DNA of 62,185 nt, filler included, from Nemertoderma westbladi (lineage: Eukaryota; Animalia; Xenacoelomorpha), in NCBI GenBank assembly GCA_032718475.1. It is 3 parts of 3 records of this genome, joined end to end, with 100 filler letters (N's around TTAATTAATTAA, not from the genome) between each part and the next. Parts side by side here need not be neighbours in the genome. Positions count along the whole stretch, not along the records: positions 23,783 to 42,745 come from JAUCBJ010003695.1; 2 more parts are not named here. One strand, 5' to 3'. This document shows positions 1-62,185 of this stretch, piece by piece; position 1 is the first letter of the stretch; every line of letters starts with the position of its first letter. A program made the translations under genes and the position numbers. The notes under the pieces were generated by a model, which had not been told where the DNA came from, made no database searches, and saw only the letters and a list, made by a program, of their open reading frames with translations.

Positions 1-107
1 TTGACTATTTCCAAAAAGGCTCCAGTTCACACAAATGTTATGGTAGAACCTTTAAACTAGTTAGGTAGCTGTTAATCTTGTTAATTCTACAAATAAGTTT
101 TACTTAC

Positions 108-270
108 CTAGAGAGAATTCTTCACGGGTTAACCCGGATCCGAAACTATTAAAATGTTCCTCAAATCCAAGAGACCGCATATTCTGCATTAGTATAACAG
201 AAGCGCTATCGGTGTCACTTTTAGCGAATATACAGGTGGGAATGTTAAGTCGCAGTTCGTTTTGATTTAC
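108..270 (-). CDS. EcKL (ecdysteroid kinase-like / DUF227) gene, second visible coding exon
   Basis: Acceptor tttactttaaag| (272-271) and donor |gtaagt (107-102). Peptide VNQNELRLNIPTCIFAKSDTDSASVILMQNMRSLGFEEHFNSFGSGLTREEFSL matches the EcKL 'P.CY..ILMEDL..GF..GL' segment. Phase 0 fits the exon ending at 6839. The gene continues beyond the window's left edge. Confidence 0.8.
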
Positions 271-1379
271 CTTTAAAGTAAACAAGAAACTGAGAAAGTA
301 GAAACATAAAGTGGCCAAATATATATTCCAGAAACGGTAATGAACAATTATCGCACCTGTAGTAAATACATTTATTGTACTTATAAGAAGATAATAATTA
401 TGGACTATTACATTTTACCCTCCCAGTAACCAGAAAGTATACGTTATAAAAACAATGTACACAAAAATATTGTAGCCACTATAATTGACACAATTGACAA
501 AATTTTGGCAATTTTTAATATTTTCAACGATTAAATATTAAAAATGAAAAAAAATTACCCGAGTGAACGGCAGAGACCAAAAATGCACATAATATTTGTG
601 ATAACATAACAATAACAATATTTATAGCTGAAAACAACCTTATTCTGAGTTTGTCGATTTTGACATTTTTCATCACTAAATTCCCTGCTACGTTTTCATT
701 CAATTTTCATCAAACATATACCAAAATGTTACGCAGCTCTAGGGCTACAATCGTGCGCATCGGTTTTGTAAATCAGGCCCATTTCGATGTTCTAGATACG
801 ATTTTGTAACCGCTACTCTTTGTCAATCTTAAAATATATGATCCCCAAATCCCAATATATAGTCCGCACATACTAAAAACACTATGTATTTCGCAAAGAT
901 AATAATTTTATGGTGAAATTTTAATAAAATATATCTCTAGGGCCATTGTGCTAAATTCATGGAATTCTAATTGAGCTTTTACACATAAAAGCGTGAAATG
1001 TATACACTTTTTGAAAAAAAAACCAACATGGACCAAATATGCCATATTTTTTTGACTCATAGGTCAAAAAAATATGGCAATTTTATATTATGGCATATAT
1101 TTTAGGTCGATTTGTCTATATTTTAGGAATTATTTTGGGGCAGGGAATCTGGCTCTACATAATTATTAAATATTCTACTAGATGGGGATTTTTGTTCATT
1201 TAGGGTAGAGGACGGTATTTCCGGCTTCAGGGGCGGTAATTTCTCTCCTTTTATATTAATTATAATTTCCAGTTCAGCGAAAATGTATCAAGGGCTTAAT
1301 TAAAGAGGTTGTTTCGTGATTTGGCACCAACTATCACAAAATTACCTTTATAATGATGTAAAGGAATCCACATACATCA

Positions 1380-1690
1380 TATTTACTAAACCATACAATA
1401 TCCTAACTACCATCTTGGCATATATAACATTAACTATTTACTAAACGATACAATATCCTAACTACCATCTTGGCATATATAACATTAACTCTGTACTCAG
1501 TACAAACAATTTGCAAAATTAATTAATTAGTAAAAAATCTTTATTGTTAACTCACGAAAAAGTAAAGAAAATAATCAAGGTCTTAAAAAGAACAGTAAAA
1601 ATTCAAGTATCCAGATATAATATAATCCAACATTGAGTGACCTACAACATTGAGTGACCTACAACATTGAGTGACCTACAACATGGCTCA
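1380..1690 (+). repeat. Local tandem duplications upstream of the fibrinogen-domain gene
   Basis: ~55-bp near-identical duplication (1381-1490) and three copies of the 17-mer caacattgagtgaccta running into the ATG. Confidence 0.85.
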
Positions 1691-2689
1691 TCAGGGTGTC
1701 TATAGTGATAATGAAATTCAATTGGAAGAAATTTCTCAGGAAGGTGTCTATGAAGTCATATCGGAAGGGAACCACCCAAATCCTTCACAGAAGGGTATGG
1801 AACACAATAAAGTGGATAATAAGAGCCGAATGGTTTCAGTAAGAAGATGGTGGGTCGGGGTTATTGGTGGTGTGATATTTGTATTGTTAGCAAGCGCGGC
1901 TTTGGTAACCTTGTTTGTAATGATGTCCAAAATTCAAAATAATAATAATGTTGGGGAACGTATTGGGCAATTGTATGAGAGTAATAGTAAATTAGTTGAA
2001 CGTATTGGGGATCTATCAGAAAAAAATAAACACTTGGAGGAATCGTTGATGCAGCTTCACCCTGAATTAGTTTGTTTAAATACTGAAGTAGATACTACCA
2101 CCATCGTCAAATATATCAATGGGCTAAATGGTCTCATTAGATGTGACAACACAATCCCTTACGGGCCTTGGGTAGTCATACAGAGAAGGGTGGGTGGATC
2201 CCAAGATTTCGAACTAAATTGGCAACATTACGCATCTGGCTTCGGAAATGCGGCAGGTGAGTTCTTTCTGGGTTTGGAGAAAATATCCGAATTTAGCAGT
2301 GAGGGAGTCGTAATGAGGATCGAACTTTGGTATAAAGGGGAACACAAGTTCGCCGAATACCATAACTTCCGAGTTGATGATTCTCACGTGATAGCTACAG
2401 GCTACATATATCTGGGTACAGAGGCACCGCTGGTGACTCAATCATTTGGGGCACTTTCAGTGAGGGTGGCATTCTCGGTGGATCACCTTTCTCCACACGC
2501 GATAACGACAACGACGCTTCATCCGAAAACTGCGCCGCCATCTTCAGAGGGGGTTGGTGGTATCAGCGGTGTTCGCGTTCCAATCTAAACGCCGTCTATG
2601 GGGTAGTGGGTGTGGAGGGGCCTTTTTGGTGGACATTCACTGACGAATTCGTACCGATGGATAAAATAGAGATGAAGATTAGGGTTTAG
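1683..2689 (+). pseudogene. Intronless type II membrane fibrinogen-related domain (FReD) protein with one frameshift near 2385
   Basis: TM segment WWVGVIGGVIFVLLASAALVTLFV, then coiled coil, then WVVIQRR..W..Y..GFG..EFFLGLEKI. After a frameshift the other frame reads DSYRLHISGYRGTAGDS..PFSTRDNDND..NCA..GGWWYQRCSRSNLN..IEMKIRV* (TAG 2687-2689), the canonical FReD C-terminus. Confidence 0.88.
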
Positions 2690-2955
2690 TGAATCTACAA
2701 CCATAAACGATTAACTATATGCCCGTATTCCCCTATTCACTACAGTAATGCCCGTATTAACTATATGCCCGTATTCTTGGTTATTCATTTCTTATTCTGT
2801 TCTGGGCATCTGATACTTGTACTGGGAACTTTCAGCTGAATGGACCTGGTTTATTTTGGATTAGAGTTAGAATTCCAATTAGTTATTTATGTATATAATA
2901 ACGTAGTTATTTGGTTAGTCCCTAACTAAAATTAGAACTTCATATAATCATATAA

Positions 2956-3075
2956 GGCCGGGTAGCTCAGTCGGTTGATCGCCGGGCCAGGAATCTATTG
3001 GTTGTAGATTCAAGTTCCGCCAAGGTTCACTCAGCCTTTCATCCCTTGGGGCCGATAAAATTAAGACAAGTTGGA
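2956..3075 (+). mobile_element. tRNA-derived SINE fragment
   Basis: A-box tagctcagtcgg, degenerate B-box, then gttcactcagcctttcatccc..gataaaa, resembling the central domain of Sauria-type metazoan SINEs. Confidence 0.6.
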
Positions 3076-4008
3076 TTACTTGGAAATTACAACTGACCAA
3101 CCTCGCAACAAAAGTGAACACTTTTCAAATTTTTTCAATGGTTGATACCTATAGGTAATTTTCGACGCGGATTCCGAATATAGCCAAATAATTCGAAATT
3201 GTTGGGTATATGATGATCTTTTTTGGTGTCAAATGTGGTGCTGCACCAATATTAAAATTTTTAAATTTTGGGTGAAAATTAAAGTATATATCATCAAAAG
3301 ATTTCCGTTCTGGTGCATCTAGTTATCAGATATTCAACATCTTTACTCCGCTTTTTATACTTCGGGATCCCGTTCAAAAAAATGGCGGGATCGGGACCGG
3401 GATTGCATTTTTTGCCGGGATCCCGGTTTGTCGGGATCGGGATCCCGTTTAAACACTACTGTACTAGTTTTTATGTCAGTAAACCATCCAGTAATCAATT
3501 GCAAAATAATTTAAATATAACTTTATCTTGATAATACTTCAGAAGTGAGTGAGTGTTACATATACTAATAACTACTAACTTTAAGAAATTTAATACAAAA
3601 TTGCAATCCAGAGTGATAATCCCGGTTCCGATCCCGGAAATCCCGAAAAGTCTGATCCCGTTTAAACACGTTTCGAGAACGAAACAACTTATCAAAAAGT
3701 GATTTGAGATTCGGAATCACCATAAAATTCCACATCGCAAAACACATTAAAAAACCTGTACCACCCCCCCCCCCCCCCCCCCCCCCTAAAAAAATAACAT
3801 CCTGTAACATAAAAGGCTGAGTAGTTTTCTTTTCCAATTACATTTGGTGTCTACCGGTACTTTTTTATATTCTCTTATCGTACTGTAAAGTCTAAATCTG
3901 TTAATATAATAATAAGTAAATACACCATGTCCCAGAATATAGTGTCGTAATTCAGTGACCCCCCCCCCCCCCCCCCCCCCCCTAATTTTTCTACAAATCG
4001 TAATGAGA

Positions 4009-6826
4009 TTGCATGAAATTTGAAACAGAGATAGTTTCACCTCCCGACCACTGACTGGGTGAGCCAGAATTTTTATTTTTGCTTTCATTCTTTAGCTACA
4101 AGCGTTTAAAAAAGTGTCTCCAGCGATATTACACCAGTTACACCGCAGTTATTCTTCTACCTTATAGCTGTTTGTTGGTACCATGGAAAGCTGGCCCTGC
4201 AAGGATTCCAAATATGTAACACAATTTGAATTTCGTTGAAAAATAGCTGAGATATGAGCGTTTAAATGTTGCATGGTTATGCAACGACGCGAGGCTATTT
4301 TATTCTATTAATAAATAAACCATATTCTGGAATATTTTTTAAATGTATGAATAGCTACATAATAGTATGATTAGATGTAATGCATCTAATATATCACAAT
4401 ATATTTCTAAAATTCACAGATAAAACAATATTAGCTACTAAGATACAAAGTTTTTAGGATATTACAAAATGTGTAGCATTGTTTCGCATTTTGTCCTGAT
4501 ATTAATCACCTTTATTTGGATTCAAGTATTATTTAATGCAGATATTGCCAACGGCTTAGAACCATTGTATTTATGCGATAACAGCGTGGTTACTATGGAT
4601 ACTACTCTATGACATCGAATCCACCGGAATGTAAAAAAACCCGCCTTCTAGATTACATTGAGAAAGGAGATATCCAGTTATGGAGGCCGAGCATTTTCCG
4701 ATAAATACGTTTGAACGCAACTGTTTGCCGCGTGTTTATAACGTCGCGGCAAACAGGATGCGAGAACAATATCTGTCAGCACAAATCCATTTACCCTCTA
4801 ACGTCGGTTGACTGTCATAAAATGAGAAACAACCAATTGAGCTGCAAAGAATATTTCTGCAGGATGTTCGACGGTGTTGCCTGTAAAGATGTTTTATTGA
4901 AGTCTAGTTCACCTTGGGAACAAGTTGTTCAGTCGGAAAGATTTAAAAGGAAGATGACATGCGATGTGAAGGAAATACCGGTGTTCGCTACCCGCGCGAG
5001 AGACCACCAACACTTCCATATGGTTTGTATCGCGGAGGAAGATTGTTCGCACTGCCACGTTCCCAACGAGGGTTGCGTGTTAGGGGAGAAGGCGACACTG
5101 GTGTGGGATTCCGTAGTGGAACAACTCGATGGTGGTGCGGAAGATCAGTTGATGTCCAGCTGGAGTGGCAAAGCGGATTTTATGGGTTCTATTGTATTTA
5201 AGCGGATTCGGTGAAGAAGAGACTCCGGTAAAGATAATGATAAACTCTCTTCAGTTAGTAATAATCCCGACACCCATCACGTTTGTAAAGAGGTCTGAGG
5301 AACTAGGCAATGGAGGAACAGTTTGCAAAGGCCATAATAATATCAATCTCAACAACCAAGAAGTTTGTTATGAAGATACAGAAAGCAAATATATTTACGT
5401 CTTTAAAAAGAAAAATAATGTAAACGGCGAATTGGCGAATATAAATGCCATGTTCAAAGACTTCAAAAACAGGGTAAACCAAGAAGGATTAACAAATCGT
5501 ATAGACTATTTTAAGTGAAACGTTTATAGACGCTTTGTTGGAGACCAAGAGCGACCTCCTATATCAGTCCTGTCTTCGTCGCAGACAGGAATACTTTATC
5601 ACTAATATGACGTCACAATTGATCCCCAGTTACGTCATTAGGAGTCTAGGGAAATCGGGATCCGGTAGTTTCGACGGCTCGACTATCAAGGCTGGGTCGT
5701 GTTGGAAGCTGACCAACTACTCGGTAGCGGACAGTCTGCGTTTCTTTACCTTCCCTAGAGGATTCTCCTACTGCTCCTCTCACTCCTTGATCGAATACCG
5801 AGGACGCACCTACCAGATAGGTGTGGACGGGAACGCAAACTTCCAACCGATTCGCAAACATTATTGCCGCGATGACTTGGACACGCGGTTCTATAAGATA
5901 GGGGGAGAAGTCGTCGTCTATGTGAACTACACGCGGTTCACAGGTTACAAGAAACTTCCGGGGATCAATAGGATTCACTTTACCGAACCGCGCAAGTTCT
6001 CCAATCTATCCCAGATGATTAATTTTCCTGGAATAAACGACGACAAAGATAACTCCTATTCCTCTAGTTCAGATGGATTCCAGACACTATATAACCTCCG
6101 AGCGCAACAGCACTCGCTCATTCTGAAACTAGAAGAAATCTTCAATAATCAACTCTTTGGGCAGATGGAACTGGTGTTTCTAGAGAACATCTTGTACTCT
6201 TCACTCCACATTCTGGTGGGCCGTGCTGTGCAGATTGTTGCGCTGCTTATAATGGTGTTCGCATGCGCGGGTGGTTGGCTGTTTGTTGTGCGCGTTATAC
6301 TGCTGATTATAACTGCGGTTTGGAGAGCCTTAAATAAATAATATTGAACTTTATGAAGTAATGTGAGGAACGTGTAATTGTTATGCTATACTATATATTA
6401 AAATAGGCCTAGTCTAGAAATACAAACCCATTTATCAATTTCTAAATTTATCAATGCATTGTTGCCCAGCTACGTATTTGGATAAATAAAATATTCCAGA
6501 TTATGATGCATTTATTAAATAGAATAAAATAGCCTCGCACAGGTGCATAACCATGCAACATTTGAACGCCCATATCTCAGAAATTTTTCAACGAAATTCA
6601 AATTGCGTTACATATTTGAAATTCTTGCAGGGCCAGCTTTCCATTGGTACCATCAAACAGCTATAAGGAAGAAGAATAACTGCGGTGTAACTGGTGTAAT
6701 ATCGCTGGAGACACTTTTTTTAAACGCTTGTAGCTAAAGATTAAAAGCAAAAATCAAAATTCTGGCTCACCCAGGCAGTAGTGGTCGGGAAGTGAAACTA
6801 TCTCTGTTTCAAATGTCATGCAACGG
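4009..6826. mobile_element. Non-autonomous TIR element (~330-bp inverted repeats) carrying a viral glycoprotein gene
   Basis: 4009-4338 is the reverse complement of ~6488-6823 with scattered mismatches. The right end reads ..catgcaacgg|ta. The extreme left terminus is not conserved, so no TSD can be confirmed. No transposase is present. Confidence 0.8.
4469..6341 (+). pseudogene. Decayed class III viral fusion glycoprotein-like gene (gB-like; chuvirus G / BEL-Pao env type)
   Basis: Signal peptide MCSIVSHFVLILITFIWIQVLFNADIANG followed by LYLCD, a Cys-rich ectodomain with N-glycosylation sequons, a helix LLETKSDLLYQSCLRRRQEY..IPSYVIRSL..G..GSTIKAGSC, and a C-terminal hydrophobic anchor. Reconstruction needs frameshifts near 4585, 5185 and 5510 plus a TAA at 4702, giving about 620 aa. 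Confidence 0.65.
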
Positions 6827-6838
6827 TAATATACCCAC

Positions 6839-7234
6839 CTCATCAACATGTTCTTTAATTAATTGGTCTACTTGAGGAGCTATGGAGTTGTAGAAGTTTA
6901 TTTCTACCTGATCGGCTCGAACTGATTTACCCAACCCCATCATAGCATCTTGGGGCGGCAGTAACTTAGCTACCATGTCCAGTTGGACTGTAGCTTCTGC
7001 ACCGGTTGAATAAGTTACACTAATATCGAGAATTGTACTAAAGTAGCCGCGATTAACTTCGATTCTTTTGCTGGAGAATGTTTTTATTTCGATGGATTTC
7101 CTGTAGTGGAACCTGAGTACATCCTCTATCCAGTCCGATGTTACATCCCCTTCGCAATGAGGAACTTTAGGTTCACTGCGTAGAATAAATGTATCTTGTG
7201 CTGCGTCATTATCGTGTTTACTCGCAAAATCCAT
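6839..7234 (-). CDS. EcKL (ecdysteroid kinase-like / DUF227) gene, first coding exon
   Basis: ORF with VTSDWIEDVL..GYFSTILDISVTY..MVAKLLP..EINFYNSIAP, typical of the EcKL/CHK-like kinase N-lobe. GAG|GTGGGT donor at 6839/6838 after exactly 132 codons. Confidence 0.8.
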
Positions 7235-7892
7235 GTTTAATATACTGAAACATTTATCGACAGTAATATAGCAGCAGTATAGTGCACAAACCTACTAAAG
7301 TCGGGCCTCCCTAAAACCCGGTCCGGTCCCGGTCCCCGGTCCCGGTCCCCAAGACCCCTAAAACCCGGTCCGCCGGTCCCAATGATAGTCTACGGGGAAT
7401 TTATCCAAAACTAGGACCGGGTAAAACCCGGTCGGTCCTGACCCCTAAAAGTCGGTCCATAAAAGCCGGTCCATGCTTGGATTGGCCAATGAAAAAATAT
7501 TCCAGCCAATAAAACAAGAATAGTAATATTCCAGCCAATGAAACAAGGTTAAATAGTATTACTGCTGGCTGCTATACACAGATACAGCGGTGTTTACTTT
7601 ACTACAGGGATTATCTTTCTGTCTTTGTCTATACAGTAGGCCTATAGGTAGGCCTGCATCATATTCATCCGTGGGAATTATCACACGGCCTTATTTCCCA
7701 CTTTATATATCTAGCATTGTAGTAAGGCCCTACACTGTATACTATACACAGTACAGTAGTACACTACTGTATAACAAAATGAAATTACCATTGATTTCCG
7801 ATGTGACATGGCCTTGGATATGTGACCTCGGATTTTGTCACCACCACCCCATCCCCCACCGGCATCGCTAAAGCTTCATTACAATAGGTTCT

Positions 7893-8809
7893 TTGGCCGT
7901 TAGGTCCTGCGTCTCTCGGTCTTTAGTAAAATATCCATGTTTGCCGTTTGATGTAGCGATATTTTTGTTTAATGCACTTATTAAACCGATATTAAACTAC
8001 GGTAGCGAAGTATGGGGATTCCAAGAAGCAATTGATATAGAACGCGTCAATCTGAAATTTTTAAAAAAATTTTGCGTATCCGCAGTAATTCTCCCAATTT
8101 CGTGGTTTATGGTGAGACTGGACAGTTTCCACTTTATACAGGCAGGTATCAAAGCATTATTAAGTATTGGTTGAAGGTAGTGGCACTGCCCAAAACTCGT
8201 ATATTGAAGAGAGCATATTCAATGATGCTTGACGACTCTGTCCAGGACCCTTCCGTAGTTAATTGGGCAACCAAGGTGAGAGATTTATTGAACAGCCTCG
8301 GTTACAGTAATGTGTGGTCCACCCAGAGTGAATTAATACAGTCCAGAACGCAGTTCCTTGCATCAGTAAAAGTTCGCATCAGAGATCAATTTAAACAGAG
8401 ATATGGAGACAGGATATTGTCGAATCACCAAAGAGAGCTTTTTACATTAAGGAAACCTTCAGGACATCTTCATATATTCAACTTCTGCACAATCATTTGA
8501 GTCTAAGACAGTCCTTTGCGCGCTTCCGTTGTAGTTCCCACATTCCTCGGGATCCAACGTCTTTGTATTGTTTGTGGCAACGGAGATGTGAAGGACGAGT
8601 ACCATTTCCTTCTGGTATGCGAGAAATATAATTCTTTACGTTGTAATTATCTTGGTCGGTTCTTTTCTCGGTACCCGTCCATTTTCAAATTCAACAAATT
8701 GATGTGCGCGGTCGACAATAACATAGTTTTCAGAATAGCATTGTATATATTCTATGCAATGAAGGCAAGGGGATCTGTAGGGAGCTCGGGTTTTGAAAAC
8801 TATACATAA
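7893..8809 (+). mobile_element. 5'-truncated, frameshifted LINE ORF2 C-terminus (RTE-X-like)
   Basis: LFNALIKPILNYGSEVWG..IERVNLKF, VYGETGQFPL and C..C..DEYHFLLVC motifs split over three frames. Confidence 0.75.
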
Positions 8810-8989
8810 CATATTTTTGCTTTGAAATGCGATTTCTTATTATATTTATTTTTTATTGTGTGCTCTTCAATATTGTTTATTTTCATTTTGGAATATATTG
8901 TATAGATAAGCTCTATATTGTTGATGTGCAGTATAATTGGTAAATAATTATCCATAACTGTGCTTGTGCTTGTAATCTATCAACAGGGG

Positions 8990-9340
8990 TCTTAAGTGAC
9001 CTAAATTTGAATAATATACTACTAATTAAAGAAGAGCAAAGTAACTTGCGGGAGTCCATGTTTAAACTATTGTTATTTCTGTATAGAAACCTAAGCCTAC
9101 TGTTGACTTTCGAGAAAATATTTTTCGCTATGCTTTCTCCTGATAAGCAGTTATCCAATGTGGCGCCTAAATATTTAACTTCCTTTTTATTTTCAATATT
9201 ATGTCCATTACTAGTGACTTCAAACTTAGTTATCTTATTTAACTTTCCTTTGGAACCAAACAAAATACTTTCAGTCTTACCGTAGTGAATGGATAGCTTA
9301 TTATCAACCAACCACTCATTACAGGATTCTAGAACTGCAC
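8990..9340 (-). mobile_element. LINE RT fragment (CR1 group, L2/Crack-like)
   Basis: EWLVDNKLSIHYGKTESILFGS..VKYLGATLD..KVNSRLRFLYR, the RT domain 6-7/thumb region. Confidence 0.8.
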
Positions 9341-12300
9341 TTAACTTTTGGGAAATATGGATAGGATCTTTATGAGAGAAAATAAGAGCACTGTCGTCGG
9401 CATATAAAATGAGTTTAAATCGGCCGCTCGTATTAAGATCGCTCGTATACCGCAGGGTCGTTCACACTCAGCGGTGCACCGCTGGCCCTGCGGTACCGCG
9501 CCGTGTACCGTTCCGTTTTGTTGTGAAAGGGCCTTGCTTGCCTTAAGGATCATGGAAAATTTCATAAAAATCGCTAGATGATCTCTATAAGTATATGGAG
9601 GTTTTAGCAATTACATTATAAATATATTACACCCCCCAATTAAATTCAGTCTCTATTTATGACGTACTTAATTGAGTATTATTTTTTTATAACAATAATT
9701 TTGTTGTCCTTGATTCGGTCTCCCTTCCAATTATCTTGTGCCTCCGGTATTTGTGTTCCATGTTAAATATTTACTGTATTTTATGGGCTATGTATGCCTG
9801 GATTAAATAATAATAATAATAATCTAAGTAATATGGAACCGATAGCAGTAATCACTTTAGGGTTATTTTTATCAGACTATTGCGCAGGCATGATAGGCAC
9901 TCTAATGTACTGTACAGTAGTAGGCCATGATGCAGATCGTATGGTGTACAAGTCGGACAGTCATCGCATGTACTGTTTCAGTTTCTATAGTATCCGGTAA
10001 TGGCTAGAAAGCCACATGCCTATACCTTGATAAAACTAAAAAATAACGCGGTTATTAATGTGTTCTGATCATCATACCTACCTCCTACACATATCAACTT
10101 AGCCAGGAAAGCAATTACTAACTAGCATAGTACCTACCACGTTCGATAAAAATGTCAATGGCAAAAATTTATTGTCATTCAGAAGGTAAAAAATCATTTG
10201 ATGAATATTATAAAATTTTAATGTGCCCAGATTCCCATTTGGTAAATAACTCATCGGCACGGATCATTAGACCCCATTCTGGAGGTCCAATATACGTCTT
10301 TGAAATGCCTCCAATAAGTTCAAGGAAAAAACTATGGCATCAGGGGATTCGTGTTGATGGATGGATAGGGGAACATACTGTATAACCCGTCCATAACTAG
10401 GCCTACTGTAGAGCAACCCATTTCCAATGCCACTTCTATCTGCCATCTTTAACATCTTAAAATCTTTAACAGCCGCAGCACTCCAAGGATCTTCGGCTAA
10501 GGGTTTGATAACCATTATATCCGAAAATGGAATATCACAGCAGATATGGTCCTTCAGTACTTTAGGACAGACATACGCACGCAGACATTTGGATAACGGC
10601 TCTAGAATAATTAACTTAACGAAAAAAAAAATTAACGAACTTGTACTTTCCTTTGAGTGATTAGTTGGCCTAAATATGATCTCCCACTCCACAGCGAAAT
10701 ATTCATCCGGTCTGGAGCTCAGTACACTCACCCGGCTGATGATAACCAGAAGTTTGAAACCTAGGTACCGGGTTCGAACCCCAATAGGGCCGGTTGATAT
10801 TTTTCGCTATGGAGAGCATTATCATATTGTCTTATTTACATTGTACTAGAATAATTAAAGATGTTCGCTAATGGCTTGCAATTCTGCCTCTCCCCAGAAG
10901 TTAAAGCCTGACACTTTCATTGCCTAAGTTGCTTCTGTTCTCATCAGAACCAAAGCTTTTCATTGGCTGTATATCACTATCCTTGTTTTATTGGCGGGAA
11001 TATTTCTTCATTGGCCAATCCAAGCATGGACCGGTTTTTATGGACCGACTTTTAGGGGTCAGGACCGACCGGGTTTTACCCGGTCCTAGTTTTGGATAAA
11101 TTCCCCGTAGACTATCATTGGGACCGGCGGACCGGGTTTTAGGGGTCTTGGGGACCGGGACCGGGGACCGGGACCGGACCGGGTTTTAGGGAGGCCCACT
11201 AAAGTCCTAGATATATACCATTCCTGTAAATATAGTTAGTTACATTAGGTTACAAATTTTATAAGACCTATTAGATTAATATATAGAAAGTTAGGCAAAC
11301 TGTCCATATTCAATGTGTGACAATATTCAATGTAGGTATTGTGGCAAATGTAGGCAAATTAAATATGAACAATTGCTCACCTGGAATCGACAGATCGATC
11401 GAACAAGCTGGTTGTAGCAAGTAACCCTATTAGAGTTTATCTCTATAGCCTAATCTAACAAACAGTTTGGTATTAGGCTACTGGCTTTCTAGGGAATTGG
11501 CCTACTATTGTGTACTATTCGTGTACCGCCGTACCGTACATGGCCTGGCGACATGATGGGTGGGAATGGCAGTGACATTGATGGATGATCGATGCATGTC
11601 ACATGTAGGGTCTGTCCTGTCCTGTCTCAGATTCTTCATGGTCCAATCCAAGTTTCCAGATAATGACTTTCGAGTTCCGTTGGCGTTGGTGTTGAGCACA
11701 AAGCGGGACCACACACACATACAGTACTGTGTGTACTGTATCAGACAATCAGACAATGCGTTTTATGCATTGGATTACTTTTAAATTTCCCTCCTTAACC
11801 GTTTGTGTTTCTACTCGGTTGCTAGGAAACCGTGGATCGTTTTGTATTGTACTGTGCAGGGAATTGAGAAAGCGGTACTTAACGCATCTACATCATATAC
11901 CCCCTTTTGCAGATGAATACCCACTTCTAGCACTCCAATAGCAATGATCCCCAATTATCTCAGTTAATTTAATTAATTACCGTATAAACAATGGACTTTC
12001 CACAAGTACGGTATACCAGTTATGGAATATCACATAATATAATCTGATTATCTAGTGCAAATCATAAAAGGTCATAGTAGAATGAAGTTATTTGTTTTTC
12101 AATGATACAATTTTATCACGTGTAAGTTCAGTGGATGGGAGTGGATTGTTGCTTGTCAGGAAGCGAAAACCAATAATTGTAATCACACTGTCGACCAATC
12201 AAAAGGCAGATGTTGAATTTTACTGAAAAGTAAATGAGTTAGTCAGTGATTGAGTGGACGTGGTGGGCGGGGTGAGGGGTGATGTTTTATTGATGAATTA

Positions 12301-12505
12301 TTAGAAAGCAGCTCAACTACAACAGTGAACCAATTTATATTGGATATTGAGTTTTGTTTTAGTGTGCGCAGCGCAGTGCAGACACAAAAGTTGAAGTAAC
12401 TTTTGAGTTTGTGATGATATTTTATCATGATAAAATTATTATGAATGAAAAATTAGGTGCACATATTTTAAAAATCAATCAATATAATATTATAAATAAT
12501 AAATA

Positions 12506-14095
12506 CTAGGAACTAGTAACAATAATAGTATCATTATTATCTATAGCAAAGAAACTCAATGATCTGTAATCGTTGTCTATGAGAACCGGTTTATTAGTTC
12601 CCGCGCTCACGTAACTCAATAACTGCTTCTTCTTATCAACCCTGAAGACTTTCTCTATGATTATCTTGAGTTTCATTATTGTAGTTCCTGAGGGAAGTTT
12701 CTTAGAAACAACGCGAGTACCGGAATCAATAGAACCAACTACGATGTTAACGAGTAGAAGAGAATCTTTCAGTTTATTCGAGGTTTTCTTCAGTTGTCCG
12801 ATTTCCGGTTCGCCATATTTCTTCACGATCTCCCGGTAACGCGGGTGGAAGGCGAGAAACCGGTCCATTAGATCCGGTTCTGTTACATCCGAGGTGGCCT
12901 TAGCTTCGAACCATTGCGTCCCGTACTTTATCGAATACCAAACCTCGCTCTCCATTCGCTCTCTCGCTAGTATCGTAGTTTTATTCAGCGTTACCATCCC
13001 TCCGATTCGAGCGACTACCTCCATTCTAGCGTACTCTTCTTTATCTAAACTCAGAACCGGATTGGCAGTCAACGATAGTTCCACTAGTCGTGGAAGTTTA
13101 TTCAACTGGTTAATCGATTCCAGACTGGATATTTTGTTTTGTTTTAGACTGAGGAGGGAAAGTTTGGGGAAAAATTGGTCTTCTTTGGAATCCGGGAAGT
13201 AGACGGAAGGTATTCCGCAGCCGTTGCAATAGAGTTCAGTGAGTCCAGGCAGACGACCCAATTGGAGGACGAGATCCCAACTATCTATGGGGTTGAAGTC
13301 TAAAAGTAACATTTGTAGTTGAGCGAAACTATCCGATGGAAGGCCGGATAATTGTGCAGAGTTATGGCAGAAGGAAAGTTCTCTGAGATTCGCAAACATT
13401 ATAGAAACAAACGGTAAATCATGCCAGTTGATTAAAGTTTTATTTAAAGAAAGAGTTGAAACTTTATCGAAACTAGACGAAATCATACTGGCTTCGGTGT
13501 CATTCAGAAGGGCCGTCATTCGGCAGTTATTTAGGGAAAGAGTGGAAATATTTGGCATGAAGAAAGTCACGTTGGAAACAACCAGCCATGAGTTAATAAG
13601 ATTATTGGAAAGATCGAGTAGAGAAGCTTTTGGAAGTAAATGCTCATATAAAGGATTTACTGTGATGCTAGAAACTTTCATGTTGTATAAGTTGATACTG
13701 AAAGATTCACTGAAATTCGATTGTTTTTTATTGATAAACTTAGCCCCGATTACTATAATATCTCGCCCCCCGATTCCCTCTATAACTTCCTCGTTTACAG
13801 CCGATTCATCCAAACCGTATTTCTCTTTAACAGCGTCGATAAACTCGATTCCCGCATCGACGACGTGTGATCGGACGAATGAACCGCTGTTAGGCCGTCC
13901 GACCGAGAAGTACTCGCGACCCTTGTACGAGCCGCTGTGTCGACCACGGGACAAGTTGTCCCATTCCAGTCCCACCCACATCCCGGATGTCCCAACTACG
14001 GGACCGGTATAACGCACAGTCGCATACTCATTGTTGCAGCAAACACGCTGTCCATCCATCAGGGAACATTTCGTATTGGTACCGGTACTCATCAT
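12506..14095 (-). CDS. TBCE: Tubulin-specific chaperone E (CAP-Gly, LRR, ubiquitin-like domain), single exon
   Basis: 529-aa intact ORF. CAP-Gly ATVRYTGPV..WVGLEWDNLSRGRHSG..GSFVR, LRRs (LDLSNNLI, LSLKQNKI, LSLTANPV), ERMESEVWY..FHPRY..KYG, and C-terminal UBL KKLPSGTTIMKLK. Confidence 0.95.
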   Translation of the reverse strand: MMSTGTNTKCSLMDGQRVCCNNEYATVRYTGPVVGTSGMWVGLEWDNLSRGRHSGSYKGREYFSVGRPNSGSFVRSHVVDAGIEFIDAVKEKYGLDESAVNEEVIEGIGGRDIIVIGAKFINKKQSNFSESFSINLYNMKVSSITVNPLYEHLLPKASLLDLSNNLINSWLVVSNVTFFMPNISTLSLNNCRMTALLNDTEASMISSSFDKVSTLSLNKTLINWHDLPFVSIMFANLRELSFCHNSAQLSGLPSDSFAQLQMLLLDFNPIDSWDLVLQLGRLPGLTELYCNGCGIPSVYFPDSKEDQFFPKLSLLSLKQNKISSLESINQLNKLPRLVELSLTANPVLSLDKEEYARMEVVARIGGMVTLNKTTILARERMESEVWYSIKYGTQWFEAKATSDVTEPDLMDRFLAFHPRYREIVKKYGEPEIGQLKKTSNKLKDSLLLVNIVVGSIDSGTRVVSKKLPSGTTIMKLKIIIEKVFRVDKKKQLLSYVSAGTNKPVLIDNDYRSLSFFAIDNNDTIIVTSS

Positions 14096-14473
14096 TATTG
14101 CTGTATGGATTACAGGATTAGTGGTAGTGGTAGTTACTCTGTTACGCGGATGCTGTTCGTGAAGCCGTGATATAATATATCGATGTACTGAAGTAGTAGA
14201 GTAGGTAGACTAGGATCTACACACACTCATTATACAGGACAGCGCAACACAGTCTGCATGTGTATAGTCGTAGACTGTCAGCAGGTATTTGTAATTAAAG
14301 TTTGAAATTGGACATGTTTCATCTTGGACAAGAAATTTGCAAAAATGTTAGGCCTTTCTTAACTAACACTGTACACTGTAACATATCGGCAATTCAATCA
14401 TGATCAGACATTTACTAGTAAACTGTTGCTCGCAGCAGTATCGGTAGCTATTTATGTTATTATTCTGCATTTT

Positions 14474-14488
14474 GGTTGCCAGGCAACC
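14474..14488. promoter_or_regulatory. Candidate RFX X-box upstream of TBCE
   Basis: Palindromic ggttgccaggcaacc ~380 bp upstream of the ATG. Motif match only. Confidence 0.35.
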
Positions 14489-14829
14489 ATAGGCCTACAC
14501 TGACTGATTGTATGAAAGACTTCTAGAACAACACTGAGTAGTATTTATTCATAGAACTAGAAAGCCAGCAAGCCAAGCAGGCTATAAGAAGACCGCAAGA
14601 CAACAAAACCGAAAAACTAAATCATAATTCCGTTTCTCTGGGTTAGTCCGAAGCGAAAAGATGAACAAATATTTAACCATATCCAATCTCGGCATCACTA
14701 TGAAGCAACCAGTTTAATATAAACATATAATATGCGCATGGCATGTATCCTAATAATAATATTCTACGAAACCAGAACAATAGGCGCTTTACTCTAAATA
14801 TTGCTTTGTAATCTGTACTGTTTATCCTG

Positions 14830-17800
14830 AACAACAACAGAGAACATAACAACAGAGAACAACAACAGAGAACATAACAACAGAGAACAACAACAGAGAA
14901 CATAACAACAGAGAACAACAACAGAGAACAACAACAGAGAACAACAACAGAGAACATAAACAGAGAACAACAACAGAGAACAACAACAGAGAATAACAAC
15001 AGAGAACATAAACAGAGAACAACAACAGAGAATAACAACAGAGAATAACAACAGAGAACAACAACAGAGAACAACAACAGAGAACATAACAACAGAGAAC
15101 AACAACAGAGAACAACAACAGAGAACATAACAACAGAGAACAACAACAGAGAACAACAACAGAGAACAACAACAGAGAACAACAACAGAGAACAACTACA
15201 GAGAACAACAACAGAGAATAACAACAGAGAACAATAACAGAGAACAACAACAGAGAACAACAACAGAGAACAACAACAGAGAACATAACAACAGAGAACA
15301 ACAACAGAGAACAACAACAGAGAACAACAACAGAGAACAACTACAGAGAATAACAACAGAGAACATAAACAGAGAACATAAACAGAGAACAACAACAGAG
15401 AACATAAACAGAGAACAACAACAGAGAATAACAACAGAGAACATAAACAGAGAACAACAACAGAGAACATAAACAGAGAACAACAACAGAGAATAACAAC
15501 AGAGAACATAACAACAGAGAACAACAACAGAGAACAACAACAGAGAACAACAACAGAGAACAACAACAGAGAATAACAACAGAGAACAACAACAGAGAAC
15601 AACAACAGAGAATAACAACAGAGAATAACAACAGAGAACAACAACAGAGAACAACAACAGAGAACATAAACAGAGAACAACAACAGAGAACAACAACAGA
15701 GAACAACAACAGAGAATAACAACAGAGAACATAAACAGAGAACAACAACAGAGAATAACAACAGAGAACAACAACAGAGAACAACAACAGAGAACATAAA
15801 CAGAGAACAACAACAGAGAACAACAACAGAGAACAACAACAGAGAATAACAACAGAGAACATAACAACAGAGAACAACAACAGAGAACAACAACAGAGAA
15901 CAACAACAGAGAACAACAACAGAGAATAACAACAGAGAACAACAACAGAGAACAACAACAGAGAATAACAACAGAGAATAACAACAGAGAACAACAACAG
16001 AGAACAACAACAGAGAACATAAACAGAGAACAACAACAGAGAACAACAACAGAGAACAACAACAGAGAATAACAACAGAGAACATAAACAGAGAACAACA
16101 ACAGAGAATAACAACAGAGAATAACAACAGAGAACAACAACAGAGAACATCAACAGAGAACAACAACAGAGAACAACAACAGAGAACAACAACAGAGAAC
16201 AACAACAGAGAACATCAACAGAGAACATCAACAGAGAACAACAACAGAGAACATCAACAGAGAACATAACAACAGAGAACAACAACAGAGAACATAACAA
16301 CAGAGAACAACAACATAGAATAACAACAGAGAACAACAACAGAGAACAACAACAGAGAACAACAACAGAGAACAACAACAGAGAATAACAACAGAGAACA
16401 TAAACAGAGAACAACAACAGAGAATAACAACAGAGAATAACAACAGAGAACAACAACAGAGAACAACTACAGAGAACAACAACAGAGAATAACAACAGAG
16501 AACAACTACAGAGAACAACAACAGAGAACAACAACAGAGAATAACAACAGAGAATAACAACAGAGAACAACAACAGAGAACAACAAAAGAGAACATAACA
16601 ACAGAGAACAACAACAGAGAATAACAACAGAGAACATAAACAGAGAACAACAACAGAGAACAACAACAGAGAACAACAACAGAGAATAACAACAGAGAAC
16701 ATAAACAGAGAACAACAACAGAGAATAACAACAGAGAATAACAACAGAGAACAACAACAGAGAACAACAACAGAGAACAACAACAGAGAATATAAACAGA
16801 GAACATAAACAGAGAACATAAACAGAGAACAACAACAGAGAACAACAACAGAGAATAACAACAGAGAACATAAACAGAGAACATAACAACAGAGAACAAC
16901 AACAGAGAACAATAACAGAGAACATAAACAGAGAACAACAACAGAGAACAACAACAGAGAACATCAACAGAGAACAACAACAGAGAACAACAACAGAGAA
17001 CAACAACAGAGAACAATAACAGAGAACATAAACAGAGAACATAAACAGAGAACAACAACAGAGAACAACAACAGAGAATAACAACAGAGAACATAAACAG
17101 AGAACATAAACAGAGAACAACAACAGAGAACAACAACAGAGAATAACAACAGAGAACATAAACAGAGAACATAACAACAGAGAACAACAACATAGAATAA
17201 CAACAGAGAACAACAACAGAGAACAACAACAGAGAACAACAACAGAGAACAACAACAGAGAATAACAACAGAGAACATAAACAGAGAACAACAACAGAGA
17301 ATAACAACAGAGAATAACAACAGAGAACAACAACAGAGAACAACTACAGAGAACAACAACAGAGAATAACAACAGAGAACAACTACAGAGAACAACAACA
17401 GAGAACAACAACAGAGAATAACAACAGAGAATAACAACAGAGAACAACAACAGAGAACAACAACAGAGAACATAACAACAGAGAACAACAACAGAGAATA
17501 ACAACAGAGAACATAAACAGAGAACAACAACAGAGAACAACAACAGAGAACAACAACAGAGAATAACAACAGAGAACATAAACAGAGAACAACAACAGAG
17601 AATAACAACAGAGAATAACAACAGAGAACAACAACAGAGAACAACAACAGAGAACATAACAACAGAGAACAACAACAGAGAATAACAACAGAGAACAACA
17701 ACAGAGAACATAAACAGAGAACAACAACAGAGAACAACAACAGAGAACATCAACAGAGAACAACAACAGAGAACAACAACAGAGAACAACAACAGAGAAC

Positions 17801-20800
17801 AATAACAGAGAACATAAACAGAGAACATAAACAGAGAACAACAACAGAGAACAACAACAGAGAACAACAACAGAGAACATAAACAGAGAACATAAACAGA
17901 GAATAACAACAGAGAACAACAACAGAGAATAACAACAGAGAACATAAACAGAGAACAACAACAGAGAATAACAACAGAGAATAACAACAGAGAACAACAA
18001 CAGAGAACAACAACAGAGAACAACAACAGAGAATAACAACAGAGAATAACAACAGAGAACAACAACAGAGAACAACTACAGAGAACAACAACAGAGAATA
18101 ACAACAGAGAACAACTACAGAGAACAACAACAGAGAACAACAACAGAGAATAACAACAGAGAATAACAACAGAGAACAACAACAGAGAACAACAACAGAG
18201 AACATAACAACAGAGAACAACAACAGAGAATAACAACAGAGAACAACAACAGAGAACAACAACAGAGAATAACAACAGAGAACATCAACAGAGAATAACA
18301 ACAGAGAACATAAACAGAGAACAACAACAGAGAACAACAACAGAGAACAACAACAGAGAATAACAACAGAGAACATAAACAGAGAACAACAACAGAGAAT
18401 AACAACAGAGAATAACAACAGAGAACAACAACAGAGAACAACAACAGAGAACATAACAACAGAGAACAACAACAGAGAATAACAACAGAGAACATAAACA
18501 GAGAACAACAACAGAGAACAACAACAGAGAACAACAACAGAGAATAACAACAGAGAACATAAACAGAGAACAACAACAGAGAATAACAACAGAGAATAAC
18601 AACAGAGAACAACAACAGAGAACAACAACAGAGAACATAACAACAGAGAACAACAACAGAGAATAACAACAGAGAACATAAACAGAGAACATAAACAGAG
18701 AACAACAACAGAGAATAACAACAGAGAACAACAACAGAGAACAACAACAGAGAACATAAACAGAGAACATAAACAGAGAACATAAACAGAGAACATAAAC
18801 AGAGAACAACAACAGAGAACAACAACAGAGAACATAAAAAGAGAACAACAACAGAGAACATAAACAGAGAACAACAACAGAGAATAACAACAGAGAACAT
18901 AAACAGAGAACAACAACAGAGAATAACAACAGAGAATAACAACAGAGAACAACAACAGAGAACAACAACAGAGAACAACAACAGAGAACAACAACAGAGA
19001 ATAACAACAGAGAACAACAACAGAGAACAACAACAGAGAACATAACAACAGAGAACAACAACAGAGAACAATAACAGAGAACAACTACAGAGAACAACAA
19101 CAGAGAACAACAACAGAGAATAACAACAGAGAACATAAACAGAGAACATAAACAGAGAACAACAACAGAGAACATAAACAGAGAACATAAACAGAGAATA
19201 ACAACAGAGAACATAAACAGAGAACAACAACAGAGAATAACAACAGAGAATAACAACAGAGAACAACAACAGAGAACAACAACAGAGAACATAAACAGAG
19301 AACATAAACAGAGAACAACAACAGAGAACATAAACAGAGAATAACAACAGAGAACATAAACAGAGAATAACAACAGAGAACATAAACAGAGAACATAAAC
19401 AGAGAATAACAACAGAGAACATAAACAGAGAATAACAACAGAGAACATAAACAGAGAACATAAACAGAGAACAACAACAGAGAACATAAACAGAGAATAA
19501 CAACAGAGAACATAAACAGAGAATAACAACAGAGAACATAAACAGAGAACATAAACAGAGAATAACAACAGAGAACATAAACAGAGAATAACAACAGAGA
19601 ACATAAACAGAGAACAACAACAGAGAATAACAACAGAGAACATAAACAGAGAACAACAACAGAGAATAACAACAGAGAATAACAACAGAGAACAACAACA
19701 GAGAACAACAACAGAGAACATAAACAGAGAACATAAACAGAGAACAACAACAGAGAACATAAACAGAGAACATAAACAGAGAACAACAACAGAGAACATA
19801 AACAGAGAACATAAACAGAGAATAACAACAGAGAACATAAACAGAGAACAACAACAGAGAACAACAACAGAGAACAACAACAGAGAACAACAACAGAGAA
19901 CAACAACAGAGAACAACAACAGAGAATAACAACAGAGAACAACAACAGAGAACAACAACAGAGAACATAACAACAGAGAACAACAACAGAGAACAATAAC
20001 AGAGAACAACTACAGAGAACAACAACAGAGAACAACAACAGAGAATAACAACAGAGAACATAAACAGAGAACATAAACAGAGAACAACAACAGAGAACAT
20101 AAACAGAGAACATAAACAGAGAACAACAACAGAGAACATAAACAGAGAACAACAACAGAGAATAACAACAGAGAACATAAACAGAGAACAACAACAGAGA
20201 ATAACAACAGAGAACATAAACAGAGAACAACAACAGAGAATAACAACAGAGAATAACAACAGAGAACAACAACAGAGAACAACAACAGAGAACATAAACA
20301 GAGAACATAAACAGAGAACAACAACAGAGAACATAAACAGAGAACATAAACAGAGAACAACAACAGAGAACATAAACAGAGAACATAAACAGAGAATAAC
20401 AACAGAGAACATAAACAGAGAACAACAACAGAGAACAACAACAGAGAACAACAACAGAGAACAACAACAGAGAACAACAACAGAGAACAACAACAGAGAA
20501 TAACAACAGAGAACAACAACAGAGAACAACAACAGAGAACATAACAACAGAGAACAACAACAGAGAACAATAACAGAGAACAACTACAGAGAACAACAAC
20601 AGAGAACAACAACAGAGAATAACAACAGAGAACATAAACAGAGAACATAAACAGAGAACAACAACAGAGAACATAAACAGAGAACATAAACAGAGAACAA
20701 CAACAGAGAACATAAACAGAGAACAACAACAGAGAATAACAACAGAGAACAACAACAGAGAACAACAACAGAGAACAACAACAGAGAACAACAACAGAGA

Positions 20801-21750
20801 ACAACTACAGAGAACAACAACAGAGAATAACAACAGAGAACAACAACAGAGAACAACAACAGAGAACAACAACAGAGAACAACAACAGAGAATAACAACA
20901 GAGAACATAAACAGAGAACAACAACAGAGAATAACAACAGAGAATAACAACAGAGAACAACAACAGAGAACAACAACAGAGAACATAACAACAGAGAACA
21001 ACAACAGAGAATAACAACAGAGAACATAAACAGAGAACAACAACAGAGAACAACAACAGAGAACAACAACAGAGAACAACAACAGAGAACAACAACAGAG
21101 AACAACAACAGAGAACAACAACAGAGAATAACAACAGAGAACATAAACAGAGAACAACAACAGAGAATAACAACAGAGAATAACAACAGAGAACAACAAC
21201 AGAGAACAACAACAGAGAACATAACAACAGAGAACAACAACAGAGAACAATAACAGAGAACAACTACAGAGAACAACAACAGAGAACAACTACAGAGAAC
21301 AACAACAGAGAATAACAACAGAGAACAACAACAGAGAACAACAACAGAGAACATAAACAGAGAACATCAACAGAGAATAACAACAGAGAACAACAACAGA
21401 GAATAACAACAGAGAACATAAACAGAGAACATAAACAGAGAACAACAACAGAGAACATAAACAGAGAACATAAACAGAGAACAACAACAGAGAACATAAA
21501 CAGAGAACAACAACAGAGAATAACAACAGAGAACAACAACAGAGAACAACAACAGAGAACAACAACAGAGAACAACAACAGAGAATAACAACAGAGAACA
21601 ACAACAGAGAACAACTACAGAGAACAACAACAGAGAATAACAACAGAGAACATAAACAGAGAACAACAACAGAGAACATAAACAGAGAACAACAACAGAG
21701 AACAACAACAGAGAACAATAACAGAGAACAACAACAGAACAACAACAACA
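14830..21750. repeat. 6.9-kb minisatellite/satellite array, 13-bp unit AACAACAACAGAG with a few recurring variants
   Basis: Roughly 530 units. Variants include aataacaacagag, aacataaacagag, aacataacaacagag (15 bp), aacaactacagag, aacatcaacagag and aacaataacagag. Confidence 0.99.
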
Positions 21751-23682
21751 TATTTATACGGTCCCACAATTGAATCGGTCCCAATATTATATAAGCGCTC
21801 CCATAATTGAATAGTTTTGTTGAATTGCTCTTTCAATCAGTGTATGTCACATAATTAACCTTTCCAATTATCTCATTATTTCCATATATCTAAAGGCTTT
21901 ATGACCCTAATCTATGCAATAAAAAAAAAGTCGGTTTCCTTTACTGTATGTAATAAAAAAAATCCTAAATTTTTTTCTAAACTTTTTTCCACATCATGGG
22001 GTTGAGCTGCGTCGATTGATATAACTTTCCTTGACGGACGAGCTATAGTTTCGGAGGAGTTTACATGATATACATACATACATACATAGATACATACATA
22101 ATAATTTGACAGTAAGAAGTCCTAACGTTCTTCAAATACTGTAGGCCTACATACCCTTTTAAAACGTGGACCCCAAAAGTTATAATCGTTCTAAAGAACA
22201 GATACATTAATTTTTCAATGCCGGTTTAACTTTTTCACATTATATTTATGATTGCTATCATTATGTGCGAGTTTGAGAATTTCAACCCTTAATCTTTTTT
22301 AATTAAAACCAATAATTCGTTTTTTCGAAAAAGCATTAATTATCCATCAATGGGGGGAAACTTGACACCTAGTGTGGGAGACTTGAACCCCCATTTCAAT
22401 TTTTGTAAATTCATACAAAAATCCATTAGAGGTGAAATAATTAATTACATGTTCAACATGTCTATTTTATAGTAGAGCAAAGAAAAAGCAAAAAATGCGA
22501 TTATTACTGTAATTTGTCATAATTATTATTCCAAATTTTATACCAATTTAGGTGGTCGTTCACATGGTTCCCCTAACAAGGGCGTAATAATTAATAGTTC
22601 ATTAAAACCGCAATAAAATTTAACGCGGTAAAGCACTTTTTCATAATAAATATCATGTATAATTTTCAATCCAGGCGCATCCTGGTGTAATGGTTCTCTA
22701 CGGGGGTGTATCTCAAGGTAGGCATTGGCCGGTTCAAGTCTCCCTGGGTTTATATAAAAAGTCCATGTGGAGAAACTTGACGCCCGAGTTCAAGTCTCCT
22801 CACATGGGCCTTTTATATATTAATTACTGTAATATAATTGCGGCTAATATATGGCAGGATAGTGCAATAAATAGTCAAAACATGTGGGTAATTACAATGA
22901 ACAAGTAACCAGACATATAAATAAGGGTGCAAATTTTCATTCGTTCTAAATCGTAAAAATTTACCTTTGAACCCAGAAAACGTTTATTGGCAATAAAACA
23001 AAAAATAACCAAAAGGTAATAAAAACATTGTTGTGCGGGTGTAGCCTACATGTAATTTACACATTATTGTGTGGTATTGTTAAATAATTTACAATAGTTT
23101 TTGAGTTCTTCAAAAAAATCAAGTCTCCCCTAAAGTCAAGTCTCCTTCACTCACTCTAGGTACAGAGAGCGTATGGTAAAGTATAAACTATCCTGAACGT
23201 AGCTACAATAAATAATTATAGGCCTACTATACTGTACATTAATTACATTTCCTAGAGCAGATCGCGAGTTAAAGTGGTTTCGAATGGGAAGTTTTATTGC
23301 ATTGAGTACAGTATATGTTTAGTGGGAAGTAACATGATAACTTTTATACCAGTTTTATAATTATTTATAATAATAATTATAGTTTATAATCATATAAATC
23401 GACTCAATGAGATTTCGCATACTCATAATACAGTAATTCCCAAATTCAACAGCAATAATTAATTGTGTGCAGGGGAATCCAGTTTAAAGGTTATGGGCCT
23501 AATATTCAACCAACAACAAACGGGGACGCCTCTAAGAGTTCATTGGTCGCCAGATGTTTCTGCGGCGAGACTTTGAAGTTGCAGGGTGCATTGCCGAGGT
23601 CGTCTGGTTCATCACGTTTTATAATGAGCGAGTAACAGAGAGTTGACAAATTCGGTGTTGTCAGTTGAACATTTAAATCGTA

Positions 23683-23782
23683 NNNNNNNNNNNNNNNNNN
23701 NNNNNNNNNNNNNNNNNNNNNNNNNNTTAATTAATTAANNNNNNNNNNNNNNNNNNNNNNNNNNNNNNNNNNNNNNNNNNNN
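23683..23782. other. Artificial contig linker
   Basis: 44 N + TTAATTAATTAA (stops in all six frames) + 44 N. Confidence 0.97.
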
Positions 23783-24905
23783 AAACCGATCCAATGACAC
23801 TGAGTCCCCGACTTATATATCCTGGTTTTGTCTTCGTCACCAAGGGTTTAACATTGTCATTTGGGCTATTCTCTATATTGGGGCTATAATTGGCACGTTT
23901 GGTGACATTTTTGGCGAAATTGTCAATGTCAATTTTTGATTCAATTAAGTTGGCTTTTGGAGTTGGTGTAAATTTCAACCCCAATTTAAGAAGAGTTTTT
24001 TCAGCAGGATTTAAAGTATAGCTGGACAAGTTTAGAATATCAACTCTATTATTGTCATTCGATTCTAGTCATTGATTGCTTGTAGCTGGTTTTGCGCGTG
24101 TAGGGCCCGAATTAGAGTCCGTTCTGGAATTAGGTGGTGCAGGCCAACGAAATCCATTTCCTGATGTTGTTGGTCTTCCCCCGTTAGATTGTTGACGAAA
24201 CAATGTCGTCCGACTTACTGATCGGGTGTTTCTTGTACTGTTATAGTTGTACTCACGGCGTGGCTGGCGTCCTCGCTCTTGGTACTGTTGTCTTTGATTA
24301 GAGACGTCTCGATCATATGGTTGGGGTGGTTGGCGTCCTCGCTCTTGGTACTGTTGTCTTTGATTAGAGACGTCTCGATCATATGGTTGGGGTGGTTGGC
24401 GTCCTCGCTCTTGATGCTGTTTTCTAGTATAAGTGACATCTCCACCGTATGGTTGGGGTGGCTGGCGTCCTCGCTCTTGTTGCTGTTGTCTTTGATTAGA
24501 GACATCTCGACCTTTATTGATGTTATCACTATGCGGTTGGCGTACTCGTTCCAGGGGTTGATATCTTTGCTTTGAAATATCTCGAGATCCGCCCTTAGGC
24601 TTGTTGCTTGACATTTCTTGGTTAGTAGGTATTTCAAGGACGTCATCATCAAGTGGTGCAAATTGATTTGAAACTTCAATACTATTTTGTTGGTTCTTTG
24701 TAGGTTGGCTACGATGGGGTTGATGATTGTTATTGTTATGTTTCCGGTTGCGGATAAAGATGAATTCTGGAGCGTTGTCAACGGTGCTGGTTGAATTTGT
24801 TGTCGATGATTTCACAAGGTTTAACATATGTTTGTCACCTTTGAAAAACTCGATTTTTTTGTTCCATCTAGCGAGATTTTCTTGTTCTCTTATCTCCCCC
24901 ACCTC
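23783..24905 (-). mobile_element. Inverted 5' part of a Penelope-like element: Q/R/N-rich ORF1, in-frame TGA, start of pol
   Basis: After the TGA (24071-24069) the frame continues LESNDNNRVDILNLSSYTLNPAEKTLLKLGLKFTPTP, the typical PLE N-terminal 'NLS..L..E..LL.KGL.F.PTP' motif. ORF1 contains ~4 copies of a 66-bp/22-aa repeat (DRDVSNQRQQYQERGRQPPQPY). Confidence 0.85.
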
Positions 24906-26433
24906 GATTAATTCCCCCACCTCACGATTATCGGAACTACTTGAACACATTTTACAACCCATAGTTAGAGAAACTCACAGTTACATTAAGGATACCCATC
25001 ACTTTATCGAAAAACTACCTGAAAGAATTGGAAAAAACGATATGATGGTTAGTTTTGATGTGACGTCACTCTACACTTCAATTGAACATTCTGTCGGTCT
25101 CGAAGCAGTGTCAAATTGGGTGGACAGCAAACGAGAGTTACTTCCAGACCGCTTTACCAAAGAATTTATTATCGGTGGCCTAGAAATTGTTCTGAAAAAC
25201 AATTTTTTTACTTTTACTTCAGCTGTAACAGGTGCTAAATCGTATCACCATCAGAAGAAGGGCACCGCCATGGGTACCAAATGTGCAGTCCCCTATGCTA
25301 ACCTAACACTTGCCGAATTAGAAGATAAAATTGAGAAAATCATAATGAATAAATACGGATCTCAGACAGCGGAATATTTTCGAGATAACTGGGGCCGTTT
25401 CCTGGATGATTGCTTCACTATATGGCCGCTAGATGGCATTATAACAATCGAAGAACTCAAAGATATCCTGAACTCAATTACTCCCTGTCTGAAATTCACA
25501 ATCGAATACAGCTCAGATAAGTTACCGTTTCTAGATGTTTTAGTAATGAATAAAAACGGTTTATTAACACTCGATATATATCACAAACCAACTGACGCTA
25601 GAAACTATGTTGATTATAGATCATCCCACAATAAGAATACTCTACGGAACATTCCATACTGTCTAGCCAGACGAATTGGAATGATTGTTGACGACAAGGT
25701 GATAAGAGAAACCCGATTTTCAGAGCTAAAAGAAGACCTGAGAAAAAGACACTACCCAGTTGATCTGATTAATCGCGCGATTGTAGAGATTCGGAAAACG
25801 TCCTCAACTGAACTTCGAATCAAAAAGAAAAAGAACAGCCATGACATTGTCCCTTTCATTACTACATATAATCCAAATGTTATTATTCCGTTTCATAACA
25901 TTATAAAACCGGCCTACAACTTACTATCTGTGGGGAATGGGAGAATCGGGAACAATTTGAAAAATAAAAGACTAATCTGTGCGTTTAGACAACCTCCTTC
26001 ACTAAAAAGCATTTTGGGCCGCCAAAAGAAAGTGATTACACCTGGCATTACTAAGTGCAAACACTCACTTTGTGACATTTGCGACATTTTAGTCGAGGGA
26101 GATAGCCTGACTATGCAGAATGGGGAAACTTTTAAAATTAAACACGAACTTTCCTGCAGAAGCACCAATGTTGTATACGTCATGTATTGTCAGAACTGTC
26201 CCGAAACTTATATTGGTCAGACCATGGACTTCAGACACCGAATTAATCTCCACAGAAACCAAATACTCAATGAACGTTATAGACATTTAAGGTGTAGCAA
26301 ACACTTTCACAACTGCGGGGAAAACCAATTTAAAGTGGCCCCATTCTTCTGTTGTCGACATGAAAACTTATTAGAAGGCTACGAACAACATTTCATTGAT
26401 AAATACCAACCTTCTTTGAACAGCCAACAATAG
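24906..26433 (+). mobile_element. Penelope-like retroelement RT plus GIY-YIG endonuclease (Neptune-type Cys linker), 5'-truncated
   Basis: SFDVTSLYTSI, QKKGTAMGTKCAVPYANL, RFLDDCF, LPFLDV, YHKPT, CKHSLCDIC, CRSTNVVYVMYCQNC..YIGQT..RINLH. The frame is open to the stop at 26433. Confidence 0.95.
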
Positions 26434-26532
26434 AACTAAGAACCAATTGTTGTAAAGTGGGCCCAGTTTTTGTCGATCTCATAAACTATATAAACCTTAT
26501 TGAGTTTCCAATAATGTTACTTTATTATTTTT

Positions 26533-26586
26533 AAACCAGACGTTCTGAAGATTTTGAAATGCATTAACGTTTTTAATATCTGGTTT
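26533..26586 (+). ncRNA. Putative minimal type I hammerhead ribozyme motif in the PLE 3' region
   Basis: acgtt-CTGAAGA-tttt-GAAA-tgca-TT-aacgt, extended by aaaccaga/tctggttt pairing. Stem II is essentially absent. Confidence 0.5.
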
Positions 26587-26719
26587 ACTTATTTATTTGT
26601 TTTTAATTACTTTTAATAATTTAATGTTTAATGATCATAATTATATTGCCATGTAAATTTTGAATTTTTTAACTATTTAAACCGGAATATAGCCCATTCT
26701 AACTCATTTAAACCTTTAT

Positions 26720-26798
26720 TGTGGGGCGAGCCACGAAGTTGGCGGAGCCTTAGCGAATTGACACTGTTAGGGGGTGGGTCAATTTATGCAAATAGTTG

Positions 26799-26860
<62 letters not shown>

Positions 26861-27994
26861 GTCGTTACGATTTTGACATGCTAATAACTTTGTCGGATTT
26901 AAAGCTGCCAAGTTGAAAATTTGTAGGTATCAATATGAGCAAAAGTTGAGATTTTTGAGAGACTTTCAGACACCATCAGTGCAATGGTCTCCCGCTAGAG
27001 GGCCACATGTCTAAACATTAAATGGCCACCCATTTCTTTGCTTTTAATCCGTTTATGCTGAAACTTGGGAAGTATGTACTAGACCATTAGCTGTAAATTT
27101 CAAAGGAGGCTAATCTGTCTGCAGTTCTCCAGTCTGCCGCTAGAGGGCGAAATGTCCCGAATGTGAAATTATTCTTCCATTTAGTTGTTTATGATCTGAT
27201 TACGCTGAAACTTGTCATATATGTACTAGATGACATCCTGAGTCTTTGTGTGGATTGTAATCGGTCCGAAGTTTTCCAGTCTCCCGCTAGAGGGCCACAT
27301 GTCTAAACATTAAATGGCCACCCATTTCTTTGCTTTTAATCCGTTTAAGCTGAAACTTGGGAAGTATGTACTAGACCATTAGCTGTAAATTTCAAAGGAG
27401 GCTAATCTGTCTGCAGTTCTCCAGTCTGCCGCTAGAGGGCGAAATGTCCCGAATGTGAAATTATTCTTCCATTTAGTTGTTTATGATCTGATTACGCTGA
27501 AACTTGTCATATATGTACTAGAAGACATCCTAAGTCTTTGTGTGGACAGTAATCGGTCCGGAGTTTTCGAGTCTGCCGCTAGAGGGCGAAATGTAGGAAA
27601 GTGATAACCTTCGCGAATTCCTTGATCTTAATCTATTTAAGCTGAATTTTGGAATATACAGTACTGGTATGTACTAGACCACATGCCTCGTCTTTGTGAG
27701 GAAGGTGATCGATCCGTAGTTCTTTAATATGCCGCTAGAGGGCTAAATGTATGAAAGTGAAAACCTTCCAACATTTCGTTATTTATGATCCGTCAATCGG
27801 AAACTTGGTAGATATGTAATAGACCATAGGATGTGGCTTTGTAGGGAAACTAATCCTTCCTTCTTCAGTTACCCAGTCTCCCGCTAGAGGGTTAACGTTT
27901 TCCGGGAAAATCTTCTCCTATGTTTTTATAATCCTTTCGAGTTGATACTTAGCATTAACTCATTTCACGTGCTGCGCGAAGGCCCCACTTCGTG
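26720..27994 (+). mobile_element. Non-autonomous element (Helentron/Crypton-like, unresolved) with (GTC)n microsatellite and ~146-bp tandem array
   Basis: 5' end tgtggggcgagccacgaag and 3' end tgctgcgcgaaggccccac are shared with 55039-56655. Seven units anchored on CCGCTAGAGGG form a 292-bp dimer. Confidence 0.65.
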
Positions 27995-30900
27995 TAGATA
28001 TATATATATTTCAAAATGTCTGCAAAGGCATTTTGGCTGTAGAATTAAATTGATAATAAATAATATTGTTTACCGCTAGAGGTTAATTCATAAGAACTAA
28101 ATACAATTTCCTCGTAATTGTTTATATTGGGCCATTTTGTTCCAGGTTATTTGCCATTACGTTTCAAGAACTGCGTTCAACCCAATGAACCATCTTTCTT
28201 AGATCATAGTTTTGTTAAGCAAAGCAATTCTAAATTATTTAATTATTATATTCAAAGTTTAATGAATGAAACAAATTAAGGACGGATCGGCAGAAAACTG
28301 AATGACAGACAGTGGGAAGTTTGACTGACTCACAGATCATAAGACAGATCGTCTGGCAGATCTCAAGACGAACCAACTAATATGGGCCAAATAAATAGAC
28401 TGACACGACAGACACCGATTAACTGGCCAAGTGATAACCATAAGATAAGACTGACTGTCCGACTGATATTTAGATTTTACTTTTATGTATCTATATTTAT
28501 TTTATATTCTTTCAGTCATTCTAAATAACAAGAAATCGTGGTTTGTTAGACAAAGCAATCATACATTATTCAATAATCCCAAGCAAAGGTAAGCAGTTTG
28601 TAAAATGCCTGAGCTGATATAAAATGTAACCCAAATCGTCGTCATAGGTAATCAAATCGCCTGAATATATATTTTGTTGAGTGGATGTGTAAATGTAACC
28701 AAAACATCTGTTTATAAATTGTTTATTTAAAACAAGTGTCTAAAGCGTCTATAAATGTAGCTATACCTTAATATATATTCCGTTATGTACTAATCGAAAC
28801 TATTGAAACGAAACGAAACGAATGTTTGTACGGAACGAATTATTTACTGACTATCTCACATTCCATCACATTACTTCCTTTTAATCAGACACTTGGCATA
28901 TGTACTACAGTAGAACACAACCTGCATCTTTGTATGGTCTGTAATCTGTCAGGAGTTCATCAGTCGGCCGCTTGATGACAAAATCTCTGAAACTGTAAAA
29001 CTTTTGCCATTTCCATGAAATTCATCCGTTTTAAGTTGCAACTTGGCATAGGCCTACTGTATGTACTAGAACACTGACTGCGTCTTTGTGAGAATGTTAA
29101 TCCATATACTGTATTATACAGTTCTAAAACATCAAAGGCTTCTCCAGTCTACATTTAGAAGGCGTAATGTTTGAAATGAAAACCGTAATATTATATTATA
29201 TTTCGTATGATATAATATTATATTTATAATTATAATTATATTTTATTTTATTATTATTATTATCGTACATGAAACAATATCCTTACAATTATTGCACAGT
29301 ACAGACCTAACTACAGACACTCAGCACAAAAAAAAGAAAGATAATTAAAGTAAGTAGATTTAGAAAATGTCAAATGTAGGCCTATGCTGTCAAATTAATC
29401 TCAAATCGCACGAAAGAAAGAATAACGGTAGTTAATATGCCGCTATAAATTCCAACATTGATCGCAAATCATATATATTTGGTAATATTTGTTTATAATC
29501 GTTTCTTCCTTATTGATACTTGATACCTGCGGCAGTATCTGGCACATATTTTCTAGACATAGTTTATAGACACATATTATCTAGATAGTTTTTGTGAGAC
29601 TTCACTGTCTTTACAGTTTTTGCAATACCTGCCTTAAACCGTCTGAAGTTGCCTAAGCAGCCGCTGGGGGGTAAAAGAGATCAGAGATCTTCAATTTTCT
29701 TTCTGTTTCATCTAGAGCAGATTTTTATCAAGATTTCAAATTTGAAAACCGTTTAGCAAGATTTGTCTTACTTCTCGTGATATGGCTGGGCTGTCTGTCC
29801 GATTGAATGTCGGTTTGTCCGTCAGTATGTCTGTCCGTCAATAAAAATCTGTACTACGTACTTCGCAGCTTCGAATAGATTCATCCCACAGGAATAATGT
29901 AGTTTTGTAATCTATGTTCATAATTGAACTATAATGTGCAGCAGCGATATTAAGTAGAAGCTAACACACTGAAGCACAAATGCTGCGCTCAAATATTCCA
30001 ATTACTGTATATGTTATAATTGCGGTATTTGTTGCCGCCATTGATTGTTTCTACATCAATGCTTTTTATTATTTTGATGCGTCCGAAAAACACAGGTCCG
30101 AGACATATAATATTTTTTGGATCCTCTCATGGAATCAATATCCTGTCTTATCTATTTTATAATTTGGACTCTTGACGCGTCCGGGAAACATCTTCTGGGT
30201 TGATTCGCTAGAGTGAATGTCTCCCGGTTGCATACAAATAGGTTTATTAACGAAATTAAAATTCTCTGAACGAATTCGAAAGTTTGATATAAATTTTAGA
30301 ATTAAACAATTTTGCCTTTAGAAATCATTATTCCAATTTCATTTTAAACCAATTCGCTACTAGTGCTGGTTGATTCTATGCCACTTCGCTCCCTCAAGTA
30401 GCCTACTGGATGAGATTGGACATGTGGTGTGCCTGATACTGTAATACCAGGAGACCTAAAAATACTGAAATACATGAAATGCAATGAAATGTGGGTTGCT
30501 GACTAATGCTCATTCCGATAACAGGTGTACAGCAGAATGAGAAGACGGACCTTTAGCTATTTTCAGGGTGTAAACGCTATATTAATGGACGCAATAAAAA
30601 TGCATCCCTCTCCAGGGGAAATTCGACGCAAATAACAGCTGATTATTCTCCAAAATAAAACTGTAACCTGTTCTATTGTGCTTAGTATATTGTTTTGGTT
30701 AAAATAACGTGTCACTGTAACCTGCTCCTTTCCCTAAATTGAGAATTTAACATTGAGGCAGGATATTTATTCGCCAAGGCGGGTTTTGCGTGCAGTTTTC
30801 CTCCCTGTCTCGGAAACAGTGGAAGGCTATTCTAACCAAAACAATAAACGTGAGTGACGAACTCAGGTTACTTTTTCATTTTTGCTGTTGTCGACAGTGG

Positions 30901-31424
30901 TTGTCAGTTGACGGCATACCGTTTACACCCCTATTTTCATGAATAAGGTCAGCTGTTGGATTTATCAATCTAATGTTTTTGAACGTAAATGTCTGCCATC
31001 TTTAGGAAAATAAGGCTCTTGCTTCATTGCTATCCCTGTATTCAAAGAAAAAAACGTCCGTTATAAATCGATAAAAAAGGTAATTTTGCAGAATTATAGT
31101 TTGTATTATTATTATTATTATGTAATCGTTTCGCTCTATCTCAAATGGGGGACCCGTGATTTTTCGGAAGGTACTTAAAGAGCAACACGACCGAACACAG
31201 TTGAACACACCCAAAACTCACTCCAAAAACTGCCAAACACAATTGAACACAGTCGAAAATAGAAAGAGCACAAAAAATTACACCGGGTACCAACTTTTAG
31301 ATAAAATTAGCCACTGCATTGTACACAATTGCTTTTCTGTAAGCAAATCCCCGAAATTATTGAATTGAAGTTGTCGCGAAATTAAATATTCATATCATTC
31401 ATATTAATAGCTTAGCAGCAGCAC

Positions 31425-32450
31425 CGGGCCGCATATTTACAAAAGGTTACATCGCGTTTCGGCAACTGTAGGCTAACGTTTAGGCAACTCAAATTCGCGT
31501 TTCGGCAACTGAACAATTAAGTATCAACAACTGCTATAGTTGTGTTTCGGCAACTCGTAGTTGCATTTCGGCGAACTGAAGTCGCGTTTCGGCAACTGGG
31601 TATCGTATCTGTATCTGTAATGTATTTGTGACTGCACTCATTATGTAAGTAAATTATAAATGATGAGTTATAGTTATAGTTATAGTTTTTGACGGCAGAG
31701 TTGTTAACTTTTTGAGTTAGCTAGTTAGTGTTACATATACCCGCAGCAGAAGTTGTGGATGTAAACGTTTGGAACTGGAGTCTGTCTGTCTGAAACACAA
31801 ATCCCGTTTACAATTTCCAAGGGGAGTTTTTCTAATACAAAGCAAAGCGCACCTTGCTGGGCGGGGTTTACAGCTACAACTTCAGTAATAATTAATTTCA
31901 GTTACTATTTTGTTGAATTGGTAATTTGTTTTAATATATTTTTTAAATATTTTGCTCACTCAGGTTTACCGGTACAATATTACGCTTACAAGGGGAAATA
32001 GACTTCCACGACATGTGTAGTAGCCCTAACTTTGATTTTATGGATCAGACATAATAACAATAATAATTATAATTAATTTATTGTTGGTTTTGTGTAGGCC
32101 TCCGGTAATAGTCAGTAGGCCTAGTGTTGGAGTAGGCGCGGGTAAACTAATGTAGTATGAAATTGAATAATGGGAAACGTAATGAGCCAAAGGTAATAAT
32201 CTATACTCTAGGCTCTATACAGTATCCAGTTGGCCTTCGTTTACGAGTTGCCGAAACGCATCTATCAGTTTGCCTAAGCGCATCCTGTTAACAGTTGCCG
32301 AAATGCAACTATGAGTTGCCGAAATGCATCACTCAGTTGCCGAAACGCAACCTTGTTGCTGCCGAAACGCGACTATGAGTTGCCGAAACGCGTCTCTAAC
32401 GCTACTACTATATCAGTTGCCGAAACGCGACAACACCTTACAAACCCCAT
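31425..32450. mobile_element. MITE-like element with inverted subterminal cgtttcggcaac repeats
   Basis: Multiple cgtttcggcaact at 31455-31600 mirrored by agttgccgaaacg at 32245-32430. Exact ends uncertain. Confidence 0.7.
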
Positions 32451-32593
32451 ACAGTCTCGACACTGGCAATGCATGCAATTCAACCTAAAGGAAGAACCAA
32501 TCAGAGATAAATAATAAATATAAATAAGGTATATATTATAGATATATATTATATATATATATTATAGATAAATAATAAATAAGTAGTGCTGAT

Positions 32594-33386
32594 ACGGTAT
32601 GGGGTTTGGGAATACACCACTTCCAAACCCTTTGCGATGTCGGCACATTAATAAATAAACAAATTGAGATTGAGCTGTGAATGCAAATGTAATTAGTATA
32701 ATAGTAGTATAATAACAAACACCTCGAAAAATACAGCTTGCCAACACATTGTTACTATCAATAATTAGTGGGAATATTGCCCTCGGCACATGGCATATGA
32801 TATGATGAGAGACAATAGTGGTACATTACAATGGTGCTTAATTCATGTTTTTTTTATCATAAAGTAGAAGCGGATATCTAAGAACAGTGACTGTGAGTAG
32901 AAATTCTGTGTTGTATGTTTAAAATTCAAATATAATATATGATCTCAATGCGTCTATTCTGCATTTCCAACCGATTTTTGCTTTAGTGTAAATGTTCTGT
33001 CGAAATTCATCATATCATACGATCTATCAATGACCCTGTCGCAAAGTGTCAAAAATGTAGGCTATATAGAAAATCAATCCTGATAATATTTATTATACCT
33101 GTGTTCAACGTAATTAATAAAAATTTAAATAGAATGTAAGAATAACATGAAAAGTAAATAAATTTATTAGAAAAAAAACTCTTCATTATTATTATATATT
33201 TATATTTCCTGCTGAGCTACACTCCAATTCGTATTTCAGTCTGCACGGCACGCCCATATACGCATTGCCCACATACATCCCCTTTAAGTACAGTACTTCT
33301 TTGTTTTTATTGTATCTTTTTTCCATTTAATAAGTGCTGACATCGCCTGGGGTTTGTAAATGGTTTATTCCCAAACCCCATACCGT
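32594..33386. mobile_element. MITE with ~60-bp TIRs
   Basis: acggtatggggtttgggaata..gcgatgtc and its reverse complement ending ..cccaaaccccataccgt. Confidence 0.7.
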
Positions 33387-33999
33387 GGGTAATCTGGTAA
33401 AACCCCTTAAGTCGATTTTTGGTCATTTTCAGGTTTTTGATGATTCTGGTACCTTAGATTGATATCTACCTTCTGAAAAAACCCCAGAAATTAAAACAGC
33501 GTTATTAACGGAGAAAAACGCGAAATAAGATCCCGTCCAAATATTGATTGATCTGTTAAAACCCCCTAAGTAGGAAAAAACTCTGTTTAAGCACCTTCAA
33601 AATGGGATTTAATTTCTGATAAAACCCCTTAAATTAGATATTAGGGGGTTTCTTATTTGTTAATTTTAATGATTTTTATGATTACTTTTAATGATTCGTT
33701 CTGATAAAACCCCGAAGATGCCCGTTTGCCGCAATATGATAGGATAATTGGCCTTGAAATATTTAATGGAGTGAGTTTTGAAGTAGGTCTACGGTATTAG
33801 TATTAGAATTAATAGGTTAGCTACTAAATGAGTCAATGGCGCGGATTGACCGCAAACACAAAGTAAATTTTAGTGGGTTTGAAAAATTAATTTAATTTAA
33901 ATAAAAACATTAAGGGAAAGGAGCAGGTTACAGAGGCAGTGGAAATTTGTAAAGCTTATTTTAACATTTGTCGAAAATCTGGGGGGGGGGGGGGTCCAG

Positions 34000-34190
34000 G
34001 TACACTACTACTACTACTGTAGGATCGGCTCGCTGCATTGCAGGTACACTTTTAGAATGCTGTGCCGGCTTGTCCACAAAATTGCGCCGCCACAACTCCC
34101 TATCACCCATGACACTTGCTAGATCATCCGCATCTTCAAGGCCAGTGTCCTTTGAGATGCGTCTCAAGAAACCACCATGCTTATTCATTC
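34000..34190 (-). mobile_element. RTE-like LINE 3' end with (AGT)n tail
   Basis: Same peptide as the end of 57572-58450 (DTGLEDADDLA.VMGDRELWRRNFVDKPAQHS), followed by agtagtagt. Confidence 0.85.
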
Positions 34191-34374
34191 ACTGCCAAGC
34201 CAGCAAGCAAACAAACAGTCGGCCGAAGCCGGAGGCGACCCGCCCGAAGGCTCCTCTTTCGATAGCTGCTACCAGAGGGTAGGGGTGGGCGCTACTCCTA
34301 TCCCAATTTGCAAGATTATTTACAAGTCTATTGGTCTTTTTACACGTTACTTTATAGAACTGTAGATATCCTTT

Positions 34375-34590
34375 AGTAGTGAGAGTATCTGAAGATGTTT
34401 AACCAGTAGTGAGTGTAACTGGAGATGTTCAACTGGTAGTGAAAGAAACTGGAGATGTTCAACCGGTAGTGAGAGAAACTGGAGATGTTCAACCGGTAGT
34501 GAGTGTAGCTGGTTATTTTCAACCGGTAGTGAGTATAGCTGGAGATGTTCAACCGGTAGTGAGTGTAACTGACGATGTTCAATCAGTTGT
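34375..34590. repeat. 30-bp minisatellite, ~7 copies
   Basis: Repeated ctggagatgttcaaccggtagtgagt.. Confidence 0.9.
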
Positions 34591-34679
34591 GATTGTAGCC
34601 GTTGATGATTTGGGTTCCGTATAAAGGTCGTGGGACCATGTAGCCCAATTTTTCACTTAGAATGATAATTGAAGAGTTG

Positions 34680-34995
34680 TCAAAAAAGAAAGACAGGCAT
34701 CTGGCTGTTATCTTTGTTGACTTCTTCACGGCCTTTGATTCAGACTCTCGCTCACGTATGTTCAGCATACTTTCATTATATGGGATTCCTGGTGGAATTA
34801 TTGCAGCAATCAGATTAGTATGATGGTTCGAAAACATATGTACTATTTTTGCTATTGCTACTAGGCCTACTGTTGACGGTGACACAGAACCATTTGAAGT
34901 GTTATGGGGTGTCCTCCAGGGTGACACACTTGCGCCATTCTTGTTCATAATTTTGTTTGACTATGTTCTACTAATGTCCTCAGATCATCATAATA
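34680..34995 (+). mobile_element. RTE-like RT fragment
   Basis: IFVDFFTAFDS and GVLQGDTLAPFLFIILFDYVL motifs. Its end overlaps the start of the 57572 copy (atgtcct.agatcatcataat). Confidence 0.8.
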
Positions 34996-36699
34996 ATGAA
35001 TTTTTGTAGGTTTAGTTCTCCAAACACATAAGAGATACACTACAATCATACAATGTAAAATGCAGACTAAGATCATCTACATACAAGTTATATAATAAAT
35101 ATTTTGCTCACCTACTCCTGGGCCTACTTTGGATGACAGAGGTACCTTGGAGCTACAGTTTTTTTCTCATTGGACCAGAAATTATTCATATTATTTATAA
35201 AAATTATGGTAATATTACAGTGTTTCTAATATAAGTATATTAGATAAACACTCCAGTAGTATATTCTTATATGGACTGTGATGAGGATCGGATTAATCAT
35301 TTAGTTGGCCAGACTATCTTGCGTGACCAGGTGAAGACCAGCAAGCACTCTCTAGCTCTGTAACCTTAAGAAACTGCCAAGGTATGCAATTGGATGGCCT
35401 CCAGGTTTGTTAATTCCAGAGGTCGGCCACTTGGCAATCTTCCATAGAGCTTGATTTATTCTGTGAAAGCGGGTCCAGAAAGTTTGCAGAGAGGTTTCAG
35501 CATGAAAATGCTCTTTTTCCAACACACGAGCTCCAGACATTAAATATATGGTGTCTGTGATTGCCTATGACTTAATGCTGGCTCCATCCAGTCGCCAGCA
35601 GTCTGTCTGCATTCGGCAGTACTTTCATCTGTAACAATTATTATCATACAGGCTTTAGTCATGAGTATGTACTGTAATCTAAAATGATAATTGCACTACA
35701 ATGGTAGCTACACTACGGTAAGGAACTACATATACTGTAGCTGCTATAATACTATAATTTACACGTTGCGTTAAAATAATTGATTCCTGTGATGTCACCG
35801 CCATTGATTGTCTGTCTGTACCGTAGGCCTACAATGAAATGTGCAATGCTTTGAAGAGTTATGCGATTCTATGCCGTACAATAACATACCATGAATGTCT
35901 GCACCACTAAACTACAGTAAATGTAATGCCGTGCCATGCCGCGCTGTGTCAAGTAACTACAGCACCGAAGCATGCAATATTGTCCTGCAACACCGAAGCA
36001 TGCAATAATGTCATCATATATAAATTAAATCTACATGATATATACATATACAGTACATCATAAATTTGATAAATTAATTATTATTACCCTAGTCCTACCC
36101 CTTTCACGGCGATAAAATTGTCATATATTTTCTTATACAGTAGAATACAGTAGGCTTATCTTTTGTGCATTTTATCACTGGTATCATTTAGATTATGGCG
36201 GTTAGGTTTTAGGTTTAGGGTTGCGATACATACCTGTATGTTGAGCATGTTATTATATTTGTTTTTGTTTGTTGTTTTTTTGTTTGTTTTGATTGTGTTC
36301 TCTCAGTGGGTCCTAGGGGCTGAGTAGGCCTACTATTTTGTACTTAATGTGCTGATTCTATATTTTTTTGTAGTTTATGGGGTGTAAGACTCTTGTGTTT
36401 ACGTTTAAGTTAATATACAGTATGAAATAAGATGACGCGCTATACCGCTGCTTTCAAGAAAGTACAACGTTTCACGTCATACCATGTCATGACGCACCTA
36501 GCTCAGTCAGGTTTTGTGCTGATATTTCAGACTATGGTTTGCTCCGGATCGGCTTTGAAGCTTTGCATCGATATACATGATGTTTATATTTACTTCGTTT
36601 TATGTTGCGATGTAACCACATTGTTATTATCCATCATGAGTTCGACGTAAGGGGAAGGCATGGACAGCGTTAAATAGTTCAGTCTGTACAGGATGTGGA

Positions 36700-37210
36700 A
36701 GTCCCATAGAATAAAACTTAACCTTAAGTTTCGATTATTTATGGCAGTAGTAGTACCAGTACTGTACTCTTATATGGGAGCTCATGCTGGGCTCTAACTG
36801 CAGAGGATAACAAATCTCTGGATGGCACTTTCACATGAATGCTGTGCCGGGTTCATTGTGTCAAGTACAATGAAAACATCTCCAATCAGACTCCATAAAA
36901 CATAGCTTGACACTTGAACGGAACCACCACCGCTTTGCAGGACATTTCTTTCGCCGTGAGGAACAGCCATTGCATAATCTTGTGCTTTGGTAACGTCATG
37001 GAATGAATAAGCATGGTAGACAGCCCATTGCTTTCTTGAGAGGCAGCTTAATGGACACTGGCTTTGAAGATGCGGATGATCTAGCAAATGTCATGGGTGA
37101 TAGGGAGTTGTGGCGGCGCATATTTTGTCGAAAAGCCGGCACAGCATTCTTAATATGTGTTACAGGTGAAAGGGAGTTGTGGCGGCGCAATTTTTTCGAC
37201 AAGCCGGCAT
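36700..37210 (+). mobile_element. Degenerate RTE-like LINE 3' fragment
   Basis: Collinear with 57990-58450, with indels and a short terminal duplication. Confidence 0.85.
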
Positions 37211-37607
37211 AAAAAAATATATACAGAGGGAGCTGGTAATCATTTACTACAGTCGGTATCCTACATAGCAGCTGCGTATATATTTTTGGGAAACCGCACC
37301 TGAAATAATTCGTCATAAATTGTGCGTAATACCTGGATTAAACCGCCCTATAAAACCATTTCCTTTTAAATAACTTAAAATTCTCCCTGGCTCCAAAATC
37401 TGTAGTTTCTAACTGGGTGAATCAAAACGTTCTTTAATATAAATCCCTCCATGCAGTACACAATTCATATTTATATATTTCTTCTCTGTTTATTGATAAC
37501 TGAGATGTTGTTTCTGCAGGGTAGTGATTCATTTCTACACACGACTGCTGAACATATAAATAGTTGTAATCGTTTATGTCTATTATTACCTTCCATTGGT
37601 CTCAGGA

Positions 37608-37750
37608 ATTCTTATCCCGCGAGTATTCTTAGCCCGTGGGTATTCTTAGCCCACAAAACAATAACGTGTATTGTTTTGGTTCCCCCAATACGCCTCTGAA
37701 ACCTGTTCCTTACTAATCTGCTCCTAAGAATACTCGCGGGCTCAGAATTC
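37608..37750. mobile_element. Tiny MITE-like inverted repeat
   Basis: gaattcttatcccgcgagtattcttag ... ctaagaatactcgcgggctcagaattc. Confidence 0.55.
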
Positions 37751-38331
37751 ACCCAACCCCAGGGGCGCAGCCACGTTCCCAAAAGTGGGAGGGACGTGTC
37801 CCTCCCATTCGCGTGCCCATTCGCATGCCCAACGCGTTCATTCAAATTGCTGAGACATTATGATGGCGACACTCGCCAACAACAGTCTGTCTGAAATCGG
37901 TTATACAGAACTTTCTATAATAATTACTATCATAGAGTACAGTATAGGCTTACTCGTAAGATTGTAATCTAAAATGATAATTGAAATACAATGGTACTGT
38001 AGCTACACTAAAGTACTGCAGCTCTCAAATAGTCCAATTATATGTTATAATTGAGGCCTTTGTTGCCGCTAATGATTGTCCAAACCTTCAATGCGTTGGC
38101 CGAACCATTTATCCCCAACCCTCCCCCGAACCACCCCTTCGCGGCCAACCATTTCTTCCCAACCCACCCCCGCACCAACCCTTCGCGGCCGAACCATTCC
38201 AACTACAGTACTCAATACAGTATTCCAGTACTGTAGCACAAGTCCCTAAAAGGTGCCACCCTGCTCCATAGCGCTGGAAATTCAAATTATTGAAAGACAT
38301 GTAATTTACTGAATGAATTTAATGTACTGAA

Positions 38332-39208
38332 AGGGTGGCAGATCAGATCTGCCACCTATATTTATATTATTGATAGTAACAATGTGTTGGCAAGCTGTAT
38401 TTTTATAGCAACCGGTAAATTCAAATTTGTTTTAACATTGAATACAGGATTAGAGTAAGACTAATAAAATGTAATTCATTTGAATCAGAATAAATTATTT
38501 CTTATCGGTTTAACTCTCTCATTCGTTATTGTCGTTGTTTTATCTATTCTAGGATTTCGAACAGCACGTGAACACGTGAACAAAAGCTGACTGGTTAACT
38601 AATAGTCTGGGGCTGCGAGCAGCACGTGAACAACTAAGCTGTCTTGTTAACTAGTCTGGGACTTCGAGCAGCACTTGAACAACTAAGCTGACTAGTTAAC
38701 TAGTCTGGGACTTCGAGGAGCACGTGAACAACTAAGCTGACTGGTTAACCAGTCTGGGACTTCGAGCAGCACGTGAACAACTAAGCTATCTGGTTAACTA
38801 GTCTGGGACTTCGAGCAGCACTTGAACAACTAAGCTGTCTGGTTAACTAGTCTGGGACTTCGAGCAGCACTTGAACAACTAAGCTGACTGGTTAACTAGT
38901 CAGCTTAGTTGTTCACGTGCTGCTCGAAGCCCAAGACTAGTTAACGTGCTGGTTTAGTTGTTCACTTGCTGCTCGAAGTCCCAGACTAGTTAACAAGACA
39001 GCTTAGTTGTTCACGTGCTGCTCGAAGTCCCAGAATAGATAAAACAACAACAATAACGGATGAGTGAGTTAAACCGATAAGAAATAATTTATTCTGAATC
39101 AATGAATTACATTACTGCATTAGTCTTTTACCTTATTCATGTATTCAAAGTTAAAACAGATTTGAATTTACCGCCAAAATATAGGTGGCAGATCTGATCT
39201 GCCACCCT
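38332..39208. mobile_element. Foldback MITE, Kolobok-like, with internal 49-bp array
   Basis: TIRs agggtggcagatc.gatctgccacctata. Flanks tgaa / ttaa. The 49-bp units reverse orientation near 38896. Confidence 0.8.
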
Positions 39209-39399
39209 TTAACAATAATAAATAAATTAAGTTTTTTTAGTTAAAATCCCCCCGCCCCCTCCCCCTCCTGGATACTCCCATGCTGTAAAACATTATTAGG
39301 CCTACATTATATTTTTCGAACCTTTCTCATCTGTACGTAATCACCATAGATCATAGAATAATATTGATAATGATTCCCTATGTAGAACCAAGACAATAG

Positions 39400-39540
39400 A
39401 TTAGCCGTAACGCGACAATTAGCCGTAACGCGACTTTTTGAGTAGCCGTACCGCGACTTTCAAAGTCGCGTTACGGCTACTCTGAAAATTAGCCGTAACG
39501 CGACTTTCTGTAACGCGACATTAGCCGTACCGCCACTGCG
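39400..39540. repeat. Cluster of agccgtaacgcgac motifs (small MITE remnant)
   Basis: About seven direct and inverted copies. Confidence 0.6.
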
Positions 39541-39859
39541 CCCCCTTATTCACCTACAAACAATATTGACCGCTTGGTTTCTCTTTAAGCCACTGTCACC
39601 CAATAAGGGAGTGCCTGTAAAACTCCACTCCCTTCCTTCATTGGAGCCTCCTCTCTGCTATGCAGATATCCCTTGTTCCCCACGTGCCCCATTATACTTT
39701 AACCATTGTACAGTACTGTATTAACAAGGGAATATCTTGTAACTAACAAGAACTCTATTTTAATTATCATCGTTAGTAATCAGTTATTGATCAGTTTAAC
39801 AGACTAATATTTTTATCAATATCATTCAATTATCATAATATTTAATATGATTTACATTC

Positions 39860-40620
39860 ATTCAACGTAAAAATCATTGCCGAGAATATGAGATAAGGAG
39901 AGAAGAGGAATGGAAAAATAGTTCGTAATCTCCACCTGTAAAGTGGCGAACCCCAAAGGATTAACCTGCCCTCCTACACCAATTATGGGTGGTAAATCAA
40001 CAGGCCGTAATTCCACACAGGATGGGATGGAACTTGGGAACCACACTGTCTAAATACTGTATCATTCAATATCCTCGTTCTCCAACTTTGCTGGAAAATG
40101 CATGTCGAGTCTACCCGTTACTGTAGATGAGTACAATGCAGATGGGTTCGAGTTTAGAGTATTATTAGTGTTGGGATTAGGGTTGGGGTTTCTACCAGGA
40201 AAGCCCTTTCTACCATGGCATGCCCTGTCCAGTCCATACACGGTTTAGTACATTCCCGACTATAATGTCCCAGTTCACCTAAGTTATAACACGTGATACT
40301 ACTACAGTAGGTATTGGGCCGTGGATTATACTATACCCTCTATTACTACTGTCCCGTGTTCCACCCATCCACCTTGAGTTTGGGTCAAACCAGTTACTTG
40401 AATTCTGGTTGTAATTATCGCGACTATAGTTATAGTTACGTGGGTAGGTAGGTGGTGGTATCTGTGTTGGGTGATTAGGCTTCGGATTGGTCAGTTTCAA
40501 CTGTAAATCCTTTAACTGTGTCTCTAAATAATTCATATCGATAGGTTTTGTAGCCGGTTCAGATATGCTAACTTTTGGGTAGGTAGTTTGTCTGGGGGCA
40601 GGTGCACTTTTACGACGTAA
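39860..40620 (-). mobile_element. Ty3/Gypsy gag-protease remnant
   Basis: Degenerate zinc knuckle TCYNLGELGHYSREC (~40250-40295) and retropepsin tail IIGVGGQVNPLG..ILGNDF. Confidence 0.7.
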
Positions 40621-41875
40621 AGTTCAGTGGCATTCCAGTACCAGTCTGTCGCCACACTTACTTCCCTGTCAGCCTCCCCATTTGCCAGCTCGCGTACACT
40701 CTCTGGCTCAGAATTCTTAAAAAGCCATCCAAAGTATGTTTTTGGATATACTCCAGATTTATTACTGCCAGAGGTCTGTCACATGGCAATCTTTTGTACA
40801 TCTGACATTCTTCTGTGACAGCAGTGTGTCTTAAAAATGATGATGAGAGGTTGTTTCTGCAGGGTATTGCTTCCTTTCTACGCACAACATATACATAAAG
40901 TAGTTATAATAATAGTTGATGGTAGTGATTGCCATCCATTAATAATGGCACAATGCTGGCTCCATCCAGTCGCCAACAGTCTGTCTGCATTCGGCAGTAC
41001 TTTCATCTATAACAATTATTATCATACAGGCTTAGTCATGAGTATGTAATCTAAAATGATAATTAGAATACCATGGTAGCTACACCAACGTCCTGTATAG
41101 TCCAATTATGTATATATAATAAATTGATGTTCTCTCTCATGTATATAAATAAGAGGTTTCCCTATCTTTAACATCATTCACTGAACTACTTCCAAACTTA
41201 TGTGAGAAAGTTTATGTACAAAGAGTTTTTTTGTACACTTCTTTCTCTGCTGGCTGGTCTTTTCTTTATGCCAGTGCTCTAACTCTAAATCGTGTGCAGC
41301 CAAACCGACTAATAAGCTTCTACTGTAGAAGCGAGAGCAAACTGAGTTAGAATGAACCCGCCATTCATAAACTCAGCTAAATCATACGGAGGACATGTTG
41401 TCCTTTGTCGTGATATGCATGCCATTTCATGCAATGCTGCTCCGCAGCGCGCCATATCTGCGGCACATTAGGCTGCATATAGTTTAACTGCAGTGGTTTA
41501 CCCATGTGATAACATGACGTGCTCATGTGGCGTGCTACGAGCAAATCCACTATATGTCCATGCCACCACTACAGAGCCACTTCTTGTTGTACCATGAATA
41601 ACCAAAAGCCTTGAAATTAATCCGGGTTTATTAATTGAAAATTGTTAGGGTCTGGGGTCTTAGCACGGGACACTACCGATTGACTAATACTGGTTCTTTA
41701 ATGTCGCATGGCATTTATCTAGTTGAATTTACCAATATTAAAAACATACCCCGTTGCTTGCTAATAATAGGCTAGAGCTACACTGCAATACCGTGGCCTT
41801 ATTAAAACGTCTGACCCCTTCAAATCACAGTTAGCAAAAGCGAACTACAGTAAGTCTGACATACAACCATACAAA

Positions 41876-42572
41876 ATGTATTTTAACTTGATAATATCTT
41901 TCGCTATGTTAAACATCTGCACGACCCTTGGTGGGAAACTTCCTCACCATGATGTTGACAAGACTGTCGCTGATGGGTTCCTGGACACATCAAAGCGGTT
42001 TGCTTTTGAGTTAGACGAATGTGTTACAGATATGCGGGCTAAGCTATTCCGAAGTGCAACGGGGGATACTTGTACGGAATGCTGTTCAAACGTTAGTAAG
42101 AATCGATATTAGGATAGTCCTAACGATATACAGTATGGCCTACTGTAATTATGCAGTGTACTGTACTGTGTTTCAAACAATGTGTTGAAATTAATATCTT
42201 TAATAGATGTACCTTATTAATAAGGGCGATGAGATTAATATTGCTCTAGAATTTCCACTAGAATCATTTTTATAAACGAGGAACTGCAGCAATAAATATA
42301 ACAAGGTATTATGAATAAATAAAATGATGTTATCATAAGATTTAGTATTTCTTTTTAAGTTATCGCAAGGAATGGGTTAATAATTTGAGTTATTTTTTTT
42401 CCAGAATCTACACTATGAAGCACAATGCAATATTAAAGGTACTATTATCTTCAACAAGGACGGTTGCACTGCGGAAGAAACAGAGAATTGGAACGAAGGT
42501 TTATATAGAGGACACCGTTCCTCGGCGTCTCTTATAAATGCGGCAAACATTGTTGATCTGCATGAAGACTAA
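41876..42572 (+). CDS. Two-exon secreted Cys-rich prepropeptide, 127 aa (exons 41876-42091 and 42405-42572)
   Basis: Signal peptide, propeptide ending ADGFLDTSKR, phase-0 intron AAC|gttagt..ttttttttccag|AAT, and exon 2 NLHYEAQCNIKGTIIFNKDGCTAEETENWNEG..HED*. TATA-like tattaaaa near 41800 and AATAAA near 42690/42705. Confidence 0.7.
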
Positions 42573-42745
42573 ACTAAAGGACATTGTTTTCATCTCTATG
42601 TTAATATTTACTGGTTACTATGGTGGTGGGTGATTTATTTGAAAAGGATGTAAATGCGTTAATTTTAGTGTTAGTTGGAGGGAATTAAAATAAATGTTTT
42701 ATTAATAAATAAATATGTATGTAATAGTGTATGTAATAAAAAATA

Positions 42746-42845
42746 NNNNNNNNNNNNNNNNNNNNNNNNNNNNNNNNNNNNNNNNNNNNTTAATTAATTA
42801 ANNNNNNNNNNNNNNNNNNNNNNNNNNNNNNNNNNNNNNNNNNNN
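42746..42845. other. Artificial contig linker
   Basis: 44 N + TTAATTAATTAA + 44 N. Confidence 0.97.
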
Positions 42846-43179
42846 AGATATAATGTCTACAATAATTACTTCGGAAAGTACTGTACACTAAACCCTAAAT
42901 TAGGTACGAGTACTTGTATAACAAATAATCAGTAGTTAAGTATACTTGAACAGCTAAAAGAACCACGGCATCTGCTGGAGTGACCGATGCACAAAATCAC
43001 CAGTCTTTACCTACGCCGAGCAGCCCGTGTAGTACCGGGGTTAATTTAACTATAGCGGTATGTATAACAAACACAATTACTGTAGGAACAAACTTGGGGA
43101 ATGAATGTTGCGAATAATCGCATAAACTCTGAATAATAAATATTACGCTACGCGTACAATCTACTCAAACAAAATACAG

Positions 43180-43705
43180 ACCGAACACTGACAGACTACT
43201 ATCAAGCCTAAACAAACTACGGTATATGCAGACTCCGAAATGATTAGGGAGTATGCGCTCTAACCCAGTAGTGCGACTTATTCTTTAGTTGGGGGATTAC
43301 CTTACAGCGTTCGCTGCCCCTACTGCCTAATCGTACTTAATCGGACAGATGATCTACACACGCGGCAATCCGTTCAGACCTAATAACAGCCAGACAACTA
43401 TCCAGCCTACAAATTATCTAAATAAAATTATACGCTACCCGTACAGACTTACACAAACAAAGTACAGACTAAACGATGGCAGACCACTCTCAAGCCTAAA
43501 TAAACCACAGGACATGCAGACTCCGAAATGATTAGGGAGTATGCGCTCTAACCCAGTAGTGCGACTTATTCTTTAGTTGGGGGATTACCTTACAGCGTTC
43601 GCTGCCCCTACTGCCTAATCGTACTTAATCGGACAAGTGCTCTACACACACTGCAATTCGTTCGGACCTAACAGCAATCAGACAACAGCTCAGCCTACAA
43701 ATTGT
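43180..43705. repeat. ~288-bp tandem duplication with an identical ~120-bp core
   Basis: atgcagactccgaaatg..cttaatcggaca at ~43227 and ~43514. Confidence 0.9.
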
Positions 43706-45710
43706 CTGTCCAATCTGATCAGGTTTACACGCCTTCTGTTCAATACTGGCCTACAAACAAATAAAACTGACAGAAATAAGTAAGCTCCAAAAGAAACAAG
43801 GGGTGTACAGTCCCTAATCTCTTAAACAGCCTACCGGTATACAACAATCAAATCGAATAATACTAGTGTACTTATATGGCAGTACCGGTTCTAGCGGTTG
43901 GGCCTACTGACCTACAGATGTACCGGTTGACCGGTACTTTCAACTTTATTGCTTACTGCAATAAAGAAGCTATATCCTTTAATGTTCCCGCTTTCAGACC
44001 TTTGGCAGTTTAACCCGCCAAATTAAGATGTCTTCTAGATATTAAATCGCTTTTTAGCCTATGACAAGTATTTGATTCACTACACTAGTCGAAACCAATC
44101 CGTGCGCGACCATTCACCCGCTGGATATTCCCGGGAGATTGGGTTCGACGGTTTAATTTTGTTGCTATGTAAGCCTAATGTATTATTCGACTGACAGTAT
44201 TATATAATCTCTGACAATATTATTTACCTTCGGGAATATTAACAGTTCCTTTAGGACGTGGCGCTTTATCTACATAAACAGAGTTATGACTTAAACTACT
44301 CACAACGATATGGCTTAATTATAATTCACATATATGGCGCATTCTTTAGGAATGCTTCTTTAACAGACTCACTCATACACAATGCTGCACAATACTGCAC
44401 ACTAATCTGCCGATCTTCACTGATTTTAGTCACATATAAAAGAAACACAGACTGACTCATGTAGGGTCTATCAAATAACATTAGATTCACTTCAAACCAC
44501 TTTAACATAAGTCACAATCGTTTATCTGTAACCTTTCTCTCTTACCTTCGGTATATCAAGAATATTGGGTGTCGGGGTTATTTCTCGTTATTCCAATATA
44601 ATAATTCATCAACAAATATAATGAATAACCGACAACAAATAGCAGTATGCAGTATAAAAGTATGCACAGCGTTACACAGTATGCAGTGTATGCAGTACTG
44701 CAGTATGCAGTGATTACGAAATTGCAGAGTGTTTGTTTCGTCAGTTAAAGGATATATGTCCTTGTAATTAAACCTACTAGTGTTGAGCTAAAAAGCATAA
44801 AACATAAAACACTAAAAGCCGTTCTTTCGTGGCTTTGAAAAACTCGTGACTACTGCTCTATACGAGTATACCAACCACTCTTATTCCACGAAGCTCCCGT
44901 TCAACACAGAGAAAGAGCAGTGAGATAGGAAATTTTCAGTTCAGTACTCTGTGATTGGTCAAAATCAAGGCTAACTCAAAATTCTATTGGGAGATACAAA
45001 AACAAGGCTATGACGCAACTATCACAGCAAATAGACAAATCAGCGTACAGCAAATCAGCCAATAAGCTGGTAACTTGCACTATTTTTAGCTGTAGATCAC
45101 TTTGAGAGTATTCTTAGCGACTGGGGGGGAACTGGCCAACAAGGCAAACGAATCAGTTATCCCACAAAAGCTTTTACAGATTTGTATCAAATAATGTTGT
45201 CAAAGGCAATTTAATTTGACACAAATCAATCAGATAGGGGACGCGCGATGAATAGATTGTACTACAGTAGGGGTTGCCTTGGTATGTTGCCATGGTAGCC
45301 TTCAGCTTTGTTATCATGTAAGATTGGAAACCTTAGGTTTAGATCTTACGCGCCAGCATTCCCTCAATCGCACATAGACCAACTACAACCATTAATTACC
45401 ACACATACGAGCCCATATGTTAAATTAATCCTCAACCATTTCTATACTAGATACTGTAGTTTTATGTACCATACGACCATTGTCAAATCCCCTGAGAAAT
45501 TACAATAAACATCTGGTTTACAATAGATTATTCTTCTTTCACAACTCCATTCTAGCCTCCCTCTATAATAGCCCCCATTCACCGCATTCCCATTCATTCT
45601 CTAATTTTTATTTTTAAAAGTTTTATTTATTTTCATAAAAGTTTTATTTATTTAAAATATTGTAAAATCATTCAGCGAAAATTCATAATATCAATTGACT
45701 TTGCTATATA

Positions 45711-46793
45711 ATGCATAGAGATGAAAGATGTTTGGTTTGTAATAAAGAAATGAGACAAGACAATCTATCTCGTCATATGGAAAGACATAGAAAGGATAAA
45801 CTAATGGATCCATTCCCAAAGAAATTTAAAAAATCCGAAGATATTTTTAGTGAAGATGAAAAGAAAAAGAGAGTTGAGCGTGATATATTAAATATAAAAC
45901 AGACAACGGAAAATAAATTTCATAAAGTTATGAATATTTTGAAAGGGATACAAAAACAGTTACCCCTAAAAAATGATGAAAATTTGAGTGAGGAAGATGA
46001 AGAAGAAGAGGACTATGAGATGGAGAATGAAAATAGTGAGGGTCAGGATGAAGTTGAAGATAGTGAGATTGAGAACGAAGTGAGTGAAGGTCAGGAAGTG
46101 GAAGAAGAAAGTGAAGGTCAGGAAGAGGGTGAAGAAAGCGAAGGTCAGGAAGAGAATGAAGAAAGTGAAGAACAGGAAGAGGATGAAGAAAGTGAAGAAC
46201 AAGAAGAGGATGACGAAAGTGAAGGCCAGAAAGAGGATGAAGAAAGTGAAGGTCAGGAAGAGGACGAAGAAAGTGAAGGTCAGGAAAGTGAAGAAGATGA
46301 TGAAAATGATAATAATAAGGAAATATTGAGACAATTACTTGGAAATAAGAATAAATTACGGAAAATTATTAAACATTTGAAGGAAAAAGAAAAAAATAAA
46401 GAGGTGACATTGACCCAAGTTCTAGGAAGTAAAATTAAATTACATAAATTTATTAAACATTTAGAAGAGAATGATGAAAATAAAGAAGAGATATTGAGAC
46501 AAATATTAGGAAACAACAATCAAATGCGGAAATTTATTAAACAAATGGAAGAAAATGAGGAAAATAGAGAAGAGATATTAAGACAGGTTCTGGGAAATAA
46601 AAGTAAATTACTGAAAATTAATGAACAATTGAATAAGATTAAGAAACAGTTGGTTAATGAGGAAGATGAAAGTAAAGAAAATCAACCAGCTTTTACTTAT
46701 TTTCGAAGACCTATGATAGAAAAAACTCTCGTACAGTATATGCCCGCGCAGGAGGACACTATTGACATTTGTTTGTTTGAGTTCCTTTCATAA
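45711..46793 (+). CDS. Intronless protein: N-terminal C2H2 finger, Glu-rich repeat tract, ~25-aa helical repeats; function unknown
   Basis: CLVCNKEMRQDNLSRHMERH, (EESEGQEED)n, and four KEILRQ.LG.K.KL.K.I..LEENE-type units. The frame is kept open in the second copy. Confidence 0.7.
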   Translation: MHRDERCLVCNKEMRQDNLSRHMERHRKDKLMDPFPKKFKKSEDIFSEDEKKKRVERDILNIKQTTENKFHKVMNILKGIQKQLPLKNDENLSEEDEEEEDYEMENENSEGQDEVEDSEIENEVSEGQEVEEESEGQEEGEESEGQEENEESEEQEEDEESEEQEEDDESEGQKEDEESEGQEEDEESEGQESEEDDENDNNKEILRQLLGNKNKLRKIIKHLKEKEKNKEVTLTQVLGSKIKLHKFIKHLEENDENKEEILRQILGNNNQMRKFIKQMEENEENREEILRQVLGNKSKLLKINEQLNKIKKQLVNEEDESKENQPAFTYFRRPMIEKTLVQYMPAQEDTIDICLFEFLS

Positions 46794-47181
46794 TAGTATT
46801 AGAACTATTTATCCATAACAATTATATTAGTATTAGGAGTATTTATCCTTAATTATTATATTAGTATTATAAATGTATTTGCCAACAATATTTATTACTA
46901 TTAGGTCTATTTATTCAAGAAATTATATGTTTTTTATAATATATTTTGGAAAATTAGTCGACTAAGTCATAATTTTTAAAACTTTAAATAAGGGTTGAGT
47001 TATTTTATAAAGTTAAGAAGAGTGAATCAATGGAGGCAACCTGAAGTCTAATCTCTTGCCCTTTACTCATAAGACCGCACATTAACTCCCAAGGTTGCAT
47101 ACTATCACTCTAGCTGGGAGAGTCAAAGCTAGTGTACACTAGATTCAGCCTAGAGCTAGGAAAACGAATAATGCCCTTCTA

Positions 47182-48044
47182 GGGTTCGAACCTATTGCTG
47201 ACCGAGGCCTATTGCTGACCGAACGAAAACTGTCCTGGTTCATGCAGGGATCGAACCCATGACATGCGGGAGATGTGAATTCAACGCAACCACTACACCA
47301 AGGTGAAACAGTAACCTTCGAATTTGCTCGTTGAAGTTCGCATTTGTATGACTTTCATTTAAGACCTGACACAAACTATGCCTCACTGAGGCACTGAGAC
47401 ACTGAGGCATAGACTATGCCTCCCTGAGGCACTGAGGCATAGACTATGACTCACTGAGGCATAGACTATGCCTCACTGAAGCACTGAGGCACAGACTATG
47501 CCTCACTGAGGCATAGACTATGCCTTACTGAGGCACTGAGGCATAGACTATGCCTCACTGAGGCATAGTCTATGTCTCAGTGCCTCAGTGAGGCATAGTC
47601 TATGCCTCAGTGAGGCATAGTCTGTGCCTCAGTGCCTCAGTGAGGCATAGTCTATGCCTCAGTGAGTCATAGTCTATGCCTCAGTGCCTCAGTGAGGCAT
47701 AGTCTATGCCTCAGTGCCTCAGTGAGGCATAGTCTATGCCTCAGTGAGGCATAGTCTATGCCTCAGTGCCTCAGTGAGGCATAGTCTATGCCTCAGTGAG
47801 ACATAGTCTGTGCCTCAGTGAGGCATAGTCTATGCCTCAGTGAGGCATAGTCTGTGTCAGGTCTTAAATGAAAGTCTTACAAATGCGAACGTCAACGAAC
47901 AAATTCGAAGGTTACTGTTACACCTTGGTGTAGTGGTTGCGTTGAATTCACATCTCCCGCATGTCATGGGTTCGATCCCTGCATGAACCAGGACAGTTTT
48001 CGTTCGGTCAGCAATAGGCCTCGGTCAGCAATAGGTTCGAACCC
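47182..48044. mobile_element. Palindromic MITE: ~190-bp TIRs containing tRNA-like A/B boxes and an internal array that flips orientation
   Basis: 47182-47372 mirrors 47853-48044. Internal cctcactgaggcatagactatg units invert near 47568. Confidence 0.85.
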
Positions 48045-48053
48045 CTTAGGTTC

Positions 48054-48751
48054 GTCACCTCTTTATTTTCTTCATTTTCCTTCAAATGTTTAATAATTTT
48101 CCGCAATTTATTCTTATTTCCAAGTAATTGTCTCAATATTTCCTTATTATTATCATTTTCATCATCTTCTTCACTTTCCTGACCTTCACTTTCTTCGTCC
48201 TCTTCCTGACCTTCACTTTCGTCATCCTCTTTCTGACCTTCACTTTCGTCATCCTCTTCCTGTTCTTCACTTTCTTCATCCTCTTCCTGTTCTTCACTTT
48301 CTTCATTCTCTTCCTGAACTTCGCTTTCTTCACCCTCTTCCTGACCTTCACTTTCTTCGTCCTCTTCCTGACCTTCACTCACTTCGTTCTCAACCTCACT
48401 TTCTTCAACTTCATCCTGACCCTCACTATTTTCATTCTCCATCTCATCGTCCTCTTCTTCTTCACTTTCCTCACTCAAATTTTCATCATTTTCTAGGGGT
48501 AACTGTTTTTGTATCCTTTTCAAAATATTCATAACTTTATGAAATTTATTTTCCGTTGTCTGTTTTATCTTTAATATATCACGCTCAACTCTCTTTTTCT
48601 TTTCATCTTCACTAAAAATATCTTCGGATTTTTTAAATTTCTTTTGTAATGGATCCATTACTTTATCCTTTCTATGTCTTTCCATATGACAAGATAGATT
48701 GTCTTGTCTCATTTCTTTATTACAAACCAAACATCTTTCATCTCTATGCAT
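48054..48751 (-). pseudogene. 3'-truncated inverted copy of the 45711 gene
   Basis: Near-identical peptide up to NKEVT, then runs into the MITE TIR. Confidence 0.8.
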
Positions 48752-51700
48752 TATATAGCAATGTCAATTGATATTATGAATTTTCGCTGAATGATTTTAC
48801 AAAATTTTAAATAAATAAAACTTTTATGAAAATAAATAACACTTTTAAAAATAAAAATTAGAGAATGAATGGGAATGCGGTGAATGGGGGCTATTATAGA
48901 GGGAGGCTTGAATGGAGTTGTGAAAGAAGAATAATCTATTGTAAACCAGATGTTTATTGTAATTTCTCAGGGGATTTGACAATGGTCGTATGGTACATAA
49001 AACTACAGTATCTAGTATAGAAATGGTTGAGGATTAATTTAACATATGCGCTCGTATGTGTGGTAATTAATGGTTGTAGTTGGTCTATGTGCGATTGAGG
49101 GAATGCTGGCGCGTAAGATGTAAACCTAAGGTTTCCAATCTTACATGATAACGAAGCTCAAGGCTACCATGGCAACATACAGTACCAAGGCAACATACCA
49201 AGGCAACCCCCACCTACACGTTTGAGCAAGGCCAAACTGGCCCACTTTATTTTCCTGAAAGGGTAAATTATGTTTTGGGCCCCGCCTGCATCTTTTTATT
49301 TCATTCTACATTTACCTTCTACTGTATGACAAAAATAATACAAATGTACTGTATATTGTATTATTGTTCCTATTGTATTGTATATTTTATCTACTGTAAT
49401 ACAATATATTCATCACGCGTCCCTATCTGATTGATTTGTGTCAAATTAAATTGCCTTTGGCAACATTATTTGATACAAATCGATCGATTAAACAATTAAT
49501 TAATTGTTTAATCGACCAATTAATTAATTGTTTAATTAATTAATGACCTACTTAACACCTAAGGTGTGAAGTTGGTCCAACTGTCGCAGAAATGGGGTTC
49601 GTCTTACTACTGAGAGAGATGCCAGCACATTAGCTCATCTCAGGGGGAAGCTAGCACAGGGCCAGGGGAAAATATGGATTGGCTGGAGAATAGATAAACC
49701 AAATGATAGGGCGGCTTACCATCAATTATCGCGCATTCACGGGTAGGCCAAACCGAGAGAAAGCCGCCCCAATATTAGATTATAACAACAACATTTCCAT
49801 TGGGTAAGAAAGTGGAGAAGAGCCAGGCCCGACTCTCAATTTTTTAGTTTATATTACGCGATCAATTTTCACTCATCTCGTCATGAACACAACATGTATG
49901 TAAACTTTTGATAAATTTGTTGGCTATGCGTTTGCGGCTATTTGGGCGGAGTGTGGTAGGCCTACACTTTTCACACTGAAACATTTTGGTTGTGAAATGT
50001 TCAGGGCACAGCGATCAGAGATATTTCATATATATTTTATTATGAGAGGAAGAAGAACATACACGTTATTTACTATATTATATGTAACGAAATAATTGTT
50101 TTTGGGTTTGGAAGCCTCCCCAAAGAGTTGATATACGATTATATTTAAAATTATTTCCATGGTCATGGTCATTCACCCGTCTTTAATTAGAAATTTGTTT
50201 GCATGAAAGACAGTTTAGTTTGGTTTTTACTGATTATTATCTCTTATCTGACTGGGGTAATAATAAAGGATAGGATAAATGGAAGCAAAGTGTGACAGTA
50301 ACAAATATTTCCCCGACACCCTAGCATGTCTTAAGTATATGATATATCAAAGGGGGAAGTTTGGATTCACTGCATAAATGCAGTTCACCAAACTTCCCCC
50401 GAATGCACACTGTAACTTCCCCCTTCCCCCAAATATCCACTGTTGAATTAATTTGAAGCGATATAATAAGTACAAAATTGTGCGAGTTTTTAATTGTGTG
50501 GTCCACTTGTTGTTTGATCTCTATTTATTGTTTTAAGTGCATTTAATATCACACTGGTTTTTAGAATATTATACTATACAACCTTATGTTTTATTAATTT
50601 ACCCAATCGAAGCCTCATAAGGGCCGGTTATTTGTACGCATATCCCCTAATGCGCTCAGTAAGGTTCAAACAACATATTAATATGAAAATAAAGTATCTG
50701 CAAAGAAAAGAACCCAATACTATATAATTTGACCTTATTAAAAAATTTGCACTTTTGCACACTTATTTGTACAAATGCACTTTAGCAGATCGTAATGGTG
50801 GCTCTTATTTAACAAACTTATGTTTATCCTCTACCGATATACGATGGTGTATGATCAAGTGTCAGTCACTAAAAGTGTCAAAAATCCAATTTAATAAATC
50901 TGGATTTGCGATTTTGGACCATATTCATGGAAATTTTAAGTCACTTTATAGACATAAAAAGTTAAACAAATGTTACGATTATAGTTAGAAATCATTCCAA
51001 ACTACATTTTAATCCAAAAAATAACATTCTACGATGAATAGAAAAATAAATAATAGTGTTTGAAATATCGAAAAAATGTTCACTATTTAAGTGCATTTTG
51101 CACTAAGTGCACCTAAGTCTTTTCCCAAGTTTTATCCTATTTCACACACTACGATCTATTTTCTATCCAATGAAAAAAGTTTCAGATTAAACGGCCCTGT
51201 AGAACCGAAGTTATTTATGTTTAAAAATAGTCACTCGAAAATTTCAAATTCTCTTGGTCACATAGTCTAGTGGTTATCAATCACGTTAATGAAACCTAAG
51301 TCCGCGGGTTCGAAACCCAATATTGACCTGACCATTCTTAATTTTTTTGCAAAAAAATTATTTTTATTTTTTCACTAAAATCGCTCTAACTTCGGTTCTG
51401 GTGGTCCAAATTCAATAAAATTGGTATATTCTTTGCCGTAATTTTTTTCTTAATCTTTTGAGAAGGGGTTATTTTTGGCCCCAAAAAAATTAAAAAAAAG
51501 GGCCAAAATAACGCGATATTTTTCGACCCTTAAAATTCGTAATATTAATTATATATGTTAAGATACAAGATAGCGGAGTTAATTTGATACTTTTTACAGG
51601 TACTTTTGGCGCAATACGCTAAATTATAATGGAATAGCGATTTGTTAAAAAAAAAAATTTTTCGTCCCTTTTTATAAATATTATATTTCACACGATCGCC

Positions 51701-53175
51701 TGCCGCTCTAGTTTTATAATACCTCCGGCGCTGTGATTAACGCTGTTAGATAGATAATTTAACGCACTATAAGTCTGTGTAAACAAATCTCCCGTAAGTT
51801 AAGTAGTTTTCGAGCTAGGCGATTTCCCGCGAAGCAAGTTTGAAGCGCGAAATTATAATTTTGGCCCTCATTTTTTTAATATCATCCTTGGAGCAAAACC
51901 GATAGCATATTTGAATTCCCCGTATAGATATTGATTGTATAGAATGTACCTTAACCAACTAAAGTTAAAAATAAAAAATTATTCGATAAAAACTACTTTA
52001 CAAATTCTGGCCCTTTTTGGCCCCTATTGCCGACATATTTTTTGTACCCCCATCCGATAGGAACGTAGCCCCAATGGTCTTCTACGAGTTTCATAAAAGA
52101 ATTAGTGGATTCCTACCCGCGATGTCGAATTAAACTTTTCCAAAATAATAAGTTTTCCAAAAAAGACGGACAAAAACGTACAAATTTACAGCCCCTTTTT
52201 CCACCCGAAATTTTAATAAATATCTTACCCCCATTCGATACGAAGGTAGTACCACTCTTCCCCTCTCCAACCGCGTTACTTTTGTCCCCGTACGATTAAT
52301 ATTAGCCGAGTTATAGCGGATCCCGCAAAGTCATTTTGTCCGTTTTTTCAACTTTGACGGACATTTTCGGAAAAAAGGCGTGGTAATCTTTTTTGAAAAA
52401 AAAAACGAATTCACTAATTAATCCCTTCTATCGTATCCCGGCGTCGGCTAAGCAATAACCTAGGGTTTTTTCGAGCCACTGTAGAGCGCCTTTCAAAAAA
52501 TTTTTAAAATTGTCGAAAAAATGACGGTTTTTTGTCCGCCGTGTCCGTCGAGGGGTTAGATTTAATAATGTTAGAGTTGCTAATATCTTAGAATTCCGAG
52601 CCGCTCCCCTGGTGAGAAAATAAAAAAATTTGGTCAGTTCCTTCATCGAAAAGTCCCCCAGAATCCCAAGTTAACCTATATAGTTAGCGATGGCCTGCGG
52701 CTTTAGGAGCGGCCGCGGTATTCACCTCCCTCATAGCGGCCGCGGCGGTGTTGCGTCAAATGGAGAAATATTTATCCCACCTAGGTAGGAATGTATATCC
52801 CATGTAATATATATAACCGTTACTCTGTTGATTGTGCCTCAGTTGGCTACATTGAGTGTAGAAGTCAGACGGTTTTTAACCGTCGTCGTCGCTGTCAATG
52901 TTACTGCTATTATTGTATTAGACTGACTGTGCTTATCTGATATTACGAACAACAATAACTATAAACTCAGATATTTTACCGCCCTTCGGCCTTTCAATTT
53001 CACCTCAGCCTATCAGTAGCCCAGCAAACGCGGCGACGCGTATTATCCATACGACTCGAGACACACACACCGGTCAGGATCTTTTGCCAACTCGGATCCC
53101 GTCACACCCCCCCCCCCCCCCCCCCCGCGTTTGTTTCCATACACTCCCACAATATTTTACTGCGTTGTTTAAATC

Positions 53176-54371
53176 GGTGTTCGGACACTTCCCCCCCGGA
53201 CACTTCCCCCGGACAGTTCCCCCCCGCTCAAGTAGGACATTTCCCCCCCGCACACTTCCCCCCCCCCCAGACACTTCCCCCCCGGACACTTCCCCCCGAC
53301 TGTTCTTAACTTCGCACATTCGTATTTTTCATTTTGTAAGGTAAACGGACCGCTTGTATCCAGATAAGTTGTATCCAATTTTCCTTTCGTAGCTCAGAAA
53401 GTGATCTTTTGCATCCCGATTTTACATTTTATATCCAAGTTTTATTTATGGGTTTTATCAATGCAATTACATCGTATTGTTTGCTAATCTTTAAACAATT
53501 AATTAGATGACCTAAAATTCCATCTCCCAAATGATATACTGTTTTTATTAACTTTAGAATTATAATAATTAATTGTTTTAATTATAGGTATTATTATGTA
53601 ATAGTCTTCTTCAAATTGTAGCAGATGGGGATGAATATTATTGTTGCAATCAAAATTATACCTCTCCTGGGTAAAATCGACATGCGTCGACCTGTATTCT
53701 GTGTTCAGCATTACATATTGATATACATATTACTATACATACTATATAGATATCATACACCTACATATTAAATTTTCTGGTTACTTGCAATATTTTTAAT
53801 AGGATTTTGTTGAATTATATAATATTGTAGTAATTTATATATTAATTTGGTTAACATTCAATACAGCTCCTACTTTAGGCTTAGTCAATTTATTATCTGA
53901 GGATACAAACATGAATTAATTATTTCAAAATGGTCTTAAGTCTTTCACCACGGGCACTCAGGGAAATGCCGTGGTCTGGGGGCGATAACCCCCAAGAAAA
54001 TAAGCGGGGGTTTGGGGGCGGTAGCCCCCAAGAAAAGAAGTAGGGGTTTGGGGGCGGCAGCCCCCAACTAAGAAAGCGGGGGTTTGGGGGCGGCAGCCCC
54101 CAATTAAAAGAAAAACAAACAAAATTTCACTATAAAAATGTTTATTTTATAATTTTGAAAAAACTTGTCTAGATACAACTTGTCCTGTAACCATCTTTAA
54201 CTTTTGTTTATTGCTTTGATGCACCCAGATTAATTTTAACACTTTAACTGGGGGGAAGTGTCCGGGGGGGGCAAGTGTCCGGGGGGGAAGTGTCCAGGGG
54301 GGAAGTGTCCTACTTGGGCGGGGGGGAAGTGTCCGGGGGGGAACTGTCCGGGAGGGAAGTGTCCTAGATCC
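53176..54371. mobile_element. MULE-like non-autonomous element
   Basis: Inverted ggacacttcccccc arrays at both ends. 9-bp TSD gtttaaatc at 53167-53175 and 54372-54380. Internal ggggtttgggggcggcagccccca repeats. Confidence 0.85.
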
Positions 54372-55038
54372 GTTTAAATCATTTAATCTCATAGTATAAA
54401 CGGGACTGCGATAACATGTCTTGAATGTTTGTAATTGTTAAAATTAATTTTGTAGAATGGTATTGCTTATGCAAAATAAAAAACAAATTTTGAGTGAATC
54501 CAATTCCCAGAACATAATAATTATCAATAGGAGATATGTAACGACGTATGTTTGGAGAGATAATTAATTTTGTAGAATCAGGTAATTTTTAACAACTTAT
54601 TGGGCAAGTGACCTATTGGGGAAATGAACCCTTGGAGTAGCTTGCCCTCGGTTTCGCCTCGAGTAAACATCTACTCCGCGGGTAAATAACTCGTAAAATA
54701 ACTAAAAACCTTGGTAATATATATTGTTATTGATTATACAATAACACATAATTGCACCTACCTGTACCAAAAAACACATAAAATTTGCAAATAAACGTTT
54801 TCTGGTGCAGTAAGCTACAGTATTCACTCATTGTGATATACTAATATGGAAAAATATAGGAGCTCTAACGAGCTCATTGATTTGATTTGATTAAAACGCT
54901 GGCTATTGGGGACCATCGTAACTACAATACTACTGTATTAACTACATAGATAATTGGTTCCATGATAAATAATTTAGCGCCAACTACTAGCGAGGTATTG
55001 TTAGACAACCTCTATGGTGGCCCATTAGAGCCACTACA

Positions 55039-56655
55039 CATTCGCGGGGCCTTCGCGCAGCACGAGGCCCAGTTATGAGATACAAATTAAAAGTGTGCGA
55101 CTGTATCACAAAATCAGGTTATGAGAGATTAACCCACACCACCAATTAATCAAAGAAAGGGGGACAGTACGTGTTCACCCATTTTAATCTGCACCCCCCC
55201 CCCCCCTCCCCCCACCCACCAATACATAACCGCGACATCTACCACCCACGGAAGGGTAGCACGAACTTATTTCCAAACGCACGTTCAATATGCAAAGCCA
55301 GGTGGTTTATAGGAATATAATCAATGCAGTACTCGTCTTCATTATAAGCCTCTTTGCGTTCGACCTGTTTTGTATTAAAATATATTTATTAAACACAGGC
55401 TGACGCTCTTTATAATAATAATACCTAGGGATGCCAGCTTCCAGACTTTCAATCTTTACTGCCACGCAAACCCCGCAGAGGAAGTTTTGGTTTGAGAGAT
55501 CAAGCCCATCGGCAATTGGTGTTTCCATTTCGGTCCAGGAACTCTGACAATGGGAGCAGTCAATCTTAGCTGTGGTCCATTCCCGTGGTTTCGGCTTCCT
55601 TTTCTTCGTCCCAATGACAGATTCTTCTGAAGACGTTCGATTCGCTTTCAGTTTATTGTTGCGTTTGTGTTTTGAAGTTGTATTCGAGTGGACAGTCGCG
55701 CCGGTTTCGAGGTAACCATACCGACCTGTGATAAGCGTTGGTTTTGTTGAGTACCGGTATTCATCTTCTCTCACCTCTTCAATGTCAGATGTTGCAAATA
55801 CTGATAACACGAATAACGGTATATATTTCAATACTTGTCAATAGTAATATATATAATTTAGATAACTATTTTATATCTGTACTGTTGAGCAAACTCTACA
55901 TAAATTCCAACCTGTGTATCGCCGGTAGTGCTGTTGCTGCAGTGCTGTGCAAGTGTGCTGAAGTGTTAGTTACCACCGGTCAGCCGGTACCGGTAGTAGG
56001 GTGGTACCTACGGTGCGCACTACAACGGCAGTACAGCAATACGGTGTACCGTGCCAATGACTGAATGATTAGCGGTAACTATCTAAACTATTATATTATT
56101 ATTACCGGTGCCGGTACTGGGCTCAGGGGCTATTAGGCCTAAACTATAATCACCGCAAGGGTTGCCAGGGCCATGTTTAATTAGATTACATGATATGGCA
56201 TGTCTGCAGTGTATGGTACCGGCTGAACAGTATTGCAGTATTGACTGATTGCAGGATTCTCGATTCAGGGATTGAGTACAGCTTGACAGTACCGGTACAC
56301 ATGGTACATGCAGACAACCCCAATGTATTGCAAAATTTGTCAGAAACCCAGCTGATTTATCCTACAGTAATAATAATTTAACGCATTTTAAATTTGGATA
56401 AATAAATTTATTATAACTGCAATAACAGTTTCACTGAATGCTGCACGAAGGCCCCACGCAAATTCTACTTGGGAAATTTTCAAACTTTTGCCAAACTACA
56501 TGTGTACCAAGTTTGGATAGATTTCATCAAGGATTGGCCGAGTTATTAACGTTTAAAATAAAATACTGAAAAAAAACGCGACAGAACGACAGAACGACAG
56601 GTTGATTAATGGTACCCCTACGCTAAGGCTCACTCACTTCGTGGCTCGCCCCACA
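55039..56655 (-). mobile_element. Insertion splitting the left IS3EU TIR; same family termini as 26720-27994
   Basis: Removing it restores ccactacattttattt, matching the right TIR. Shared terminal motifs. Contains a 174-aa ORF with C..C/C..C. Confidence 0.75.
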
Positions 56656-57571
56656 TTTTATTTATTAATTTTTGCGTGAATAAAATTTCATTTAATTTAA
56701 TGTTAATTTTTAAATCAACTACAATTAAAAAAAAACATTAAATTTACTTTCACTTTTGTTTCCAATTAGTTTTACTTTCGTTTTAATTTTAGTTTTACTT
56801 TCTCTTTCGTTTTAATATTAGTTTTATTTTTGCATTCACTTTCGATTTCATTTGAGTTTTACTTTAACTTTAACTTTCGTTTTCATTTCATTTTCGATTT
56901 TTGCACACGGCCCATTACAGTCACCCTATTAGCCAAGGACTACGGCGGCCACCTTTTACCCTTACAATCAATTACAGGTTGTGGCTCCAATGGGCTATGC
57001 AAGGCAGCCCAGTACAGCCATCGATTTTTGAAGAGAAACCTAAAAACTGATTTTTGCAGGTGGCCCATGGCGGTCATTTTCCTATGAGGGGACTAGGAGA
57101 GCCAGACTAACAGAGAGAATTCACAACCTAGGCCTAACTCATACACTACTAAATATTGCTGAATTGGCTTGCTGTAAGGCATTTTACTGCTTTAGTTTAG
57201 ATCATTGGTTTAGGCCTATTTCATTTATTCATCATGGCATGGCAAAATGACCTGACCATGTTCTCAAACGAAGGATGACGGACTTAGTAGCGCTGAACTG
57301 GAAACGAAATGAGATTCTAATTAGTCTTACAAAGGAATTTGACACTTACCCATCTTTGAAATCACTTGATCGAAGATGGTTTGACCTCTAACCTTCCTTT
57401 GTGTGGCTTTGGGGTTTGTATTGTCCCGGTGTTGGTTGAGATACGAGATTAGTTACTGCTAATCTCGTATCATATCATATCTCGTATCATATCTCGCAAT
57501 ATATTGCTGAAAATGCCACTTCCCATTTTATGAGGGTAATGCGGCGGAATTGAATCCGCTTACATCTACGC

Positions 57572-58484
57572 ATGTCCTTAGATCATCATAATGATGATTG
57601 GGTGATGATAACTCCACCTACTGGCTCCAGAAGTCGAGGAAATCCTGCCAAGTACCTAACTTATCTAGACTTTGCTGATGACTTAGGAGTACTCTCAGAA
57701 TCACTAGAGGGATCCCAACGGCTCCTCAGCTCATTAGAACATGCTGCTTCTAGTGTTGGTCTTTTTATTAACTCCAGGAAGACCAAAATTTTGACAGTTA
57801 ACTTTGAAAGTTCTCAGCGAGTCTCTGATCGGATGAGCATAAGCTCAAAGGATGGTATGCTTGAGCATGTGGACGACTTCTGTTACCTGGGATCATGGAT
57901 CCGGAAGTCAAGTGAGGACCTTCGAATACGTAAGGGAAAGGCATGGGCAGCCTTGAATAGGCTTTCCAGGATTTGGAAGTCACCGAGAATTAATCGGAAA
58001 CTTAAGGTCAGATTATTTAGAGCAGCAGTAGTACCAGTACTCCTCTATGGGAGTCCATGCTGGGCTCTAACTGCTGAGGACACCAAATCTCTGGATGGCA
58101 CATTCACAAGAATGCTACGCCGGGTTCATTGTGTCAAGTACAATGCACACATCTCCAACCAGACACTATATAACATTGGAGGTGTCTCATTGGTTCCCCC
58201 TAGCTTGACACTAGAACAAAATCGCCTCCGCTTTGCAGGACATTGCTTTCGCCGTGAGGACCAGCCAGTGCATAATCTTTTACTTTGGCAACCTCATGGA
58301 GTGAATAAGCATGGTGGACAGCCCATGACTTTCTTGAGACGCATCTTAAAGGACACTGGCCTTGAAGATGCAGATGATCTAGCAAATGTCATGGGTGATA
58401 GGGAGTTGTGGCGGCGCAATTTTGTCGACAAGCCGGCACAGCATTCTTAAAAATGCAGCTGCAATGCAGCATGCCGATACTAGT
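57572..58484 (+). mobile_element. RTE-like LINE, 5'-truncated RT C-terminal half and 3' end
   Basis: LDFADDL, GLFINSRKTK, FCYLGS, LLYGSPCW, RLRFAGHCFR. Confidence 0.92.
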
Positions 58485-60000
58485 GGCAAGGCAGATTTTG
58501 TTGTTCTGCTAGCACGCAGACTAAGTCTTACCTTGGCCACAATAAGGCGGTGATCACTGGAGAAGGGTCGAAGTGTAAATGCATTACAGTCTCGTATAGA
58601 GCTCCTGTATTTCCTACGAAACAGAATATGGTCTATCTGGGACTTGTGACCACTGGGTCCACTATGAGTCCATAGCTTTCCAGTTCGCTTCTTGAACTGG
58701 GTTCCAGCCGAAAACAACAATCCATTTCCAGAGATAAAATCCTGAAGATGGACAGAATTTCGGTTAACACTATTGCTATAGACCCAGGGCGATGTAGGTG
58801 ATTGATGCAGACTTGCATTAAAGTCTCCCAGGAATGTTAAGAATGCATGCTGATCCACTCCATCAGTAGCTGCTTGTAGATTGTGGTAGAAATTTTCCAC
58901 CTCCTCTACAGGGGCAACACTAGTTGGAGAGTAGCACACAATTAGAACCACCTTAGGAAACTTCTTAGCCAGTCTTCCAGAACATGAGAAGTGGCAACAG
59001 ATGATGCGGTTAGAGATTTGGTCTATTTTGTCCAATGCTGCATGTGCAGTTGGATTCATCAATAGACCAATTCCACCATTGCCACTATCATCTGCTGACG
59101 CGAGGGCGAGTCGCCAACCGCCCCCCATGTCCTTAATCAGAACCTCATCAGTCTGTCCAGTCTGCATTCGGTGCTCTTGAACACCCACTGCGCTAAGAGA
59201 AGGTTTATCTGCCAAGGCAGTCAGCTCACCTTGTCGCATTGGGGACCCGAGTGTTAGGGTGTTTACTGAGGCTAGTCTTGTGACTTGCCTCAGATTCACC
59301 AATGGCTTTGTTGGACGGGGTGGAACATGAGAGTAGCCTCCAACTCCAGAATCCCTCTCCCCATCACAATCTGGCTTTCCTGGTGATCCAGGGTTTGGGC
59401 CAGAAAGGTCATCAGGAAAGGGACTCAAGGAATTGTTGGCTGCTCTCTCCCCAGTAGGGGGTGAGACAGGCAGCCGGTCAGGAGTTAACTGACGCCTGTG
59501 AGGCCGATTGTGTCCGGTAATTCCACTGGCCTCTAGTAGTGGGGGTTGGGGGGTGCTTTTTGCCGAGTCAGCTCTCGGGGCAAATACCACACCCTGGTTT
59601 GCCATTCCACAGGGTGGGTGTCGCAATGGAGTCAGATATGAGGCCCATCACCCATATCTACTCTGGCGCACATGAACCACCATTGGCTGTTGCAGCTCAT
59701 ATGCTGGGTCATGCCCTGTACCCTTGCTGCCAGGTGCAGGTCGCAGTGAAGTGCTCTCAGAGTGGACATGAGAACACTCTACTCCTGACCAGCCATTGGT
59801 AGATCACCATCTGCCTGGTCAGGCCATATACCCCTGCAGCCAAGTATATGGGTCCTTAATCCAGGACCAAAGGCGTCCTTATCCCAGAACGAAGGGGGTC
59901 CTAGTTACAGGACCAGATTTGCCCTAGTAAGAGGGTCTATGCAGCTACAGGTGGCACCTCCTTTATGCTGCATGGAGGTGGCAAGTTTTCTTGATCAATG
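58485..60000 (-). mobile_element. RTE-like LINE 5' half: leader and AP endonuclease
   Basis: LASVNTLTL, VGVQEHR, GGIGLL, CYSPT, LGDFNA, QIDHIL, SDHRL. Confidence 0.9.
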
Positions 60001-60783
60001 ACCTAGAATACCCGACCTGACCTGAATCTATCTACCTGACCTAGTCCCATCATAGGGAAATGACCGCCATGGGCCACCTGCAAAAATCAGTTTTAAGTTT
60101 CTCTTCGAAAATTGATGGCTGTACTGGGCTGCCTTGCATGGCCCATTGGAGACACAGCCTGCAATTAATTGTGAGGGTAAAAGGTGGCCGCCGTAGTCCT
60201 TGGCTAATAGGGTGTCTGTAATGGGCCGTGTGCAAAAATCAAAAATGAAATGAAAACGAAAGTTAAAGTTAAACTAAAATTAAAATTAAAATGAAAGTGA
60301 AAGTAAAACTAAATATAAAACAAAAGTGAAAGTAAATTTAATGTTTTTTTTTAAATTGTACTTGATTAAAAAATTAACATTAAATTAAATTTAATTTAAT
60401 TCACGCAAAAATTAATAAATAAAATGTAGTGGCTCTAATGGGCCACCATAAACCTCTGTTACGATTTTCTACAGTGACGAGGCCAACCCACCGATGCTGG
60501 TGGGGATAGAGGAGAGGCCCAATATTCTTAGTAGCTACCGGCGTATCTGTTATATCTATTGTATATTGGATCTAATTGGTACCGAATTCTATACCCAGGT
60601 TCACTTATAAGGCGCTCCACTCCCCTAAGCACTGTAGTAGCAGCTGCATTGAGTATTACAGTCAGCCAAACCCAGAAAGTATTAAAGGCCCCAACTGGTG
60701 AGGTTTGTGTCATTAATTTCAATTATATTGGTAATATTTAGACTGTCCTATTTATACGTCAGTTAGTCTGAATTGTATTAAAT

Positions 60784-62185
60784 ATGTCTTCGAATACTTT
60801 GAGTGACGCTGCTTGGGATTTACTGGATCGTATCATGGCAGATGAAAGTGATTCTCAGTCCGGTGATGAGGAACAAGAGAACTGCGTCGCTCCACCAACT
60901 GTTAATAAAGAAATCGAGACAAACAGCGGTATAAACGTTATCAGTTTTAAATCGGAATCTATTTGCGGTACTTCCGAAGATAAATCACGAAAGATCAAAC
61001 AAGAGTTCTGTACAGATGAACAATATTCTAATAATCAGATCAGCAACACAAACTGCGGTATAAACGTTATCAGTTTTAAATCGGAATCTATTTGCGGTAC
61101 TTCAAAAGATACATCTCGAAATGTCAAGCAAGAGTTCTGTATTGAGAAACAATCTGTTTGTGAAATTATTGCGAAGTCCGATCTCAAGGGTAAGCGATTT
61201 AATCGTAAAGTAAATTTAAAGAATCCTAAACAATCATTGCATAAAGGTATCAAATATAAATGCGGTTCTTGTGAAAAACAATTTGGTGACAAAAGGAGTC
61301 TAAAGAGACACATGGAATCAGTACATAAAGGTATCAAGTATAATTGCGGTTCTTGTGACAAACAATTTAGTGACCAAGGATATCTGAAGAAACACACGGA
61401 ATCAATACATAAAGGCATCAAGTATAAGTGCGTTTATTGTGACAAACATTTTACTTCCAAAGGATATCTGAAGATTCACATGGAATCAGTACATAAAGGT
61501 ATCAAGTATAATTGTGAGTCTTGTGACAAACAATTTAATCAAAAAAGAATTCTGAAGATACACATAGAATCAGTACATAAAGGCATCAAGTATAAATGTG
61601 GTTCTTGTGACAAACAATTTAGTGACAAAGGGAGTCTGAAGAAACACATGGAATCAGTACATAAAGGCATCAAGTATAAATGCGGTTCTTGTGACAAATA
61701 ATTTAGTGACAAAGGAAGCCTAAAGAGACACATGGAATCAGTACATAAAGGTATCAAGTATAAATGTGGTTCCTGTGACAAACAATTTAGTGGCAATGGA
61801 TATCTAAAGATACACATAGAATCAGTACATAAAGGTATCAAGTATAATTGCGGTTCTTGTGACAAACAATTTAGTGACAAAGGAAGCCTAAAGAGACACA
61901 TGGAATCAGTACATAAAGGTATCAAGTATAAATGTGGTTCCTGTGACAAACAATTTAGTGGCAATGGATATCTAAAGATACACATAGAATCAGTACATAA
62001 AGGTATCAAGTATAATTGCGGTTCTTGTGACAAACAATTTAGTGACAAAGGAAGCCTAAAGAGACACATGGAATCAGTACATAAAGGTATCAAGTATAAA
62101 TGTGGTTCCTGTGACAAACAATTTAGTGGCAATGGATATCTAAAGATACACATAGAATCAGTACATAAAGGTATCAAGTATAATT
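60784..62185 (+). CDS. Tandem C2H2 zinc-finger protein (28-aa, HX4H fingers) with in-frame TAA at 61699-61701; runs off the window
   Basis: 84-bp repeats of YKCGSCDKQFS...LK.H.ESVHKGIK. Five intact fingers, CAA>TAA in the sixth, then five more in frame. Confidence 0.85.

Follow-up and report, generated by a model that had tools for sequence, protein, structure and literature searches.

We found that ORF1 and pol of a Penelope-like element (PLE) of Nemertoderma westbladi lie in one frame, separated by a single UGA that is followed by CUAG. We propose, at a probability of roughly two in three judged from sequence, that programmed readthrough of this stop has replaced the -1 frameshift that likely operates at the ORF1-pol junction of its clade. 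The element lies in a window, by which we mean the whole stretch of 62,185 nucleotides that was analysed; all positions count along it. Readthrough is the most probable reading because the stop, shared among copies, sits in the ORF1-to-pol linker where relatives carry a likely frameshift and switch frame. Since the clade keeps a gag-pol-like ORF1/pol layout, mostly by way of a likely -1 frameshift, we regard the leaky stop as a functional equivalent rather than as an oddity. The case is built on one small family. The features on which the analysis draws are the following.

23683-23782, no strand: assembly gap of two N runs flanking a 12-nt linker; the remainder of the pol N-terminus, DKG motif included, lies hidden in it
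23784-24068, minus strand: pol N-terminus, 95 codons with no Met, a 12-codon leader followed by the NLS motif at 24032
24025-24056, minus strand: predicted hairpin, a candidate readthrough stimulator, beginning 12 nt after UGA
24065-24074, minus strand: CAA-UGA-CUAG, the lone in-frame stop, with adenines at -1 and -2 and a context prone to readthrough
24065-24256, minus strand: possible in-frame intron of 192 nt that would remove the stop (GCC/GTGAGT to CTAG/)
24072-24896, minus strand: 3' part of ORF1, 275 codons, the end of a conserved helical domain and then an R/Q/N/P/S-rich low-complexity tail
24149-24155, minus strand: G GAU UUC, standing 41 codons ahead of the NLS motif and in the productive -1 phase
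24260-24510, minus strand: in-frame tandem repeat of the ORF1 tail, 3.8 copies of a unit of 66 bp (22 codons)
24896-24908, no strand: inversion junction at which the inverted 5' piece (minus) meets the forward RT-EN piece
24908-26433, plus strand: intact 3' part of pol with 506 open codons, comprising RT, thumb, a CX4CxxC linker zinc finger and GIY-YIG with CCHH residues
26536-26583, plus strand: minimal hammerhead-like motif in the 3' repeat, found by pattern match, its helices read by hand

On the minus strand the junction reads AAT CAA TGA CTA GAA TCG, with TGA at 24071-24069. The sequence-only reading had described a single stop here, between a low-complexity ORF1 and the PLE pol N-terminus, with open frames on both sides and no in-frame Met before NLSSYTL, and the translation bore all of this out. 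Upstream of UGA the frame is open over 24974-24072 (301 codons), of which 275, from 24896, are ORF1 proper and the remainder is antisense RT past the inversion junction; downstream it is open for 95 codons, up to the assembly gap at 23782. The stop lies 12 codons from NLSSYTL, and no in-frame Met occurs in the 95 open pol codons, which include the conserved NLS and GLKF motifs. Two out-of-frame ATGs are found at the junction, one in the A-TGA that overlaps the stop (5 codons) and one in the +1 frame (8 codons). Frameshifting at the stop and AUGA reinitiation were both rejected for this site, as they run into stops within 1-8 codons.

The claim that UGA-CUAG is a leaky context agrees with the cited readthrough literature: it is a documented readthrough motif, at about 1.5-17% in mammalian reporters (PMC9841425), and viral readthrough sites combine UGA-CUA with adenines at -1 and -2 and 3' structures (PMC3159437). 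Among 6,612 stop triplets on both strands of the window, with the satellite removed, TGACTAG occurs 3 times (the junction site counted) and TGACTA 19 times; in related loci TGACTAG accounts for 7 of 18,096 stop triplets. TGACTA does not terminate ORF1 in any of the 46 relatives with an out-of-frame ORF1. These chance figures overstate the surprise because the site was picked from a very large scan for a matching motif.

Folding of the RNA downstream of the stop, which had been suggested as a check, yielded a modest predicted hairpin. The 172-nt stretch that was folded has a z-score of -2.66, and 3 of 200 shuffles were equally stable. Folds as low were obtained for 2 of 43 homologous stretches of relatives and for 0 of 19 RT-EN tiles, while 1 of 9 ORF1 tiles folds lower than the junction stretch.

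Under the proposed mechanism, most ribosomes would stop at UGA-CUAG and release ORF1, and a small share, perhaps roughly 1-15%, would read through UGA and produce an ORF1-RT-endonuclease fusion. The 3' hairpin would aid readthrough, and ORF1 may have a structural or RNA-chaperone role. The element would descend from a -1 frameshifting ancestor, in which readthrough took over as the switch that sets the ratio of the products. A protease to cut the fusion is not evident in the window element.

The frame upstream of the stop had been taken for a genuine ORF1, and a profile of the ORF1 motif from 22 relatives confirmed that it is the ORF1 of this clade. Its first residues rank best of 50,150 six-frame windows (17.1, the next 10.8), on a scale where the profile members, self included, score between -4 and 40. 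A Trp is placed 15 residues before the motif Trp, as in relatives (hand translation of the 30-letter loose end of a contig). A whole-ORF1 HMM did not detect the truncated ORF1 of the window, with scores within the shuffled range. The 66-bp repeat of the tail has one unit fewer in one contig, with the frame preserved.

The ORF1 domain family comprises 1,293 representatives at E<=0.001. The best 150 of these measure 128-553 aa, and none is fused to RT. The domain model is all-helical (predicted structure, pLDDT 91), with no Foldseek match at E<=0.001, and Pfam gave nothing above the curated cut-off in six ORF1s. A search of longer proteins with the ORF1 alignment returned two, of 393 and 417 aa. 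The corresponding RT-EN search gave nine matches of 897-1547 aa, with no natural ORF1-pol fusion of 1,200 aa or more among them, which is weak evidence. From its composition, the basic R/Q/N-rich tail may bind RNA.

The host element is a Neptune/Nematis-type EN+ PLE, although its relatives in the trees carry no clade names. It has the RT followed by a C-terminal GIY-YIG endonuclease that characterizes canonical EN+ elements, as well as their N-terminal GxKF/Y feature, present as a GLKF motif near 23981-23970 (minus). The endonuclease translation reads VYVMYCQNC...YIG with two His later (feature compared with PMC8557442), and the CX4CxxC zinc finger between RT and EN fits the CX2-5CxxC linker of Neptune/Nematis. 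Pfam detected GIY-YIG (E 6e-8) and, below the curated cut-off, RVT_1 (E 3e-4) in the 3' part of pol; 175 homologs of RT-EN were found at E<=1e-20, and the pol N-terminus matches the pol N-terminal HMM of relatives (E 1e-15). Its last few codons before the gap are unreliable, as contigs from three runs have two extra bases at 23798, and about 150 pol codons fall in the gap, an estimate based on P0002 spacing. Canonical EN+ elements have a single ORF in the description of Craig et al. 2021 (PMC8557442). In this the window element and most of its relatives differ, having two ORFs; single-ORF forms occur further out among the relatives (P0121, P0125, P0129).

Contigs from other samples depart from the window at 24896 and at 24908, where they go on with additional ORF1 and RT sequence. 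Because of this divergence, we interpret the window copy as a 5'-truncated insertion with an inverted 5' piece. The inversion may have originated in a manner resembling twin priming.

The predicted ribozyme motif in the 3' repeat has a hammerhead-like core, CTGAAGA-N4-GAAA, at 26545-26559, with a palindromic 4-nt helix III. Hammerhead motifs have been described in PLE repeats (PMC4209133). Rfam gave no match at E<=1 in 23500-27000, the hammerhead-like motif included. In two runs the contig depth over the motif (26510-26600) was about 900-1,050, compared with 120-240 over the RT; contig depth is not copy number, and contigs drop rare variants. The depth peak suggests that many short non-autonomous derivatives of the 3' repeat exist.

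To compare copies we used contigs (Logan) of four DNA runs of one organism, representing three samples and three studies. Twelve pieces aligned to 23900-24240, and four of these cover the stop (X1 and X2, which are one sample, and two from X3); the run X4 has no coverage of the site and lies outside this count. A check proposed beforehand was whether TGA-CTAG is fixed across copies. TGA-CTA was present in 4/4 covering contigs (two samples, two studies), with no indel across the junction; the final G did not hold throughout, being present in 3/4. One of the samples could be the source of the window itself, in which case one independent sample is left for the 4/4 count. A sense codon at the stop, named beforehand as the observation that would count against readthrough, was found in 0/4 contigs at 80% identity or better, and neither was an indel.

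The contig that has lost the G of CUAG is 94% identical, with five differences in 89 nt, and has its own inversion point (24109 to 25759). On account of these differences and of its own inversion point, we consider it a separate, older insertion, and at least two separate insertions carry the stop. Several sibling contigs are damaged elsewhere, which weighs against the readthrough reading. A 1-nt deletion at 23996 in the pol N-terminus affects the X1 contig and one of the X3 contigs. In all four runs, the sole contig type bearing the ORF1 5' part has one extra nucleotide at 24853, by which ORF1 would terminate prematurely, while the window state at this position preserves the conserved motif spacing. 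One contig bearing the ORF1 5' part has a nonsense change at 24584. RT contigs differ from the window copy by about 0.3%, and the differences among copies are mostly non-synonymous. An intact full-length master copy was not seen among the contigs of the four runs, and no close family from another species was found. The family is probably small, with few copies.

To place the junction among relatives we collected 92 loci (L001-L092), consisting of the best 80 of 453 metagenome matches by similarity to the first sequence of the alignment and of all 12 genome-bin matches; 75 of the 92 include the pol N-terminus. To be scorable, a locus needed a pol-frame stop no more than 105 codons from the NLS motif and 100 or more codons of upstream DNA; this left 33 loci, a number that overstates independence since some are closely related. 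An ORF1 of at least 100 codons overlapping pol in a -1 arrangement was found in 28 of the 33. The other five comprise one miscalled as +1, two in frame and two without a long ORF1. A canonical slippery heptamer stands in the productive phase in 25/33 loci, compared with 4 and 5 in the other phases and with a mean of 5.6 (maximum 13 in 1,000 draws) in random pol windows; with G permitted at the last place, the count rises to 30/33. The heptamers are U UUU UUA/G, A AAA AAC or U UUA AAC. The proteins carry a matching mark, with Phe-Leu in the last 50 residues of 70 of 89 full-tail ORF1 proteins and in the preceding 50 residues of two. In 21 of these 70, Phe-Leu lies exactly 10 residues before the ORF1 end (P0132-P0281). 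The ORF1 stop clusters about 30 nt past the heptamer (30-39 nt in 10/26 -1 loci, e.g. L035 and L043). A -1 frameshift at the ORF1-pol junction is thus likely in most relatives. The gag-pol-like strategy proposed for the window element held in part: the layout is kept clade-wide (28/33 overlaps, 25/33 heptamers), while readthrough itself is predicted from sequence, and RNA binding by ORF1, which was part of the proposal, from amino-acid composition.

In the window element itself, a canonical heptamer is absent from all three phases over the stretch that begins 150 nt ahead of the stop and runs to the NLS motif. A relaxed heptamer definition was uninformative, being satisfied in 699/761 control tiles. 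The G GAU UUC at 24149-24155 recalls G GAU UUU, a working slippery site in some plant viruses. The +1 frame from G GAU UUC ends at the TAG inside TGACTAG. GGA-TTT occurs in 5/761 control tiles, although the motif was chosen after being seen. We speculate that it could be a vestige of an ancestral slippery site.

RNA folds 3' of the heptamers of relatives (38 loci) have lower energies than controls (Wilcoxon P = 0.0004), but their z-scores do not differ from those of controls (P = 0.13), and a general hairpin downstream of the heptamers was therefore dropped. As a separate observation, GGCC starts exactly 6 nt after the heptamer in 7/38 loci (L010, L012, L020, L033, L051, L062 and L081), which span distant lineages; it may be an RNA signal or an ORF1 Gly codon.

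RT trees were built with FastTree (106 rows) and with IQ-TREE in quick mode (46 rows), neither with an outgroup root. Most rows that had no scored ORF1 are absent from the smaller tree, as are L090-L092, which are short or on long branches, and L067, L070, L072, L076 and L079. In both trees the window element falls inside a fully supported -1 clade (64/106 and 31/46 rows, respectively), on a long branch (0.78-0.95) with no close sister. Four loci outside this clade (L044, L062, L068 and L089) also have the -1 overlap and a heptamer, and -1 frameshifting is therefore the parsimonious ancestral state. In a separate (sister) clade, 9/30 long-leader loci have AUGA, a pol ATG overlapping the ORF1 UGA (L049, L054, L059, L060, L063, L073, L076, L077 and L079), and L067 has TAATG. 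The AUGA overlap is likely a third junction strategy, coupled termination-reinitiation.

Three individual loci were reassessed. L006, scored as +1, is an artefact of the longest-frame rule and has a heptamer and a 166-codon -1 frame. L032, considered as an in-frame case, has NN just before the stop and groups with -1 elements. L055 was rejected as support, belonging to the other (reinitiation-type) clade and having its own Met 26 codons into pol. At L055:1833-1840, 610 open codons are followed by an in-frame TGA-CTA-T and then by pol, and from this arrangement L055 is a possible second, independent readthrough case. Among same-clade relatives there was no second clean in-frame stop. Viral contigs gave 115 pattern matches, none related, and a search of five genome bins gave 15 additional matches, mostly known loci again, with no new scorable junction.

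Four other explanations were weighed against readthrough. The family could be a disabled non-autonomous lineage, in which an indel put ORF1 into the pol frame and a nonsense change (e.g. CGA to TGA) created the stop. Its defective RNA would be copied in trans by an intact sibling, CUAG would be accidental and its TAG would be the old ORF1 stop. The lesions of sibling contigs at 23996, 24853 and 24584 and the mostly non-synonymous differences between copies speak for this, and G GAU UUC, with its +1 frame ending in TGACTAG, fits an ancestral frameshift layout. We nevertheless consider it unlikely, as the nonsense change would have had to fall, out of more than 1,000 codons, in a short linker directly before CTAG. 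Moreover, at least two separate insertions carry the stop, none of the four covering contigs has a sense codon or an indel there, and the window copy remains open on both sides and over 506 RT-EN codons, with RT contigs about 0.3% different. It is distinctly unlikely that splicing removes the stop, with a minor mRNA fusing the frames and the genomic RNA retaining the intron. A phase-1 donor, GCC/GTGAGT at 24256 or AAG/GTGACA at 24838, would be joined to the AG of CTAG; the in-frame donor and acceptor phases agree, the canonical donor hexamer scores 4.4 on a rough matrix, and spliceosomal introns are known in PLEs (PMC4209133; PMC8557442, Fig. 1 legend). However, the acceptor is weak, pyrimidines making up only 42% of the 19 nt that precede it; chance would give about 0.4 GTRAGT hexamers in 825 nt (hand estimate), and GTAAGT at 24218, the better donor, does not have the right phase. 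In addition, relatives solve the same problem translationally, and none of the DNA contigs has lost the segment, although copies that retained the intron would mask that.

Separate production of pol appears improbable, whether ribosomes reinitiated or used a non-AUG codon past the stop or transcription began at an internal junction promoter as in Tca2 (PMC2194720). The AUGA of the sister clade gives it a precedent and the window site also reads A-UGA, but here the AUG opens another frame than that of pol and leads to a stop after five codons, with no indel in 4/4 contigs, and pol lacks an in-frame Met over its 95 codons, conserved motifs included. Finally, UGA could be decoded as selenocysteine with inefficient passage into pol, as proposed for clam and spider Naiad elements, which are PLEs with in-frame UGAs and SECIS elements (PMC8557442). 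A pattern search for SECIS, advised by the sequence-only reading, revealed none at 26401-26800, and Rfam, searched over 23500-27000, had no match at E<=1. The linker that holds the UGA is unconserved, the UGA does not replace a conserved Cys, and every zinc-finger Cys of the window pol has a sense codon. We regard selenocysteine as very improbable.

More speculatively, and rather less likely than not, the ORF1-pol junction of EN+ PLEs could be viewed as an interchangeable recoding switch, of which the window family would have converted the frameshift site into UGA-CUAG readthrough. The variants of this switch would be a -1 frameshift in most lineages, AUGA reinitiation in one clade, fusion in some and UGA-CUAG in the window family. 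The conversion could have proceeded by an indel that fused the frames of the ancestral frameshift layout, after which a new UGA restored a regulated junction; these steps would be recorded in the G GAU UUC remnant and in the former ORF1 stop of the +1 frame, the UAG within CUAG. As to origin, the G GAU UUC trace would fit a disabled lineage equally well and does not decide between the two.

Retroviruses fix the ratio of Gag to Gag-Pol by frameshifting or readthrough, and PLEs are the sister group of telomerase. If the view of an interchangeable switch is correct, the element would be the first of the telomerase-related EN+ retroelements to be regulated by readthrough and would come with a traceable swap from frameshift to readthrough. 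If readthrough holds, the retroviral type of choice would have arisen independently in PLEs, the EN+ members of which are usually called single-ORF. An exchange of one mechanism for the other at this junction would mean that what is conserved is a low pol-to-ORF1 ratio and not the slippery site. The junction would also offer a short testable cassette for readthrough in an invertebrate-type context. For annotation, it warns that an in-frame stop at an ORF1-pol junction need not mean a dead copy.

Among known systems, the closest are the Neptune/Nematis-type EN+ elements; canonical EN+ elements are described as single-ORF (PMC8557442), whereas the window element has ORF1 and pol in frame across one UGA-CUAG. 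According to the Fig. 1 legend of that paper, a frameshift with a pseudoknot can set ORF1 apart, and frameshifting in this clade may already have been known to its authors. The -1 relatives (L001-L092) share with the window element the ORF1 family, a junction that in most lies 12-55 codons before NLS, and a usually Met-less pol start; they overlap ORF1 and pol at a heptamer, while the window family has no overlap and a stop in a leaky context. As in MuLV (gag-UAG-pol) and in alphaviruses and tobraviruses (UGA-CUA), the polymerase lies in frame past one stop, the UGA-CUA context is shared with this readthrough group, and the predicted hairpin would correspond to the 3' structure near the stop of the viral sites (PMC3159437). 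MuLV uses UAG and a pseudoknot, and the viral signals are tested (PMC3159437), whereas the window element is telomerase-related and non-viral and its signal is predicted. Tca2, an LTR retrotransposon of Candida albicans, likewise has two in-frame ORFs split by UGA, but belongs to another retroelement class, and its gag-UGA-pol junction gave no readthrough in an S. cerevisiae reporter (PMC2194720). Tca2 is both the nearest retrotransposon precedent and a caution. The Naiads, for which selenocysteine UGAs are reported, share the in-frame UGA in a PLE, but their endonuclease is N-terminal, they have 3-4 UGAs, most of which fall at conserved cysteines, and SECIS elements are present (PMC8557442). 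In the window element the endonuclease is C-terminal, the one UGA belongs to a linker, and the search for SECIS gave none.

Literature searches returned no report of stop-codon readthrough in a PLE; the Terminon paper (PMC5850863), Arkhipova 2006 and Repbase entries lay outside their scope and could bear on it. The word readthrough has 0 occurrences in the available text of PMC8557442 and the supplement file searched. Readthrough terms led to no PLE case in the available portions of PMC3846280, PMC6431247, PMC5408684, PMC5009743 (first 300,000 characters), PMC12602865 and bioRxiv 10.64898/2026.07.22.740005.

Several other features of the window were observed. A satellite of about 7 kb at 14829-21750 consists of 529 copies of a 13-bp unit with an extreme AT skew, which gives rise to long spurious open frames. 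An uninterrupted ORF of 567 codons at 12509-14209 (minus), with similar short repeats flanking it at 7317-7350 and 11150-11183, presumably resembles tubulin-folding cofactor E (CAP-Gly, leucine-rich repeats and a ubiquitin-like end). Two similar acidic Glu-rich ORFs, at 45699-46790 (plus) and 48011-48763 (minus), form an inverted duplication, facing one another across a palindromic 22/52-bp repeat array (47392-47853). From translation, a C2H2 zinc-finger array in 84-bp units extends over 60772-62185, with one stop at about 61699. A LINE at 57554-59647 has its AP endonuclease on the minus strand and the 3' part of its RT on the plus strand, and thus, judging from translation, is apparently inverted too.
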